Shown in pieces: positions 1-64,000 of a stretch of DNA of 64,000 bases. Position numbers and translations under genes: made by a program. The notes under the pieces were generated by a model. That model was given only the letters and a program-made list of their open reading frames with translations. It had not been told where the DNA came from and made no database searches. Source of the DNA: Azolla caroliniana (Eukaryota > Plantae > Polypodiophyta); NCBI GenBank assembly GCA_043228905.1, contig JBHGNT010000005.1:2108001-2172000 (forward strand), given 5' to 3'. Numbering within the stretch: position 1 is the stretch's first letter; each line of letters opens with the position of its first letter.

Positions 1-2170
1 GTAAGGATTTCAAGAGTAGAGTATGCAAGGAAGCAATCTACTATCTACTATCTTATGAGTGAGACAACATATCCAACTTGAATGTAAATTTGTCATAATG
101 CAATAATTTAAGCCCCAATAAAGTTGTAAGTTTAAAATAATAGAATTTAGACCATTGCATCAATTAGATTGCAAAATTGAACCCTTTTTACCTAGGACAA
201 ATGTAACTACAACAAGAGTCCTCATTGGCTCAATATAGTTATCAAGATGATTATTGAGGGATTAAATTATGGTAACATAATCCAAACTTACTTGGCAAGT
301 TATAATTTAATTTGCTAAACTTGATCAGAAGTCAAGGCCAAAATGATGTGTATCCAAGTTAATGATTGTTATCGTACATTGTTGCATTCAAGTAAACAAC
401 ATGGTTAAAGACTTAATTAAGAACTTCATTCCCAAATGAAGTATCTCTTCACTAGCAAAAATAATTGATGTGAATAGAATCACATAATCAAGGTGACAAA
501 TGTGCATAAGGAGCGAAATGGTATGGTTATGCAAATTCAATGTCAATTTTGACTACAAAAGGCATGAAACTTGATTTTTTTTCGTTAACATCAGCAAAGA
601 ATCACCTAGTAGGTACTTCCTAATTTCAACTGAATGTTGCTCCCTATCATATCAATACATAGCATCTGACCTTACTTTGGAAATAAATTTAAGCCAATAA
701 ATCCTGTGTTGTAGAGTCCTCTGACTAAGATTTATAATGACAGGGCTTATTGTAGGGTTTTGGTAACATCTACCTCAAACATTTAGCCACTCCCTAGCTT
801 CTAGAATTATCTAGATTTCTTGGCCCAAATTTGTGTTCAAATTTAGAGTGTTCAATCATTGTTAATTGTTAAGTGTTAGTATCAGTATGGAGATTGCAAT
901 GAAGGATAGAATTGATGTTACAACTTACCGTTTATACGAGGGCTATTTCCAACACTACACCTCGTTGAATTGTTCTATAATTTATTGATTTTTTTCCTTC
1001 TCTCTCTTCCCCTTCCACGTGTAATAATTCTTGTGGTGTATTGATTTGTTCTATATCCTTCATAATGATTTTATTGGCTTGTTTGTTCGTCCTCATCCAT
1101 GTGATTTATACAATTTATTAATCATCTCCTCTATTTTTTTTATTGATTCTTAGTGTAGGATGCGTGGAATGCTAATGACTCTAGCTTTTTTCGTTAATGC
1201 GTTAACATGGAAACACACACTTGTGTTATTGTAATGGATGATACTACAAGTGGGCACATGATATTCTCCTATTATAAACTAAACATGTTTAATAAAGAGA
1301 GCATAAAAATGCTATGGGTATTATGGCAAATATAGTGAGCATGCAAAGACAATGATAGTGACTTTGAGAATGGATGAGTGATGGGTTTCCTATAATGGAC
1401 CTCATCACAAGGCAAATGCACACGCATAAACATTCATTCACGGAAGCATATATGATATGCATGTGCACAGACACACACATAGAAGCATGCACTTTCATCC
1501 AAAATCCCAGGCAAATGAAAAAATATGTGACATATATTGGGTATTCGGCCTTTGAATATGTTATGTATATGGTGGTTATTTTGTAATCCCTTTCTATTGA
1601 ACTCATGTGCTATCACGTGACTTTCATGACCTACCCATTAAGCTAGTTTTGGAAGATACATGAGACGATAAACTTGCCATATGGATAAGGCAAGCTCACT
1701 ATAAGAGGCCCCCACTAAACTCAATCTACAATTGCATAGGAGACATCAAATAATTTTATGAATGCCTTTTAAAGGGGTAAACAATTGGGGCCCACATCCT
1801 TGATAATCTATAGGATAAGTACATTTTACTCCATCTCATTGATGTTGTTGGAAGCAATTGGGGTCCAAATCCTCGATACTTACTGAATAAGTACATTTTA
1901 CTCTAGCTCGCTGATGTTGTAATCTTGGGTAATGACATTGATTGAAGTTTAAATTACCTTTTTGTACTTTTTTCAAAACATAGGGGTTGTGTTTAAAAGT
2001 TTAAGTATTTAGGTTACATACTCATATTCTCGCTTTTTGTTCATTATGATCAACTTTTTAGACCCAAAATCCATTAATACACTATGATTAGGCGCATGAC
2101 TCCTCTTTCAAGAAAACATTATATTCTCTTATGCTTAAGGAAGTGACAAGAAACTAGAGTCTTCAATTCA

Positions 2171-2172
<2 letters not shown>

Positions 2173-2213
<41 letters not shown>
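2173..2213. repeat. (CA)n microsatellite
   Basis: Uninterrupted AC dinucleotide run. Confidence 0.95.
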
Positions 2214-2217
<4 letters not shown>

Positions 2218-3949
2218 TATAATCTTATAATAATAAACTTGAGCTACCACCATAGATGAATCTTTCACTAATGTTTTGCATAATACCAAGTTTTTTTTCA
2301 CATTATTACATGGTGAACCAATATTTGTCAAAAAAATCCATCGAAGGATGATATTAGTAGTAAATAATTTTCAACTATAATCGTTCACTAAAGTTAGATA
2401 TAGAAATTTTTCAACTCAATGTTCGGAGTAGGCATGTTTTGTCACTCACGTAACATCAGAATTTGGTATATGTGTGGCATGTGCAATAGATGAACTAATC
2501 CACATTTTTAAAAACTTTCTAATGCTATGAGGGAAAGAAATATTGGTTCATAAGTGAAGTGTTATGATCATTCAAAAGTGGAAGATCGTTAGCATTCCCA
2601 AATTAAATACACATAGATCCTCCTAAGGATAGTCTTGTGGATCTTATTGATTGAACTTTGGTGTATTTTTCGCTTACTAATGCAAAGTAGTGTTTTTTGG
2701 AAAAAAAAACACATGTCTATCTAAAGTAGAAACCATGAACCATGTGCCATCATTGATATTTTTGTATGATTTCCCATCTTGGAAATATTATATTAATTTC
2801 ATAACGATTCTTGTGTTCTTGTGAAATATATTTGTAATGATGTCGAGGCAATCATTGTACTCTACAATGTGCCAAAATTGTTGTAAGCTCATTTGTCACT
2901 CAATAAACAACTCTATGTCGAATAACGGTAAAATGTAGCCTATGTAAGTTCTTTGTGACCATGTTTATTTATTGATGTACTAGTCTTAGAAGGCTCTAGA
3001 TTTAGAGACATCAACCTTACCTTTTCCCCATCAATGCTCTATAAATTCACTTATAGTGGTCCATAGATGCGGGATAGGTTTCCGACCTAATTATTTTGAG
3101 AGTGTGAGAGACAAAGACTCACTAGAATTTAGTATTGCCTTGCAACTTGGCAATTTTATCGTTTTCACTTGTTGTTTGGGAAATTTAAAATTTGTACTGC
3201 AATGTGGAAGCAACATATTATTTTCACTCGTTTGTGGGGAAAAATGTGGATAGTGCCAACATCCAGGAGTATAACTATGAATATGCATGATATGAAACTA
3301 GTAATAGGAACCTAAGAGTGAAGTGCTTTGCCCAAGAAGTGAATGCACAACCTTAATGTTGTGTCAACATTTAAAAGGTTGATGTTGTCTCGAGTGGTTT
3401 AAATGTTTTAAATGTTTTACATAAATCAATATGTCTTGTTGTTGTGAATGTGTGAGGACAAATAAATAAATAAAGTGAGTTTTTTGGAGAGGAGTGATTG
3501 TCCTAAGAGGCACAAACATTCTAGTATTAAACTAGTTTTCAAAGGCTATATTTGCCGATTGAATGCATTCAAATTATAATTAAGTTCATAATAATCAATA
3601 GTAATCAATACATGGATTTATATAACTAATAATATAACATACATTTTCCATATCCCTCTCATTGTATCAATTGCTAGTTCACTAATAGTCATACATCTAT
3701 GAATATTGGCAAACCCCAAGAATTGTATCAGGAAGTCAATCATTACCGGTCCTCAACAACACCTTGGCATACATATTTAGTAAATACCTTAATTTTAATT
3801 TCAAAAAGCAAACCTTAATCATTGTTGTTATGAACTCAATGATGATCATGAAGTTTTAAAACAAACATGAAGTGTTTCGTATAACAAGATGAACAAGTTC
3901 TTAACTTTTGAAGATTGTGTGTCTTTCATTCTAGATGCAAATCTCTATT

Positions 3950-4960
3950 ATAAAAAAAGTCGGTTCTACATTTATTTTCATTGCACTATATGTTGATGAA
4001 TTTTGCTTCTCTAACTCAATATAAATGTTAGCTTGAAGCGACATTTGACATGGTAGATCTGGGATCCATCAAATTGACCATCATAATACTAAGTATATTA
4101 TTGAATTATGTAATATTGGATTATCTTGTATATTGCCTCTTGCCACTTTAATTTTAATACCAATGGAGGATAGTTTTTTATAATAATAAAAGTATATTAT
4201 TGACTTACTTGACAAATATCATTTGACTCCATACCAAAACTCAACCCAATACACCTTCGGGAGTTCATGTCAAGTTGCTCCAACCAATGTCTCCTCAAAC
4301 AGAGGAGGAGTGAATTGCCATCTCTCGATACTGTTAGTTTCATTAGAGCTATAATGTACTTGGCACATTTTACAAGGCCAAACATAGGTTTTGGAATGTA
4401 GCCAATTATGTCAAATCTAGTGCGCTTATATTGGAATGCAAGCAACAAAGCTCTTCATTATCTCAAAGGAACTATAGATTATGCCCTTTTGTTATACTCG
4501 TCAAGATATTTCTTCTAATGGTCTACAATTGGTTGGTTATACAATATACTAATGTAGATTGGGGTCTTACACTTCTGGCTCTCCACGCGGTGCATGTTTC
4601 TTTATGAACAATTCTTTAATTTCTAGGTATAACAAGAAACAACTTTGTGTTGTTGTGTCCACCTTTAAAGCAAAGTATGTTGTAGTAAGTATGGCATGTT
4701 GGTAATTGATATCGTTGCGATGTCTCATTCAATACTTCCAATGGATTTTAAATGCTCTTGCACTTGTGCATTGTAATAGTCAAAATGATATTTCTTTAAC
4801 TAATGATAGGTTTTCCATTTCAACTTCTAAGTTCAAGCACTTTGCAATTAATTCATTCCATCACATTAGAAATCGAGAAAAAGACAAATATATCGCAATT
4901 TTGTCTTATTGACAATATGATAATAGATATATTTACTAAAACTTTGTTAGCAACAAAGTA
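3950..4960 (+). pseudogene. Heavily decayed Ty1/Copia RT-RNase H remnant
   Basis: Fragments in order across frames: LYVDE (YVDD-like), FDMVDLG, HYLKGTIDYAL, TNVDWG (DADW-like), NKKQLCVVVSTFKAKY, HCNSQNDISL (CDNQSAI-like), KHF and DIFTKTL (ADIFTKAL-like). Many stops and frameshifts; boundaries approximate. Confidence 0.7.
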
Positions 4961-6001
4961 TGATGATTCCATAGTTACAAATGCTCCCCTTGTCCTCTTC
5001 TTAATACACAATTTTGAATGGTGCCATAGTTTGTTTAACCTCAGCCCATGACCAAGCTTGTAAGAGGGAAAAGCATGCATGTTTGCATCATTGGTCAAAT
5101 TGTCGAACAAGTTTCTTTCATTGAGTTGGACATCCATAGTATGTTATGTGTTAAACCACAATAGTATATGGATGTGTATACATACATATACATGTTATGT
5201 ATTACCAAGGACCCAACTAAATCAACCATACACAACTTTATAGTTATCTCATCTTTTATGGTAGCCATGTTGACCCTTAATAGTATCTCAAGTGTTAGCC
5301 CACTATAGAACTCACAAATATGCATATGCACACTTATCCCCACATTTTTCCAAGGTTGTCACTTGGAAAATGTGAGTGATCACCAACCTTAAAGATTTGC
5401 TATTTTCATTAGATATTACGAAACATTGTTAACTCCCTTTTCATGAAGTGTCAATATAGGAACTAGTTTTAATATTGTATGTTGGTTTCTTGTTACATGG
5501 TACAATAGTAGATACCCAAAAAATGCATCAAACATTAATCTTACAACACTTCTAAGTTAGATTCTACAAGCATGCACCTTCATGAAATCCTTATCTAAAT
5601 GTAAGTTTCCATCTTAATGGTTCCAAATGCCCGTCGTAAACCTTGCTCAACGAAACATAAAATCGTTTCTCAAATTCCATCCATCAAGGCCCTCCTAAAA
5701 ATTTAAGATAATTTTCCATTGCAACTATGGTGACAAACAACCCATTAACTAACACATATTTGAACCAGATTTATTCATAAAAAGGAACAATTAAAAACTG
5801 AAAGGAAATAAAGCTTCATGGTGTGAAAATATGTGCAAAGCTAGGTTGATGGAAGTTATCATAAAATATGGATAAATTAAAAGTGTATACAAAAACTTTG
5901 TAGTTCAGTATGTCCGAATCAGGCACATAATGTCATCAAAGGACAAGCGGTCACGAATAATATGAACTCAAAGTCAAAGTTCAAGCCAACGTCAAGCTAC
6001 T

Positions 6002-6340
6002 GTAGATAAGTGAATTCCTTTCCTCTTTGAAAGAGAAGGGGAATGTGAATAAGTGTGAACACAAATAAAATAAAGAAAAGTGAAAGATAACATCCAAGAG
6101 TTGTGATGTTCCTAAGAGGCAAAACGCGCTTCGTATTAAACAAATATCTAAAGACAACATGCCAACCCATTGTAAGTCATAATCAACTAAGATGCCGTAG
6201 ATAACTAAATTCCTTTTCTTGTCAAAGCAAGAAGGGAATGTGAATAAGTGTGAATGCAAATAAATAAATACAAGTGAAAAGATAGCATCCAAGGGGTGTG
6301 ACTCCGACGAGGCTATATACCAACCCAATGTAAGTCATAT
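6002..6340. repeat. Diverged ~196-bp tandem duplication; partial third copy near 3440-3535
   Basis: gtagataa..ttccttt...gaagggaatgtgaataagtgtgaa...tgtaagtcata starts at both 6002 and 6198. Confidence 0.75.
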
Positions 6341-7124
6341 TCAACATCAATCCTTGTCTTTCTATAGCTTGTCATATTATATATGATAGTCCTATCCATT
6401 GGTGTATCATATTATTGTCACCTATGAGTTTGCAATATCCAAGAAAAGATTTGAACTTCAAAATAATACTAAAAACAAATCATGGAATTGATATACACAT
6501 TTGTTTATATAGTCTCCATCTTCATAAGGATAGCCACGGTGCATTTTGGGGATCTAATTGGTACACATTATCTAAGCAACCTAGGTCCATACTTGTGTAT
6601 TCATGTTCCTGGTCAAAGTATTTGTATTCATTATCTCCCAAGAGAGCTTAAACTCAAACTCCACGAATATTAAATTAGTAGTAGATAATGATTCATCACC
6701 CTATAAGAGAACTTATCTTTTTCAAAGTACCTTGCTAGAAAAAAAGGGTGCAATAATACGATGGGTATTACATTATTCTACAACGGAGAGATTCTTGATG
6801 TCATTATAAGGAAACGTAAGGGTTTTGAAACATGCAATACAATCCCAATCTCATCGATTTTGAAGACTACTTCTTTCCCCAAGACATCATTATATATATG
6901 GGTATGAATACAATTATAGTCATATTTGATTGGTTTCAGTTGTTAAAAATGCTCTAATAACTTTTGCAATTATTATAGTGGCCAACCAACCTTAGTATTC
7001 GTCATAATATCAAAATTACCCCCAAATGAAACTATAGAAAGACTAAGAGATACTTTTTTAACATAAACATTAGTACATATAAGGGAAAAAGAAACTAAAT
7101 GAGAAGTGTTTTGAGTAAGATTGC

Positions 7125-7319
7125 GATTTAGACTCTTCAAGTGTAAGGTCTAACTTAAAAAATAATGCTCATGTAAGGTTGGACTACATACTATTGGAGA
7201 GCCTAAGGGCTAAACTAGAAAAATGTGATTTAGACTCTTCAAGTGTGAGGTCTAACTTTAAAGGCAATGCTCATGTAAAGTTGGACTCCATACTATTAGA
7301 GAGCCTAAGGGCTAAACTA
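7125..7319. repeat. 102-bp period tandem duplication
   Basis: gatttagactcttcaagtgt...gagagcctaagggctaaacta at 7125 and 7227. Confidence 0.9.
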
Positions 7320-9082
7320 CAAAATAAGAAGGCTTTGATAAATCATCAAGCTGTCATCATAATTGATAAGTTAGATCTAATTAGGTTGTATCATATTTAG
7401 TTAGTTTTATCTTTATTGGTTATATGAATATCTTATTATGTGTCATGTTATTTAAATAAGGTTGTATGGTAATTTTAATATGTTGCTTTATTTAAAAATA
7501 AAACAAAACTTCCCTTAATAGCTTGTATGCTTTACCATTTACTTTTTGGCTTTTATTAAGGTCTACATCCAAGAAAAATATCCCTTAGTGTTTCTATGGT
7601 TTGACAAATGATATTAAGAGAAATACAAGGGGTATCATGAAATACAAGGAGTGTTTTGAGCCTTATAAAAATGACAAACAGTTATAAAAGCGTTCCGGCT
7701 GGCAAAGTTCATATCAATAATCAATAACATGTTTTCGTAGTGTATCATGAAACGGTTATGACCTAAAAGCTTGTACTTGTGGCCTATACTTTAGGGGATG
7801 TGCTTTTTGGTGATGTATATTGCATGTGGCAAAGATTTGATAGAAGGAAGACTAAAAATGATGGCGCATAAGCTCCCAACGCTTATTGCCATGTGATTTA
7901 CAACTTCAGAAAGTGACATATTTGAACTTATATAAGCCCGGGCAATCATGAAGAATGGTGAAAAAATATGATTTTCTAAAACAATCATTAGGATATCATC
8001 ATTTGAAAAGAAAAGTGAGGTGATTGAAAACTTTGTGTGGAGTCAGATGCCGCAATGAATCAACAACCAAGTCATGCATGTGTTGCATTTTGAAGATTAA
8101 ACTACTCACGCGATTTATTATAACATTAGACTTTAGATTAGGAGGTTTGACACTCAAGATGCTGAAATAAAAGTGAATTATGTACTCCAAAAATATTGAC
8201 AAAGGCACAAAGACATAACTATATTGGCATATAACACAATATAATATGTGACATTGGTGTTATACGTTAAAATGCATGATATAGTGCACAATGGATGTGT
8301 ACTAAACACAACAAAATATATAGATTTACACCTTGAGGAATGTTAGAAATTTTTTGAATATAAACTTATTTGGAATTCATTAAAAAGTCAAACATCCCAA
8401 TTATTTCGCCACGTAATGCACATTTTAGAAACTTCAACAACAAATGTAGACCTTAAGCTTTATTATCATAAACTAGAATTGATAAAAGGTTCTTTTCACG
8501 CTATGGCAGAGAGGATAAAAAATAAACAAGAAGCCATGTTTTTTTTAACCATAAACTTCTTGACACTGTCCTAGATCTCAAGGATCTTATACATAGCTTG
8601 GGCATTTGATATTTGTTTTATCAAGTACTTGAACAATGTTGAATTGCGAGAAAAGGTATTTGGATGTTTTATATCCTAAAATTAAGACACATGGGGTTGC
8701 AAGATAAGTGAAAAGTCATTAACTCGTTGTAGTGGACATAGGTATGCTAATGGCACAATAAATTGATGACATGTATGCCTCATAAAGATTGGAGACTTGG
8801 GATTGTCAAATGTATAGAGCATTACAATATTGTTCTGGGGAAGAAATTGACATAGAGTTATGGTAAAGGGAATTGACATAATTTTCAACATTTTCACAAT
8901 AAAATGAAATACATGTTCATTGTGTCCAAAGTTTTGTTTTTCTCACTTCCACGTGATAGGTTACATTTTGATCAAGTCCAAAAAAATGCTTCTCTAGGTC
9001 ATATAAATTACCAAGTGTTACCCCAATATATGTCAAAATGCCTTTCTATATAGTGCCTACAAGAAATGTTTGAAGTTATTCA

Positions 9083-9254
9083 GTTTTCTAGGTTGCATTG
9101 AACTTAGGTCTCTCTAATTGCCTCCCCATCTTGGCATCTTTAACTTCTTGATGTCTTTAGAATAGGGATGTGGTTTTCTAGGTTGCATTGTACTTAGATC
9201 TCTCTAATTGCCTCCCCATTTTGTCATCTTTAACTTCTTGATGTCTTTAGAATA
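9083..9254. repeat. 90-bp period tandem duplication
   Basis: gttttctaggttgcattg...gatgtctttagaata at 9083 and 9173. Confidence 0.9.
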
Positions 9255-10898
9255 ATACTTAAGGTTGTGCTAGATTTTCAACCACAAAGTGGTATATGCC
9301 ACCATCTGGTTTGCTTTCTAAAAATGTTAACTCAATTGCAAGGAGCCCCCATGATGTGAGAGTTGGTCAAAAGAAGTAGGGGTAATAGACCTAAGACTTA
9401 GATTCGCTAACATACTTTTCCAGCTCATGTGAAAAACAAATCAAGCATATGGTGATGCATACACGTTTAATCTGACCTACCTAACATTATATAATAAACA
9501 GGTGTATCAATGTGTGCATTCACAAATTATGATATTATAACATTAATGGTTATAAGGAATGATGATTTTGGTCATGATGCACACAAAGGCCTTCAAAGTT
9601 CTCAAGGTATCACTAATGACAGGTGTACACGATTCATGGAACATATTGACTCAAGGTTGCACATTAGAAAGGTTGTAGACTTTATAAAGTTTCCAAGCCT
9701 TTTAGTTTGTCTTCATTTGCTTTATGTTTTGTATGTGTGGAAGAGGACGTTATTAATTATCGACTCCATAAATTATTATGATATTACTTTCCATGACATG
9801 ATCCCCCTCTTCATGTGAAGCCACTCAATGCCTTAGGAAAACAAAATTTACTTTTAAAACTCCAAAAAGGAATGGTGGTTGGTTAGGCATCAACAAACTA
9901 CGCTCCCTTGTCACCATCTCCCAATTGCTATATCACGGGTACAAAGGCACCACATATTCCTAAGCCAAGAATAAAGTTTATGGTGTTTTTCAAGGCTATA
10001 AGTTAGTTATTAAAATATTGGTCATTCAACTTTCAACTTTAACATCAAAATTGCTTTTAACGAGCTAGTTGTTTTAAGTGATCAATAATGCAATTAATTG
10101 TTCACATGTGAGTTAGTTATATGTTAATATTCTACATAAGGGTCTTTCTCAAATTTGGTTGATTGATTATCTTCCAATCACGATCACGTAGAAGGGGCCC
10201 CAAATTTGCTAGAAACACAATTTCCAATGTAGCTTATCTTGTGATCATTAAGACAATCTTTTCATGTGGGTAGGGAAGGGAACAATATCTATAACAAACA
10301 CTAAAAACCATTGGTGTATCATTTTCACAATATTTCTAGCCTTTTAAGTGTTGACTCATGACGTTTGGGTTGTGGGAACCCCTCATGACATGGGAATGGA
10401 TATATATGTATTGGGCACTCAATAATTTTGTCCCCTTTAACGGTGGGTTGCTTGAGGATGAAGTGAACAACTTATGTTCTTGACTTCAATTGAGAATATT
10501 TTGTAGAGAGACTAGAGGTTAATGCCTAGGTTGCTGGATGGTGAGTTTGGAAGGGAGGTGCTCTCCTTTCAAAACAACAAAAAACAGAAAAAAATGAGAA
10601 AAAAAGAAACCACTAGTGCAATAGTACTATGGAATCCACTAGAACTTTCAAAATGATGCAAATGCTAAGTAAGAGGAAAGAAAAAAAAGGAAAAAAAAAA
10701 AGGAAAACAAGGAAAAAGAACAACTTAACAAGAAAGTTAGGATGCCTTAATCTCATGGGTGTCAAAAAATAATGATTCAATGGTGTCTTGTTTGGTTCAT
10801 GGGAAGAAACAAAACCAATATTATTCTTTTTACCTCATTTGTAACATCAAATATCCATCACATGCATATCATTTACAACATCACAATGGCTCTTAATA

Positions 10899-11804
10899 GT
10901 GAATCCATCAGTCGATGAGGTTGAGGAGGATTGGATCTTGTATGTAGTTAACGGCAAGCCACTCGAGTGTTTAGAATGGGATCCTGCAAAATACATGTGG
11001 AGGGGAGAACAAGATAAATCAAGAGGTTTCTTTGATTACTCAATGCGCTTGGGGAGAAAGTTATGCTTGCATTGTGAGAAGTGTGCCAACAAATGGACCC
11101 ATGTAGCTGTCGATTCGGTCTTTGTGGATAGAACCAGGAGCAGGATATGGAACTCATCCCACCCCAAGAGGGTCAAGGTGTTTTTTCGGTTAATCACCCA
11201 TCGGGTTGTTTCCATAGGAGAGTGGCTGGCGAAAAGGGGTGACATGAGTAATTGCAAGGCCTATGGAGCGAGTTTGGAGGACATCACACATTGTTTGTGG
11301 AGTTGCCCGTGTGCCCAAGAAGTTTGGACGAGGAGCTTAAGAATTCTAGCTCGATGTAGGGTTGAAGTTTAGGTATCAAGCGCAACAATTGTTTGGTTAG
11401 CTACTGAATTGACTGCGTGGTTTCATGGGTGGAATGGAAATAGTCCTTCTTTAAAGGTGGTGCAACGAAATGTACAACCTTCAACTCAAGGAGGTTCATT
11501 CTATATACAGGAACGATATGTAGATATTTGGTTTTTAGTGGCCGGCCTTACTGTTTGGCAAGTGTGGGTATCTAGGTGCAAGGAGTCATTTACCGGTAAG
11601 CAAACCCCACCCGTTGAGAGTTTAATGCTAATTTGGTTTAATCTTATTTCCACGTTACAAGGAGGTTTCCTTCTAAAATGGAGAGGTTCTCTGATGCTGC
11701 AAGTGGTGGATGACAATGCAAATTGGAGTTGGTTTCCTTGTAGCCATGCAAATTGGCTTGTAACATATGAGTTGTATATTATCCTATGTACATTGTCTAA
11801 CTAA
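10899..11804 (+). pseudogene. 5'-truncated L1-type LINE ORF2 C-terminus (zf-RVT zinc-binding region)
   Basis: IWNSSHPKRVKVFFRLITHRVV...CKAYGASLEDITHCLWSCPCAQEVW and WQVWVSRC match the plant L1 C-terminal CCHC region. A stop at 11370 splits it. Confidence 0.8.
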
Positions 11805-12036
11805 TGGAAGTAGTATTTTTTGGGATGGTGGCGATGGGTTGAGTGTGGTAGCTAGGGTAACCGAGGATGTGGCAGACTAAAGCTCAAGTAAAGATTGACG
11901 AAGGGTAGCGTTCTCGGCTTGGAGTTGTTCCAAAAGCTACGAGTATTTGGGGTAGGCTATCAAACGAATCGGACATGGCTTTCGATGTGTGGTTAGCGAA
12001 GAGGGGGAGAGAGTGAAGAATTGAAGGTGAACAAAC

Positions 12037-12437
12037 TGTTAAGGACAAAAGAATCAGAGCTACAAGGATGCGATCAACAAGCCTAAAAGCGCTACAAAGA
12101 CACGATTGACAAGCTAAGGGTAACTATCATTAATTGGTGTTGTTCACCTTGAATTCATTCAAGGTGAACTCAAATATTTATACTAAGCGGCATGCATGCC
12201 TGTTGAGTGCATGTGATACACTAGAGCATGTATGTACGCATGTATGTACGCATGCATGTGCCAAGTGTGAATAATACAATGGAGCAATTATGCTCATGAT
12301 GCTAACTTAAAGCTACAAGGAACAATTATGCATATAACAAATGTATATTAGACATGTTGGTTAACACATAACTCTCGATTATAACACAAGAGGTCACGAG
12401 TTCGGATCTAGACAAGATCGTTGTCATGTCTATGACA
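12037..12437 (-). repeat. LTR of element D (TGTCAT...TTAACA)
   Basis: Follows PPT ggggataa, has TG..CA ends and TATAAATA at 12182-12175, and is followed by a self-complementary PBS at 12033-12018. Confidence 0.75.
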
Positions 12438-13200
12438 TTATCCCCATTGTTTAGCACTGACTTCCAGGCAACACAGGCTTGTGTGGATAACGAAGATGGA
12501 AATCATGAATTGCCTCGTCAAATGGTGGTGAGGTTCCCAAGTAGCTTTAGATATCAGGTATCCTTTCCTGCGTACCAAGTAATGGAGTTGAGGATTTCTT
12601 CAACTTCATACTCATTACCACTCATTACCAGACTCCAATTCGATGGACGGTGGTCAAGCGGGTTGCCGCTTGGGAAGTACGGAGGGATGGTAAACCTCCA
12701 AGAGAGATACATGAAAAACTTCATGGATGCGATAGTGGGGAGGATGGTCGAGCCAATAGGCCACAAGATTGATACACTCAGAGATGTGGAAGGGGCCCAA
12801 TTTTGTATAATCTAGCTTGGCACATGGACGAGTGGTCGTAATATTGCGCTGTAGTAGCCAAACCATGTCACCTACTTGAAAGTTGGGCGCCGGAGCCTGT
12901 AGATGGTTGGTTGTTGCCTTTTGTTGGTCTTGCGCATTAACAAGCTCAAGAGTTAGATCTTGGTGGATTTCTTTTAGATGACGTGCCCGCTCTTCAACTG
13001 AGGGGTTCACCGAACCGGAGGGAAGGGATATGCTGAAGCGAGGTTGGAAACCAAAGTTGGCAAAGAATGGGGAGGTGCCGATGGATGAATGAAGGGTGTT
13101 ATTATAAGTGAATTCAGCCAATGGGAGGAACTTAGTGCACTCGTCTTGCTAGTAACTCACCACACATCGAAGATATTGCTATAGTACCTAATTTACGCGA

Positions 13201-13508
13201 TTAGCTGCTTGACTCGATCGGGTTGCGTGTGAGGGGACCCCCCCCCCCCCCCCCCCCGCTGCGAGATAGATTGAGGGGAAAAAGCTACTCTGTAACTCGT
13301 TTTTAGAGTAGATTATATCTTAACTATATTTATTGCGTCTCTACTCGTGATAGTAAGTTCCGGAGTACTGGGATTCTTAATCATTGGGTATACCTACTAA
13401 GAAAACTAATCTGATCCATAATGAAGCCCTTGAAAATACAAATTCTTTATTGCTGGACCAACCATCAGGAGACGCGAGCACGACAGGTACACCAACAACT
13501 AGTAAGAA
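13201..13508 (-). mobile_element. ~308-bp insertion in the D integrase, possibly a non-autonomous Helitron
   Basis: Removing it restores QTN|RVN in integrase. On the minus strand it lies between A and T, starts (T)TCTTACTAG, ends CTAA (CTRR), and has the near-palindrome aacccgatcgagtc 10 nt before the end. A 3-bp ATT duplication is an alternative reading. Confidence 0.45.
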
Positions 13509-16292
13509 TTTGTTTGCTCGTCTGTTTTTGCATGGAATGTCGTTGATAACTTGGTGGTGGTGCCGAGAATATGGAAGAGACATTTCCAAAAATGGGAAAT
13601 AAATGGGGCACCACGATCAGAAACGATGTCCCTATGCTTGAGATGGCTTTGGAACATGGTATAAAATGCATCCATGCCTACCAAAATGGAGTCATGTCCC
13701 TTAAAGAGTGGCAAGTCGGTGATGAAATCCATAGAAATGGATGACCACGACCGATTCGGTAGTGGGAGAGGTCGAAGCAGTCCATACAGGCGATGATGGA
13801 CTGTTTTAGATCGAGCACAGATGTCACAAGTCTTGATGAAGTCTTTCACTAGCTTCCACATTTGGGGCCACCAATAGGTCTGAGAGATCAACTCTAAAGT
13901 TTTTGCGATCCCAAAATGACCCACAAGCGAACCATTGTGGCATTGAGTTAGAATGCGAACTCGACACAGCCCTTCCGGGATGTAGACCACATTGATCCTC
14001 AGGATTACCCCATCTCGAAAGGAGAATTTTTCAAGGTCATCTCGCTGTGATCGATGAGTTGGGTCCTCAAAACATGCTTTGATTTCTTGAGCAAAGCGAT
14101 TGGTTGCAGTGGCCATGGTGATGTCAGCAAGGAGGGTCTCGTCTTGGAGAACATAGGTTGCGAAGATTTGAACTTGATCAGGTGTTAACATACATTGGGA
14201 TAGTTGATCAAATGCTTTATCCCCGGGGTCGGGTGCTAGCTCCGGCCACCTAGAAAGAGCATTGGCTTTGCTATGCTGCTGTCCTGGATGAAACACAATT
14301 CCGAAGTCATAGTTGGCAAGGAAAATTGACCATCGAACTTGTCAACGATTCAAGGTGTGAGTAGACGAAAAATAAAGGAAATTTTTGTGGTAAGTTATGA
14401 CTTGAACACGGTGTTAGGCCCCAGCTAGGTAAGGCCTCCATTCTTCGAACGCAGAGATAATGGTTGCAAGTTACTTTTCATAGATCGGGTAGTTTATCTC
14501 CGGAGCTGTGAATTTACGCGAGTAGTAAGCTACTGGATGGTGTACCCCATCGTTGTCGGGTTGTGAGAGGATAACGTTGATAGCAAAGTTTGTCGCATCT
14601 GTTTCCATTATGAATGGCTTTGTTGGATCATGGTGAAGGAGTACTGGGGCGATTATAAAGGCAGATTTAAGCGCCACGAATGCAGATTGTTTTGCCAATG
14701 CCCAACATAAGGGTTAGTCCTTACGGGTGAGTGCAACCAATGGTTGCACAATTTTGGAGAACCCTTTAATAAACCAATGATAGAAATTTGCAAAGCCAAG
14801 GAAGGATTGAACGTCTCTTACCTGGGTGGGAGGTTGCCATTCTTGAATTGCGACCACTTTATGTTGATCCATGGAAATACCATCGGGAGAGATGATGTAT
14901 CCCAGAAATTCTATAGAAGATTGCTCGAATGTGCAATTCTCATATTTGGCGTAAAGACCATGTTCTCGAAGTCTTGACAGCACCAATCAGACATACTGCT
15001 CATGGGAATCGAGATCCAGAGAGTAGATGAGGATGTCATCTAGATAGAACACCATGAATTGGTCGAGATACTCGCGAAAGATATCATTCATCATGTGTTG
15101 GAATATGGAAGGGGCATTGGTTAGCCCAAATGGCATCACACGATACTCGAACAACCCGTATCAGGTTCGGAACGTTGTCATTCATTCATGTCCCGGACGG
15201 ATACGCATTATGTTGTATGCCCCTCATAGATCAATTTTCGAGAACACTCGTCCGAGCCAAAGGCGATCCAAATGCTCTAGAATCAAAGGTAGTGGGTAGC
15301 GATTACAGACCATTACCTTGTTAAGTCCTCAGTAGTCAACACACAGACACAAGGAGCCATCTTTTTTCTTGACGAACAAAATTGGTGCCCCGACCGGAGA
15401 TTTTGAGTGACGAATGAACCCTTTCACCAAGTTTTCATCGATGTATGCATGGAGCGTATCCAACTTTGGCTTGGATAACCCGTAGATGGGACCAAAGGGA
15501 GGACATGCACCATCCTGGATGTCGATTGGACAGTCGTACGACCGATGCTCTGGTAGTCGATCCACATTCCGTTTCTCAAAGACATCAGAAAACTCTCGAT
15601 ATTTTGAAAGAATTGAGGTGGAATGTTCGATTGCAGTAGCAGCTTGAGAAGGATGGTCATCCTTAGGCTTCACCTGACCGGGTGAAGCGCATATGTCGTG
15701 ATTAACTTTGAAGTTATTATTAGTGTGAAATCGGGGCGGAATGGGCAAATTGGTGGTGTGCAACATGTGCACATGTATAGTAGGAAAACGGTGTATAGAA
15801 TAAGGGGGGAGTATTGATCCCACATTGTAACGTTCCTCCCTCCTTGGGCTATAAAAGGAAGGGAGGGGTCTCTTGTATGGGGTTGCCCATTTTGAGTTAG
15901 GAGGGTATACCGTTAGATTTAGGGTTAGGCAGTTCCTCTTATTCTTGTTTCGTTCTAGGGTTTCATCTTGGTAGTTTTCTTCTTCTTCTTCTTCTTCTTA
16001 GTCGTCGTTGTGTGGGTTGAGAGTTTGTGTATGTTTAGGGTTTGCTTTTGGTCGGTCTCTTGTGCAAGACCCCGCTTGGCGCGACGAGCCCGAGAGCTCC
16101 CCGATCGGCGGCTTGGCAGCAGATTGTCGTTGTAACCTACCCTACCTTGGTCCGGCTCGAAGCCGGGGTTGTATCTTTTCCCTTGTAATATACATACTCA
16201 TATCTGTTTGTGTATATTGGCGTATTTGGTGGTGTTGGGAGAATAGCCCTTGTTTCCTGTGCATAAGAGTCGGTGTTGTGCGCTTGCTCTCT

Positions 16293-16353
<61 letters not shown>

Positions 16354-16851
16354 TTCGGTTGCCTCCGGGACGTGTCAGGAGTCGGTTTCTCAACATCCCT
16401 TCCTCCCTCGTCCGAGACCCCTGTGGTTCCGCCCCTTCTACACGCACGCTGTCGTGAAGATCCGTCACTACGCGCGGATCGTGAGGCGGAACCGCCGGGG
16501 TTCTGGACCAGAAGGATTTAGAGTCGATACAAGCTTTGGCGAGAAAGTACTTAAGATAGATTGGGAAAGAGAGAAGTTTGAGATTACACGATTGATTTGA
16601 TAACGAATTTCTTCCTCTTAATTTTCATAAAAAAAACTGTGTCTTTTCTCCTCCCCCTTCCCTCTTTTATAGATGCTCTCATGCATATGATGCATGTGAG
16701 GGTACAAGATATGCATAAATTGCATGTTTGCCATTTGGTGCTTATGTATTACATGTGGTGCATGATAACCATGTCACTCATTTTAGCTCTCATGTATGAG
16801 AATTTACATGTAAAAGTACGATGATAGAAATATAATTTCAACTAAATAGCA

Positions 16852-16905
16852 TGGCTTAATGGTAAGCCAATTGACTCCTAACTTGGAGGTGCAAGGTTTG
16901 AATCC
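16852..16905 (+). promoter_or_regulatory. tRNA-like Pol III A-box/B-box cassette in the 3' LTR of B (B box mutated to GGTTTGAATCC)
   Basis: TGGCTTAATGG ... GGTTTGAATCC; copy of 36541-36594. Confidence 0.65.
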
Positions 16906-17484
16906 TTACTTGCCCTCCTTGTATATGTAAATATGTATATATATTTACATATTTATTTATCTAGTCGCCGGTTCGCCGGATGCCGTCGGTTATCGATGCC
17001 GTCGCCGGATACCGGTGCTGCCGTCGGATCACCGTCCGGTTTTGGTTGGCCAAAACACTTTACGAGTAGTTAGCCCACCTCCACTCTTATTTCAAGTTAC
17101 CTTAAACTCTCTATGCTCCACACATAGACATAAGGATAATATCTTTTGCTCCACCTTATATATGATGAGAGCTATATTTGTCGTGCGTATGTGGGATATC
17201 TCACAATTTTCTCTTTTCCTTTTACAAACTTGATACCCTCATATCTTGACATTTAGTTGTCCGTTTCTCGTGTAATAAAGTGCATTTGAAACCTCCATCA
17301 TTTTGTACTTAAATATTAAATCTATTTAAAATGTTATCTTCACAATTATTGTACTATGTGATTCATACTCGATTTCGTACGTTGTCGTGAAGGGCCGGCA
17401 GGCGAAGAGTAAAGGCGGGCCGGTTTTCTCCGTGCCAACTTAATTTGGCGCATGCCGGTGGATGCGCGGTTAGGTGGGGGCGGA

Positions 17485-18183
17485 TGTCGTGAAGAAAACC
17501 GCCCACAAGAGGAATCGGAGGAACAAGGCGTGGTAAACGGCTCTACACACACACACGAGCGCCAAGAAGTACCTAAGGACGAAGTAGGTACATACGAGGA
17601 TCCTAGGTGGGTAGATCCGGTTGGTATGCAGTTAATGCCAAACGGCCTCTTGACGGGCTATAAAAGGAAGAGGGAGAATAGAAGTGAGACATCTCGCGCA
17701 GGAGAGGACGAAGTGCTGCCGAACCGATTTCGAAGCTCTCTCACTCCTGCTTTCTCTGTCTTCTGCTCCATCGCGTACCTGTGCAGGTTTCGAGGAGGCT
17801 TGCGCTGTTCCGTGGAACGCCCCGAGTGCGTCCTGCAGCACCTCCGACTTGTTTTCCCCTTTCTGTGCGTCGCGACATACAGGGGTCGGCATCTGTTCGC
17901 CGCCCTGTTCGTCTTCGTTAGTATCTATTTCGTGCCCCACCGTGGGTTGTAATACTTTAGCCTGTTATTTTCTTGCATTCATAAGTACATATCTCTCGTT
18001 GTTGCGTCCATCTGCGTCGGCGTTTATTTGTGATCTCTGTTTGTTGGGCCGTGTCCCTGTGCAATCTTCGGATCTGTGTAATCGGGTCTCTCTCTCCTTC
18101 TCTCTCTCTCTCTCTTGCTCTTCGGTCCAAGACCCCCGTGGTCCCTCCTCCTTTCTGCACGCAAGGGCGTAGCAACCCCGACA
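17485..18183 (+). repeat. Canonical 5' LTR of A (699 bp)
   Basis: TGTCGTGAAG...CCCCGACA with TATAAAA at ~17659. The only difference seen from the 3' LTR is T17849 vs C24278. Confidence 0.95.
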
Positions 18184-18186
18184 TCT

Positions 18187-18204
18187 TGGTGAACCCGACG
18201 TGAA
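18187..18204 (+). promoter_or_regulatory. Primer-binding site complementary to the tRNA-Trp 3' end
   Basis: TGGTGAACCCGACGTGAA is the reverse complement of plant cytosolic tRNA-Trp ...TTCACGTCGGGTTCA-CCA (recalled, not searched). The same PBS occurs in B, F and G, with variants in E and I. Confidence 0.88.
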
Positions 18205-18226
18205 GGAGGCGGCAGAAGAGCAGGAA

Positions 18227-20353
18227 ATGAGGGGGTCGGATCTCGCAGAGGCCATGGCTTCGGCCGTGGATCGGATTGTAAACGCGCGCGAGAGCACCGG
18301 TGCCCTCGACAGAGCTATTGAGGCGGTCGTCGGCACGATCGGCCGGTTCGATGGGAAGGATGCCACGAAGTATTTGGCGTCCTACGGTGCAGAGATGCTG
18401 ATGCGGGACATTCCGGAAGAAAGGCGTCTTGCCGGATTTCCCCGAGTAGCGATGCCGAGCATCCATGCGGAGGTGCTCGAGGTGCGGACGGAGAGCCGTA
18501 CCTGGGAGGAGTTCGAAGGTCGGCTCCTAGAGAAATACGGGCTGGACGACGCGCTCCGGCTTTCGAAGCGAAGGTTCATGGAATGGGTGGAGTCCCCGGG
18601 GAAGGGAAGAAACGCGTCGGCGCTCCTCCGGGAGTTCGAGGAAAACTTTGCGCGCCTTTCGGCGCTTGACCGAACCATCCTGGACACGAGCCGGGTCTTG
18701 CTGTTTGTCAAGTCGGTCGACGAGCGGGATCGGGAGCAAGTGGGCTTCTTGCTGGAAACCGAAGACGGGCTCACTACGGACTGGGCGGCTGTCAGGAAGG
18801 TCTGTGGCCGTTTCGACAAACGGCGAGAATGGGCGGATAACGGGGCGACCGGGTCGGGCTCGGTCGCAGCAAGGAAGCTCGAACCAGTGCCACAGGTGCG
18901 CAAAGAAGAGACCCGGGAGTGGTTGGAAACCGGTTCGGCTTCGACCGGCGTAATCAGAGGCTCAACCGGAGGAGCGGCGCTGGAGGAATTGACGAAGGCG
19001 ATAAAGGACCTCCAAATCGCGCAGGCCCGAAGGGAAGGAGGCGAACCGGCTCGTGACCGACGGCCGGCGGCAGGAAACAGGTGCATGTGGTGCGATGAAG
19101 TCGGCCACATCCGGAAGGACTGCGGCGACTTCGCGGAGGCGCTGAGGAACAGGGTGGTGTACCTGTGGGAAGGACGGGTGCATGCCAGCGACACCCGAAG
19201 GGCCCTGAGCCGAAACGACGGAAAGGGCGGTATGAAAAGGGTGATGGAAGAGGCGGCGGCCCGACACGCGGAAACCGTCCACTACTCGGCGTCGGCCGGC
19301 ATTCGAGTCGGGGGCGGCGATGCCCGGAGGGAAAGCAAAGCCGGATTCTGGCCGACGGTGCTGGAAGGCCTTGCCAATACGAGGATGAAGAGGGAGGAAT
19401 CGGACCGTGCGGAGAAACGGGTACGGGAGATGACCGGGTGGAGCGACCCGGTCAAGGAAAGGACGGGCTTCGTGGAAGCTGCTTGCCAGAACTACGAGGC
19501 TCTGGTAGAAGAGAAGCGGGTGGGGAGACCCGGGACGACCGGGCCCTCACAACGATACGAGACCCGGTCCGGGCCACGACGGGACGAAGCCGGCGGGGCC
19601 GGTACGCAAGATAAACCCCAGAAGGGCGGGTACCGTCTGGGGACGGAGATAGAAAGGACCACGGACTTACGAAAGGTCCTGGAGGAACGGATCCTCGACA
19701 GCAAGGTGGAGCTGTCGTTACGAGAGGTGCTGGGGATCGCCAAGAAGGAGTTCCACGACTCCATCGTGGACTTGGTGAAACGGAAGAGGCTGTCGACGGA
19801 GACAGAACCGGAAAGACCGGTGGAAGTGCGGACGACGCACCTAGACGACATGGTGCTGGGAGACGAGTGGGCGGAAAGCCACTATTCGAGACCACACTGG
19901 GCCCGAGCAACCACGGAAACCCCGGTGAAGATCGGCGATGTCCAGGAACCGGTGATAGCTTTGGTGGACCACGGATCGGAGATCAATTTGATGTCCATGG
20001 ACTTCTATAAGAAGGGCAAATGGCCGATCAACACCAAGCACGGGTGGAAAATAAGGGCAGCAACGCGCGCCACCGAGGAACTGCACGGGGCCTGTCCGAA
20101 TGTGCGGGTCAAGATTGGCGACGTCGAGATTGACCAGCACTTCTTCGTGCAGGAGACGTCTTCGCATCCGGTCATTCTGGGAGAACCGTACATTACGGCG
20201 GCGCGGATGGAGACCAAAGTGCTGGACAATGGTTCGGCCTATGCGAGGGTCAAAAGCCAAGACGGGCGCCATTCGGTCCAGTTTCTGACGGTAAGGCCGA
20301 ACCACGAACGTAACCGCGATTCCCTCGGTTCCGAAACCCGAGAGGATTTTTAG
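18227..20353 (+). CDS. gag: Gag-aspartic protease polyprotein of A
   Basis: Open frame with first ATG at 18227. CCHC knuckle CMWCDEVGHIRKDC; protease ALVDHGSEINL and HPVILGEPY; ends ..REDF-TAG. Confidence 0.93.
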   Translation: MRGSDLAEAMASAVDRIVNARESTGALDRAIEAVVGTIGRFDGKDATKYLASYGAEMLMRDIPEERRLAGFPRVAMPSIHAEVLEVRTESRTWEEFEGRLLEKYGLDDALRLSKRRFMEWVESPGKGRNASALLREFEENFARLSALDRTILDTSRVLLFVKSVDERDREQVGFLLETEDGLTTDWAAVRKVCGRFDKRREWADNGATGSGSVAARKLEPVPQVRKEETREWLETGSASTGVIRGSTGGAALEELTKAIKDLQIAQARREGGEPARDRRPAAGNRCMWCDEVGHIRKDCGDFAEALRNRVVYLWEGRVHASDTRRALSRNDGKGGMKRVMEEAAARHAETVHYSASAGIRVGGGDARRESKAGFWPTVLEGLANTRMKREESDRAEKRVREMTGWSDPVKERTGFVEAACQNYEALVEEKRVGRPGTTGPSQRYETRSGPRRDEAGGAGTQDKPQKGGYRLGTEIERTTDLRKVLEERILDSKVELSLREVLGIAKKEFHDSIVDLVKRKRLSTETEPERPVEVRTTHLDDMVLGDEWAESHYSRPHWARATTETPVKIGDVQEPVIALVDHGSEINLMSMDFYKKGKWPINTKHGWKIRAATRATEELHGACPNVRVKIGDVEIDQHFFVQETSSHPVILGEPYITAARMETKVLDNGSAYARVKSQDGRHSVQFLTVRPNHERNRDSLGSETREDF

Positions 20354-20409
20354 AGAGGACTGCCAAGGCGTGGGGCCGCGACAGTCCGGACACCCCGGGA
20401 AAACCCCAC
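20344..20409 (+). promoter_or_regulatory. Putative -1 ribosomal frameshift signal (GGATTTT plus H-type pseudoknot)
   Basis: The -1 frame is open from 20314 into pol. Stem 1 is 20357-20362/20382-20387 and stem 2 is 20370-20375/20404-20409. Conserved in B, G and I. Confidence 0.8.
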
Positions 20410-23400
20410 ACCTGTACGATAAAGCCGAAGAAACCTTGTACCATAGGTAGGGAATTTTTGTTCTCCGACAGCGGAGCGTGTACGGTAGTCGGCATCGGCG
20501 GCCGAGAGAAGAGAAAGGCGGAGGGGAGACTTCGAGCGTGCGGAGTTCTCGGCCCTGACGAGGAAATCGACGGAGCCGTGGAGGCGGTCTCATTCGACGA
20601 CACCTTGGGGATGCTGGGAAAGGTAGTCGAAGAAGGCCTTAACGAAGACCGGACGATACCGGTGTGTTCCGAGGAGATGTACGAAGTCATTGCGGACTTC
20701 GGTCGAGGGCTTGAGTCGGTACGAACGGCCCACGTAAGCACCAAGTACAAGACTGTGGACCGGAAGGTAAGGCCAGTCGCGGCACCCTTACCGGAGGACA
20801 GCGCGTCGAGAATCAAAGGGGTTGCATCGGACCCTAGTCTACGAGATCCGGCCTGCATAGGACACACCTTCACCGACGAGACGCTCCGAGAGCTCAAAAT
20901 CGGTGGGGGCGGGTTCCTACTGCCGGCGGAGGAAGACCGGTTTCGGAGAATGCTCGGAAGGCACGGGAAAGCCTTCGCATTCTCACCGGAGGAAATCGGG
21001 TGCGTCGACCCGACGATCGTGGAGCCGATGGTGATATTCACGGTACCGCATGTACCATGGAATCTCAAGCCAATCCCGGTTCCGAGAGCTCACATCCCGA
21101 AGTTGATGGAGCTGCTGAGGCAGAAAGTTGATATGGGAATTCTCGAGCCGTCGAGCGCCCCATATTCGAATCGATGGTTTACCGTACCGAAGAAAAACGG
21201 TTCGTTGCGCTTCATCCAGGACCTGCAGCCGGTCAATCGAGTGACGATTCGGAACGCAGGGATCGGACCGACCATAGACGAGTTCGCGGAGGCCTTCGCC
21301 GGAAGGTCAATTTACTCGGTCGGGGATCTATACTCAGGGTACGACCAGTTCCAGCTAGCCGTGGAGAGCAGAGACATTACGACGATGCGAACTCCCCTCG
21401 GCTTAGTTCGGATGTGTACACTGCCGCAAGGAGGGACCAACTCGGTGGCCCACATGGTGAATGCGATGAACAAGGTTCTGAGGGACTGTATCCCGGACAT
21501 CACCATGCCGTTTCTGGACGACATCCCGATCAAGGGATGCCCGGTGGAAGAAAAGGACGAGACGATCGGCCCGGACGGATGCCGGCGATTCGTGGCGACG
21601 CACATCGACGACTGCGAGAAGGTGCTGCAAAGGCTAGAGGATGCGAGACTCACCTTCTCCGGGGAGAAGTCGGCCTTCGGGCAGTCAGAAATCATGGTGG
21701 TCGGACACCTGTGCGGACCATATGGCCGGAAACCGTCTCCGGCAAAGGTAGAAGCCATCTCCGCGATGAAGCCCGACTGCAGCTCGGTCACGGAAGTACG
21801 GAGATTCCTGGGGGCATGCGCGTTCTACCACATATGGATCCCGCATTACGCACACGTCGCGGAGCCACTGTACGGGTTGCTGAAAAGGGGGCGAAGGTTC
21901 GAATGGCTAGACGAGCACGCGGAATCGGTCCGGAAGCTGAAAGAGGCTCTTGCAGCGGCACCGGCACTTCGGAAGGCGGTATACGGGAAGGGTACCCCGG
22001 TATTCATAACGGTGGATACCAGTCCGACCGGGATCGGATGGGTCGTGAACCAGGAAGACGAGGACGGCAATCGGTTTCCGATCCGATTCGGCGCGAAAGT
22101 CCTCAGTGAACGGCAGCGAGGATACGCCCAGGTTAAACGCGAACTCTGGGGTATTGTTTCGGCGGTTAAGGCCGACAAAGACTACCTGATAGGGACAGAA
22201 GTGATCATCGAGACGGATTGCCTGCCGATTCTCGGTATGGTTTCCGGATGCGCGACTCCGGACCTGGCGATGCTCAGGTGGATAGCGTACATCAAGTCCC
22301 TGGACCCGGAAATACGACACATTTCCGGGAAAGACAACGCCATGGCCGACATGCTTTCAAGAGCGAGGTTCGACGACGAGGGCGGCATGGTTTCGGAAGA
22401 CGAAGAAGTCGGCGTGGATTTCTTCGAGGCGGCATACATGACGACCGACGGGATGAGCACTCCGGCGCTTAACGAGTTCGACGCGAGCAAGTACGACGGG
22501 GAGTGGCTACAGATCGGCGGGTTTTTGAAGACAATGACGCCCGATGCGTCATGGACGAAGGAAGAGGCCAACCGGATCCGGAAGAAAGCATATCGATTCT
22601 TTCTCCGAGATGGGCATTTGTGGAAGCACCCGAAGAAGAGGAACGGCGTCCCGCTCCGGGTGGTGGCGATGAAGGAAGAACAGGAGGAGCTACTGGCGGC
22701 CTACCACGACAGCCCTTGGGCCGGACACCGTGGAACGTGGGCGACATTTGAGAAGCTGAAGGGGAAGTACTGGTGGCCGGGATTGTACCGGGACGTGCAT
22801 CGGTTCGTGTCAACTTGCGAGAGTTGTCAGATGCACTCGATAGTCCGACACCGGGACGGGCTTCGCCCTACGTACCCTCCGACTATCCACTTCAAATGGA
22901 TGGTAGATCTAGTGACGATGCCGATGGGGGTAGGACAGATGCGGTATCTGGTCCTAGCGCGGGAAGACCTGACGAACCAGGTGGAAGGCCGAGCCCTTCA
23001 GAATAAGACGACCGCGGCCGTGTGTCGGTTCCTGATCGAGGACGTGATATGCCGGTACGGGTGCGTCGGGAAGATCGTGGCTGACCGAGGGGAGTTGGAC
23101 ACCGAGGAAGCCGCGGAGCTGTTTGATCGGCTGGGAGTCAAACTCTCGCTCACCACTGCGTACAACCCGGAGGCGAATGGAAAGGTGGAGCGCGGACACG
23201 GGCCGATCGTTAAAGCGCTGGTTCGGGCATGCGGGGGCCAAATCGGTAACTGGCCGCGACTTCTACCATATGCTTTGTGGGCCGACCGGACTACGCACAG
23301 TTCGGTAACCGGGTACATGCCGACAGAGCTCATGTTCGGCCAGAAGCCGATCATGCCGATGGAACGAACAATCTCCTCATGGGCAACGGTCGACTGGAGG

Positions 23401-23841
23401 GACGAGGTGAGCCGGGAGGACTTGTTGGCAGCGCGCATACGACAACTCGAACGGAAACCGGAGGACGTGGAGACGGCTGCAGAAAGGATCCGAGTGGCGA
23501 GGATAAAGAACAAGGCCAGGTTCGACCGGACGCACCGACTCCGACCGAAGAAGATCGAACAAGGTGACTGGGTGCTCGTCTACGACAGCAGCCTCGACAA
23601 CCAGCACCGAGCCACACGAAAGTTCGCACGTAGGTGGTTCGGGCCTTACGTGGTACGGAGCGCCAATGACAACGGGACATATCACCTGGCGGAACTCGAC
23701 GGTACGAGAATAGCGATACCCGTGGCCGGGAAGAGGATCAAAGCTTTCAAGAAGCGGCACGACGACGAACCCGACCCGATTCTCCTGGACAGCAGCGACG
23801 ACCGATTCGAGGCCGAGGAAGGGCCGGCAGGCGAAGAGTAA
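20350..23841 (+). CDS. pol: RT-RNase H-integrase (Pol) of A, in the -1 frame relative to gag
   Basis: RT (DLYSGYDQ, LPQG, FLDD), RNase H (VDTS, KRELWG, TDC, ADMLSR), integrase HHCC (H..GH..CESC), D,D35E (VDL, ADRGE, NGKVE) and GPY motif. No chromodomain and no internal stops. Confidence 0.95.
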   Translation, partial: LERTAKAWGRDSPDTPGKPHTCTIKPKKPCTIGREFLFSDSGACTVVGIGGREKRKAEGRLRACGVLGPDEEIDGAVEAVSFDDTLGMLGKVVEEGLNEDRTIPVCSEEMYEVIADFGRGLESVRTAHVSTKYKTVDRKVRPVAAPLPEDSASRIKGVASDPSLRDPACIGHTFTDETLRELKIGGGGFLLPAEEDRFRRMLGRHGKAFAFSPEEIGCVDPTIVEPMVIFTVPHVPWNLKPIPVPRAHIPKLMELLRQKVDMGILEPSSAPYSNRWFTVPKKNGSLRFIQDLQPVNRVTIRNAGIGPTIDEFAEAFAGRSIYSVGDLYSGYDQFQLAVESRDITTMRTPLGLVRMCTLPQGGTNSVAHMVNAMNKVLRDCIPDITMPFLDDIPIKGCPVEEKDETIGPDGCRRFVATHIDDCEKVLQRLEDARLTFSGEKSAFGQSEIMVVGHLCGPYGRKPSPAKVEAISAMKPDCSSVTEVRRFLGACAFYHIWIPHYAHVAEPLYGLLKRGRRFEWLDEHAESVRKLKEALAAAPALRKAVYGKGTPVFITVDTSPTGIGWVVNQEDEDGNRFPIRFGAKVLSERQRGYAQVKRELWGIVSAVKADKDYLIGTEVIIETDCLPILGMVSGCATPDLAMLRWIAYIKSLDPEIRHISGKDNAMADMLSRARFDDEGGMVSEDEEVGVDFFEAAYMTTDGMSTPALNEFDASKYDGEWLQIGGFLKTMTPDASWTKEEANRIRKKAYRFFLRDGHLWKHPKKRNGVPLRVVAMKEEQEELLAAYHDSPWAGHRGTWATFEKLKGKYWWPGLYRDVHRFVSTCESCQMHSIVRHRDGLRPTYPPTIHFKWMVDLVTMPMGVGQMRYLVLAREDLTNQVEGRALQNKTTAAVCRFLIEDVICRYGCVGKIVADRGELDTEEAAELFDRLGVKLSLTTAYNPEANGKVERGHGPIVKALVRACGGQIGNWPRLLPYALWADRTTHSSVTGYMPTELMFGQKPIMPMERTISSWATVDWRDEVSREDLLAARIRQLERKPEDVETAAERIRVARIKNKARFDRTHRLRPKKIEQGDWVLVYDSSLDNQHRATRKFARRWFGPYVVRSANDNGTYHLAELDGTRIAIPVAGKRIKAFKKRHDDEPDPILLDSSDDRFEAEEGPAGEE

Positions 23842-23913
23842 AGGCGGGCCGGTTTTCTCCGTGCCAACTTAATTTGGCGCATGCCGGTGGATGCGCGGTT
23901 AGGTGGGGGCGGA

Positions 23914-24612
23914 TGTCGTGAAGAAAACCGCCCACAAGAGGAATCGGAGGAACAAGGCGTGGTAAACGGCTCTACACACACACACGAGCGCCAAGAAGTA
24001 CCTAAGGACGAAGTAGGTACATACGAGGATCCTAGGTGGGTAGATCCGGTTGGTATGCAGTTAATGCCAAACGGCCTCTTGACGGGCTATAAAAGGAAGA
24101 GGGAGAATAGAAGTGAGACATCTCGCGCAGGAGAGGACGAAGTGCTGCCGAACCGATTTCGAAGCTCTCTCACTCCTGCTTTCTCTGTCTTCTGCTCCAT
24201 CGCGTACCTGTGCAGGTTTCGAGGAGGCTTGCGCTGTTCCGTGGAACGCCCCGAGTGCGTCCTGCAGCACCTCCGACCTGTTTTCCCCTTTCTGTGCGTC
24301 GCGACATACAGGGGTCGGCATCTGTTCGCCGCCCTGTTCGTCTTCGTTAGTATCTATTTCGTGCCCCACCGTGGGTTGTAATACTTTAGCCTGTTATTTT
24401 CTTGCATTCATAAGTACATATCTCTCGTTGTTGCGTCCATCTGCGTCGGCGTTTATTTGTGATCTCTGTTTGTTGGGCCGTGTCCCTGTGCAATCTTCGG
24501 ATCTGTGTAATCGGGTCTCTCTCTCCTTCTCTCTCTCTCTCTCTTGCTCTTCGGTCCAAGACCCCCGTGGTCCCTCCTCCTTTCTGCACGCAAGGGCGTA
24601 GCAACCCCGACA
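23914..24612 (+). repeat. 3' LTR of A (699 bp)
   Basis: Directly follows PPT aggtgggggcgga (23901-23913). Confidence 0.95.
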
Positions 24613-27600
24613 ACGTTTTATGGGATTTTCACACTATTGTCGAAAATCTTCACGACATCCACCCCCACCAAACCGCACGTCCTCCGGTACGTGCCAAGAA
24701 GAGAAGAAGTGAGATTTCGGCTACGATGATCAATTAGATTCCTCCATGTCTTCATTTTCATCCGGCCTATTATGTTCATCATCGAGGTAATCGAGGTCAG
24801 GATCCTTGTCTTGTCTTTTCTTGAAAAGCTTTACTCTTTTTCCCGCAATGGGTACGGCCAACCTTGATCCGTCTAGTTCCGCAAGGTGGTATGTGGCATT
24901 ATCGTTGGCACTTGTCACCACATACGGCCCGAACCATCTTCTTGCGAACTTCCTTGTTGTACTGTGTTGATTGTCAAGGGTGCTGTCGTAAACCAAAACC
25001 CAATCCCCTTCTTCAATCTTCTTGGGACGAAGTCGATGCGTGTTGTGGAACCAAACTTTGTTCTTTACTCGGGCTGCCTTCATCATCTTTTGCGCTTTTT
25101 CTAAATCTTCAGGTCTTCTTTCAAGTTGCCTTATCCGCGCTGCTAATAACTCTTCTCGGCTCATCTCGTTCTCCCACGGTATCGCTACCCATGAGGCGAT
25201 CGTTCTTTCGATGGGCATAATCGGCTTTTGTCCATACATAAGCTCCGTCGGCATATACCCTGTCACTGAGCTATGTGTCGTTCTATCGGCCCACAAGGCA
25301 TAGGGTAATAGTCGTGGCCAATTCCCGACTCGATTGTTGTATGCCCGTACGATGGATTTAACGATAGGTCCACGCCCTCGCTCGATCTTCCCATTTGCTT
25401 CCGGATTGTAGGCAGTCGTGAGGGAGAGCTTCACACCTAGTCTTTTGAAGAGCTCCGTCGCTTCGTGCGCGTCCAACTCCCCTCGGTCGGCCACTATCTT
25501 CCCTACACATCCATATCGGCAAACAACATCTTCAAGTAGAAATTTGCAAACGGTTGAAGTCGTCTTATTTGTCAAGGCTCGTCCTTCCACTTGATTTGTC
25601 AAGTCTTCCCTTGCCAGCGCTAAGTACTTCATTTGTCCCACTCCCATTGGCATCGAGACCAGATCCACCATCCATTTGAAGTGTATGGTGAGTGGGTATG
25701 TCGGCTTTAACTCATCACGATGACGTATATTTGAATATACTTGGCAAGTTTCGCATGTGGACACGAAATGGAGTACATCTTTGTACATGCTTGGCCACCA
25801 GTACTTCTCCTTCAACTTTTCGAATGTCGCCCATGTTCCTCTATGACCTGCCCAAGCACTCTCGTGGAATTCGGTCATCAGCGTCTCTTGCTCTTCTTTC
25901 TTTACCACCACTCGACGTGGTATTCCTGTCCTTCTTTTTGGATGTCGCCAAAGGAATCCTCCCTTCAAGAAGTATCGATAAGCTTTCTTTCGGATTCGTA
26001 GGGCCTCCTCCTTTGTCAACGAAGCATCTGTCGTCAATGTTCTTAGGAATCTACCGATGAGTAACCATTCTCCTTCGTACTCGTTCTCGTTGAAGGCGTG
26101 GAGGGTTTGCGTGTCCTGGTCTTCCGCCGACAATCGAGCCATCTTGAAGAAGTTGAGGGCGACATCTTCATCTTCCGAAACCATGTTACTTCCATTTGAA
26201 AATCTTGCCCTCGACAGCATGTCAGCCATGGCGTTCTTCTTCCCTGCGATGTGACGGATCTCTGGGTTTAAAGACTTGATGTAGGCGATCCACCTTAGCA
26301 TAGCAAGATTTGGGGTCGCACATCCCGAGACCATTCCGAGAATTGGGAGACAATCTGTCTCTATTATCACTTCTGACCCGATCAAGTAATCTTTGTCCGT
26401 CTTCACTGCCGACACAATACCCCAAAGTTCCCGCTTGACTTGGGCATATCTTTGTTGCCGTTCACTGAGAACCTTTGCTCTGAACCGGACGGCATATCGC
26501 GCATTATCTTCACCTTCTTGATTGATGACCCACCCGATTCCGTTTGGGCTTGTATCTACGGTCACGTAAATTGGTTTCCCTTCGGCATAGTCGGCCTTCC
26601 TTAGTGCCGGAGCTTCAAGAAGCAGTTTCTTTAATCTTCGCATCGCCTCTGTGTGCTCGTCTAGCCATTCGAACTTTATTCTTTTCTTTAGTAGTCCATA
26701 TAACGGTTCGGCGACATGAGCGTAGTGAGGAATCCATATATGATAAAACGCGCACGCTCCAAGGAACCTTCGAACCTTCGTTTGGTTTTCGCATTCTTCT
26801 TTCATGTCTTGGATTGCGTTCACTTTGGATGGCGAGGGCTTCCGGCCGTATGCTCCACACAAGTGACCTACCACCAAGATCTCCGGTTGCCCGAATGCGG
26901 ATTTTTCTCCCGAAAATGTCAAATTCGCATCTTCGAGCCTTTGAAGCACCTTCTCGCAATCTTTCATATGATCCGCAACGAACTTTCTACAACCTTCCAT
27001 ATCTTTCGATTCATCTTTCTCCTCATCCGAACATCCTTTTATCGGAATATCATCCAAGAATGGCATCGTGATGTCCGGAATGCAATCCTTCAAGACTTTA
27101 TTCATGGCATTCACCATATGAGCCACCGAGTTCGTTGCGCCTTGGGGTAAGGTACACATCCGCACAAGCCCGATCGGAGTCCTCATGGTTGTAATGTCCC
27201 GACTGTCGATCGCCAATTGGAATTGGTCATATCCGGAGTAGAGATCGCCAATGGAGTAGATGGACCGGCCGCAAACGCTTCGGCAAATTTGTCCACGCTC
27301 GGACCGATTCCGGCATTTCGAATTGTCACCTTGTTGATGGGTTGAAGATCTTGGATGAATCGCAATGATCCATTCTTCTTCGGCACCGTGAACCACCTAT
27401 TGGTATAAGGAGCATTCGACGTTTCTAGAATTCCCATACTCACCTTCTCCTTTAAGAGCTCGATCAGCTTTGGAAGGTGTGCTCTCGGAACCGGTATCGG
27501 TTTCAAATTCCAAGGCACATGAGGCACCGTGAAGATCACCATCGGCTCTATAACCTTTGGGTCGGCGCATCTGATTTCTCGTGGGAACATTCGCGAAACA

Positions 27601-27864
27601 TTCGCTCCTCTTCAGGGAGAAGGAAATCCTCCTTTCCAACTCGTAGCTTCCCCTTCGTCTCTTTGGTGAAGTCATGACCTATCTTCTTCGGATCTCTTAA
27701 GCTTGGATCGTTAGTGACTTCCTTCATCTTTTGCCAGCTATCTTCCGGTAGCGGAACTGCAACTAGCTTGATCTTCTTATCCACCGTCTTATATTTCGTG
27801 TTGATGTCAGCTTCCTTCATTGAGATGCCACGACGGTATTCATCGATGATAGCGTGTCATGGCA

Positions 27865-27918
27865 AGACTCGAACCCATGACTTTATGCTACATGGGTCGA
27901 GCTCTTACCATTACATTA
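27865..27918 (-). promoter_or_regulatory. tRNA-like A-box/B-box cassette at the U3 end of the C LTR (second copy 33112-33165)
   Basis: Minus strand TAAT(G/C)TAATGGTAAG...GGTTCGAGTCT with tRNA spacing. Confidence 0.55.
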
Positions 27919-28364
27919 TGAATTGTATTTTGTAGGATATTATTTTCATTTATACTTTATCATAGAAAATTGATGTATATTCCAGATCTCTCTGGAACAT
28001 TCTAGAAGCTTCAGGATTATTCCTAAAAACACTATAAAAGGAGGCACAAGGCATTGTTTTGAACCAAATTGGTTCAACGCCAGTCTTAAGCCTCTTAGCC
28101 GCTTGTACTTATCTTTTCACATAATATATAGTTGTTGTCATCATCTCTCTCTCTCTCTCTCATTCTCGCTATCTCTCTCTCTCTCCTCTTCTCACTTCCT
28201 CTCTCGGGAATCTTACGCAGTCCCGTCCTCTTAGTACTAATAGTACTGCTGTTCTTAGTACTAATTCCATCTCTGTTTTAGTACTATTCCTGACAGTTTG
28301 AACCAATTTCTTCCTCTAGCCTACTTGTCACTCTCCCTCATCCTCCTACCCTTTTCTCTATACT

Positions 28365-29521
28365 ATGGCTACGGTTAGCGCCCAAGAATACCAATCCGTT
28401 TTCTCTGAGCTACAGTGCCTAAAAGAAAAGTTTGTTGCCCTGGAACAAGAAAACCAACGGTTGATAGGGGATCTGCAACAAATCGCTCTGGAAAAACAAC
28501 AAACGCAACAACAACATGGGGAGTTAGCGTTACGGGTACAACAACTCGAAGCAGCGTTGCAACAACAAGGATCCAGTCCCCAAGGATTTCATAAAGAGCC
28601 CAAGATTGGACTTCCTGTGAAATTTGATGGAACGCGTTCGCAATTCCGGGGATTCCTTAATCAGGTACGCTTAGTCATCCAGATGCATCCTTCCTGATAT
28701 CCCACTGATGCATCTCGAGTCGGCCTAATAGGCACGCTACTTAGCGGTTCAGCCTTGGCATGGTTTGCTCCGCTTCTAGAAAAACAATCACCCTTACTTA
28801 ATAACTTTGAAGATTTTATTGGTGAGTTTAAAGCCTGCTTTGGAGACACCGACAGCATCAGGACGGCGATCAACAAGATCCGGCGATTGCGTCAAGGCGA
28901 TCGTCCAGCCTCTGCCTACGCGGCGGATTTCCGCCTACTTGCTTCAGATATACCCTGGGATGATCAAGCACTAATGGAGCAGTTTCGCTATGGCTTGCGA
29001 AACGATGTCAAAGATCTACTTCTAACTTTCCCCGAAGAACCAAAGTCTCTTACGGAGGCAATCAGTCGAGCAGTTCGATGTGACAACCGCCTTTTTGAAC
29101 GGCGTTCAGAACGTCAATTACAGATACCACGCTCTAGGCCAGAGCCCACTTACGCCGCAGTCGCGGCTAAACCGTTTGCACGAGACATACCTCAAGCAAA
29201 TACTTCGACACCGATGGAGATCGATACCATGCGTCGACGCGGCCCGTTATCGGAAGAAGAAAAGCAACGACGATGTGCCAATCGATTATGTCTTTATTGC
29301 GGTGGACCAGGACATATCGCCATCAATTGTCCCCATAGGACAAGAAGACAGGTAATCAAATCGTCGCCTGTACTAAACCCGAGTCAATTCTTCCCTTCGG
29401 AGTGTCTGATAGTATTAATAGTACTAATAGAGTGTCAGATAGTATTCATAGTACTAATAGCCCAAGTATCTCAAATAAATTTGAAATCCTTAGTCAATTA
29501 GATGAAGAGTTAAACGATTGA
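28365..29521 (+). pseudogene. gag: gag of C (premature TGA at 28695; apparent 1-bp deletion near 29353)
   Basis: KEPKIGLPVKFDG, capsid-like LRQGDRPASAYAADF and QFRYGL, and CCHC CLYCGGPGHIAINC. The reconstructed frame ends EELND-TGA. Confidence 0.85.
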
Positions 29522-32500
29522 GTCCAGCCAAAATAGGAGCCATTTGGTTGGACAGCAGCCCTAGATCTGTACAGCCCATTAGTGGTTCCATTCCTTCCAA
29601 GCAAGTTAGCAATGTGTTCCTAGCCCAAGTCATTGTTAGTACTAAAAGTACTCCCCCAGTACCCGTCCTAGCACTTTTAGATTCCGGAGCTAATTCCTGT
29701 TTCATGGATCGAAATTTTGCCCAAGCTTCTCAGATATCCTTAAGAAAACTTCCTTGTCCCGCATCTGTAGTGGTCATTGATGGTCGTCCCATTGCTTCCG
29801 GGAATATTGTAGAAGAATCAGAACCCATTCAAGTTGTCCTAGGTAGTTTTGTGTGTATAATATCATTTAATATAATTAGTAGTCCAGAGCATCCCATTGT
29901 CCTAGGATTACCTTGGCTTGAATTACATAATCCAGCCATAGATTGGAGAACAAGAGAAGTCCGATATCGACCACCCCAAGAAGCAACTCACCGAGTTTCG
30001 ACCATTTCACTCCATCAACTACGCGAAGAAGGACCCAAGGAGGCAATGTTCCTATTTGCCATATCAGTACATCCTTCTAGCACTATTAAGAAGGACTCCT
30101 CAATACAACTTCCGGCAAAATATCATCCTTATGCCGATGTATTTGACAAGGTAAAAGCCGGTACCCTTCCTCATCACCGTCCCTATGACTGTCCCATCGA
30201 TTTACAACCAGGAACCGAGCCACCATGGGGACCAATTTACAACTTGTCACCCACCGAGTTAGAAGTCCTTCGAGCCTACATAGAGGAGAACTTGGCAAGC
30301 GGGTTCATCCGTCATTCGAAATCTCCGGCCGGTGCACCCATCTTCTTTGTCAAGAAGAAAGATGGCTCACTTCGTCTTGTCGTTGATTACCGCGGATTGA
30401 ATAAAGTCACCATCCGGAATAGGTATGCACTTCCTCTTATATCAAGTCTTTTAGAGCGAGTTAATGGTGCCAAGTTTTTCACTAAAATCGACCTACGAGG
30501 AGCGTATAATCTCGTGCGGATCCGACCGGGAGATGAGTGGAAGACCGCTTTTCGCACGCGGTATGGGCATTTCGAGTATACTGTTATGCCGTTTGGCCTA
30601 ACCAATGCACCCGCAGTCTTCCAACACATGGCAAATGATATATTCAGAGACCTCTTGGATATCTGTTTGATCATTTATCTGGATGATCTGTTGATTTATT
30701 CGAAGACCCAGGAAGAGCACGATTCTCATGTACTATTAGTACTAAAGCGACTCCGCGAGAATGGTCTTTATGCCAAGCTAGAGAAATGTAGCTTTGACTG
30801 CAAGCAAGTGGAATTTCTAGGCTACGTCATCTCCTCAAAGGGCATCGCCATGGATCCAGCTAAAATCCAAACTGTACTAGAGTGGCAAATTCCACGGTCG
30901 GTACGAGATGTACAATGTTTTCTAGGCTTTGCTAACTTCTACCGTAAGTTTATACAGGATTACTCGAAGATTATTTTACCTCTCACACAACTTACGAAGA
31001 AGGGCCAAGCATTTCTTTGGTCCATCGAAGCAGATATGGCTTTTCGGCATCTTAAGAAAGCCTTTACATCAGCACCGATTCTAGCTCATGTGGATACAAG
31101 CAAACCATTCATCATGGAGGCCGGCGCATCAGATTTCGCCCTCAGTAGCATCCTTTCTCAACAAGGCGATAAAGAAGAGTTGCATCCGGTGGCTTTCCAT
31201 TCGCGCAAATTCAATGTCGCAGAAATCAACTACGAAATACATGACAAGGAGTTATTAGCCATCGTGGATTCATTTGTACAATGGCGGCATTTCTTAGAGG
31301 GCTCTCCACATCAGGTCATTGTCTTTAGCGATCATAAAAATCTTGCTTATTTTCAGAACGCTCGCGTACTAAATCGACGACAAGCTCGGTGGGCGCAATT
31401 CCTCACGCGTTTCAACTTCGAAATCACATATCGACCGGGGAAGCAGCAAGGAAAAGCAGATGCACTATCACGGCGTTCATATCTTGCACCTCGTCCTGGT
31501 GACGCAACATTTGATAATCAAAAGCAAGTAATCTTGGGACCAACACGATTGCACACGACGCGGATTTTTCACACCCCGATGGATTCACGGATTACCGATG
31601 ACATACGTGCAACCTTGAAGACGGATAGTTTTGCTCAAGACATCCTGGCGCACATTGATACTTCTCGGGCATCCTGTTCTCAGTCTCAACAACCAGGTAT
31701 TGACTACCGACAATTCGAATATCATGATGGTTTGTTATTCTTTAAAAGGCGCGTATATGTCCCCGATTGCTCCTGTCGCCTTCAAATCGTCCAACATTGT
31801 CACGACACCCATACGGCGGGACATTTCGGTAGTACCAAGACGTTGGAGTTAGTGCAGCGATCTTTTTGGTGGCCCCACATGCGCCGTTTTGTCGACGACT
31901 ACGTTCGGACCTGTGATGCTTGCTGCCGAGCAAAGATGCCACGACACCATCCATATGGTTTGTTGGAACCTTTACCAATTCCAAGTAAGCCATGGCAGTC
32001 TATTTGTCTTGATTTTATTACAGATCTGCTGGTCTCGAAGGGGTTCGATGCTATCCTAACCGTCGTCGATCGATATACGAAGATGGCACATTTTGTGCCA
32101 TGTACTAAAGCCATCACTAGCGAGGAAACCGCCGCTCTTGTTATGCGTGAGGTATTTCGACATCATGGCCTACTAGACAGTATTATCAGTGACTGAGGCC
32201 CGCAATTTGTCTCCAAATTTTGGCAGCATCTCTTCAGGATGCTCAAGGTCTCCTGCAACCTCTCCTCCGGCTACCATCCTCAAACTGACGGACAGGCGGA
32301 ACGAACAAACCAAACGTTGGAGCAATATCTCCGGTGTTTCCTGAGTTATCAACAGGACGATTGGGCCGAGATTCTCCACTTTGCGGAGTTTGCGTATAAT
32401 AATGCTATTCACTCCTCGACTCGGGTCTCCCCATTTCTCGCTTATACCGGTTTCCATCCTCGCTGGTCGGTGATCGACACTCCGGAGCTACCTACCAACC

Positions 32501-33090
32501 CTCGTGCCGAGGACCATTTGGAGAGGCTACGCAAGATCCAGATGGATCTCTCTACTCACCTTCGTCATGCTCAACACACACAGAAGACTTATGCGGATCG
32601 TCATCGGATTCCCTCCTCTTTTGCCATCGGAGATCGAGTATGGCTCTTACGTCGTCACATCAAGACTACTCGACCGTGCGACAAGTTGGATTATCGACGA
32701 CTCGGTCCTTTCCGTATTACGGGGAAGATTAATGATGTCACCTTCCGCCTGGATCTCCCTCCGCAGCTTCAGATACATCCGGTTTTCCATTGTTCTCTTC
32801 TTGAACCTTATAAAGCAAACACCATTCCCGATCGTGTGACACCACCGCCGCCACCGCTGGAGTTGGACGCCGGCCCGGAGTATGAAGTTGCTGCCATCCT
32901 CGATTCCAAACTTGTTCGCAACAAACTTTATTACTTGGTCGATTGGCTCGGTTATAGTCCGAGCGAACGTACTTGGGAACCCGTCGAGAATGTTGCCAAT
33001 GCACAAGATCTTCTTGCTGATTTCCACCGGAAGTATCCGGACAAACCCGGTCCGCAATTAGCGCCGACTCGTTCCACTCGTCGTCTTTAA
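29518..33090 (+). pseudogene. pol: PR-RT-RNase H-integrase-chromodomain pol of C (one in-frame TGA at 32194)
   Basis: LLDSGA, YLDD, INYEIHDKELLA, HHCC, ISD*GPQF and EYEVAAILDS..YYLVDWLGY..TWEP. Confidence 0.93.
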
Positions 33091-33871
33091 GGGGGAGATA
33101 GTGTCATGGCAAGACTCGAACCCATGACTTTATGCTACATGGGTCGAGCTCTTACCATTAGATTATGAATTGTATTTTGTAGGATATTATTTTCATTTAT
33201 ACTTTATCATAGAAAATTGATGTATATTCCAGATCTCTCTGGAACATTCTAGAAGCTTCAGGATTATTCCTAAAAACACTATAAAAGGAGGCACAAGGCA
33301 TTGTTTTGAACCAAATTGGTTCAACGCCAGTCTTAAGCCTCTTAGCCGCTTGTACTTATCTTTTCACATAATATATAGCTGCTGTCATCATCTCTCTCTC
33401 TCTCATTCTCGCTATCTCTCTCTCTCTCCTCTTCTCACTTCCTCTCTCGGGAATCTTACGCAGTCCCGTCCTCTTAGTACTAATAGTACTGCTGTTCTTA
33501 GTACTAATTCCATCTCTGTTTTAGTACTATTCCTGACATAGCGTACATGTTGACGGAGTTAACCGAAATCACGCGTTGGTTGTGAAGATAGCTCAAGTCC
33601 ACGACGTCCTCGATTTCGCCGATGGTGTCGTTAAATGAGGCTTCTTCCATAATATGAGTCACGAACTCTCCTTCTTCTATTATATTCTCTTCTTTCAGCA
33701 TCTTCTCGAATTCTTGTATCCGGCGCTTGTGCTTCTTGTCGGGTAGTACTAGTTTACATGCGCCACTAGGTGTGACACATGTTGCTTCTCCTTGCAATCC
33801 ACGCGCTCTTCTTTCTTATGGGGTCTTGTGATTGCTCGGACTATTTGTGCCCCATGCTTCAATAGTCCGCT

Positions 33872-36077
33872 CTAAAAATCCGAGGATTCGCCTCCGAGAC
33901 TATCTTGATTCCTTTCATGATTGGCTCACACTGTTAGGAATTGGACCGATCTTTGGTTATCAAGACTCTTTATTCGTGCGAAGGCTGCTCCATTATCGAA
34001 CACTTTGGTCTCCATCCGAGATGATGTGATATAAGGTTGCCCTAGGATGACAGGATGCGACGCTGATTCTTGTACGAAGAAGTGTTGATCCATCTCCACA
34101 TCCCCGATCGTGACTTTGACATTGGGACAAGCTCCGTACAAATCCTCCGTAGACTTTGTTGCCGCGCGAATCTTCCATCCGTGGTTTGTATTGATTGGCC
34201 ATCTTCCTTTTTTGTAGAAGTCGGTTGACATGAGGTTGATCTCCGAGACGTGGTCGATCAAGGCTACCACGGTCTCTTTCTTCTCCCCGATCTTCACCGG
34301 CATCTCCGTTGTCGCTCGTGCCCAATGAGGTCGAGTGTAGTGGCTGTCCACCATATCTTCATCGATTTCGTCTCTTGCCATCGTTATGGCATTCATTTTT
34401 GCTTTTTGCGGCTTCTCTTCTTCCTCGTCCGATTGTTGTCTCTTTCTCTTTACAAGGTCCACGATCGTGTCGTGGAACTCCTTCTTCGTAATGCCAAGCA
34501 ATTCCCTCAAGGACAAAGTTACGTGGCTATCAAGAACTCGTTCTTCGAGAATCTTCTTTAGGTCCGTCGTCTGCTCTATGTCCGACCTTAGCTTATAGGT
34601 AGGTATAGTCCTTGTCCTCCGAGTGGGGTCTTCGACACCAACCTTCACGGGCCGGACCGTTTCTTCAACTCGTATGCTTGGCTCCCCTTTTTGGCTTGAT
34701 TCTCGTTCCTCCGTTTGTAAAGGTCGACTTGTCTCCGTATCGTCCTTCTTTTTCGCGTTCCTTGTTTCATGTCTTTTTGATGGGCCTTGCTCTTCTATTC
34801 TCTTTCTCTTTTCTTCGACGAACACCTCGTGGTTGTCGCACATCACCTCTGCGAGTATGGTGTTGTCGTCCACCGGATCCGACCACCCGGTTATGCTTTG
34901 CACGTTTCGGTCTGCAAGCTCTACCTCGTTCGATGTGACTTTTCCCTTCTTCTCATATTCGAGAATGGAAGTCCAAAACTTTGCTCCCGCTCTAGCAGCT
35001 TCAGTCTTGTCTTTCCCAACTCTTATTCCGGCCGACGTAGCATAGTGCATCGCATCCACATGAGTCGCATCGGCATCCTCCATAGATTTCTTCATTCCTC
35101 CTCTTCCGAAATTCACCCGTAGGGGTTCTTCTAGTCTCGCTTGAGCAGATCATGTTGTCCTCTATGTATACGATATTTTGTCGAATCGCCTCTCGAAGGC
35201 TCGCACAATCCCTTCTCATGTGGTCCATGCTATCGCACCACACACATCTAAAGGGTTCTTTTCCTTTAGGGCCCCGACGATTCATGTTGGCTAGCGTGAC
35301 CTTCTCGAACTTCTTCGCTAGCTCTTCAATGATGTTGTCATCAATCTTCTTTTCTTCCACGTTACTTTGTCTCAGCGGCTCAACTACTTTCGGCGGTCTT
35401 GCTTTCTCCGTGGTAGTCGGTCCCGTCAAGTCGGTGTCATCAACCCATTGGCGACGCTTGTCGAGCGTATTGCATGCCCGCTTCACCGCGATCCAGTCCG
35501 CTACGAGCCCATTTGCTTGGGTATCATCGTCGAGAAGAGTCCCCAACTCCCGTCTATCCTTTATGTCCACGGCCTTCAAGAAGTACAAAGTCTTGTCCTC
35601 TTCAAGCAACACTTGGTCCGTATTGGGGAGACGACTAAACATCTGGTCGAATTCGTCGTACACCCTCGAGACGCTCATCTTCTTATTCTTCTTCTCTATC
35701 CACTTCATCAGGGCATGTCGAGTCATCCTCGTTGAGTCTTCAGTCACGAACTCCGCTAGTATCATTTTCTCGAACTCGGACCATGTTGTCTTACCTTCTT
35801 GAAGCTCGATGACGCGTCTTTGGATGTTGTTGGCGACAACTCTCTTGAAGCTTGCGATTTGACGTGCCTCGGACACGTCCCTCTGATTCATCTCCCTTCT
35901 ATATGCATCAAGGAACTTCGTAACGTTCCTTCCATCGAATTGGCCCTCGAGCTCTACGACACGATCGACAGCCTTCTCCACGCTTGCGTCGTTGTCCCGA
36001 GATCTCATCATTTGCTCGACGATTAGCATCATCCTTTCGAGCTCTCCTGCTTGGTTGCTTGAGGACGTCATCTCCAA
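33872..36077 (-). pseudogene. gag: gag-protease of B (frameshift ~35120, stop at 33926)
   Basis: CVWCDSMDHMRRDC knuckle and ALIDHVSEINL protease. Ends SDF-TAG at the GGATTTTTAG site. Confidence 0.9.
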
Positions 36078-36540
36078 GTATTAATCTCGAATTGATCCTT
36101 CCTACCGCCTCTTTCACGTCGGGTTCACCACTTAATTATGTCGTGAAGATCCGTCACTACGCACGGATCGTGAGGTGGAACCGCCGGGGTTCTGGACCAG
36201 AAGGATTTAGAGTCGATACAAGCTTTGGCGAGAAAGTACTTAAGATAGATTGGGAAAGAGAGAAGTTTGAGATTACACGATTGATTTGATAACGAATTTC
36301 TTCCTCTTAATTTTCATAAAAAAAGCTGTGTCTTTTCTCCTCCCCCTTCCCTCTTTTATAGATGCTCTCATGCATATGATGCATGTGAGGGTACAAGACA
36401 TGCATAAATTGCATGTTTGCCATTTGGCGCTTATGTATTACATGTGGTGCATGATAACCATGCCACTCATTTTAGCTCTCATGTATGAGAATTTACATGT
36501 AAAAGTACGATGATAGAAATATAATTTCAACTAAATAGCA

Positions 36541-36594
36541 TGGCTTAATGGTAAGCCAATTGACTCCTAACTTGGAGGTGCAAGGTTCGAATCC
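36541..36594 (+). promoter_or_regulatory. tRNA-like Pol III A-box/B-box cassette in the 5' LTR U3 of B
   Basis: A box TGGCTTAATGG with D stem GCTT/AAGC, a CTCCTAA anticodon-like loop, and a consensus B box GGTTCGAATCC in a T arm AAGG/CCTT. The acceptor stem does not pair. Confidence 0.75.
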
Positions 36595-36652
36595 TTACTT
36601 GCCCTCCTTGTATATGTAAATATGTATATATATTTATATATTTATTTATCTA

Positions 36653-36790
36653 GTCGCCGGTTCGCCGGATACTGTTGCTGGATGCCGTCGGTTACCGGTG
36701 CCGTCGCCGGATGCCGCCGGATATGGTTACCGGTGCTGTCGCCGGATGCCGGTGCTGCCGCTGGATCACCGTCGCCGGATTGCCGTCCGG
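36653..36790. repeat. GC-rich degenerate minisatellite (gtcgccggat/gccg units) in the B LTR; shorter copy at 16964-17040
   Basis: Accounts for the ~62-bp length difference between the two B LTRs. Confidence 0.8.
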
Positions 36791-39700
36791 TTCTGGTTGG
36801 CCAAAACCCTTTACGAGTAGCTAGCCCACCTCCACTCTTAGGTCAAGTTACCTTGAACTCTCTATGCTCCACGCATAGACACAAGGATAATATCTTTTGC
36901 TCCACCTTATATATGATGAGAGCTGTATTTGTCATGCCTATGTGGGATATCTCACAATTTTCTCTTTTCCTTTTACAAACTTGATACCCTCATATCTTGA
37001 CATTTAGTTGTCCGTTTCTCGTGTAATAAAGTGCATTTGAAACCTCCATCATTTTGTACTTAGATATTAAATCTATTTAAAATGTTATCTTCACAATTAT
37101 TGTACTATGTGATTCATACTCGATTTCGTACGTTTTATGGGATTTTCACACTATTACCGAAAATCTTCACGACAACGCGCATAATAATGCGACATATTTG
37201 GTGAACTCGATGTGAAAGGCGGAAAGGGAGAATGGAGTTGGAAGAAGACGACTTCACGCAAATTTTTGTCGAAGCGGTGAGGGAGTTTGGACGAGCAACA
37301 ACAAGATGGGAGACGGCGCAGCAAGCTGTTAAGTGAGTGGTCGAAAGTGTCGGCCGTTTCAACGGGGACAAAGTCCCATTCTACTTGGAAGCCTACACTG
37401 CGGAAATGGAGGAGTGAGACGTAGATGAGGAGTTGAGGCTGGGGTTCTTCTATCGGGTCGTCGGCGTTCGTATGCACGCGGAAGTGAAGGAGCTCCGAGA
37501 AGCTTATAGTTCGTGGGAGGCCTTCGAAGAGGCGCTCCTGCAAGCATATGGAGGACGGTGGAAGAGCCGGGGACGACGTGGCTTCGACCAGTCGGTGGCA
37601 TCGGCGAAGACCCACTGGGCCGCAACGAAGGCGTTCTGAGAGTTCGAGTGAGGGCTTGCTCGGCTCCCGGAGCGGGAGCAAGGTTTGGTGGGGGTGGACA
37701 AAGTCCAGTTGTTCATTATGTCAATCGACCGAGCGGAATGGGAGGCCATCGGGATTGAGCTCGAAGACGAGGACGGAGCGAATGGCCTTACGGAGGACTG
37801 GTCGAAGGTCGGAAGGGTATGGCAACGGCTAGATGACAAGCGGGCTGAAAAGGCGAGGAGGAAAGCGTGCGACGACGCGCCATCACAACGGGAAGAGGTC
37901 GAATGGCAAAGAGAGTCGGCAAGGCTCGGCTTCGGGGCCAGGATTGCGGAGGCGTACACAGTTCTCGAGGCAATGCTCGAGGAAGAGGAAAGATCGAGGC
38001 CGCAAGCCGGCGCCGAGGAGATGGACCTGCCCCACGAGATGGCAGAAGATCGGTATGACTGTACCACGGGAGAGGATGCGGAACAAAATGTCCTCTCGAG
38101 TTGCGGAGATAGAACGGCCGAGATACCGATCGCAGAATCGGAACGTTGGACTGACAGTTTTGGGCAGGTCAGCCCAAAACTCCGGATATTAGAGAAGCAA
38201 GCCCAAGCAGGGCTTGCGCGATTGGTAAGAAGACGATTACCGACCATGAGGAGCCAATGGCTACAGACAAGGGTGTAAAACGGACGACGATTCTACGCAT
38301 CTTCCCACACTTGCTCCCGAGACGATGGCAGTCAGGCCTGAGTGCCCACATGAGTCCCAAGAGGATGAAGGCAATGGCGTGGTATCGAGAATCGCCGGTG
38401 AGACGATACGGGGAAGGAACGGACAAGAGCCCTCGGAACCGATTCCGGAGAACTCAACATTTAGGCCCTTACGCCCACGTGAGACCGAGGAGATGGATGA
38501 CGATATTGAGGAGTCCTGGCACGATGCCAACGAAGATGGATGGGAAATGGCCCGCGAGAAGGTCGAAGAAAGAACCAGGAAACGACCCGACCAAGGACCG
38601 AACTGCGCGGCAGTCCCATTCGGTTGGAGCGCGATCCGGTCGTGGATTGTTCGACCGGGGCCAAAATCGGCATGAAAATGCCGAAACGGAAGAGGGTGCG
38701 GGATGAGCCGTCCTCTTTTACATGGGGAGAAAGACCGACCGGGAAAAGGTCGGGAAAAGGAAGGGAGGTGATCAAGGGTTTGGAACGCGTCCAGCAGGAT
38801 CGACATCGGAGCCAAAACTCCGAACATTAGAGAATCAAGCCCATGCAGGGCTTGATTGATCACGGAGTGGATGCTATCCACCGACACCAATGAAAGGGTC
38901 GGTGGCCTAGGACAAGCTATCAGGAGTCGTTACGAGATCAGTATCCCCACATCTTGACCGGAGACTTCGGTAGTTAGGCCGGCGTGGCAACGTGAGACTG
39001 GAAGAGAAGGTAGATGGCGGGGAAGCGCAAGGAAGGGAACCAACGACAACGAGAGAGGGAAACGGAAGAGGCGGTTGACTGAAGTATGGGTCCTCCACAC
39101 TTGTTCTTACAATTTACATTTGTTCTTACAATTTCTTACAATTTACATTTGTTCTTATTTACAAAAACATCATGTGCGTGTGCAACATTGCACACCCCGG
39201 TTTTGTTCACTCCGCTCGGTTTTCCCCCTGTGGACAAAAATCTTCACGACATCCGCCCCCACCAAACCGCACATCCACCGGCATGTGCCAAGAAGGGGAA
39301 AGAGGTGAGATTTTCGCCATGGGGATCAACTGAGTACTTAGTGTCTTTGTCAACTTTGCCCGACTTCGTCTTCCACTTCGAGCAAGCTCGTCCTTTCCAC
39401 ATGGACCACCGTAGCTTCCCGGTCCGCCATACCCTCCGTATGCTCTCGAACCGTCGGCTCCATCCGATCCACCATACTCGACGGAGTTCGCCGAACCACT
39501 GCCTCCGCCCGATCTGCCAGACCCGATCTTTGGCTTCCTTCGTTTTCCGCTTGCGACCTTGGGCCGAATCCTCGTTCTTCCCGACTGTTTGCTGGACATT
39601 GCAACGTGTGCTCTTCGTTCACGCTTGTCTCGCCTCAGCCGCTTCCTCGACTTGGCACTGTCACACGCCAAACTTCGTCGTCGATCATCCTCATGCTCGT

Positions 39701-40162
39701 CGCTTGGCCCTTACGTGGCCACATCGCATGTCTCGCACTCCGCTCCGCTCTGACCCTTTTGAAAAGGTACGTTGCTTCCACGACATCCGTGTCGGTGCTC
39801 TTGTCTTCGGTGTCCTCCGCAACCTCCGATGTTGCCGCTTCACCCTGAGGTACACCTTCTTGGTCCGCCTCGTATGTCCTCCGGATGCACTCCCGATCTC
39901 TCCGATTGCACTCCAGATTTCGCCCTTTGCGTGCCGCGTATGTTCCTCCTTTGGTTTTATCGTCTCCGCATGCCGAACACCTCGGCGTGTTGACTCTTCC
40001 TGCTCCGCGCTTGCCTTCCGTAGGCTCTTCTCGTGCGCCGATGTTGTCCCCCGAATATGCGCTCATTCTTTGGCCCTTAGGCAACCCCATTCCGCGTTCC
40101 TTGCTTCTCCTTTGCTGGTCATGCTCTCTCGCCGTAGAGCGCACCGTCATCCCGACCTCCGT

Positions 40163-43100
40163 TGTCGAGGTATTCCTCGCAGATGCGTGGAATGAGGCGG
40201 GACCTCGGGGGTCTTGTACTGAAGAGCAAGAGAGAAAGGAGAAGGAAAGAGGTCCACTAGGTGCGAGCATAGATCCACAGGGACACGGCCCTTCGACACG
40301 AAGTCGCGAGCGGGAAACCAACACAGAGAGACACGAAGGAATGTATGTGAATATTAACAAAGACAAACAACAAAAACACGAAGTCGGTTACAACCGAACA
40401 GGCCGGCGAACAGATGCCGATGCCTGTTCGTAAATGCACAGAAAGAAAGAAGTAAGTTGGAGGTGCTGCCGGAAGCACTCGGGCATTCCTCAGAGCAGCG
40501 CGAGCCTCCCGAAACCTGCACAGAAAGAAGCTATGGAGTTTGGAAGAGAGAGAAGCCTTCGGCCCACAATCCGACAACACTTCGTCCTCTCTTATTTCGC
40601 GATCCCTTCTCCCCTCCTTGTCTCCCTCCTTTTATAGGCAAGGAAGGAGCTGTTTCCTATTAACTTCCTACCTATTGAGGATCTTCTATGTACAACATAA
40701 GGCGCACGTGTATGAAGAGCCGGTTCCTATGCTCCGGTGCACCGATTCTGCTTGTGGACGGTTTTCTTCACGACATCCGCCCCCACCTAACCGCGCATCC
40801 ACCGGCATGCGCCAAATTGAGTTGGGACGGAGAAAACCGGTCCAGCCTTTATTCCCTGCCTGTCGGTTCTTCTTCGGTTTCGGATCGTTCGTCGTCCCGG
40901 TCCAGGTCAACCGGATCCGGCTCGTCGTCGTGACGCTTCTTGAACGCTTTGATCCGCTTCCCAGCTACCGGTATCGCCATTCTCATACCGTCGAGTTCCG
41001 CCAGATGGTACGTCCCGTTGTCGTTGGCGCTTTGTACCACGTAAGGCCCGAACCACCTTCTTGCGAACTTCCGTGTCGCTCGGTGCTGGTTGTTGAGACT
41101 GCTGTCGTAGACTAGCACCCAGTCGCCTTCCTCGATCTTCTTCGGTCGGAGCCGGTGCGTCCGGTCGAACCTGGCTTTGTTCCTCGTCCTAGCCACCCGA
41201 AGCTTTTCCGCAGCCTGCTCCACGTCCTCCGGTCTTCGCTCGAGCTGCCGTATGCGCGCCGTCAACAGTTCCTCCCGGCTCATCTTGTCTCTCCAGTCCA
41301 CGGTTGCCCAGGAGGAGATCGTACGTTCCATCGGCATGATCGGCTTCTGCCCAAACATGAGCTCTGCTGGCATGAATCCGGTTATCGAACTGTGCGTAGT
41401 TCGGTCCGCCCACAACGCGTAAGGCAACAGCCGCGGCCAGTTCCCGACTTGACCTCCGCATGCCCGAACTAACGCCTTGACGATCGGTCCGTGTCCGCGC
41501 TCCACCTTCCCATTCGCCTCCGGATTGTATGCAGTGGTGAGCGAGAGCTTGACTCCTAGCCGGTCGAACAACTCCTCGGCCTCTTCGGCGTCCAACTCCC
41601 TGCGATCAGCCACTATCTTCCCGACGCACCCGTACCGGCATATCACGTCCTCAATTAGGAACCGACATATGGCCGCGGTCGTTTTGTTTTGAAGGGCTCG
41701 GCCTTCTACCTGGTTCGTCAGATCTTCCCGAGCCAGGACCAGGTACCGCATCTGTCCTACTCCCATCGGCATCGTCACCAGATCTACCATCCATTTGAAG
41801 TGGATGGTCGGCGGGTACGTAGGGTGAAGCTCGTCCCGATGTTGGACTACGGAGTGCATTTGACAGCTCTCGCAAGTTGTCACGAACCGATGCACGTCCC
41901 GGTACAGTCTCGGCGACCAGTACTTCCCCTTTATCTTCTCGAACGTGGCCCACGTTCCACGGTGTCCAGCCCAAGGGCTGTCGTGGTAGGCCGTGAGCAG
42001 CTCCTCCTATTCTTCCTTCATCGCCACCACCCGGAGCGGGACGCCATTCCTCTTCTTCGGGTGCTTCCATAAGTATCCGTCCCGGAGAAAGAATCGGTAA
42101 GCTTTCTTCCGGATCCGGTTGGCCTCGTCCTTCGTCCATGACACATCCGGCGTCATTGTCCTCAAAAATCCACCGATCTGGAGCCACTCGCCGTCGTACT
42201 TGCTCTCATCGAAGTCGTTAAGTGCCGGAGTGCTCGTCCCATCGGTCGTCACGTACGCCGCCTCGAAGAAGTCCATGCCGACTTCTTCGTCCTCCGAAAC
42301 CATGCCGCCCTCGTCATCAAACCTCGCCCTCGAAAGCATGTCGGCCATGGCGTTGTCCTTTCCGGTAATGTGCCGTATTTCCCGGTCCAGGGACTTGATG
42401 TACGCTATCCACCTGAGCATCGCCAGGTCCGGTGTCGCGCATCCGGAAACCATGCCGAGAATTGGTAGGCAATCCGTCTCGATAATCACTTCCATCCCGA
42501 TCAGGTAGTCTTTGTCGGCCTTTACCGCCTCCACGGCTCCGCTGATTTCCTCGTCCGGGCCGAGAACTCCGCACGCTCGAAGTCACACTTCCGCCCTTGT
42601 CTTTTCTCGGCCAACGATGCCGACTATCATACACCCTCCGTTGTTGGAGAAGGAAAATTTCCTACCTATCGTACAGTCGTGGGGTCTTTCCCGAGTGTCC
42701 GGGCTGTCTCGGCCCCACGCCTCGGCAGCCCTCTCTAAAAATCCTCCCGGTTCTCGCCACCGAGGGATTCGCGGTTACGCTCGTGGTTCGGTCGCACCGT
42801 CAGAAATTGGACCGAATGGCGCCCATCCTGGCTTTTGACCCTCGCGTAGGCCGAACCGTTGTCCAGCACCTTGGTCTCCATTCGCGCCGCCGTGATGTAT
42901 GGTTCCCCTAATATGACCGGGTGCGAGGACGTCTCCTGTACGAAGAAGTGCTGGTCAATCTCGACGTCGCCAATCTTGACTCGCACGTTCGGGCAGGCCC
43001 CGTGCAGTTCCTCGGTGGCGCGCGTCGCCGCTCGTATCTTCCACCCGTGCTTGGTGTTGATCGACCACTTCCCCTTCTTATAGAAGTCCATGGACATCAG

Positions 43101-45212
43101 GTTTATTTCCGAACCGTGGTCCACCAATGCCACCACCGGTTCCTGAACATCTCTGATCTTTACCGGGGTCTCCGTGGTCGCTCGGGCCCAGTGCGGCCTT
43201 GAATAGTGGCTCTCCGCCCACTCATCTTCCAGCGCCATGTCGTCGATGTGCGTCGTCCGCACCTCCACCGGCCTTTCCGGTTCCATCTCCGTCGACAGCC
43301 TTTTCCGTTTCACCAGGTCCACAATGGAGTCGTGGAACTCCTTCTTTGCGATTGCTAGCACCTCTCGCAATGACAGCTCCACTTTGCTGTCGAGGATCCG
43401 TTCTTCTAGGACCTTTCGTAGGTCCGTAGTCCTTTCTATTTCCGTCCCCAGTCAGTATCCGCCCTTCCTGGGGTTATCTTGCGAGCCGGACCCACCGGCA
43501 TCGTTCCGTCGTTGCCCGAATCGGGTCTCGTACCGTTGTGAGGGCCCGGCCGCTCCGGCTTTTCCCACTCGTTTGTCTTCTACCAGAGCCTCGTAGTTCC
43601 GGCAGGCGGCTTCTACGAAGCCCGTCTTCTCCTCGACCGGATCGCTCCACCCGGTTATTTCCCGGACCCGTCTCTCAGCGTGGTCCGTTTCATCTTTCCT
43701 TAGCCGTGCGCCGGCAAGGCCTTCCAGCATTGCCGACCAGAACCCGTCCTTGGTCTCCTTTCGGGCCTCGCTGCCCCTGACCCGAATACCGGCTGACGCC
43801 GAGTAGTGGATGGCCTCCACGTCTCGGGCCGCTGCCTCTTCCATTAGTCTCTTCATACCTCCTCGCCCATCGTTTCGGTTTAGGGCCCTTCTGGTGTCGC
43901 CGGCGTGCACCCGGCCTTCCCATAGGTACACCACCCGGTTCCTCAACGCTTCTGCGAAATCGCCGCAGTCCTTCCGGATGTGGCCGACCTCGTCGCACCA
44001 CATGCACCTGTTCCCTGCTACCGGCCGTCGGTCACGAGCCGGTTCGCCGCCTTCCCTTCGAGTTTGGGCGATCTGGAGATCCTTTATCGCCCGCGTCAAC
44101 TCGTCCAGCGCTGCTCCTTCGGACGAGCCATTGACCATGCCGGTCGAAGCCGGACCGGTTTCGAGCCATTCCCGGGTTTCTTCCCTTCGCCCTTGCGGTG
44201 TCGGTTCAAGACTCCTTGCTGTGACAGAGCCCGCACCAGCCGCCCCGTTGTCAGCCCATTCTCGCCGTTTGTCGAAACGGCCACAGACTCTCTTAACCGC
44301 AGCCCAGTCGGTCGTCAGCCCATCTTCGGTTTCCAGCAAAGGAGCCGACTTGATCCCGGTCCCGCTCGTCCACCGACTTGACGAACAGTAGGACCCGGCT
44401 CGTATCCAGAACGGTTCGGTCAAGCGCCGAAAGGCGTGCAAAGCGTTCTTCGAACTCCCGGAGGAGTGCCGACGCGTTTCTTCCCTTGCCGGGGGACTCC
44501 ACCCATTCCATGAAGTCTCGTTTCGAAAGCCGAAGCGCGTTGTCCAGCCCGTATTTTTCTAGGAGTCGGCCTTCGAACTCCTCCCAGGTACGGCTCTCCG
44601 CCCGCACCTCGAGCACCTCCGCATGGATGCTCGGCATCGCCACTCGAGGGAACCTGGCAAGACGCCTCTCTTCTGGAATGTCCCGCATCAGCATTTCTGC
44701 CCCGTAGGACGCCAAATACTTCGTGGCATCCTTTCCGCTGAACCAGCCGATCGTACCGACGACCGCCTCAATGGCTCTGTCGAGGACGTCGGAGCCCTCG
44801 CGTGCGCTCAATATCCGATCCACGGCCGAAGCCATGGTCTCCGCAAGATCCGACCCTTTCATCTTCTGCTCTTCTGCCGCCTCCTTCACGTCGGGTTCAC
44901 CAAAGTGTCGAGGTATTCCTCGCGGATGCGTGGAATGAGGCGGGACCTCGGGGGTCTTGTACCGAAGAGCAAGAGAGAAAGGAGAAGGAAAGAGGTCCAC
45001 TAGGTGCGAGCGTAGATCCACAGGGACACGACCCTTCGACACGAAGACGTGAGCGGGAAACCAACACAGAGAGACACGAAGGAATGTATGTGAATATTAA
45101 CAGAGACAAACAACAAAAACACGAAGTAGGTTACAACCGAACAGGCCGGCGAACAGATGCCGATGCCTGTTCGTAAACGCACAGAAAGAAAGAAGTAAGT
45201 TGGAGGTGCTGC
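40163..45212 (-). mobile_element. Element G: A-family copy lacking RT; 3' LTR 40163-40775, 5' LTR truncated (44906-45212)
   Basis: PBS at 44885-44902, gag-PR fragments, frameshift site at 42735-42744, deletion junction at 42524-42529, and integrase at 40849-41895. Confidence 0.9.
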
Positions 45213-46936
45213 CTGTTCGTTGCCATAGCCCCTCCCAACTCCAGCTTGCCGTCTTGGTCGTGCTCGTCCGTCTTCATGCACCGGGTACTTGTTCCGTTAG
45301 CCTTGTCCGTTCCGGTCTCCGACTCCTCGCTGCCACCCGTCGTCTCTCTGGTCTTATGTTGATCCGCAACCGTACTCGTCGTGCTCTCTTGTTCTTGGCC
45401 TCTCACCGATCCGTACTCGTCGTGCCCGGTTAGCCTCCTTCTCGCTCTCACCGGCTCCCATCGTAACCGTAACCGGCCGGTAAGGAGTTGATCAAACAAT
45501 CCTAGTCTTGCCGGCTTCGTTCGGTTTGGGCCCGCTTGACCGGCCCCCGCTTCACTCTTCTTCCGCTTCGTCTTCCGGTCGAGTCGGTCCCCGACTCTCT
45601 CCTCTTTGCTGCTCCCGACCTCTCCGTCGGTCCTCTTGTATATGCCCGTTCCGGGCCTCGCATCCTCATCTTCGTACGTGTTCGCTCCGGGCCACGCCTT
45701 GTCACGGCCACCGTCCTTCTCTCCGGTCTTATGTTCGCATTCAAGCGCAACCGCCGTAGTCTCCGGCCCCGGTGGTGAGGGGTCTTGCCTCCGTCCGCTA
45801 CAATACTTGTCGTCGTCTCGGTTGCCCGCCCTGCCGCTGCCACCGCCCGTCGCTCTAGGCCTCACGCCAGCACTCGGGCCGACCGCCGGAGCCTCTAGGA
45901 CTGGTGTGTATAAGGTCGTGGCACCGCCGCTTGTCTCCTCCACACTCGATGTTTCGGGCCGCCATGTCTCTATTCTATAGTTACCGGCCTCCATGGCCGT
46001 CCCTTCACTGCAAGGCAAGAGGGTCGCTTGCTCCGCACCCTCTCCCATGTCGCCGTCGTACGTTCTCCTGGCCTCCGTATAGGCCCCGTCTTCTACGCTT
46101 AGGGAGGCTTCTTCCTCCACATCCTCTGATCGCCTCCGACCCGACTCGATAATAAGCCCTTCTTCGGCTTCGATTTTCGCCTTCACAAGCTCGCATGCCT
46201 CCCGTATTGGCACTTCTAGGTCGAGCTCCTCCAAGCCATTTTGCGTTGAGCTCTCTTCCGGCGGTAGTGCGTAGTCACTCGCCACTCTCTCTTCTCCGCC
46301 GCTCGCGGGCCGTGTTGTGGCCGACCGCCTCGCATCATGTTGCCGGCACACCCATTCCACCTCGGACCACTCCTTGGTGAGACCATGTGCTCCGTAATCA
46401 TCTTGAAGTTTGAATAAGATGTCCATCCTCTCCTCATGATAGACCGTCTTCAAAAATAGGACTTTGTCCGCCCCCACCGATCTCCGTTCCCACTCCGAGA
46501 GTTGCGAGAAACGACGCTCGAACTCTTGGAATGCCTCCATCGCGCTCCAATGACGCCTCGCCGACGCCACCCACTGATCGAACTCATGTCGACCTCTTCC
46601 TTCCGGTTCCGTGTACCCGTACGCCTCCAATAGAGCTCCTTCAAAGGACTCCCATGATTCTTGAGCTTCTCGGAGCTCCTTAACCTCTTCGTTCCTTGAT
46701 ACGGCCGCCACTCGACAAAAAAAATCTAGCCTTGTTGCTTCGTCCACGCCCTCCTTCGTCATCTCGGCATTGTATGCTTCTAAGAATCTCGGGACATTGT
46801 CCCCGTTGAACCGGCCGACTCGATCGACCACCCTTTCGACGGCTTGTTGAGCCGCATCTCGCTTCACCATCTTCCATCCGGCATCCATCATGATCTTTGC
46901 CATCATCTCCGCGAAGTCGAAGTCCTCATCTTCCAT
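45213..46936 (-). CDS. Gag-like ORF of F (capsid-like N-terminus, acidic low-complexity tail; no zinc knuckle or protease seen)
   Basis: AVERVVDRVGRFNGDNVPRFLEAYNAEM and GLTKEWSEVEWVC align with A gag (IEAVVGTIGRFDGKDATKYLASYGAEM, GLTTDWAAVRKVC). Open for about 570 codons until the G junction. Confidence 0.7.
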
Positions 46937-47714
46937 CTCCGTCCTCCCTTGCCGCCTCTTCACGTCGGGTTCACCAAATATGTCGAGTTGTTACGCTCTT
47001 CGCGTGTAGGATCCAAGGTGGGACCACTGGGGTCATGGACTAGGGAGTAGAAGAGAAAGACTAAGACAAGAAATGGAAGCTTAGCTCAAGAGGAGAAGAG
47101 GAAAGAATAAGACCATGACATAGAAGGAGAGATCGGCGGAGGCAAGATGCTCAACAAGTTATATTAAAATAAACGAATGATTACAAAATTGGTGGCCGCA
47201 TGGGCCGCACCAAACGACTATGAGAAAACCCTAACCGGGGATGAACAAGGAAACCCTAAACGAAACCCTAACCCTAAAACGGTAAGAACTCTAGACTAAG
47301 TGGTATACCTTTCATCCGCAAAATAGGCAACCCTTTCAACGGTATCCCTTCCTCTCCTTTTATAACATAAGGAGAGGAAGCCATTACAAAAGGGAGAGAC
47401 TAAATATCCCCTTCATTCAATGGGGATATTTTCTTGGATTCTTGGAGGAGGGATTGATGGGGCCCTAACTCCCACTCCTCACACATACTACTATGCCCCT
47501 TACTCACTTCGTACTCCTATGTACCTCTCTCTCGCTCATGTGGATGTGCACATAAGTGCACATCACATTTATACTTTAGGAATCTTGTGGTGCATTTCTT
47601 ACAATTTACATTTGTTCTTATTTACAAAAACATCATGTGCGTGTGCAACGTTGCACACCCCGGTTTTGCTCACTCCGCTCGGTTTTCTCCCTATGGACGA
47701 AAATCTTCACGACA

Positions 47715-50700
47715 GCGTTGGATCGGGAGAAAGTGGGTCTCCTGTTGGAGACGGATGAAGGGCTCACGACAGACTAGGCCATGGTAAAACATGTACGTAG
47801 TCGTTTCAACAAACGACGTGAATGGAGCGGTGAGGAATCGCCAGCAGCATCGCCGGCGGGTATCCGGGGCAGGGGCAATGAGGGCCGGAAGGTGAAAGAC
47901 TCCAAATTCTGGCCGCCAGTGCTAGAACGCCTCTCCGGGGTGCGGCTGAGGAAAGAGGAAGTGGACCGCGTGGAGCAGCGGATTCGGGAGGTCACTAGAT
48001 GGGACGATCCGGTTGAAGAAAAGACCGGCTTCGTGGAAGCTGCATGCCAGAACTACGAGGTTCTAGTAGAAGACAAGCTCCAACGAAAGGCTGGAGGGGA
48101 TGGTCCCTCACAATGGTACGAGACCCGGTTCGGACCAAAGACGAACGATGCCGACAACACCGACGCACCGGATAGAAAAAAGCAGGCCGATTTCCGGCTG
48201 AGCACCGAAATCGAGCGAACGACGGACCTACGAAAGGTCCTTGAGGAATGGATCCTTGACAACAAAGTGGAGTTGTCATTGTGGGAGGTACTCGGGATTT
48301 CCAAGAAGGAGTTCCATGACTCCATTGTAGACTTGGTAAAGCGTAACTGGCTCTCGCCGAAGCCGTAGCCGGAGCCGGAGCCGGAGAAGCCCATGGAAGT
48401 GCGGACGACACGCCTAGAAGATACGACCCTAGAGGATGAGTTGGCGGATAGCCACTATTCGAAGTTGCATTGCGCGAGAGCCACTACGGAGACCCTTGTT
48501 CGTATCGGGGACGTTTCGGAGCCGGTGGTGGCATTGATAGACCATGGATTTGAAATCAACCTGATGTCCATGGTTTTCTACAAGAAAGGGAAATGGCCGA
48601 TCAACACCAAGCACAGGTGGAAGATATGCGCGGTGACGCGTGCTATGGAGGAGCTGCACGGTGCGTGCCCAACTGTGCACGTAAAGATCGGCGACGTCGA
48701 GATGGATCAACACTTCTTTGTGTAGGAGACATCCTCGCACCCGGTGATACTCTTCGAACCGTACATTACGACAACACACATGGAAACAAAGGTGCTTGAC
48801 AACGGTTCGGCATACGCGCGCGTGAAGAGACATGACGGGCAGCACTCCGTTCAATTTCTGACGGTGAGGCCGAATCATGAGCGTAACCGCGAGACCCATC
48901 AGGATCGGATGAAAGGGGTCGCGTCTAACCCAAGTTTGCGAAATCTGGTCGGCATAGGACACTGGTTCACCAACATAACGCTACAGGAGCTCAAGGTTGG
49001 TGGGGGCGGCTTTCTACTGCGAGCGGAGGACCGGTTTCGAAGGATGCTCGGAAAGCACGGGAAGGCCTTCACATTCTCACCGGAGGAGATCGGGTGTGTA
49101 GACCCAACGATCGTAGAACCGATGGTGATATTCACGGTGCCGCATGTGTCGTGGAATCTCAAACCGATTCCAGTACCCAGAGCCCACGTCCCGAAGTTGA
49201 TGGAGCTGCTAAAACAGAAGGTAGAAATGGGAATCCTCGAGCCGTCGAGTGCCCCGTATTCGAATCGGTGGTTCACCGTGCCGAAAAAGAAGGACACGCT
49301 ACGTTTCATACAGGACCTACAGCCGGTCAACAAGGTGACCATTCGAAACGCAGGTATCGAACCAACAAACGACGAGTTTGCGGAGGCCTTCTCCGGAAGG
49401 TCAATCTATTCGGTCAGTGACCTATATTCGGGGTATGACCAGTTCCAACTAGCCGTCGAGAGCAGGGATATCACGACGATGCAGACTCCTCTCGGCTTGG
49501 TGCGGATGTGTACCCTACCGCAAGGAGGAACCAATTTGGTGGCGCACATGGTGAATGCGATGAACAAGGTACTAAGGGACTGCATCCCGGACATCACCAT
49601 GCCATTGTTTGACGACATCCTGATCAAGGGATGTCTGGTAGGGAATACGGACAAATCGGTCGGGCCGGACGGATGCCGGAAATTCGTCACGGACCACATC
49701 AACGAATGCGAGAAGGTGTTACAGAGACTTGAGAACGCGTGACTCACCTTCTCCAGAGAGAAGTCAGCTTTCGAGTAGTTGGAGATCCTGGTAGTCGAAC
49801 ACTTGTGCGGGCCTTACGACCGGAAACCGTCTCCGGCAAAGGTGGAGGTCATCTCCGCGATGAAGGACGATTGCGGGATGGTTACAGAGGTCCGAAGGTT
49901 CTTGGGGGTGTGTGCGTTCTATCACATCTGGATTCCGCACTATGCACACGTCACGGATCCACTCTATGGGCTGTTGAGAAAGGGGCGTAAATTTGAATTG
50001 GGCAAGGAACATACGGAGACTGAAGGAGGCGCTTACTGCGGCACCGTCTCTCCGAAAAGCGGTTTACGACAAGGAGGTCCAAATCTACGTAATCGTAGAT
50101 ATGAGCTTGACTAGGATAGGGTGGGTGATCAATAAGGAGGACGAGAGCGGAACTTGGTTCCCAATCCGGTTCGGGGCGAAGGTTCTCAGTGAGCGACAAC
50201 GAGGATACGCCCAAGTTAAGCGCGAACTGCGGGGGATCATTTTCGATCAAGGCCGATAAAGACTACTTGATCGGGACAAAAGTAATCATCGACACAGACT
50301 GCCTGCCAATCCTCGGTATGGTTTCCGGATGCGCGACTCTAGAACAATGCTCAGGTGGATGGCATACATTAAGTCCCTGGATCCAGAGATATGACACATC
50401 TCCGGAAAGGACAACGCCATGGTTCGACGACGAGAACGGCTGACGTAGTGACAAGGGCAGGGAGCACTCCGGCATTAGTGAATTCAATGGGGAGTGGCTC
50501 CAGATTGGAAGGTTCCTAAGGACAATGACGTCGGACGCGGCATGGACTAGAGAAGAGGATCCGGAAGAAAGCATACCGATTCTTCCTACGAGATGGCAGT
50601 ATATGGAAGCTCCCAAAGAAGCGAGGTGGCGTTCTGCTCCACGTAGTGGCGAGAAAGGATGAGCGAGACAAGTTGTTGACGGCATACCACGAGAGCCCTT

Positions 50701-52491
50701 GGGCCAGGCATCGGGGAACATGGGCCACGTTCGAAAAGCTGAAGGAGAAGTACTGGTGGTCGGGACTATATCGGGACGTGCATCAGTTCGTAACGATCTG
50801 CGACAGTTGTTAGGTGCATTCCATAGCCCGACATCAGGACGAGCTGCACCTGACTTACCCGCCAATCATCCACTTCAAGTGGATGGTGGATTTGGTGACG
50901 ATGCCGATGGGGGTAGGGCAAATGCGGTACCTGGTGTTGGCACGAGAGGATCTGATGAACCAGGTGGAGGGCTGAGCATTACCAAACAAAACAATCGCGG
51001 TCGTGTGCCGGTTCCTAATCGAGGAGGTGGTATGTTGGTATGGGTGCGTAGGGAAGATCGTAGCGGACCGAGGGGAGTTGAACGCGCAAGAAGTTGAGGA
51101 GTTGTTTGATCGGCTAGGGGTCAAGCTCTCTCTCACCACCACATACAATCAGGAGGCCAACGGGAAGGTAGAACGCGGGTAGAGGCAATCGTGAAGGTGC
51201 TGGTACACACATGCGACGGACAGGTCGGGAATTGGTCGCGGCTCCTTCCTTGTGCGTTGTGGGTGGACTGGACTACGCACAGTTCGGTAACAGGATTCAT
51301 GCCAGCAGAGCTGATGTACGGGTAGAAGCCTATCATGTCAGTGGACCAGACAATTTCCTCTTGGGTGGTGATAGATTGGAAAGACGAGATGAGCCGGGAG
51401 GAGCTCTTGGCGGCGCGGATTCGACAACTCGAGCAGAGACCGGAGGACGTGGAGCGTGCAAAGGCGAAGCTACATATGGTGAGGGAGAGGAAAAAAGGCC
51501 GGTTCGACCGGATGCACCGGCATCAGCCCAAGAAGATCTAAGAAGGCGATTGGGTGCTGGTGTACGACAACAACCTCGACAACCAGCACAAGGCGACGTG
51601 CAAATTCGCGAGAAGGTGGTTTGGGCCCTATGTCGTAACGAGCGCGAACGACAATGGCACGTACCATCTTGCGGAGCTCAACGGGGCGCAGTTTATAATA
51701 TCGGTAGCTAGGAAGCGGATCAAGGCGTTCAAGAAGCGGTACGAGGGCGAGCCGGACCCGGGGAGAGAGGACGACGATGATGACCGGTTTAGAGAGGGTG
51801 GCGAACCGGAGAATGGAAGATGATCGTGGGCCTGTCTTCTCCGGAAGAAGTCTATTCTAGCACATATCAGTGCATGCATGGTTTGGTGGGGGTGGATGTC
51901 GTGAAGAAAACCCGCCCTTGCACGAGTGTGCGCAAATTGATACATTGTACATGACTAGGAATAGGACGGGTGATGTAAATATACTAGGTATGACATATTT
52001 ATTAGCTAGGAAATCGACGCGTATCTCTGTCCGAAGGGACAGAGAATAAAGTTAATATGTTTTGATGTAACAACCTACTCGGCGACCTATAAAAAAGGAG
52101 GGGAGAAGAAGAAGAGGATATCACGTTTTGGGGAAAAGGGGGAGGTGCTGTCGGATTGGGAACTGAGCTCTCTCTTCCTCTACCATCATCCTCTACAGGG
52201 TTGCCATCGTTGTAATTGCTACGATCATTGTAATAGAATCTCTTGTTTCTGTGTCATCTGCGTTATTTGTGTTTCTGGGAGTGTCTTCTTTCATCTCTCT
52301 CGAGTGCGCCCTTTGATTGAGTCAGTATACACGTTGGTGGTCCAATAAGCCGGTAAGCGTCGCCGGTTGTTGATAATTCTAGCAGCCCTCACATTGTTGC
52401 ACTCCTCACTTCCTCTTGTCTCTCTTGCTCCTTGGTTCATGGCCCTCGCGGTCCCGCCTTATTTCACACACGTACACGTAATAGCGCGACA
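47715..52491 (+). mobile_element. Element H: decayed A-related copy, 5' part missing; 3' LTR 51897-52491
   Basis: Collinear gag-PR-RT-RH-IN fragments with many stops and deletions. PPT ggtgggggtgga precedes TGTCGTGAAG...GCGCGACA. Confidence 0.88.
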
Positions 52492-53395
52492 CCGGGCTAG
52501 AGACTTCGACGGTCAGCATCGGATCCAATGTAAGACCAAGATATTGACGGTGGCGGCAGGAGAACGGAACCCGGAAATGCGAAGTGATAGACGGACCCAG
52601 ACAAGAATTGGGCGAAGCGGACTTCCGGATAACCGATCTGGAAGGGAGGAAGAAGCACTGCTACGGGAAGGCCGGAACACGGAACATCAGTACTACGGGA
52701 GAGGGTGTGGAGAGGGCCACCCTCTCGACATGCGGAGAAAGATGACCCAAGAAGAGGGTCGGGAAGACGAGTAACCCAAGGAGGATCCTTCACACCGGAT
52801 CTAGAGACTTCGGCAGTCGGCAGCAGAGCCGGCATAAGACCAAGAGACTAACAGTGGCGGCGAGGAGACGAGGGCAAAGGCAATGGAAGACCGGTGCTAT
52901 GGGATCCTCACACCAATCCAAACACACTGGCAGTTCAAACCGACGTGGCAACGTGAGCCTGAGTGTGAAGGATGGTGGCGGTAGGAAACGGGAACCGGCT
53001 ACGGCGATAGTGCGGATGGGCGATCCTACGGCAATCCTCACACCGATCCGGAGACACTGACAGTTCAAGTCGACGTGGCAACGTGAGACCGAGTGAGAAG
53101 GATGGTGGTGGCAGGTGAACGGGATCAAGGAAAAGGGACGACAATCGGCCCCTAACCGAAATCGGATCGGAAGACAACACGGAAGAAAGAAAGACCGGTC
53201 CCATGGGATCCTCACACCAATCCGGAGACACCGGCAGTTCAAGTCAACGTGGCAAGGTGAGACTGAGTGAGAAGGATGGTGGCGGCAGGAAACGGGAACC
53301 GGTGATGCGGGAAGAGCGGACCGGGAGCCGACAAGGCCGGAGTTGACGAGGGTCGAACCCTTACTAGTCGATTCCCTCCCTACTGAATGCATGCT
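52492..53395 (+). repeat. Degenerate ~130-170-bp repeats, probably a continuation of the internal region of E
   Basis: atcctcacacc..gacactggcagttcaagtcgacgtggcaacgtgag..gaaggatggtggc occurs at ~52901, 53031 and 53204, with a related unit in E at 38941-39020. Confidence 0.6.
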
Positions 53396-56300
53396 ACTTA
53401 GGATTTCGCCTCAGGTGACTTGTACCTACCTACGGACTATACAACAAAACTTGTGCCCACGTGTAAGGTCCGATTTACGCACGTTATACTCGGTTTCCGC
53501 CTAGGGACGGTTTTCTCCACGACATCCGCCCCCATCTAACTGCGCATCCACTGGTATGCGCCAAAATGAGACTCCTGCCTAAGAAGACTGGCCCACACTT
53601 ATCCTTCGTCTTTTGGATCGGCATTCGTCTCGAGCCGGTCGTTGTCGCTATCCAGGTCGCCCGGGTCCAGTTCAGCCTCGTGCCGCTTTTTGAAGGCTTT
53701 GATCCTTTTCCCCGCCACCGGTACCACCATCCTTGTCCCGTCGAGCTCTGCGAGATGGTAGGTCCCATTGTTGTTGGCGCTCGTCACCGCATAAGGCCCA
53801 AACCACCTTCTTGCAAACCTCTGCGTTGCCCAATGCTGGTTGTCGAGGCTACTGTTATACAATAGAACCCAATCGCCTTCCTCGATCTTTTCCAGCCTCA
53901 GTCGGTGAGTCCGGTCGAACCATCCTTTGTTCTTTACCCTCGCCACCCATAGCTTTTGCGCGGCTTGTTCCACGTCCTCCGGTCTTCGTTCCAACTGCTG
54001 AATCCGCGCCACTAACAACTCCTCCTGGCTCATCTCGTTGTTCCAACCCACCGTGGCCCACGAGGAGATTGTCTGCTCCGTTGGCATGATTGGCTTCTGT
54101 CCGTACATTAGCTCTGCCGACATGAACCCGGTTACCAAACTGTGCGTGGTTCAGTCCGCCCACAACGCATAGGGTAGGAGCCGCGGCCAGTTCCCGACTT
54201 GGCCTCCACACGCCCGTACTAACGTTTTGACGACCGGCCTATGTCTGCGCTCCACCTTCCCGTTGGCCTCCGCATTGTACGCCGTGGTGAGTGAGAGTTT
54301 AATTCCTAGCCATCCAAACAGCTCTTCCGCCTCTTGCGTGTCCAAATCCCCGCGGTCGGCCACGATCTTCCCTACGCACCCGTACTGACATACCACTTCT
54401 TCGATAAGAAATCGGCACACGGCCGCGGTCGTTTTGCTCTGCAACGCTCAACCTTCCACCTGGTTCGTCAGGTCCTCTCGAGCCAGCACCAGATATCGCA
54501 TTTGCCCTACCCCCATCGGCACCGTCACCAGATCCACCATCCATTTGAAGTGGACGGTCGGAGGGTAGGTCGGGTGGAGGTCGTCCTGATGTCGGACTAT
54601 GGAGTGCACCTGACAGCTTTCGCAAGTTGTCATGAACCGATGCATGTCCCGGTATAGTCCCGGCCACCAGTACTTCCTCTTCAGCTTCTTGAATGTGGCC
54701 CACGTCCCGCGGTGTCCGGCCCAGGGACTCTCGTGGTACGCCGTCAACAATTCTTCCTATTCCTCTTTCTTCGCCACCGCTCGGAGCGGGATGCCGTCTC
54801 TCTTCTTCGGGTGCTTCCATATGCTCCTGTCCCGTAGAAAGAATCGGTATGCTTTCTTCCGAATCCGGTTGGCCTCTTCCTTCGTCCATGCCACGTCCGG
54901 TGTCATTGCCTTCAGGAATCCGTCGATCTGGAGCCACTCCCCATCGTACTTGCTCTCGTTGAATTCGTTAAGCGCCGGAGTACTCCCCTTTCTTGTTGTT
55001 ACATTGGCTGACCTGAAGAAATCCTCCCCGACTTCCTCGTTATCCGAAACCATGTTGTCCTCATCACTGAATCACGCCCTTGAAAGCATATCGACCATGG
55101 CGTTATCTTTCCTGGAGATGTGTCGTATCTCCGGGTTCAGGGATTTGATGTACGCGATCCACCTGAACATTGCCAGGTCTGCAGTCGCGCATCCGGAGAC
55201 CATACCTAGAATCGGTAGGCAGTCTGTCTCGATGATCACTTCCGTCCCGATCAGATAGTCCTTGTCGGCCTTGATTGCTGAAACGATACCCCACAGCTCG
55301 CGCTTAACTTGGGCGTATCCTCGCTGCCACTCGCTCAATACCTTCGCCCCGAACCGGATTGGGAACCGTACGTTGTCCTTGTCCTCCTGACAGATCACCC
55401 ACCCGATCCCGGTCGGGCTCGTGTCCACCATCACATAGATGGGGACTTCCTTGCCGTAAACCGCTTTCCGGAGAGCCGGTGCCACAGCAAGCGCCTCCTT
55501 CAGCCTCCGGACCGACTCCGTGTGCTCCTTTCTCCACTCGAACCAACGCCCTATCTTCAATAGCCCGTAGAGCGGTTCCGCGACATGTGCTTAGTGCGGA
55601 ATCCAGATGTGGTAGAACGCGCACGCCCCCAAGAATCTACAGACCTCGGTAACTGACCCACAGTCGTCCTTCATCGCGAAGATGGCTTCTACCTTCGCCA
55701 AGGACGGTTTCCAGGCATAGGGCCCGCACATGTGTCCGACTACCAGGATCTCCGACTGTCCGAAGGCTGATTTTTCTCCGAAGAAGGTGAGTCGCGCGCT
55801 CTTGAGTCTTTGTAGCACCTTCTCGCAGTGACGGATGTGATCCGTCACGAACCTCCGACAACTGTCGGGCCCGACAGACTCATCCTTGTCCTCCACCAGA
55901 CATCCTTTGATCAGTACATCATCCAGAAACGGCATGGTGATGTTCGGGATGCAGTCCCTCAACACCTTGTTCATCACATTCACCATGTGCGTTACCGAGT
56001 TCGTTCCTCCTTGCGGTAGGGTACACATCCAAACTAGGCCGAGAGGAGTCTGCATTGTCGTGACATCCCTGCTCTCTACGGCTAGTTGGAACTTATCGTA
56101 CCCTGAGTACAAATCCCCGACCGAGTAGATTGACCTCCCTGCGAAGGCCTCCGCAAACTCATCGATGGTCGGTCCAATACCTGCGTTTCGAATGGTCACC
56201 TTGTTGACCAGCTGCAGGTCTTGTATGAAGCGCAGTGTGCCGTTCTTCTTTGGCACGGTAAACCGCCGATTCGAATATGGGGCACCCGACGGTTCGAGGA

Positions 56301-59300
56301 TGCCCATCTTCACCTTCTGTTTTAGCAGCTCCATCAGCTTCGGGATGTGAGCTCTGGGTACCGGAACCGGCTTGAGAATCCACGGCACATGCAGTACAGT
56401 GAAGATCACCATTGGTTCCACAACCTTCGGGTCTACGCACCCGATCTCCTCCGGTGAGAATGCAAAAGCCTTCCCGTGCCTCCCGAGCATTCTTTGAAAC
56501 CGGTCCTCTTCCGCCGGCAATAGGAAACCACCCCCACCGATCTTGAGCCCCCGTAGCATTATGTCGGTGAACGTGTATCCTATGCTGGCTGGATCTCGTA
56601 GAGTTGGGTCCGACGCGACCCCCTTTATCCGTAACTCGCTGCCCTCCGAAAAGGGTGCCGCGACTGGCCTCACCTTCCAGTCCACAGTCTTGTACTTCAT
56701 ATCCACTCGGACCGTCCAATCCGACTCGAGTCCACTACCGAAGTCAACGATGACTTCGTACATCTTTTCCGAACATACCGGAATCGTCCGGTCCGCATTA
56801 AGGCCTTCTCCAAACACCTCCTGTAACTTCCCCAAGGTGTCGTCGAAAGAGACCACCTCCACGGCTCCGCCGATTTCCTCTTTAGGCCCGAGGACTCCGC
56901 ATGCTCGGAGTCGCTCCTCCGCCCGTTTCTTTTCCTGGCCAACTACACCGGCTACCATACAACCACTGCTATCAGAAAACCAAAATTTCCTACCTATGGT
57001 ACAGGTCTTTTCGCCTATAGTACATCTGTGGGGTTTTTCTGGGGTGTCTGAACTATCGTGGCTCCACGCCTTGATAGCCCTCTCTAAAAATCCCCTCGGT
57101 TTTCGGCACCGAGGGTCTCGCGGTTACAGTCATGGTTTGGTCGCACTGTCAGGAACTGGACCGAGTGACGCCCATCCTGGCTCTTGACTCGTGCATATGC
57201 CGAACCGTTATCCAGCACCTTTGTCTCCATGCGCGCCGCCGTGATGTACGGTTCTCCGAGTATCACCGGATGCGAGGACGTCTCCTGCACAAAGAAGTGT
57301 TGGTCGATCGCGACGTCGCCGATTTGCACTCGTACATTCGGGCAGGCTCTGTGTAGCTCTTTTGTGGCACGCGCTGCTGCCCGTATCTTCCACCCGTGCT
57401 TGGTGTTGATCGGCCACTTTCCCTTCTTGTAGAAGTCCATGGACATCAGGTTGATCTCTCCGAACCGTGGTCTACCAACGCTACCACCGGCTCCTGAACG
57501 TCCCCGATCCAAACAGGGGTTTCCGTAGTGGCCCTAGCCCAATGTAGCCTCGAGTAGTGGCTTTCCGCCAAATCGTCCTCCAGGGCCATGTCTTCTAGGT
57601 GCGTCGTTCGCACCTCCACTGGCTTCTCCGGCTCCGGCTTCGTTGAGAGCCTTTTCCGCTTCACCAAGTCTACAATGGAGTCGTGGAACTCCTTAGCGAT
57701 ACCGAGCACTTCCCTCAACGACAGCTCCACTTTGTTGTCCAGGATTCGTTCCTCCAAGACCTTTCGTAGGTCCCTGGTCCTTTCGATCTTCGTGCTCAAC
57801 CGATAACCGGCCTTCCTGCCCTTGTCTAGTGTGCCGGATGCACCCACATCACTCTGCTTCAGCCCGAACCGGGTCTCATACCATTGCGAGGGTCCGGCCC
57901 CCCCAGTCTTTCCCGCTCGCTTGTCTTTCACCAGAACCTCGTAGTTATGGCACGTGGCTTCCACGAAGCCCGTCTTCTCTTCAACCGCGTCACCCCACTC
58001 GGTTACCTCCCGGACCCGTCTTTCCGCGCAGTCCGCTTCCGCTTTCCTCAGCCGTACGCCGACGAGGCCTTCCAACACCAACGGCCAAAATCCGGCTTCC
58101 TTCATCTTCCGGTCTTCATCGCTTCCAACCCGGATTCCAGCCGACGTCGAGTAGTGGACGATCTCCGCGTGGCGAGCCGCTGCTTCTTCCATCAGCCGTT
58201 TCATACCCCCTTGTTTGACATTCAGATCCAAGGCCCTCCGGGTCTCGCTAGCGTGCACCCGACCGTTCCATAGGTACACCACCTTAGCTCTTATCGCTTT
58301 GGCGAAGTCCCCGCAGTCCTTTCGGGCGTGGCTGACCGCGTCACACCACAAGCACTGGTTCCCAGCCGGAGGCCTTCGGTCACGGACTTGTTCGCCACCG
58401 TCCCTCCGTGCTTGCACGATCTTGAGGTCCCTCACTATCTGAGTCAGCTCCTCCAAAGCCACTCCTCCAGACGAGCCTTTGACCATGCCGGTCGAAGTCG
58501 AGCTGATCTCGAGCCCGTCTTGGGTCTCTTCCCTTCGCGCCAGTGGGGGTACCTCGACCTTCCTTGTCACAACATAACCCGCCCCCGTCGAGCCTTTATC
58601 GACCCACTCACGTTGTTTATGAAAGCGGCCACAAACTCTCTTTACCATGGCCCAGTCGGTTGTTAGGCTGTCATTGGTCTCCAGCAGGAAGCCCACTTGC
58701 TCCCGGTCCCTTGCGTCCACCGATTTAACGAACAATAGGACACGACTCGTGTCCAGCACGGTCCGGTCCAACGCCAAAGGTCTTGCAAAGAGTTCTTCAA
58801 ACTCCCGAAGGAGCACCGACGCGTTTCTCCCCTTTTCAGGGTTCTCCACCCATTCCATGAAGTCCCGCTTCGACAGCCGGAGCACGTCATCAAGCCCATA
58901 TTTTTCAAGGAGCCGACCTTTAAACTCTTCCCAAGTCCGACTCTCAGATCGTACCTCGAGCACCTTCGTGTGGATGCCCGGCATCGCCACCCGAGCGAAT
59001 CCGGCCAGTCGCCTATCCTCCGGGATGTCCCTCATCACCATTTCGGCTCAATAGGCCTCCAAATAGCTCGTGGCGTCCTTCCCACCGAACCGGCCTATCA
59101 TGCCCACGGCCGCTTCAATAGCCCTATCGAGCGCGCCTGTGTCTTCGCGCGCACTCACTATCCGATCCACAGCCGAAGCCATGGCTTCTGCAAGATCCGA
59201 CCCTCTCATCTTTCTATTCTTCTGCCGCCTGTTCCCGTCGGGTTCACCAAATATGTCGCATTGTTACGCGCGTGCATGGAGAACGAGGCGGGACCACCGG

Positions 59301-59761
59301 GGCCTTGGACCGATAAATAACCAAATGAAGGGAGGGGAAGGACTCTTACGATGTAATTCACACGCGCACAGACCCACAGAATCACAGGAATTGCAATTAG
59401 CTACAGAACGCCAGATGGAGATAGAACGAATGTTTATGTATGTATATATATATATGAATGAAGGTGTTACAACCGGCAAGCCGACGAGTGATGGGCATCG
59501 ACGCCTACGCACACACACACACACACAAAACAAGAGATGGAGACTCTGCCGGTAGCACTCAGGCGTCCCGCGGAGCAGAGTCAGCCTCCCAAAACCTACA
59601 CAGAACGATGAAAGGGGCGACGGAGGAGAGGAGAGGAGAAAGGCTTGGTCCCTGTCCAGCAGCACTTCGTCCTCTACTAGAACGCGATACAATTCCCATA
59701 CCTCTCCCTCTCTTTTATAGCCAAAGGAGAGAGGCCGTTACCATCCGTCATATCATGTTTA
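53395..59761 (-). mobile_element. Element I: decayed A-related copy; 5' LTR from 59254 cut by J at 59762, 3' LTR from 53524 truncated
   Basis: PBS at 59232-59249, gag-PR at 57084-59210, frameshift site at 57084-57093, and pol fragments at 53599-56958. Confidence 0.88.
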
Positions 59762-62346
59762 TGTTGGGAGACAGGTCCCCTCCGGATGGGAAGTGAGGAG
59801 AACAGTGCCGAAACCGGATGTGGAGTACCCGGCTACGAAAGACCCGGTGAGAACTTGACGAGGAGTACCCAGCTACGGAAGACCCGGTGAGAACCGGACG
59901 AGGAGTACCCGGCTACGGAAGACCCAGTGAGAACCGGACGAGGAGTACCCAGCTACGGAAGACCCGGTGAGAAGTGCTCACCGGATGAAGGGACATATTT
60001 GCAAATATGTTTTCTGAGGGTCCATCGGGGCTATATTTGTAAATAGCCGAAAAGTCATATTAGTATAAATATGACTTAGGGCAAGTGTAATGTGTTGTTG
60101 TCATTTCTTGTTGGTGCAAGATTTGAGAGCGTAACAACGTACAAAGAGAGATAGAGAGGAAGAGGTCGTTGCCTCTGTTTGTAACCGCCGCCTGTGGCGA
60201 AGATAGAAAGCTCGAGGTTGTTGCCTTGGTGCTTTACTATTGTATATTGTAACATAGTGATAGTTTGCAGCCTGTGGGCTGCCGTGGTTTTCCCTAGTTT
60301 GGGTTTTCCACATAAACATCCTGTGTACTCTTCTCTCCATTGTGTCGTGCATTCATTCCCGTTTTCTGTGTGTGATTCTAAGCCTCGGTTGTGGCCGAGC
60401 GTAGTTCATCGTGAACGTGTAGTTCGTGTCAAGTGGTATCAGAGTGAGACGACACAGACAATGGATGATTCATTGGGAGGCATGTTCAAGCTCACCGGCT
60501 CCAACTATTCAGTGTGGAAGTCAAAGATGAGGGACATGCTCATGGTTAAAGATCTTTGGTTGCCGGTTCAGTTCGGGGACAATAGGCCAGACAAAATCGA
60601 CGCCACGATATGGAAGGTGATGCACATGAAGACAACGGCGTACATACGGTGCTTCATCGACATGAGCCTATACAACAACTTCAATGAAGAGAGCAAGGCT
60701 CATGAGCTTTGGGAGAAGATCGGCATTATGTTTCAGAACAAAAATGTTGTTAACTAGGTTTCGGTATTCCGGAAGCTAGTAAGACTCCGGTACCAAGATG
60801 GCTCCATCATGGTGGAGCACATGAATGCCTTCCAGGGGCTGATCCACCAGGCAACATCATTGGAAGTACCTCTTGTCGATGAGGTACTAGCATTACTCCT
60901 GCACTACTACTCCCAGATAGCTGGGAGACGTTGGTTGTCACTTTGGGCAACGCCGGGCCGGAAGGGAAACGGTTATCCCTAGCAAGAGTGAAGTTGAGCT
61001 TGCTAGATGAGGAGGCGCGTCAGAAAGATAAGGATACGAGCTCCGACTCCAAAGTGCTCCTTACCGAATCGGAACGCGGAAGTCATAGAAACTGTAGTCC
61101 CCAGAACCGGGAAAAGTCGGGGACACGGTCAAAGTCAAGGGGGAGGCCTACTTGCTTCTATTGCGGCAAGCCGGGACACTTCTAGAAGAACTGTCGGCAT
61201 TTCCGTAACGACAAGGAAACCGACGGTACCAATTCGAAGCGGACACCGGACCAGAACGGTAAAGACCGGAGGGGAACGGACCGGAAGCGAACGACGGCAA
61301 TCGCGGTAAGTGAAGAAGAGTTGATGCTCATCACCGAGGAGAGTGAGCTAAACCTTGCCGGCGACGAGATGACCTGGGTGGTCGACTCCGGAGTGTCGTT
61401 CCACCTTACCCCGGACCGGAAATGCTTCTCATCCTACTCAGCCGGTAATCACGGCCGTGTCCGGATGGGGAATGAAGGTACATGCCGAATTGTCGGCATA
61501 AGAGACGTGTGGCTGACAACACCACCCGAATGCAAGATGCTGCTGAAGGATGTCTGACACGTTCCGGAGGTTCGTCTGAACCTCATATCAGTCGGTCGGC
61601 TAGATGATGAAGGCTACACGGGTATGATTGTCGCTCGGGCCCGGAAGGTCAACACTTCCGGTGAGTTGTGGCACAAAAGGCTGTGTCACATGAGCGAGAA
61701 GGGGATGAAGAGGCTTGCAGACGACAACCTCATTCTAGTGAAGAATGTGCACTGATTGTCTGGCCAGTAAGCAAAAACGAACCTCCTTCCGACCAAGGCC
61801 ACCGATGAGACGTAATGCACCACTGGAGTTGGTGCATTTTGATGTGTGTCAAGTGGACACGAAGTCACATGCAGGATCGCAGTACTTCGTGACATTCATA
61901 GATGACCACAGCCGGAAGTTGTGGGCCACACCGTTGAAGACGAAGGATCAGGTGCTATCCGTCTTCAAAGAGCTCCACACGAGAGTGGAAAGAGAAACCG
62001 GCCGGAAGCTGAAGGCAGTTTGAGCAGATAACGGAGGAGAATACCGGGGGCAGTTCGAGGAGTACTGTTGCTCGAAGGGAATCCGGCTCGAATTTACCGT
62101 GCCGAAGATGCCGGAACTAAACGGGTTGGCCGAGAGGATGAACCAGACCATAATGGAGAGGGTCTGGGGTATGCTCGGGCATGCAAAATTACCCAAGAAG
62201 TTTTGGGTTGAGGCACTGTCGACGGCGACATATGTGATAAATAGATCACCCTCAGTACCCTTGGACGAAGACACGCCACAGAGAGTATGGACCGGTAAGG
62301 AAGTGTCCTACCGGCATCTGAAGGTGTTCGGGTATCTCGTGTACGT
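59762..62346 (+). mobile_element. Element J: decayed Ty1/Copia (Tnt1/Tork-like); 5' LTR ~59762-60431
   Basis: iMet PBS TGGTATCAGAG at 60434-60444. gag (KLTGSNYSVWK, CFYCGKPGHF*KNC), protease (WVVDSGVSFH) and integrase (FVTFIDDHSR, DNGGEY, NGLAERMN) are in Copia order. Interrupted by K. Confidence 0.88.
59821..59973. repeat. 40-bp tandem repeat, ~3.8 copies, in the U3 of J
   Basis: aggagtacccggctacggaagacccggtgagaaccggacg at 59821, 59861, 59901 and 59941. Confidence 0.92.
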
Positions 62347-64000
62347 TGTCGAGGTATTCCTCGCGGATGCGTGGAATGAGGCGGGACCTCGGGGGTCCTG
62401 TACCGAAGAGCAAGAGAGAAAGGAGAAGAGACCCACTACGTGCGAGAGTAGATTCATAGGGACACGGCCCTTCGACACAAAGACGCGAGTGGGATAGCGA
62501 CACAGAGAGACATGAATGTATGTATGTATTAACAAAGACAAACAACAAAACACGAAGTTGGTTACAACCGAACAGGCCGGCGAACAGATGCCGATACCTG
62601 TTCGTAAACGGACAGAAAGGAAGGAGTAGGTTGGAGGTGCTGCCGGAAGCACTCGGGCATTCCTCAGAGCAGCGCGAGCCTCCCGAACCCTGCACAGAAG
62701 GAAGCTATGGAGTTTGCGAACCAAAAAGAGAGAGAGAGAAGCCTTCGCACACAAACCGACAGCACTTCGTCCTCGACTCTCCGCGATCCCCTTCCCCCTC
62801 CTCGTCTCCCTCCTCTTATAGGCAAGGAAGGAGCCGTTTCCTATTAACTTCCTACCTACCGAATCTACCTACCTAGGATCTTCTATGTCCCTCATTCTCC
62901 CTTATGTACAACGTAAGGCGTACGTGCATGAAGAGTCGGTTCCTATGCTCCAGCGCACCGATTCCGATCGTGGACGGTTTTCTTCACGACATCCGCCCCC
63001 ACCTAACCGCGCATCCACCGGCATGCGCCAAATTGAGTTGGGACGGAGAAAACCGGTCCAACCTTTATTCCCCGCCCGTCAGTTCTTCTTCGGTTTCGGA
63101 TCGTTCGTCGTCCCGGTCCAGGTTATCCGGATCCGGCTCGTCGTCGTGACGCTTCTTGAACGCTTTGATCCGCTTCCCAGCTACCGGTATCGCCATTCTC
63201 GTGCCGTCGAGTTCCGCCAGATGGTACGTCCCGTTGTCGTTGGCGCTTTGTACCACATAAGGCCCGAACCACCTTCTTGCGAACTTCCCTGTCGCTCGGT
63301 GTTGGTTGTCGAGGCTGGTGTCGTAGACTAGCACCCAATCGCCTTCCTCGATCTTCTTCGATCGGAGCCGGTTCGTCTGGTCGAACCGGGCTTTGTTCCT
63401 CGTCCTACCCACCCGAAGCTTTTCCGCAGCCTGCTCCACGTCCTCCGGTCTTCGCTCGAGCTGTCGTATGCGCGCCGTCAACAGTTCCTCCCGGCTCATC
63501 TCGTCTCTCCAGTCCACGGTTGCCCATGAGGAGATCGTACGTTCCATCGGCATGATCGGCTTCTGCCCAAACATGAGCTCTGCCGGCATGAATCCGGTTA
63601 CCGAACTGTGCGTAGTTCGTTCAGCCCACAACGCGTAAGGCAGCAGCCGCGGCCAGTTCCCGACTTGACCTCCGCATGCCCGAACTAACGCCTTGACGAT
63701 CGGTCCGTGTCCGCGCTCCACCTTCCCATTCGCCTCCGGATTGTATGCAGTGGTGAGCGAGAGCTTGACTCCTAGCCGATCGAATAGCTCCTCGGCCTCT
63801 TCGGCGTCCAACTCCCCGCGATCAGCCACTATCTTCCCGATGCACCCGTACCGGCATATCACGTCCTCAATTAGGAACCGACATACGGCCGCGGTCGTTT
63901 TGTTTTGAAGGGCTCGGCCTTCTACCTGGTTCGTCAGATCTTCCCAAGCCAGGACCAGGTACCGCATCTGTCCTACTCCCATCGGCATCGTCACCAGATC
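62347..64000 (-). mobile_element. Element K: A/G-family copy running off the window; 3' LTR 62347-62991, integrase 63065-64000
   Basis: LTR homologous to that of G, PPT at 62992-63004, open integrase core, left flank ACGT. Confidence 0.92.

What the first reader, a model, noticed from the sequence alone, without database searches (positions are those of the whole stretch)
36534..36900. Outward-facing tRNA-like Pol III cassettes in the U3 of unrelated LTR retrotransposons (best candidate for a new system)
Seen: both B LTRs carry a tRNA-shaped unit with A box TGGCTTAATGG, an intact D stem and B box GGTTCGAATCC. Its acceptor and anticodon stems do not pair and it has no CCA. It lies ~180 bp upstream of the Pol II TATA (36353-36361, minus strand) and points away from it; the first T4 downstream is near 36895, beyond the GC-rich minisatellite. 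The unrelated chromovirus C, and probably D, shows the same position, orientation and (for C) spacing. Established: A/B boxes bind TFIIIC, tDNAs can act as chromatin barriers in yeasts, and Cassandra elements carry 5S Pol III promoters in their LTRs. Inference: convergent capture or exchange of a tDNA-like module that insulates the LTR promoter in heterochromatin or produces an antisense Pol III RNA. I am not aware of a description but cannot search.
Basis: partly seen in the sequence, partly recalled or inferred. Interest (0 to 1): 0.82.

Follow-up and report, generated by a model that had tools for sequence, protein, structure and literature searches.

The report
Backward tRNA promoter in retrotransposon LTRs
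Several families of plant jumping genes carry in their end repeats a backward-facing remnant of a tRNA gene that keeps its promoter boxes but not its fold, and it likely acts as a protein-bound boundary that keeps the element's own promoter open.

Summary
Real and inherited, function untested. An A-box/B-box unit lies antisense in U3 of Phygy-like element B, chromovirus C (pol 24% identical to B's) and, more decayed, chromovirus D. Four of five near-relative loci of C with a visible LTR at 69-75% or 51% identity (three families plus L015) carry it too; L018, L019 and L022 lack it. Across seven families the boxes, orientation, an AT-rich upstream patch and a 157-183 bp distance to the TATA (114 in C) are kept. 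The spacer sequence, cloverleaf and terminator are not. Rivals: passive relic (0.2), antisense RNA (0.17), self-damping (0.1). Against function: the B-box C-to-T allele is common among B copies, and the unit has been lost in relatives. Closest known are Helenus TRIMs (sense, non-autonomous) and foamy-virus U3 Pol III cassettes. The scan noted LTR-borne or antisense tRNA-like units before, in other genomes only.

The parts
36534..36606 (+). tRNA-derived unit in B 5' LTR: A box 36541-36551, 32-nt spacer, B box 36584-36594; anticodon position reads CCT
36501..36533 (+). AT-rich patch (79% AT) upstream of the unit, predicted TFIIIB platform; CAA at 36528-36530
   Evidence: role inferred
36361..36500 (-). 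CATG-rich U3 block between unit and TATA, with a GCCAAATGGC motif near 36419-36428 that is also in L013 and L014
36353..36360 (-). Pol II TATA box of B 5' LTR, divergent from the unit
36611..36790 (.). AT microsatellite (36611-36649) and GC-rich minisatellite downstream of the unit; first T4 at 36895
36139..37174 (-). 5' LTR of element B (Phygy-like Ty3/gypsy, 16450-37174, TSD ACGC)
16845..16917 (+). second copy of the unit in B 3' LTR (16450-17382 plus 24617-24657); B box carries a C-to-T change at its CpG
27855..27925 (-). unit at the start of the 5' LTR (27855-28295) of chromovirus C; A box ends 27918, B box 27865-27875
33102..33172 (-). unit at the start of the 3' LTR (33102-33538) of C; folds as a long hairpin (z -6.6)
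12342..12437 (+). degenerate unit (12349-12409, 38-nt spacer) at the start of the 3' LTR of decayed minus-strand chromovirus D

Best explanation
These LTRs carry an inherited, backward-facing tRNA-derived promoter in U3 that likely binds TFIIIC and TFIIIB and so would form a nucleosome-free boundary next to the element's own Pol II promoter. Shown: position, orientation, box retention across families, loss of the tRNA fold, no shared terminator, an AT-rich patch where TFIIIB would sit, and a distance of about one nucleosome (157-183 bp in 6 of 7 families) to a divergent TATA. Inferred: TFIIIC binds the B box and loads TFIIIB on the side facing the enhancer block; this holds the enhancer and TATA open and blocks silent chromatin or read-through from the flank; facing outward keeps Pol III off the Pol II promoter. 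Also inferred: one old capture in a plant Tcn1-like chromovirus clade with later losses, and a separate capture or U3 swap in Phygy-like family B. Any RNA made is probably a by-product.
For: 1. Among 69 regions downstream of chromodomains, antisense A/B units at 4 mismatches or fewer occur in 6 of 11 rows of the plant-like clade versus 2 of 58 others; sense hits 1 of 11 and 0 of 58 (L012 and L081 are one family; not every region holds an LTR).
2. Carriers are 69-75% (L012/L081, L013, L014) and 51% (L015) identical to C in pol, yet their spacers share only 9-19 of 32 bases; conservation peaks at the B box.
3. No structural selection: T-stem and anticodon-stem pairing do not exceed partner permutations (P 0.13-0.36), acceptor 1-3 of 7.
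4. The 33 nt upstream are 73-88% AT in 7 of 7 families, above the next 80 nt in each (50-71%).
5. In contigs laid on B's unit, variants of 2% or more hit 11 of 32 spacer positions and 0 of 17 non-degenerate, non-CpG box positions (Fisher p 0.009). Loose ends begin at the A box and just after the B box, so the core also sits in other contexts, including in organism E.
6. C has a cage-type chromodomain, the type proposed to aim at heterochromatin (PMC3350952, passages). Pol III complexes act as barriers, roadblocks and nucleosome phasers in yeast (PMC4228148, PMC11346459, passages).
Against: 1. No binding, chromatin or transcript data.
2. The B-box C-to-T allele holds 29% (X1), 27% (X6) and 53% (X22) of summed contig depth, at least as much as the tolerated G-to-A allele at the same CpG (10%, 21%, 14%), so it is not visibly purged in family B. 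One of B's two LTRs has it.
3. Counting all box positions the contrast vanishes: 4 of 22 versus 11 of 32, p 0.23; with the CpG only, p 0.10. The 17-position set was chosen after seeing the data.
4. The unit is absent from L018 (78% nucleotide identity to D over pol), L019 and L022, and no unit at 4 mismatches or fewer is in 10 other LTR-like stretches of the window. It is dispensable.
5. CpG methylation excludes TFIIIC (PMC11346459, passage), which weakens a barrier role in methylated plant heterochromatin. The plant barrier review cites tRNA-gene/TFIIIC barriers from yeast and animals (PMC9540200, passages).
6. The conserved GGTCA before the B box can pair with the LTR terminus, so it is not independent support.
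7. U3 regions are AT-rich in general.
Confidence: 0.4

Rival explanations
1. Passive relic: a tRNA or SINE head was copied into U3 (for example by reverse transcriptase reading a tRNA, which gives this orientation by itself) and has been carried along without function.
For: Losses in L018, L019, L022; common B-box C-to-T allele; all-position box test not significant; B's unit is followed by an AT simple repeat like a SINE tail; Repbase holds 'not a few' LTRs with tRNA-like pieces (PMC10886601).
Against: Boxes, spacing and orientation persist across families whose spacers share 9-19 of 32 bases and whose pol differs by 25-49%; no exact target-site duplication of 7 nt or more flanks the units; no copy outside LTRs in the window.
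Confidence: 0.2
2. The product matters: Pol III makes an antisense RNA, either a hairpin small-RNA precursor as in foamy viruses or a long RNA running from the 3' LTR over the polypurine tract and integrase end that limits copy number.
For: C's unit folds as a long hairpin (z -6.6, 0 of 200 shuffles) and B's as two hairpins (z -2.8); C and L012 have no T4 within about 560-630 nt downstream, so a transcript would enter the coding end; precedent in U3 of simian foamy virus (PMC3993851, passages).
Against: D, L012 and L014 do not fold better than shuffles; folds differ between families; T4 distance runs from 11 nt to none found; no stem covariation.
Confidence: 0.17
3. Same bound complex, opposite effect: the Pol III complex dampens the neighbouring LTR promoter (tRNA-gene-mediated silencing), a built-in brake that lowers harm or detection.
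For: All promoter-level evidence above fits equally; inhibition of nearby Pol II promoters by tRNA genes is described in yeast (PMC4228148, passages).
Against: Carriers include an abundant family (546 and 1000 contigs lay on 151 bp in X1 and X6); no direct evidence either way.
Confidence: 0.1
4. RNA-level role in reverse transcription: the complement of the unit in the genomic RNA pairs with the primer tRNA and helps minus-strand transfer, as reported for a tRNA-Lys3-like sequence in HIV-1 U3-R.
For: The orientation is the one needed; precedent seen as a review passage and reference title (PMC6468702). B has a Trp-type primer site.
Against: B's core matches a eukaryote-type tRNA-Trp (L092, a proxy from a bacterial assembly, not the host's) at 31 of 54, no better than other units (24-31) or a bacterial Arg-CCT tRNA (29). 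C, L012 and L014 have self-priming sites and need no tRNA primer.
Confidence: 0.05
5. Landing pad or decoy for elements that target Pol III start sites, as Ty3 does.
For: An unreviewed note from another genome describes elements stacked upstream of an LTR-borne tRNA-like unit (e1-10420559).
Against: None of the nested insertions mapped here (A into B's 3' LTR, C into B's coding region, B into another LTR) lies at a unit's predicted start; B's two unit-bearing U3 blocks align without insertion.
Confidence: 0.04

Closest known systems
Helenus / TRIMp3 (Kojima 2024, PMC10886601; main text parts 1-5 of 6 read, supplement searched with two terms)
   Same: tRNA-derived sequence in LTRs, A and B boxes conserved, tRNA fold mostly lost; one plant case (Selaginella).
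   Different: Helenus are 0.3-1.3 kb non-coding TRIMs whose unit is proposed to drive the element RNA and is in sense in Helenus-1_SMo. Here the carriers are gag-pol elements with their own TATA and the unit is antisense. The paper argues that autonomous partners must use Pol II and does not describe such elements.
Cassandra and Ajax TRIMs (PMC10886601; 10.1101/2023.07.14.548913, passages)
   Same: Pol III promoter from a small-RNA gene inside an LTR; Cassandra occurs in ferns.
   Different: 5S-derived, non-autonomous, replaces the Pol II promoter.
Foamy virus U3 Pol III miRNA cassettes (PMC3993851, passages)
   Same: A/B-box Pol III units in U3 of an autonomous LTR element, beside a Pol II promoter.
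   Different: They have terminators at hairpin bases and make miRNAs; here the units are tRNA-shaped, without a shared hairpin or terminator.
tDNA / TFIIIC chromatin barriers and roadblocks of yeast (PMC4228148, PMC11346459, passages)
   Same: Proposed way of working: a bound Pol III complex shapes neighbouring chromatin and Pol II transcription.
   Different: Host tRNA genes at fixed loci, shown by experiment; here a non-decoding copy carried by mobile elements, untested.
tRNA-Lys3-like sequence in HIV-1 U3-R (title and one passage via PMC6468702; paper not read); Ty3 bipartite primer site (recalled)
   Same: tRNA-complementary sequence in U3 of the genomic RNA.
   Different: No special match to the primer tRNA here, and the chromovirus carriers self-prime.

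Membership tests
Helenus / TRIMp3 | tRNA-like sequence in the LTR with conserved A and B boxes | tested here: met
Helenus / TRIMp3 | short non-coding TRIM (about 0.3-1.3 kb) | tested here: not met
   B about 7.8 kb without its inserts and C 5.7 kb, both with pol domains
Helenus / TRIMp3 | unit in sense, serving as the element's promoter instead of Pol II | tested here: not met
   antisense with a separate TATA in 7 of 7 carriers; Helenus-1_SMo is sense
Functional tRNA gene | cloverleaf with paired acceptor and anticodon stems | tested here: not met
   ARAGORN 0 genes; no Rfam tRNA hit up to E 10; acceptor 1-3 of 7
tRNA-derived SINE | free copies with body, tail and target-site duplication | tested here: inconclusive
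   no free copy in the window; no exact TSD; but the core has other, unidentified flanks in contigs and no whole genome is held
Retroviral Pol III miRNA cassette | hairpin with a T-run terminator at its base | tested here: not met
   C has the hairpin but no T4 within about 560-610 nt; terminator positions not shared
Retroviral Pol III miRNA cassette | Pol III-dependent small RNAs | not testable with these tools
   only contigs were available
tDNA-type chromatin barrier | TFIIIC/TFIIIB occupancy and box-dependent block to silencing | not testable with these tools
   needs ChIP and reporters
Tcn1 chromovirus (elements C, D) | cage-type chromodomain, self-priming site, 5-bp TSD | tested here: met
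   for C; criteria from PMC6317226, PMC3350952, PMC2864245 (passages); D shows only an SH3 domain hit and clade position
Tcn1 chromovirus (elements C, D) | placement with named reference elements in a pol tree | not tested
   the tree held no named references
Phygy non-chromovirus (element B) | no chromodomain; 4-bp NCGN target site | tested here: met
   (TSDs ACGC for B, ACGT for A); criterion from PMC6317226
Phygy non-chromovirus (element B) | placement with REXdb Phygy references | not tested
   no reference sequences available

The most novel reading that the evidence does not exclude
Autonomous LTR retrotransposons of non-seed plants have, at least twice, turned a tRNA gene into a portable outward-facing TFIIIC/TFIIIB boundary built into U3, kept for a long time in a heterochromatin-targeting chromovirus clade and passed between families as a module, so that each new insertion brings its own chromatin insulator.
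Probability: 0.33. Interest if true: 0.82.

Novelty: new variant of a known kind. Interest (0 to 1): 0.6.

Why it matters
How elements that land in silent chromatin still get transcribed is an open question. A borrowed Pol III promoter used as a boundary would be a new, easily tested answer, and the first TFIIIC-type barrier candidate in plants among the papers I saw. Natural pairs with and without the unit (D or L015 versus L018) and a one-base B-box mutant give ready controls. Such units may also add to the thousands of tRNA-like calls in some non-seed plant genomes (PlantRNA 2.0, passage), though that link was not tested.

Tried and rejected
- No whole genome is held, so no genome-wide LTR or SINE census was possible.
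- ARAGORN and Rfam found no tRNA. ARAGORN at a lowered threshold gave 109 calls in the window, which is noise.
- No RNA holder listed. X19, a guessed RNA run, gave five contigs, which cannot show strand or start.
- Viral contigs: no relative of B pol, single or aligned; ten distant chromoviruses for C; one chance pattern hit; two blank patterns. B's lineage outside the window could therefore not be examined for the unit.
- L013's unit was missed by the strict scan and scored 4 mismatches.
- U3 swap from a chromovirus into B: enhancer-only alignments gave 7-8 of 300 shuffles for L014, C and D and nothing for five others, too weak after eight tests.
- Label clustering on the tree was not significant (88 of 500 shuffles). 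The tree is the quick version, and L012_8604 was labelled 'unit' although its own 3' LTR is not in the contig.
- Covariation between the LTR terminus and the unit: P 0.26.
- X21 (organism D) held only the AT microsatellite.
- Ten literature searches found no description of antisense tRNA-type promoters in autonomous plant LTR elements. The library lacks most subscription papers, and the main supplementary PDF of PMC6786969, which may discuss tRNA-like repeats, could not be read.
- Scan notes by sequence and nearby place were blank.

Full report
Setting. The window is a nest of LTR retrotransposons beside AT-rich DNA. Element B runs on the minus strand from 37174 to 16450 with a 4-bp target duplication ACGC; element A splits its 3' LTR and chromovirus C (27855-33538, TSD TAGCG) sits in its coding region. 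B lacks a chromodomain and, like A, has an NCGN target site, a trait reported for Phygy elements. C has a cage-type chromodomain and a primer site complementary to its own R region, as reported for Tcn1 elements. Their pol proteins are 24% identical. The host is not identified. Named homologs of B pol come from Riccia and Adiantum, so a non-seed land plant is inferred.

The observation. An A/B-box scan of both strands returned four hits with 2 mismatches or fewer, all in the LTRs of B and C, all antisense, all with a 32-nt spacer; resampled sequence gave 0.1. The 3' LTR of B has a C-to-T change in the B box, one of 27 differences in 970 aligned LTR positions. No tRNA finder accepts the unit. 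A weaker unit lies at the LTR start of a decayed chromovirus, D.

Is it part of the family? Contigs of public runs cover B's unit along with the rest of the LTR; 546 and 1000 contigs from two organisms lay on 36490-36640, some bridging the unit and its upstream flank. Loose ends begin at the A box and just after the B box, and in organism E some contigs align to the unit alone. So the core also exists with other flanks; whether these are other LTR families or a SINE is unresolved.

Is it kept over time? A metagenome scan with an alignment of C pol returned 79 loci. The LTRs of L012/L081, L013, L014 and L015 carry an antisense unit within about 110 nt of the LTR start; L018, L019 and L022 do not. 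In a blind scan of 69 post-chromodomain regions, antisense hits with 4 mismatches or fewer were 6 of 11 in the plant-like clade and 2 of 58 elsewhere; at 3 or fewer, 4 of 11 and 0 of 58. On a quick integrase tree the carriers fall in a 12-row clade (support 91) that needs three changes, such as one gain and two losses.

What is kept? Across seven families the B box and the bases just before it are conserved, the spacer is not (9-19 of 32 identical). Stems pair no better than with permuted partners. There is no common terminator. All seven have an AT-rich patch just upstream, where plant tRNA genes have TATA-like and CAA elements; CAA itself is seen in B, C and D only. The A box lies 157-183 bp from the divergent TATA in six families and 114 bp in C. 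This is the pattern of a DNA-level promoter, not of a structured RNA.

Results against. In family B the C-to-T allele at the B-box CpG is as common as, or commoner than, the tolerated G-to-A allele (contig depth is a crude measure). The box-versus-spacer contrast is significant only for non-degenerate, non-CpG positions (p 0.009 versus 0.23 for all). Close relatives have lost the unit, and ten other LTR-like stretches in the window lack it (boundaries set by eye). C's and B's units do fold better than shuffles, which keeps an RNA role open. The conserved bases before the B box can pair with the LTR terminus, and terminal hairpins are also predicted in unit-less L018 and L022.

Mechanism. I commit, at 0.4, to a TFIIIC/TFIIIB-bound boundary. 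In yeast, Pol III complexes phase nucleosomes, block silencing and stop Pol II read-through, and can also repress nearby promoters. An outward-facing unit would place TFIIIB toward the enhancer and keep Pol III off the TATA. All of this is inferred; methylation of the B-box CpG would switch it off in old copies. Rivals are a passive relic, an antisense RNA, a brake, pairing with the primer tRNA (no special match to tRNA-Trp; the chromoviruses self-prime) and a landing pad (no nested insertion at a unit).

Origin. The chromovirus units most simply descend from one capture. B's unit keeps more tRNA character (D hairpin, 4 Watson-Crick T-stem pairs, CCT at the anticodon position), which suggests a separate, younger capture; a U3 swap is not excluded, given a shared 10-mer with L013 and L014. 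That reverse transcriptase copying a tRNA would yield this orientation without selection is my inference.

Relation to known systems. Helenus TRIMs carry tRNA-derived boxes in LTRs but are non-coding and, in the plant example I saw, sense-oriented. That paper also notes that other Repbase LTRs hold tRNA-like pieces, without describing them. Foamy viruses have Pol III cassettes in U3 that make miRNAs. Ten searches found no report of this arrangement in autonomous plant elements. Verdict: a real, lineage-level feature and a new variant of a known kind; interest 0.6.

Noticed in passing
window 27855-27900, 33102-33150; L013 3342, L014 4039, L015 4134, L018 1851, L022 2877: The first bases of these chromovirus LTRs are predicted to pair with a nearby complement, giving a hairpin right after the polypurine tract, with or without the tRNA-like unit; L014 changes both arms together (permutation P 0.26).
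   Followed up: partly
window 28067-28078 and 28296-28308; L012 about 4490 and 4647; L014: Self-priming pair: the primer site and the R-region sequence differ between families but stay complementary in C, L012 and L014.
   Followed up: partly
window 36361-36500 and 12190-12320; L013 3560; L014 4191-4237; L018 1851-1950: CATG/RY-like-rich U3 blocks in B, D, L013, L014 and L018, and an exact GCCAAATGGC in B, L013 and L014 (6 hits in 1.46 Mb of both strands); possible shared plant transcription-factor sites.
   Followed up: partly
window 17383-24612: Element A has LTRs 99.9% identical and long open frames, so it is a very recent insertion into the tip of B's 3' LTR.
   Followed up: no
window 12437-37196: Four-level nest: D is interrupted by a plus-strand element whose LTR starts near 15694, B sits in that LTR, and A and C sit in B.
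   Followed up: partly
window 36131-36138: B has 8 nt between LTR and primer site, where related elements in the window show about 4.
   Followed up: no
window 36656-36790 versus 16967-17040: The GC-rich minisatellite in B's U3 differs in length by about 60 nt between the two LTRs.
   Followed up: no
window 28367-33090: This copy of C has in-frame stops in gag and integrase although its LTRs are 98.4% identical.
   Followed up: no
window 60089-62345 and 10845-11369: A truncated Copia-like element (judged by eye) and a LINE-type zf-RVT fragment.
   Followed up: no
L091, L092: Eukaryote-type tRNA-Trp-like genes inside bacterial assemblies, probably contamination.
   Followed up: no
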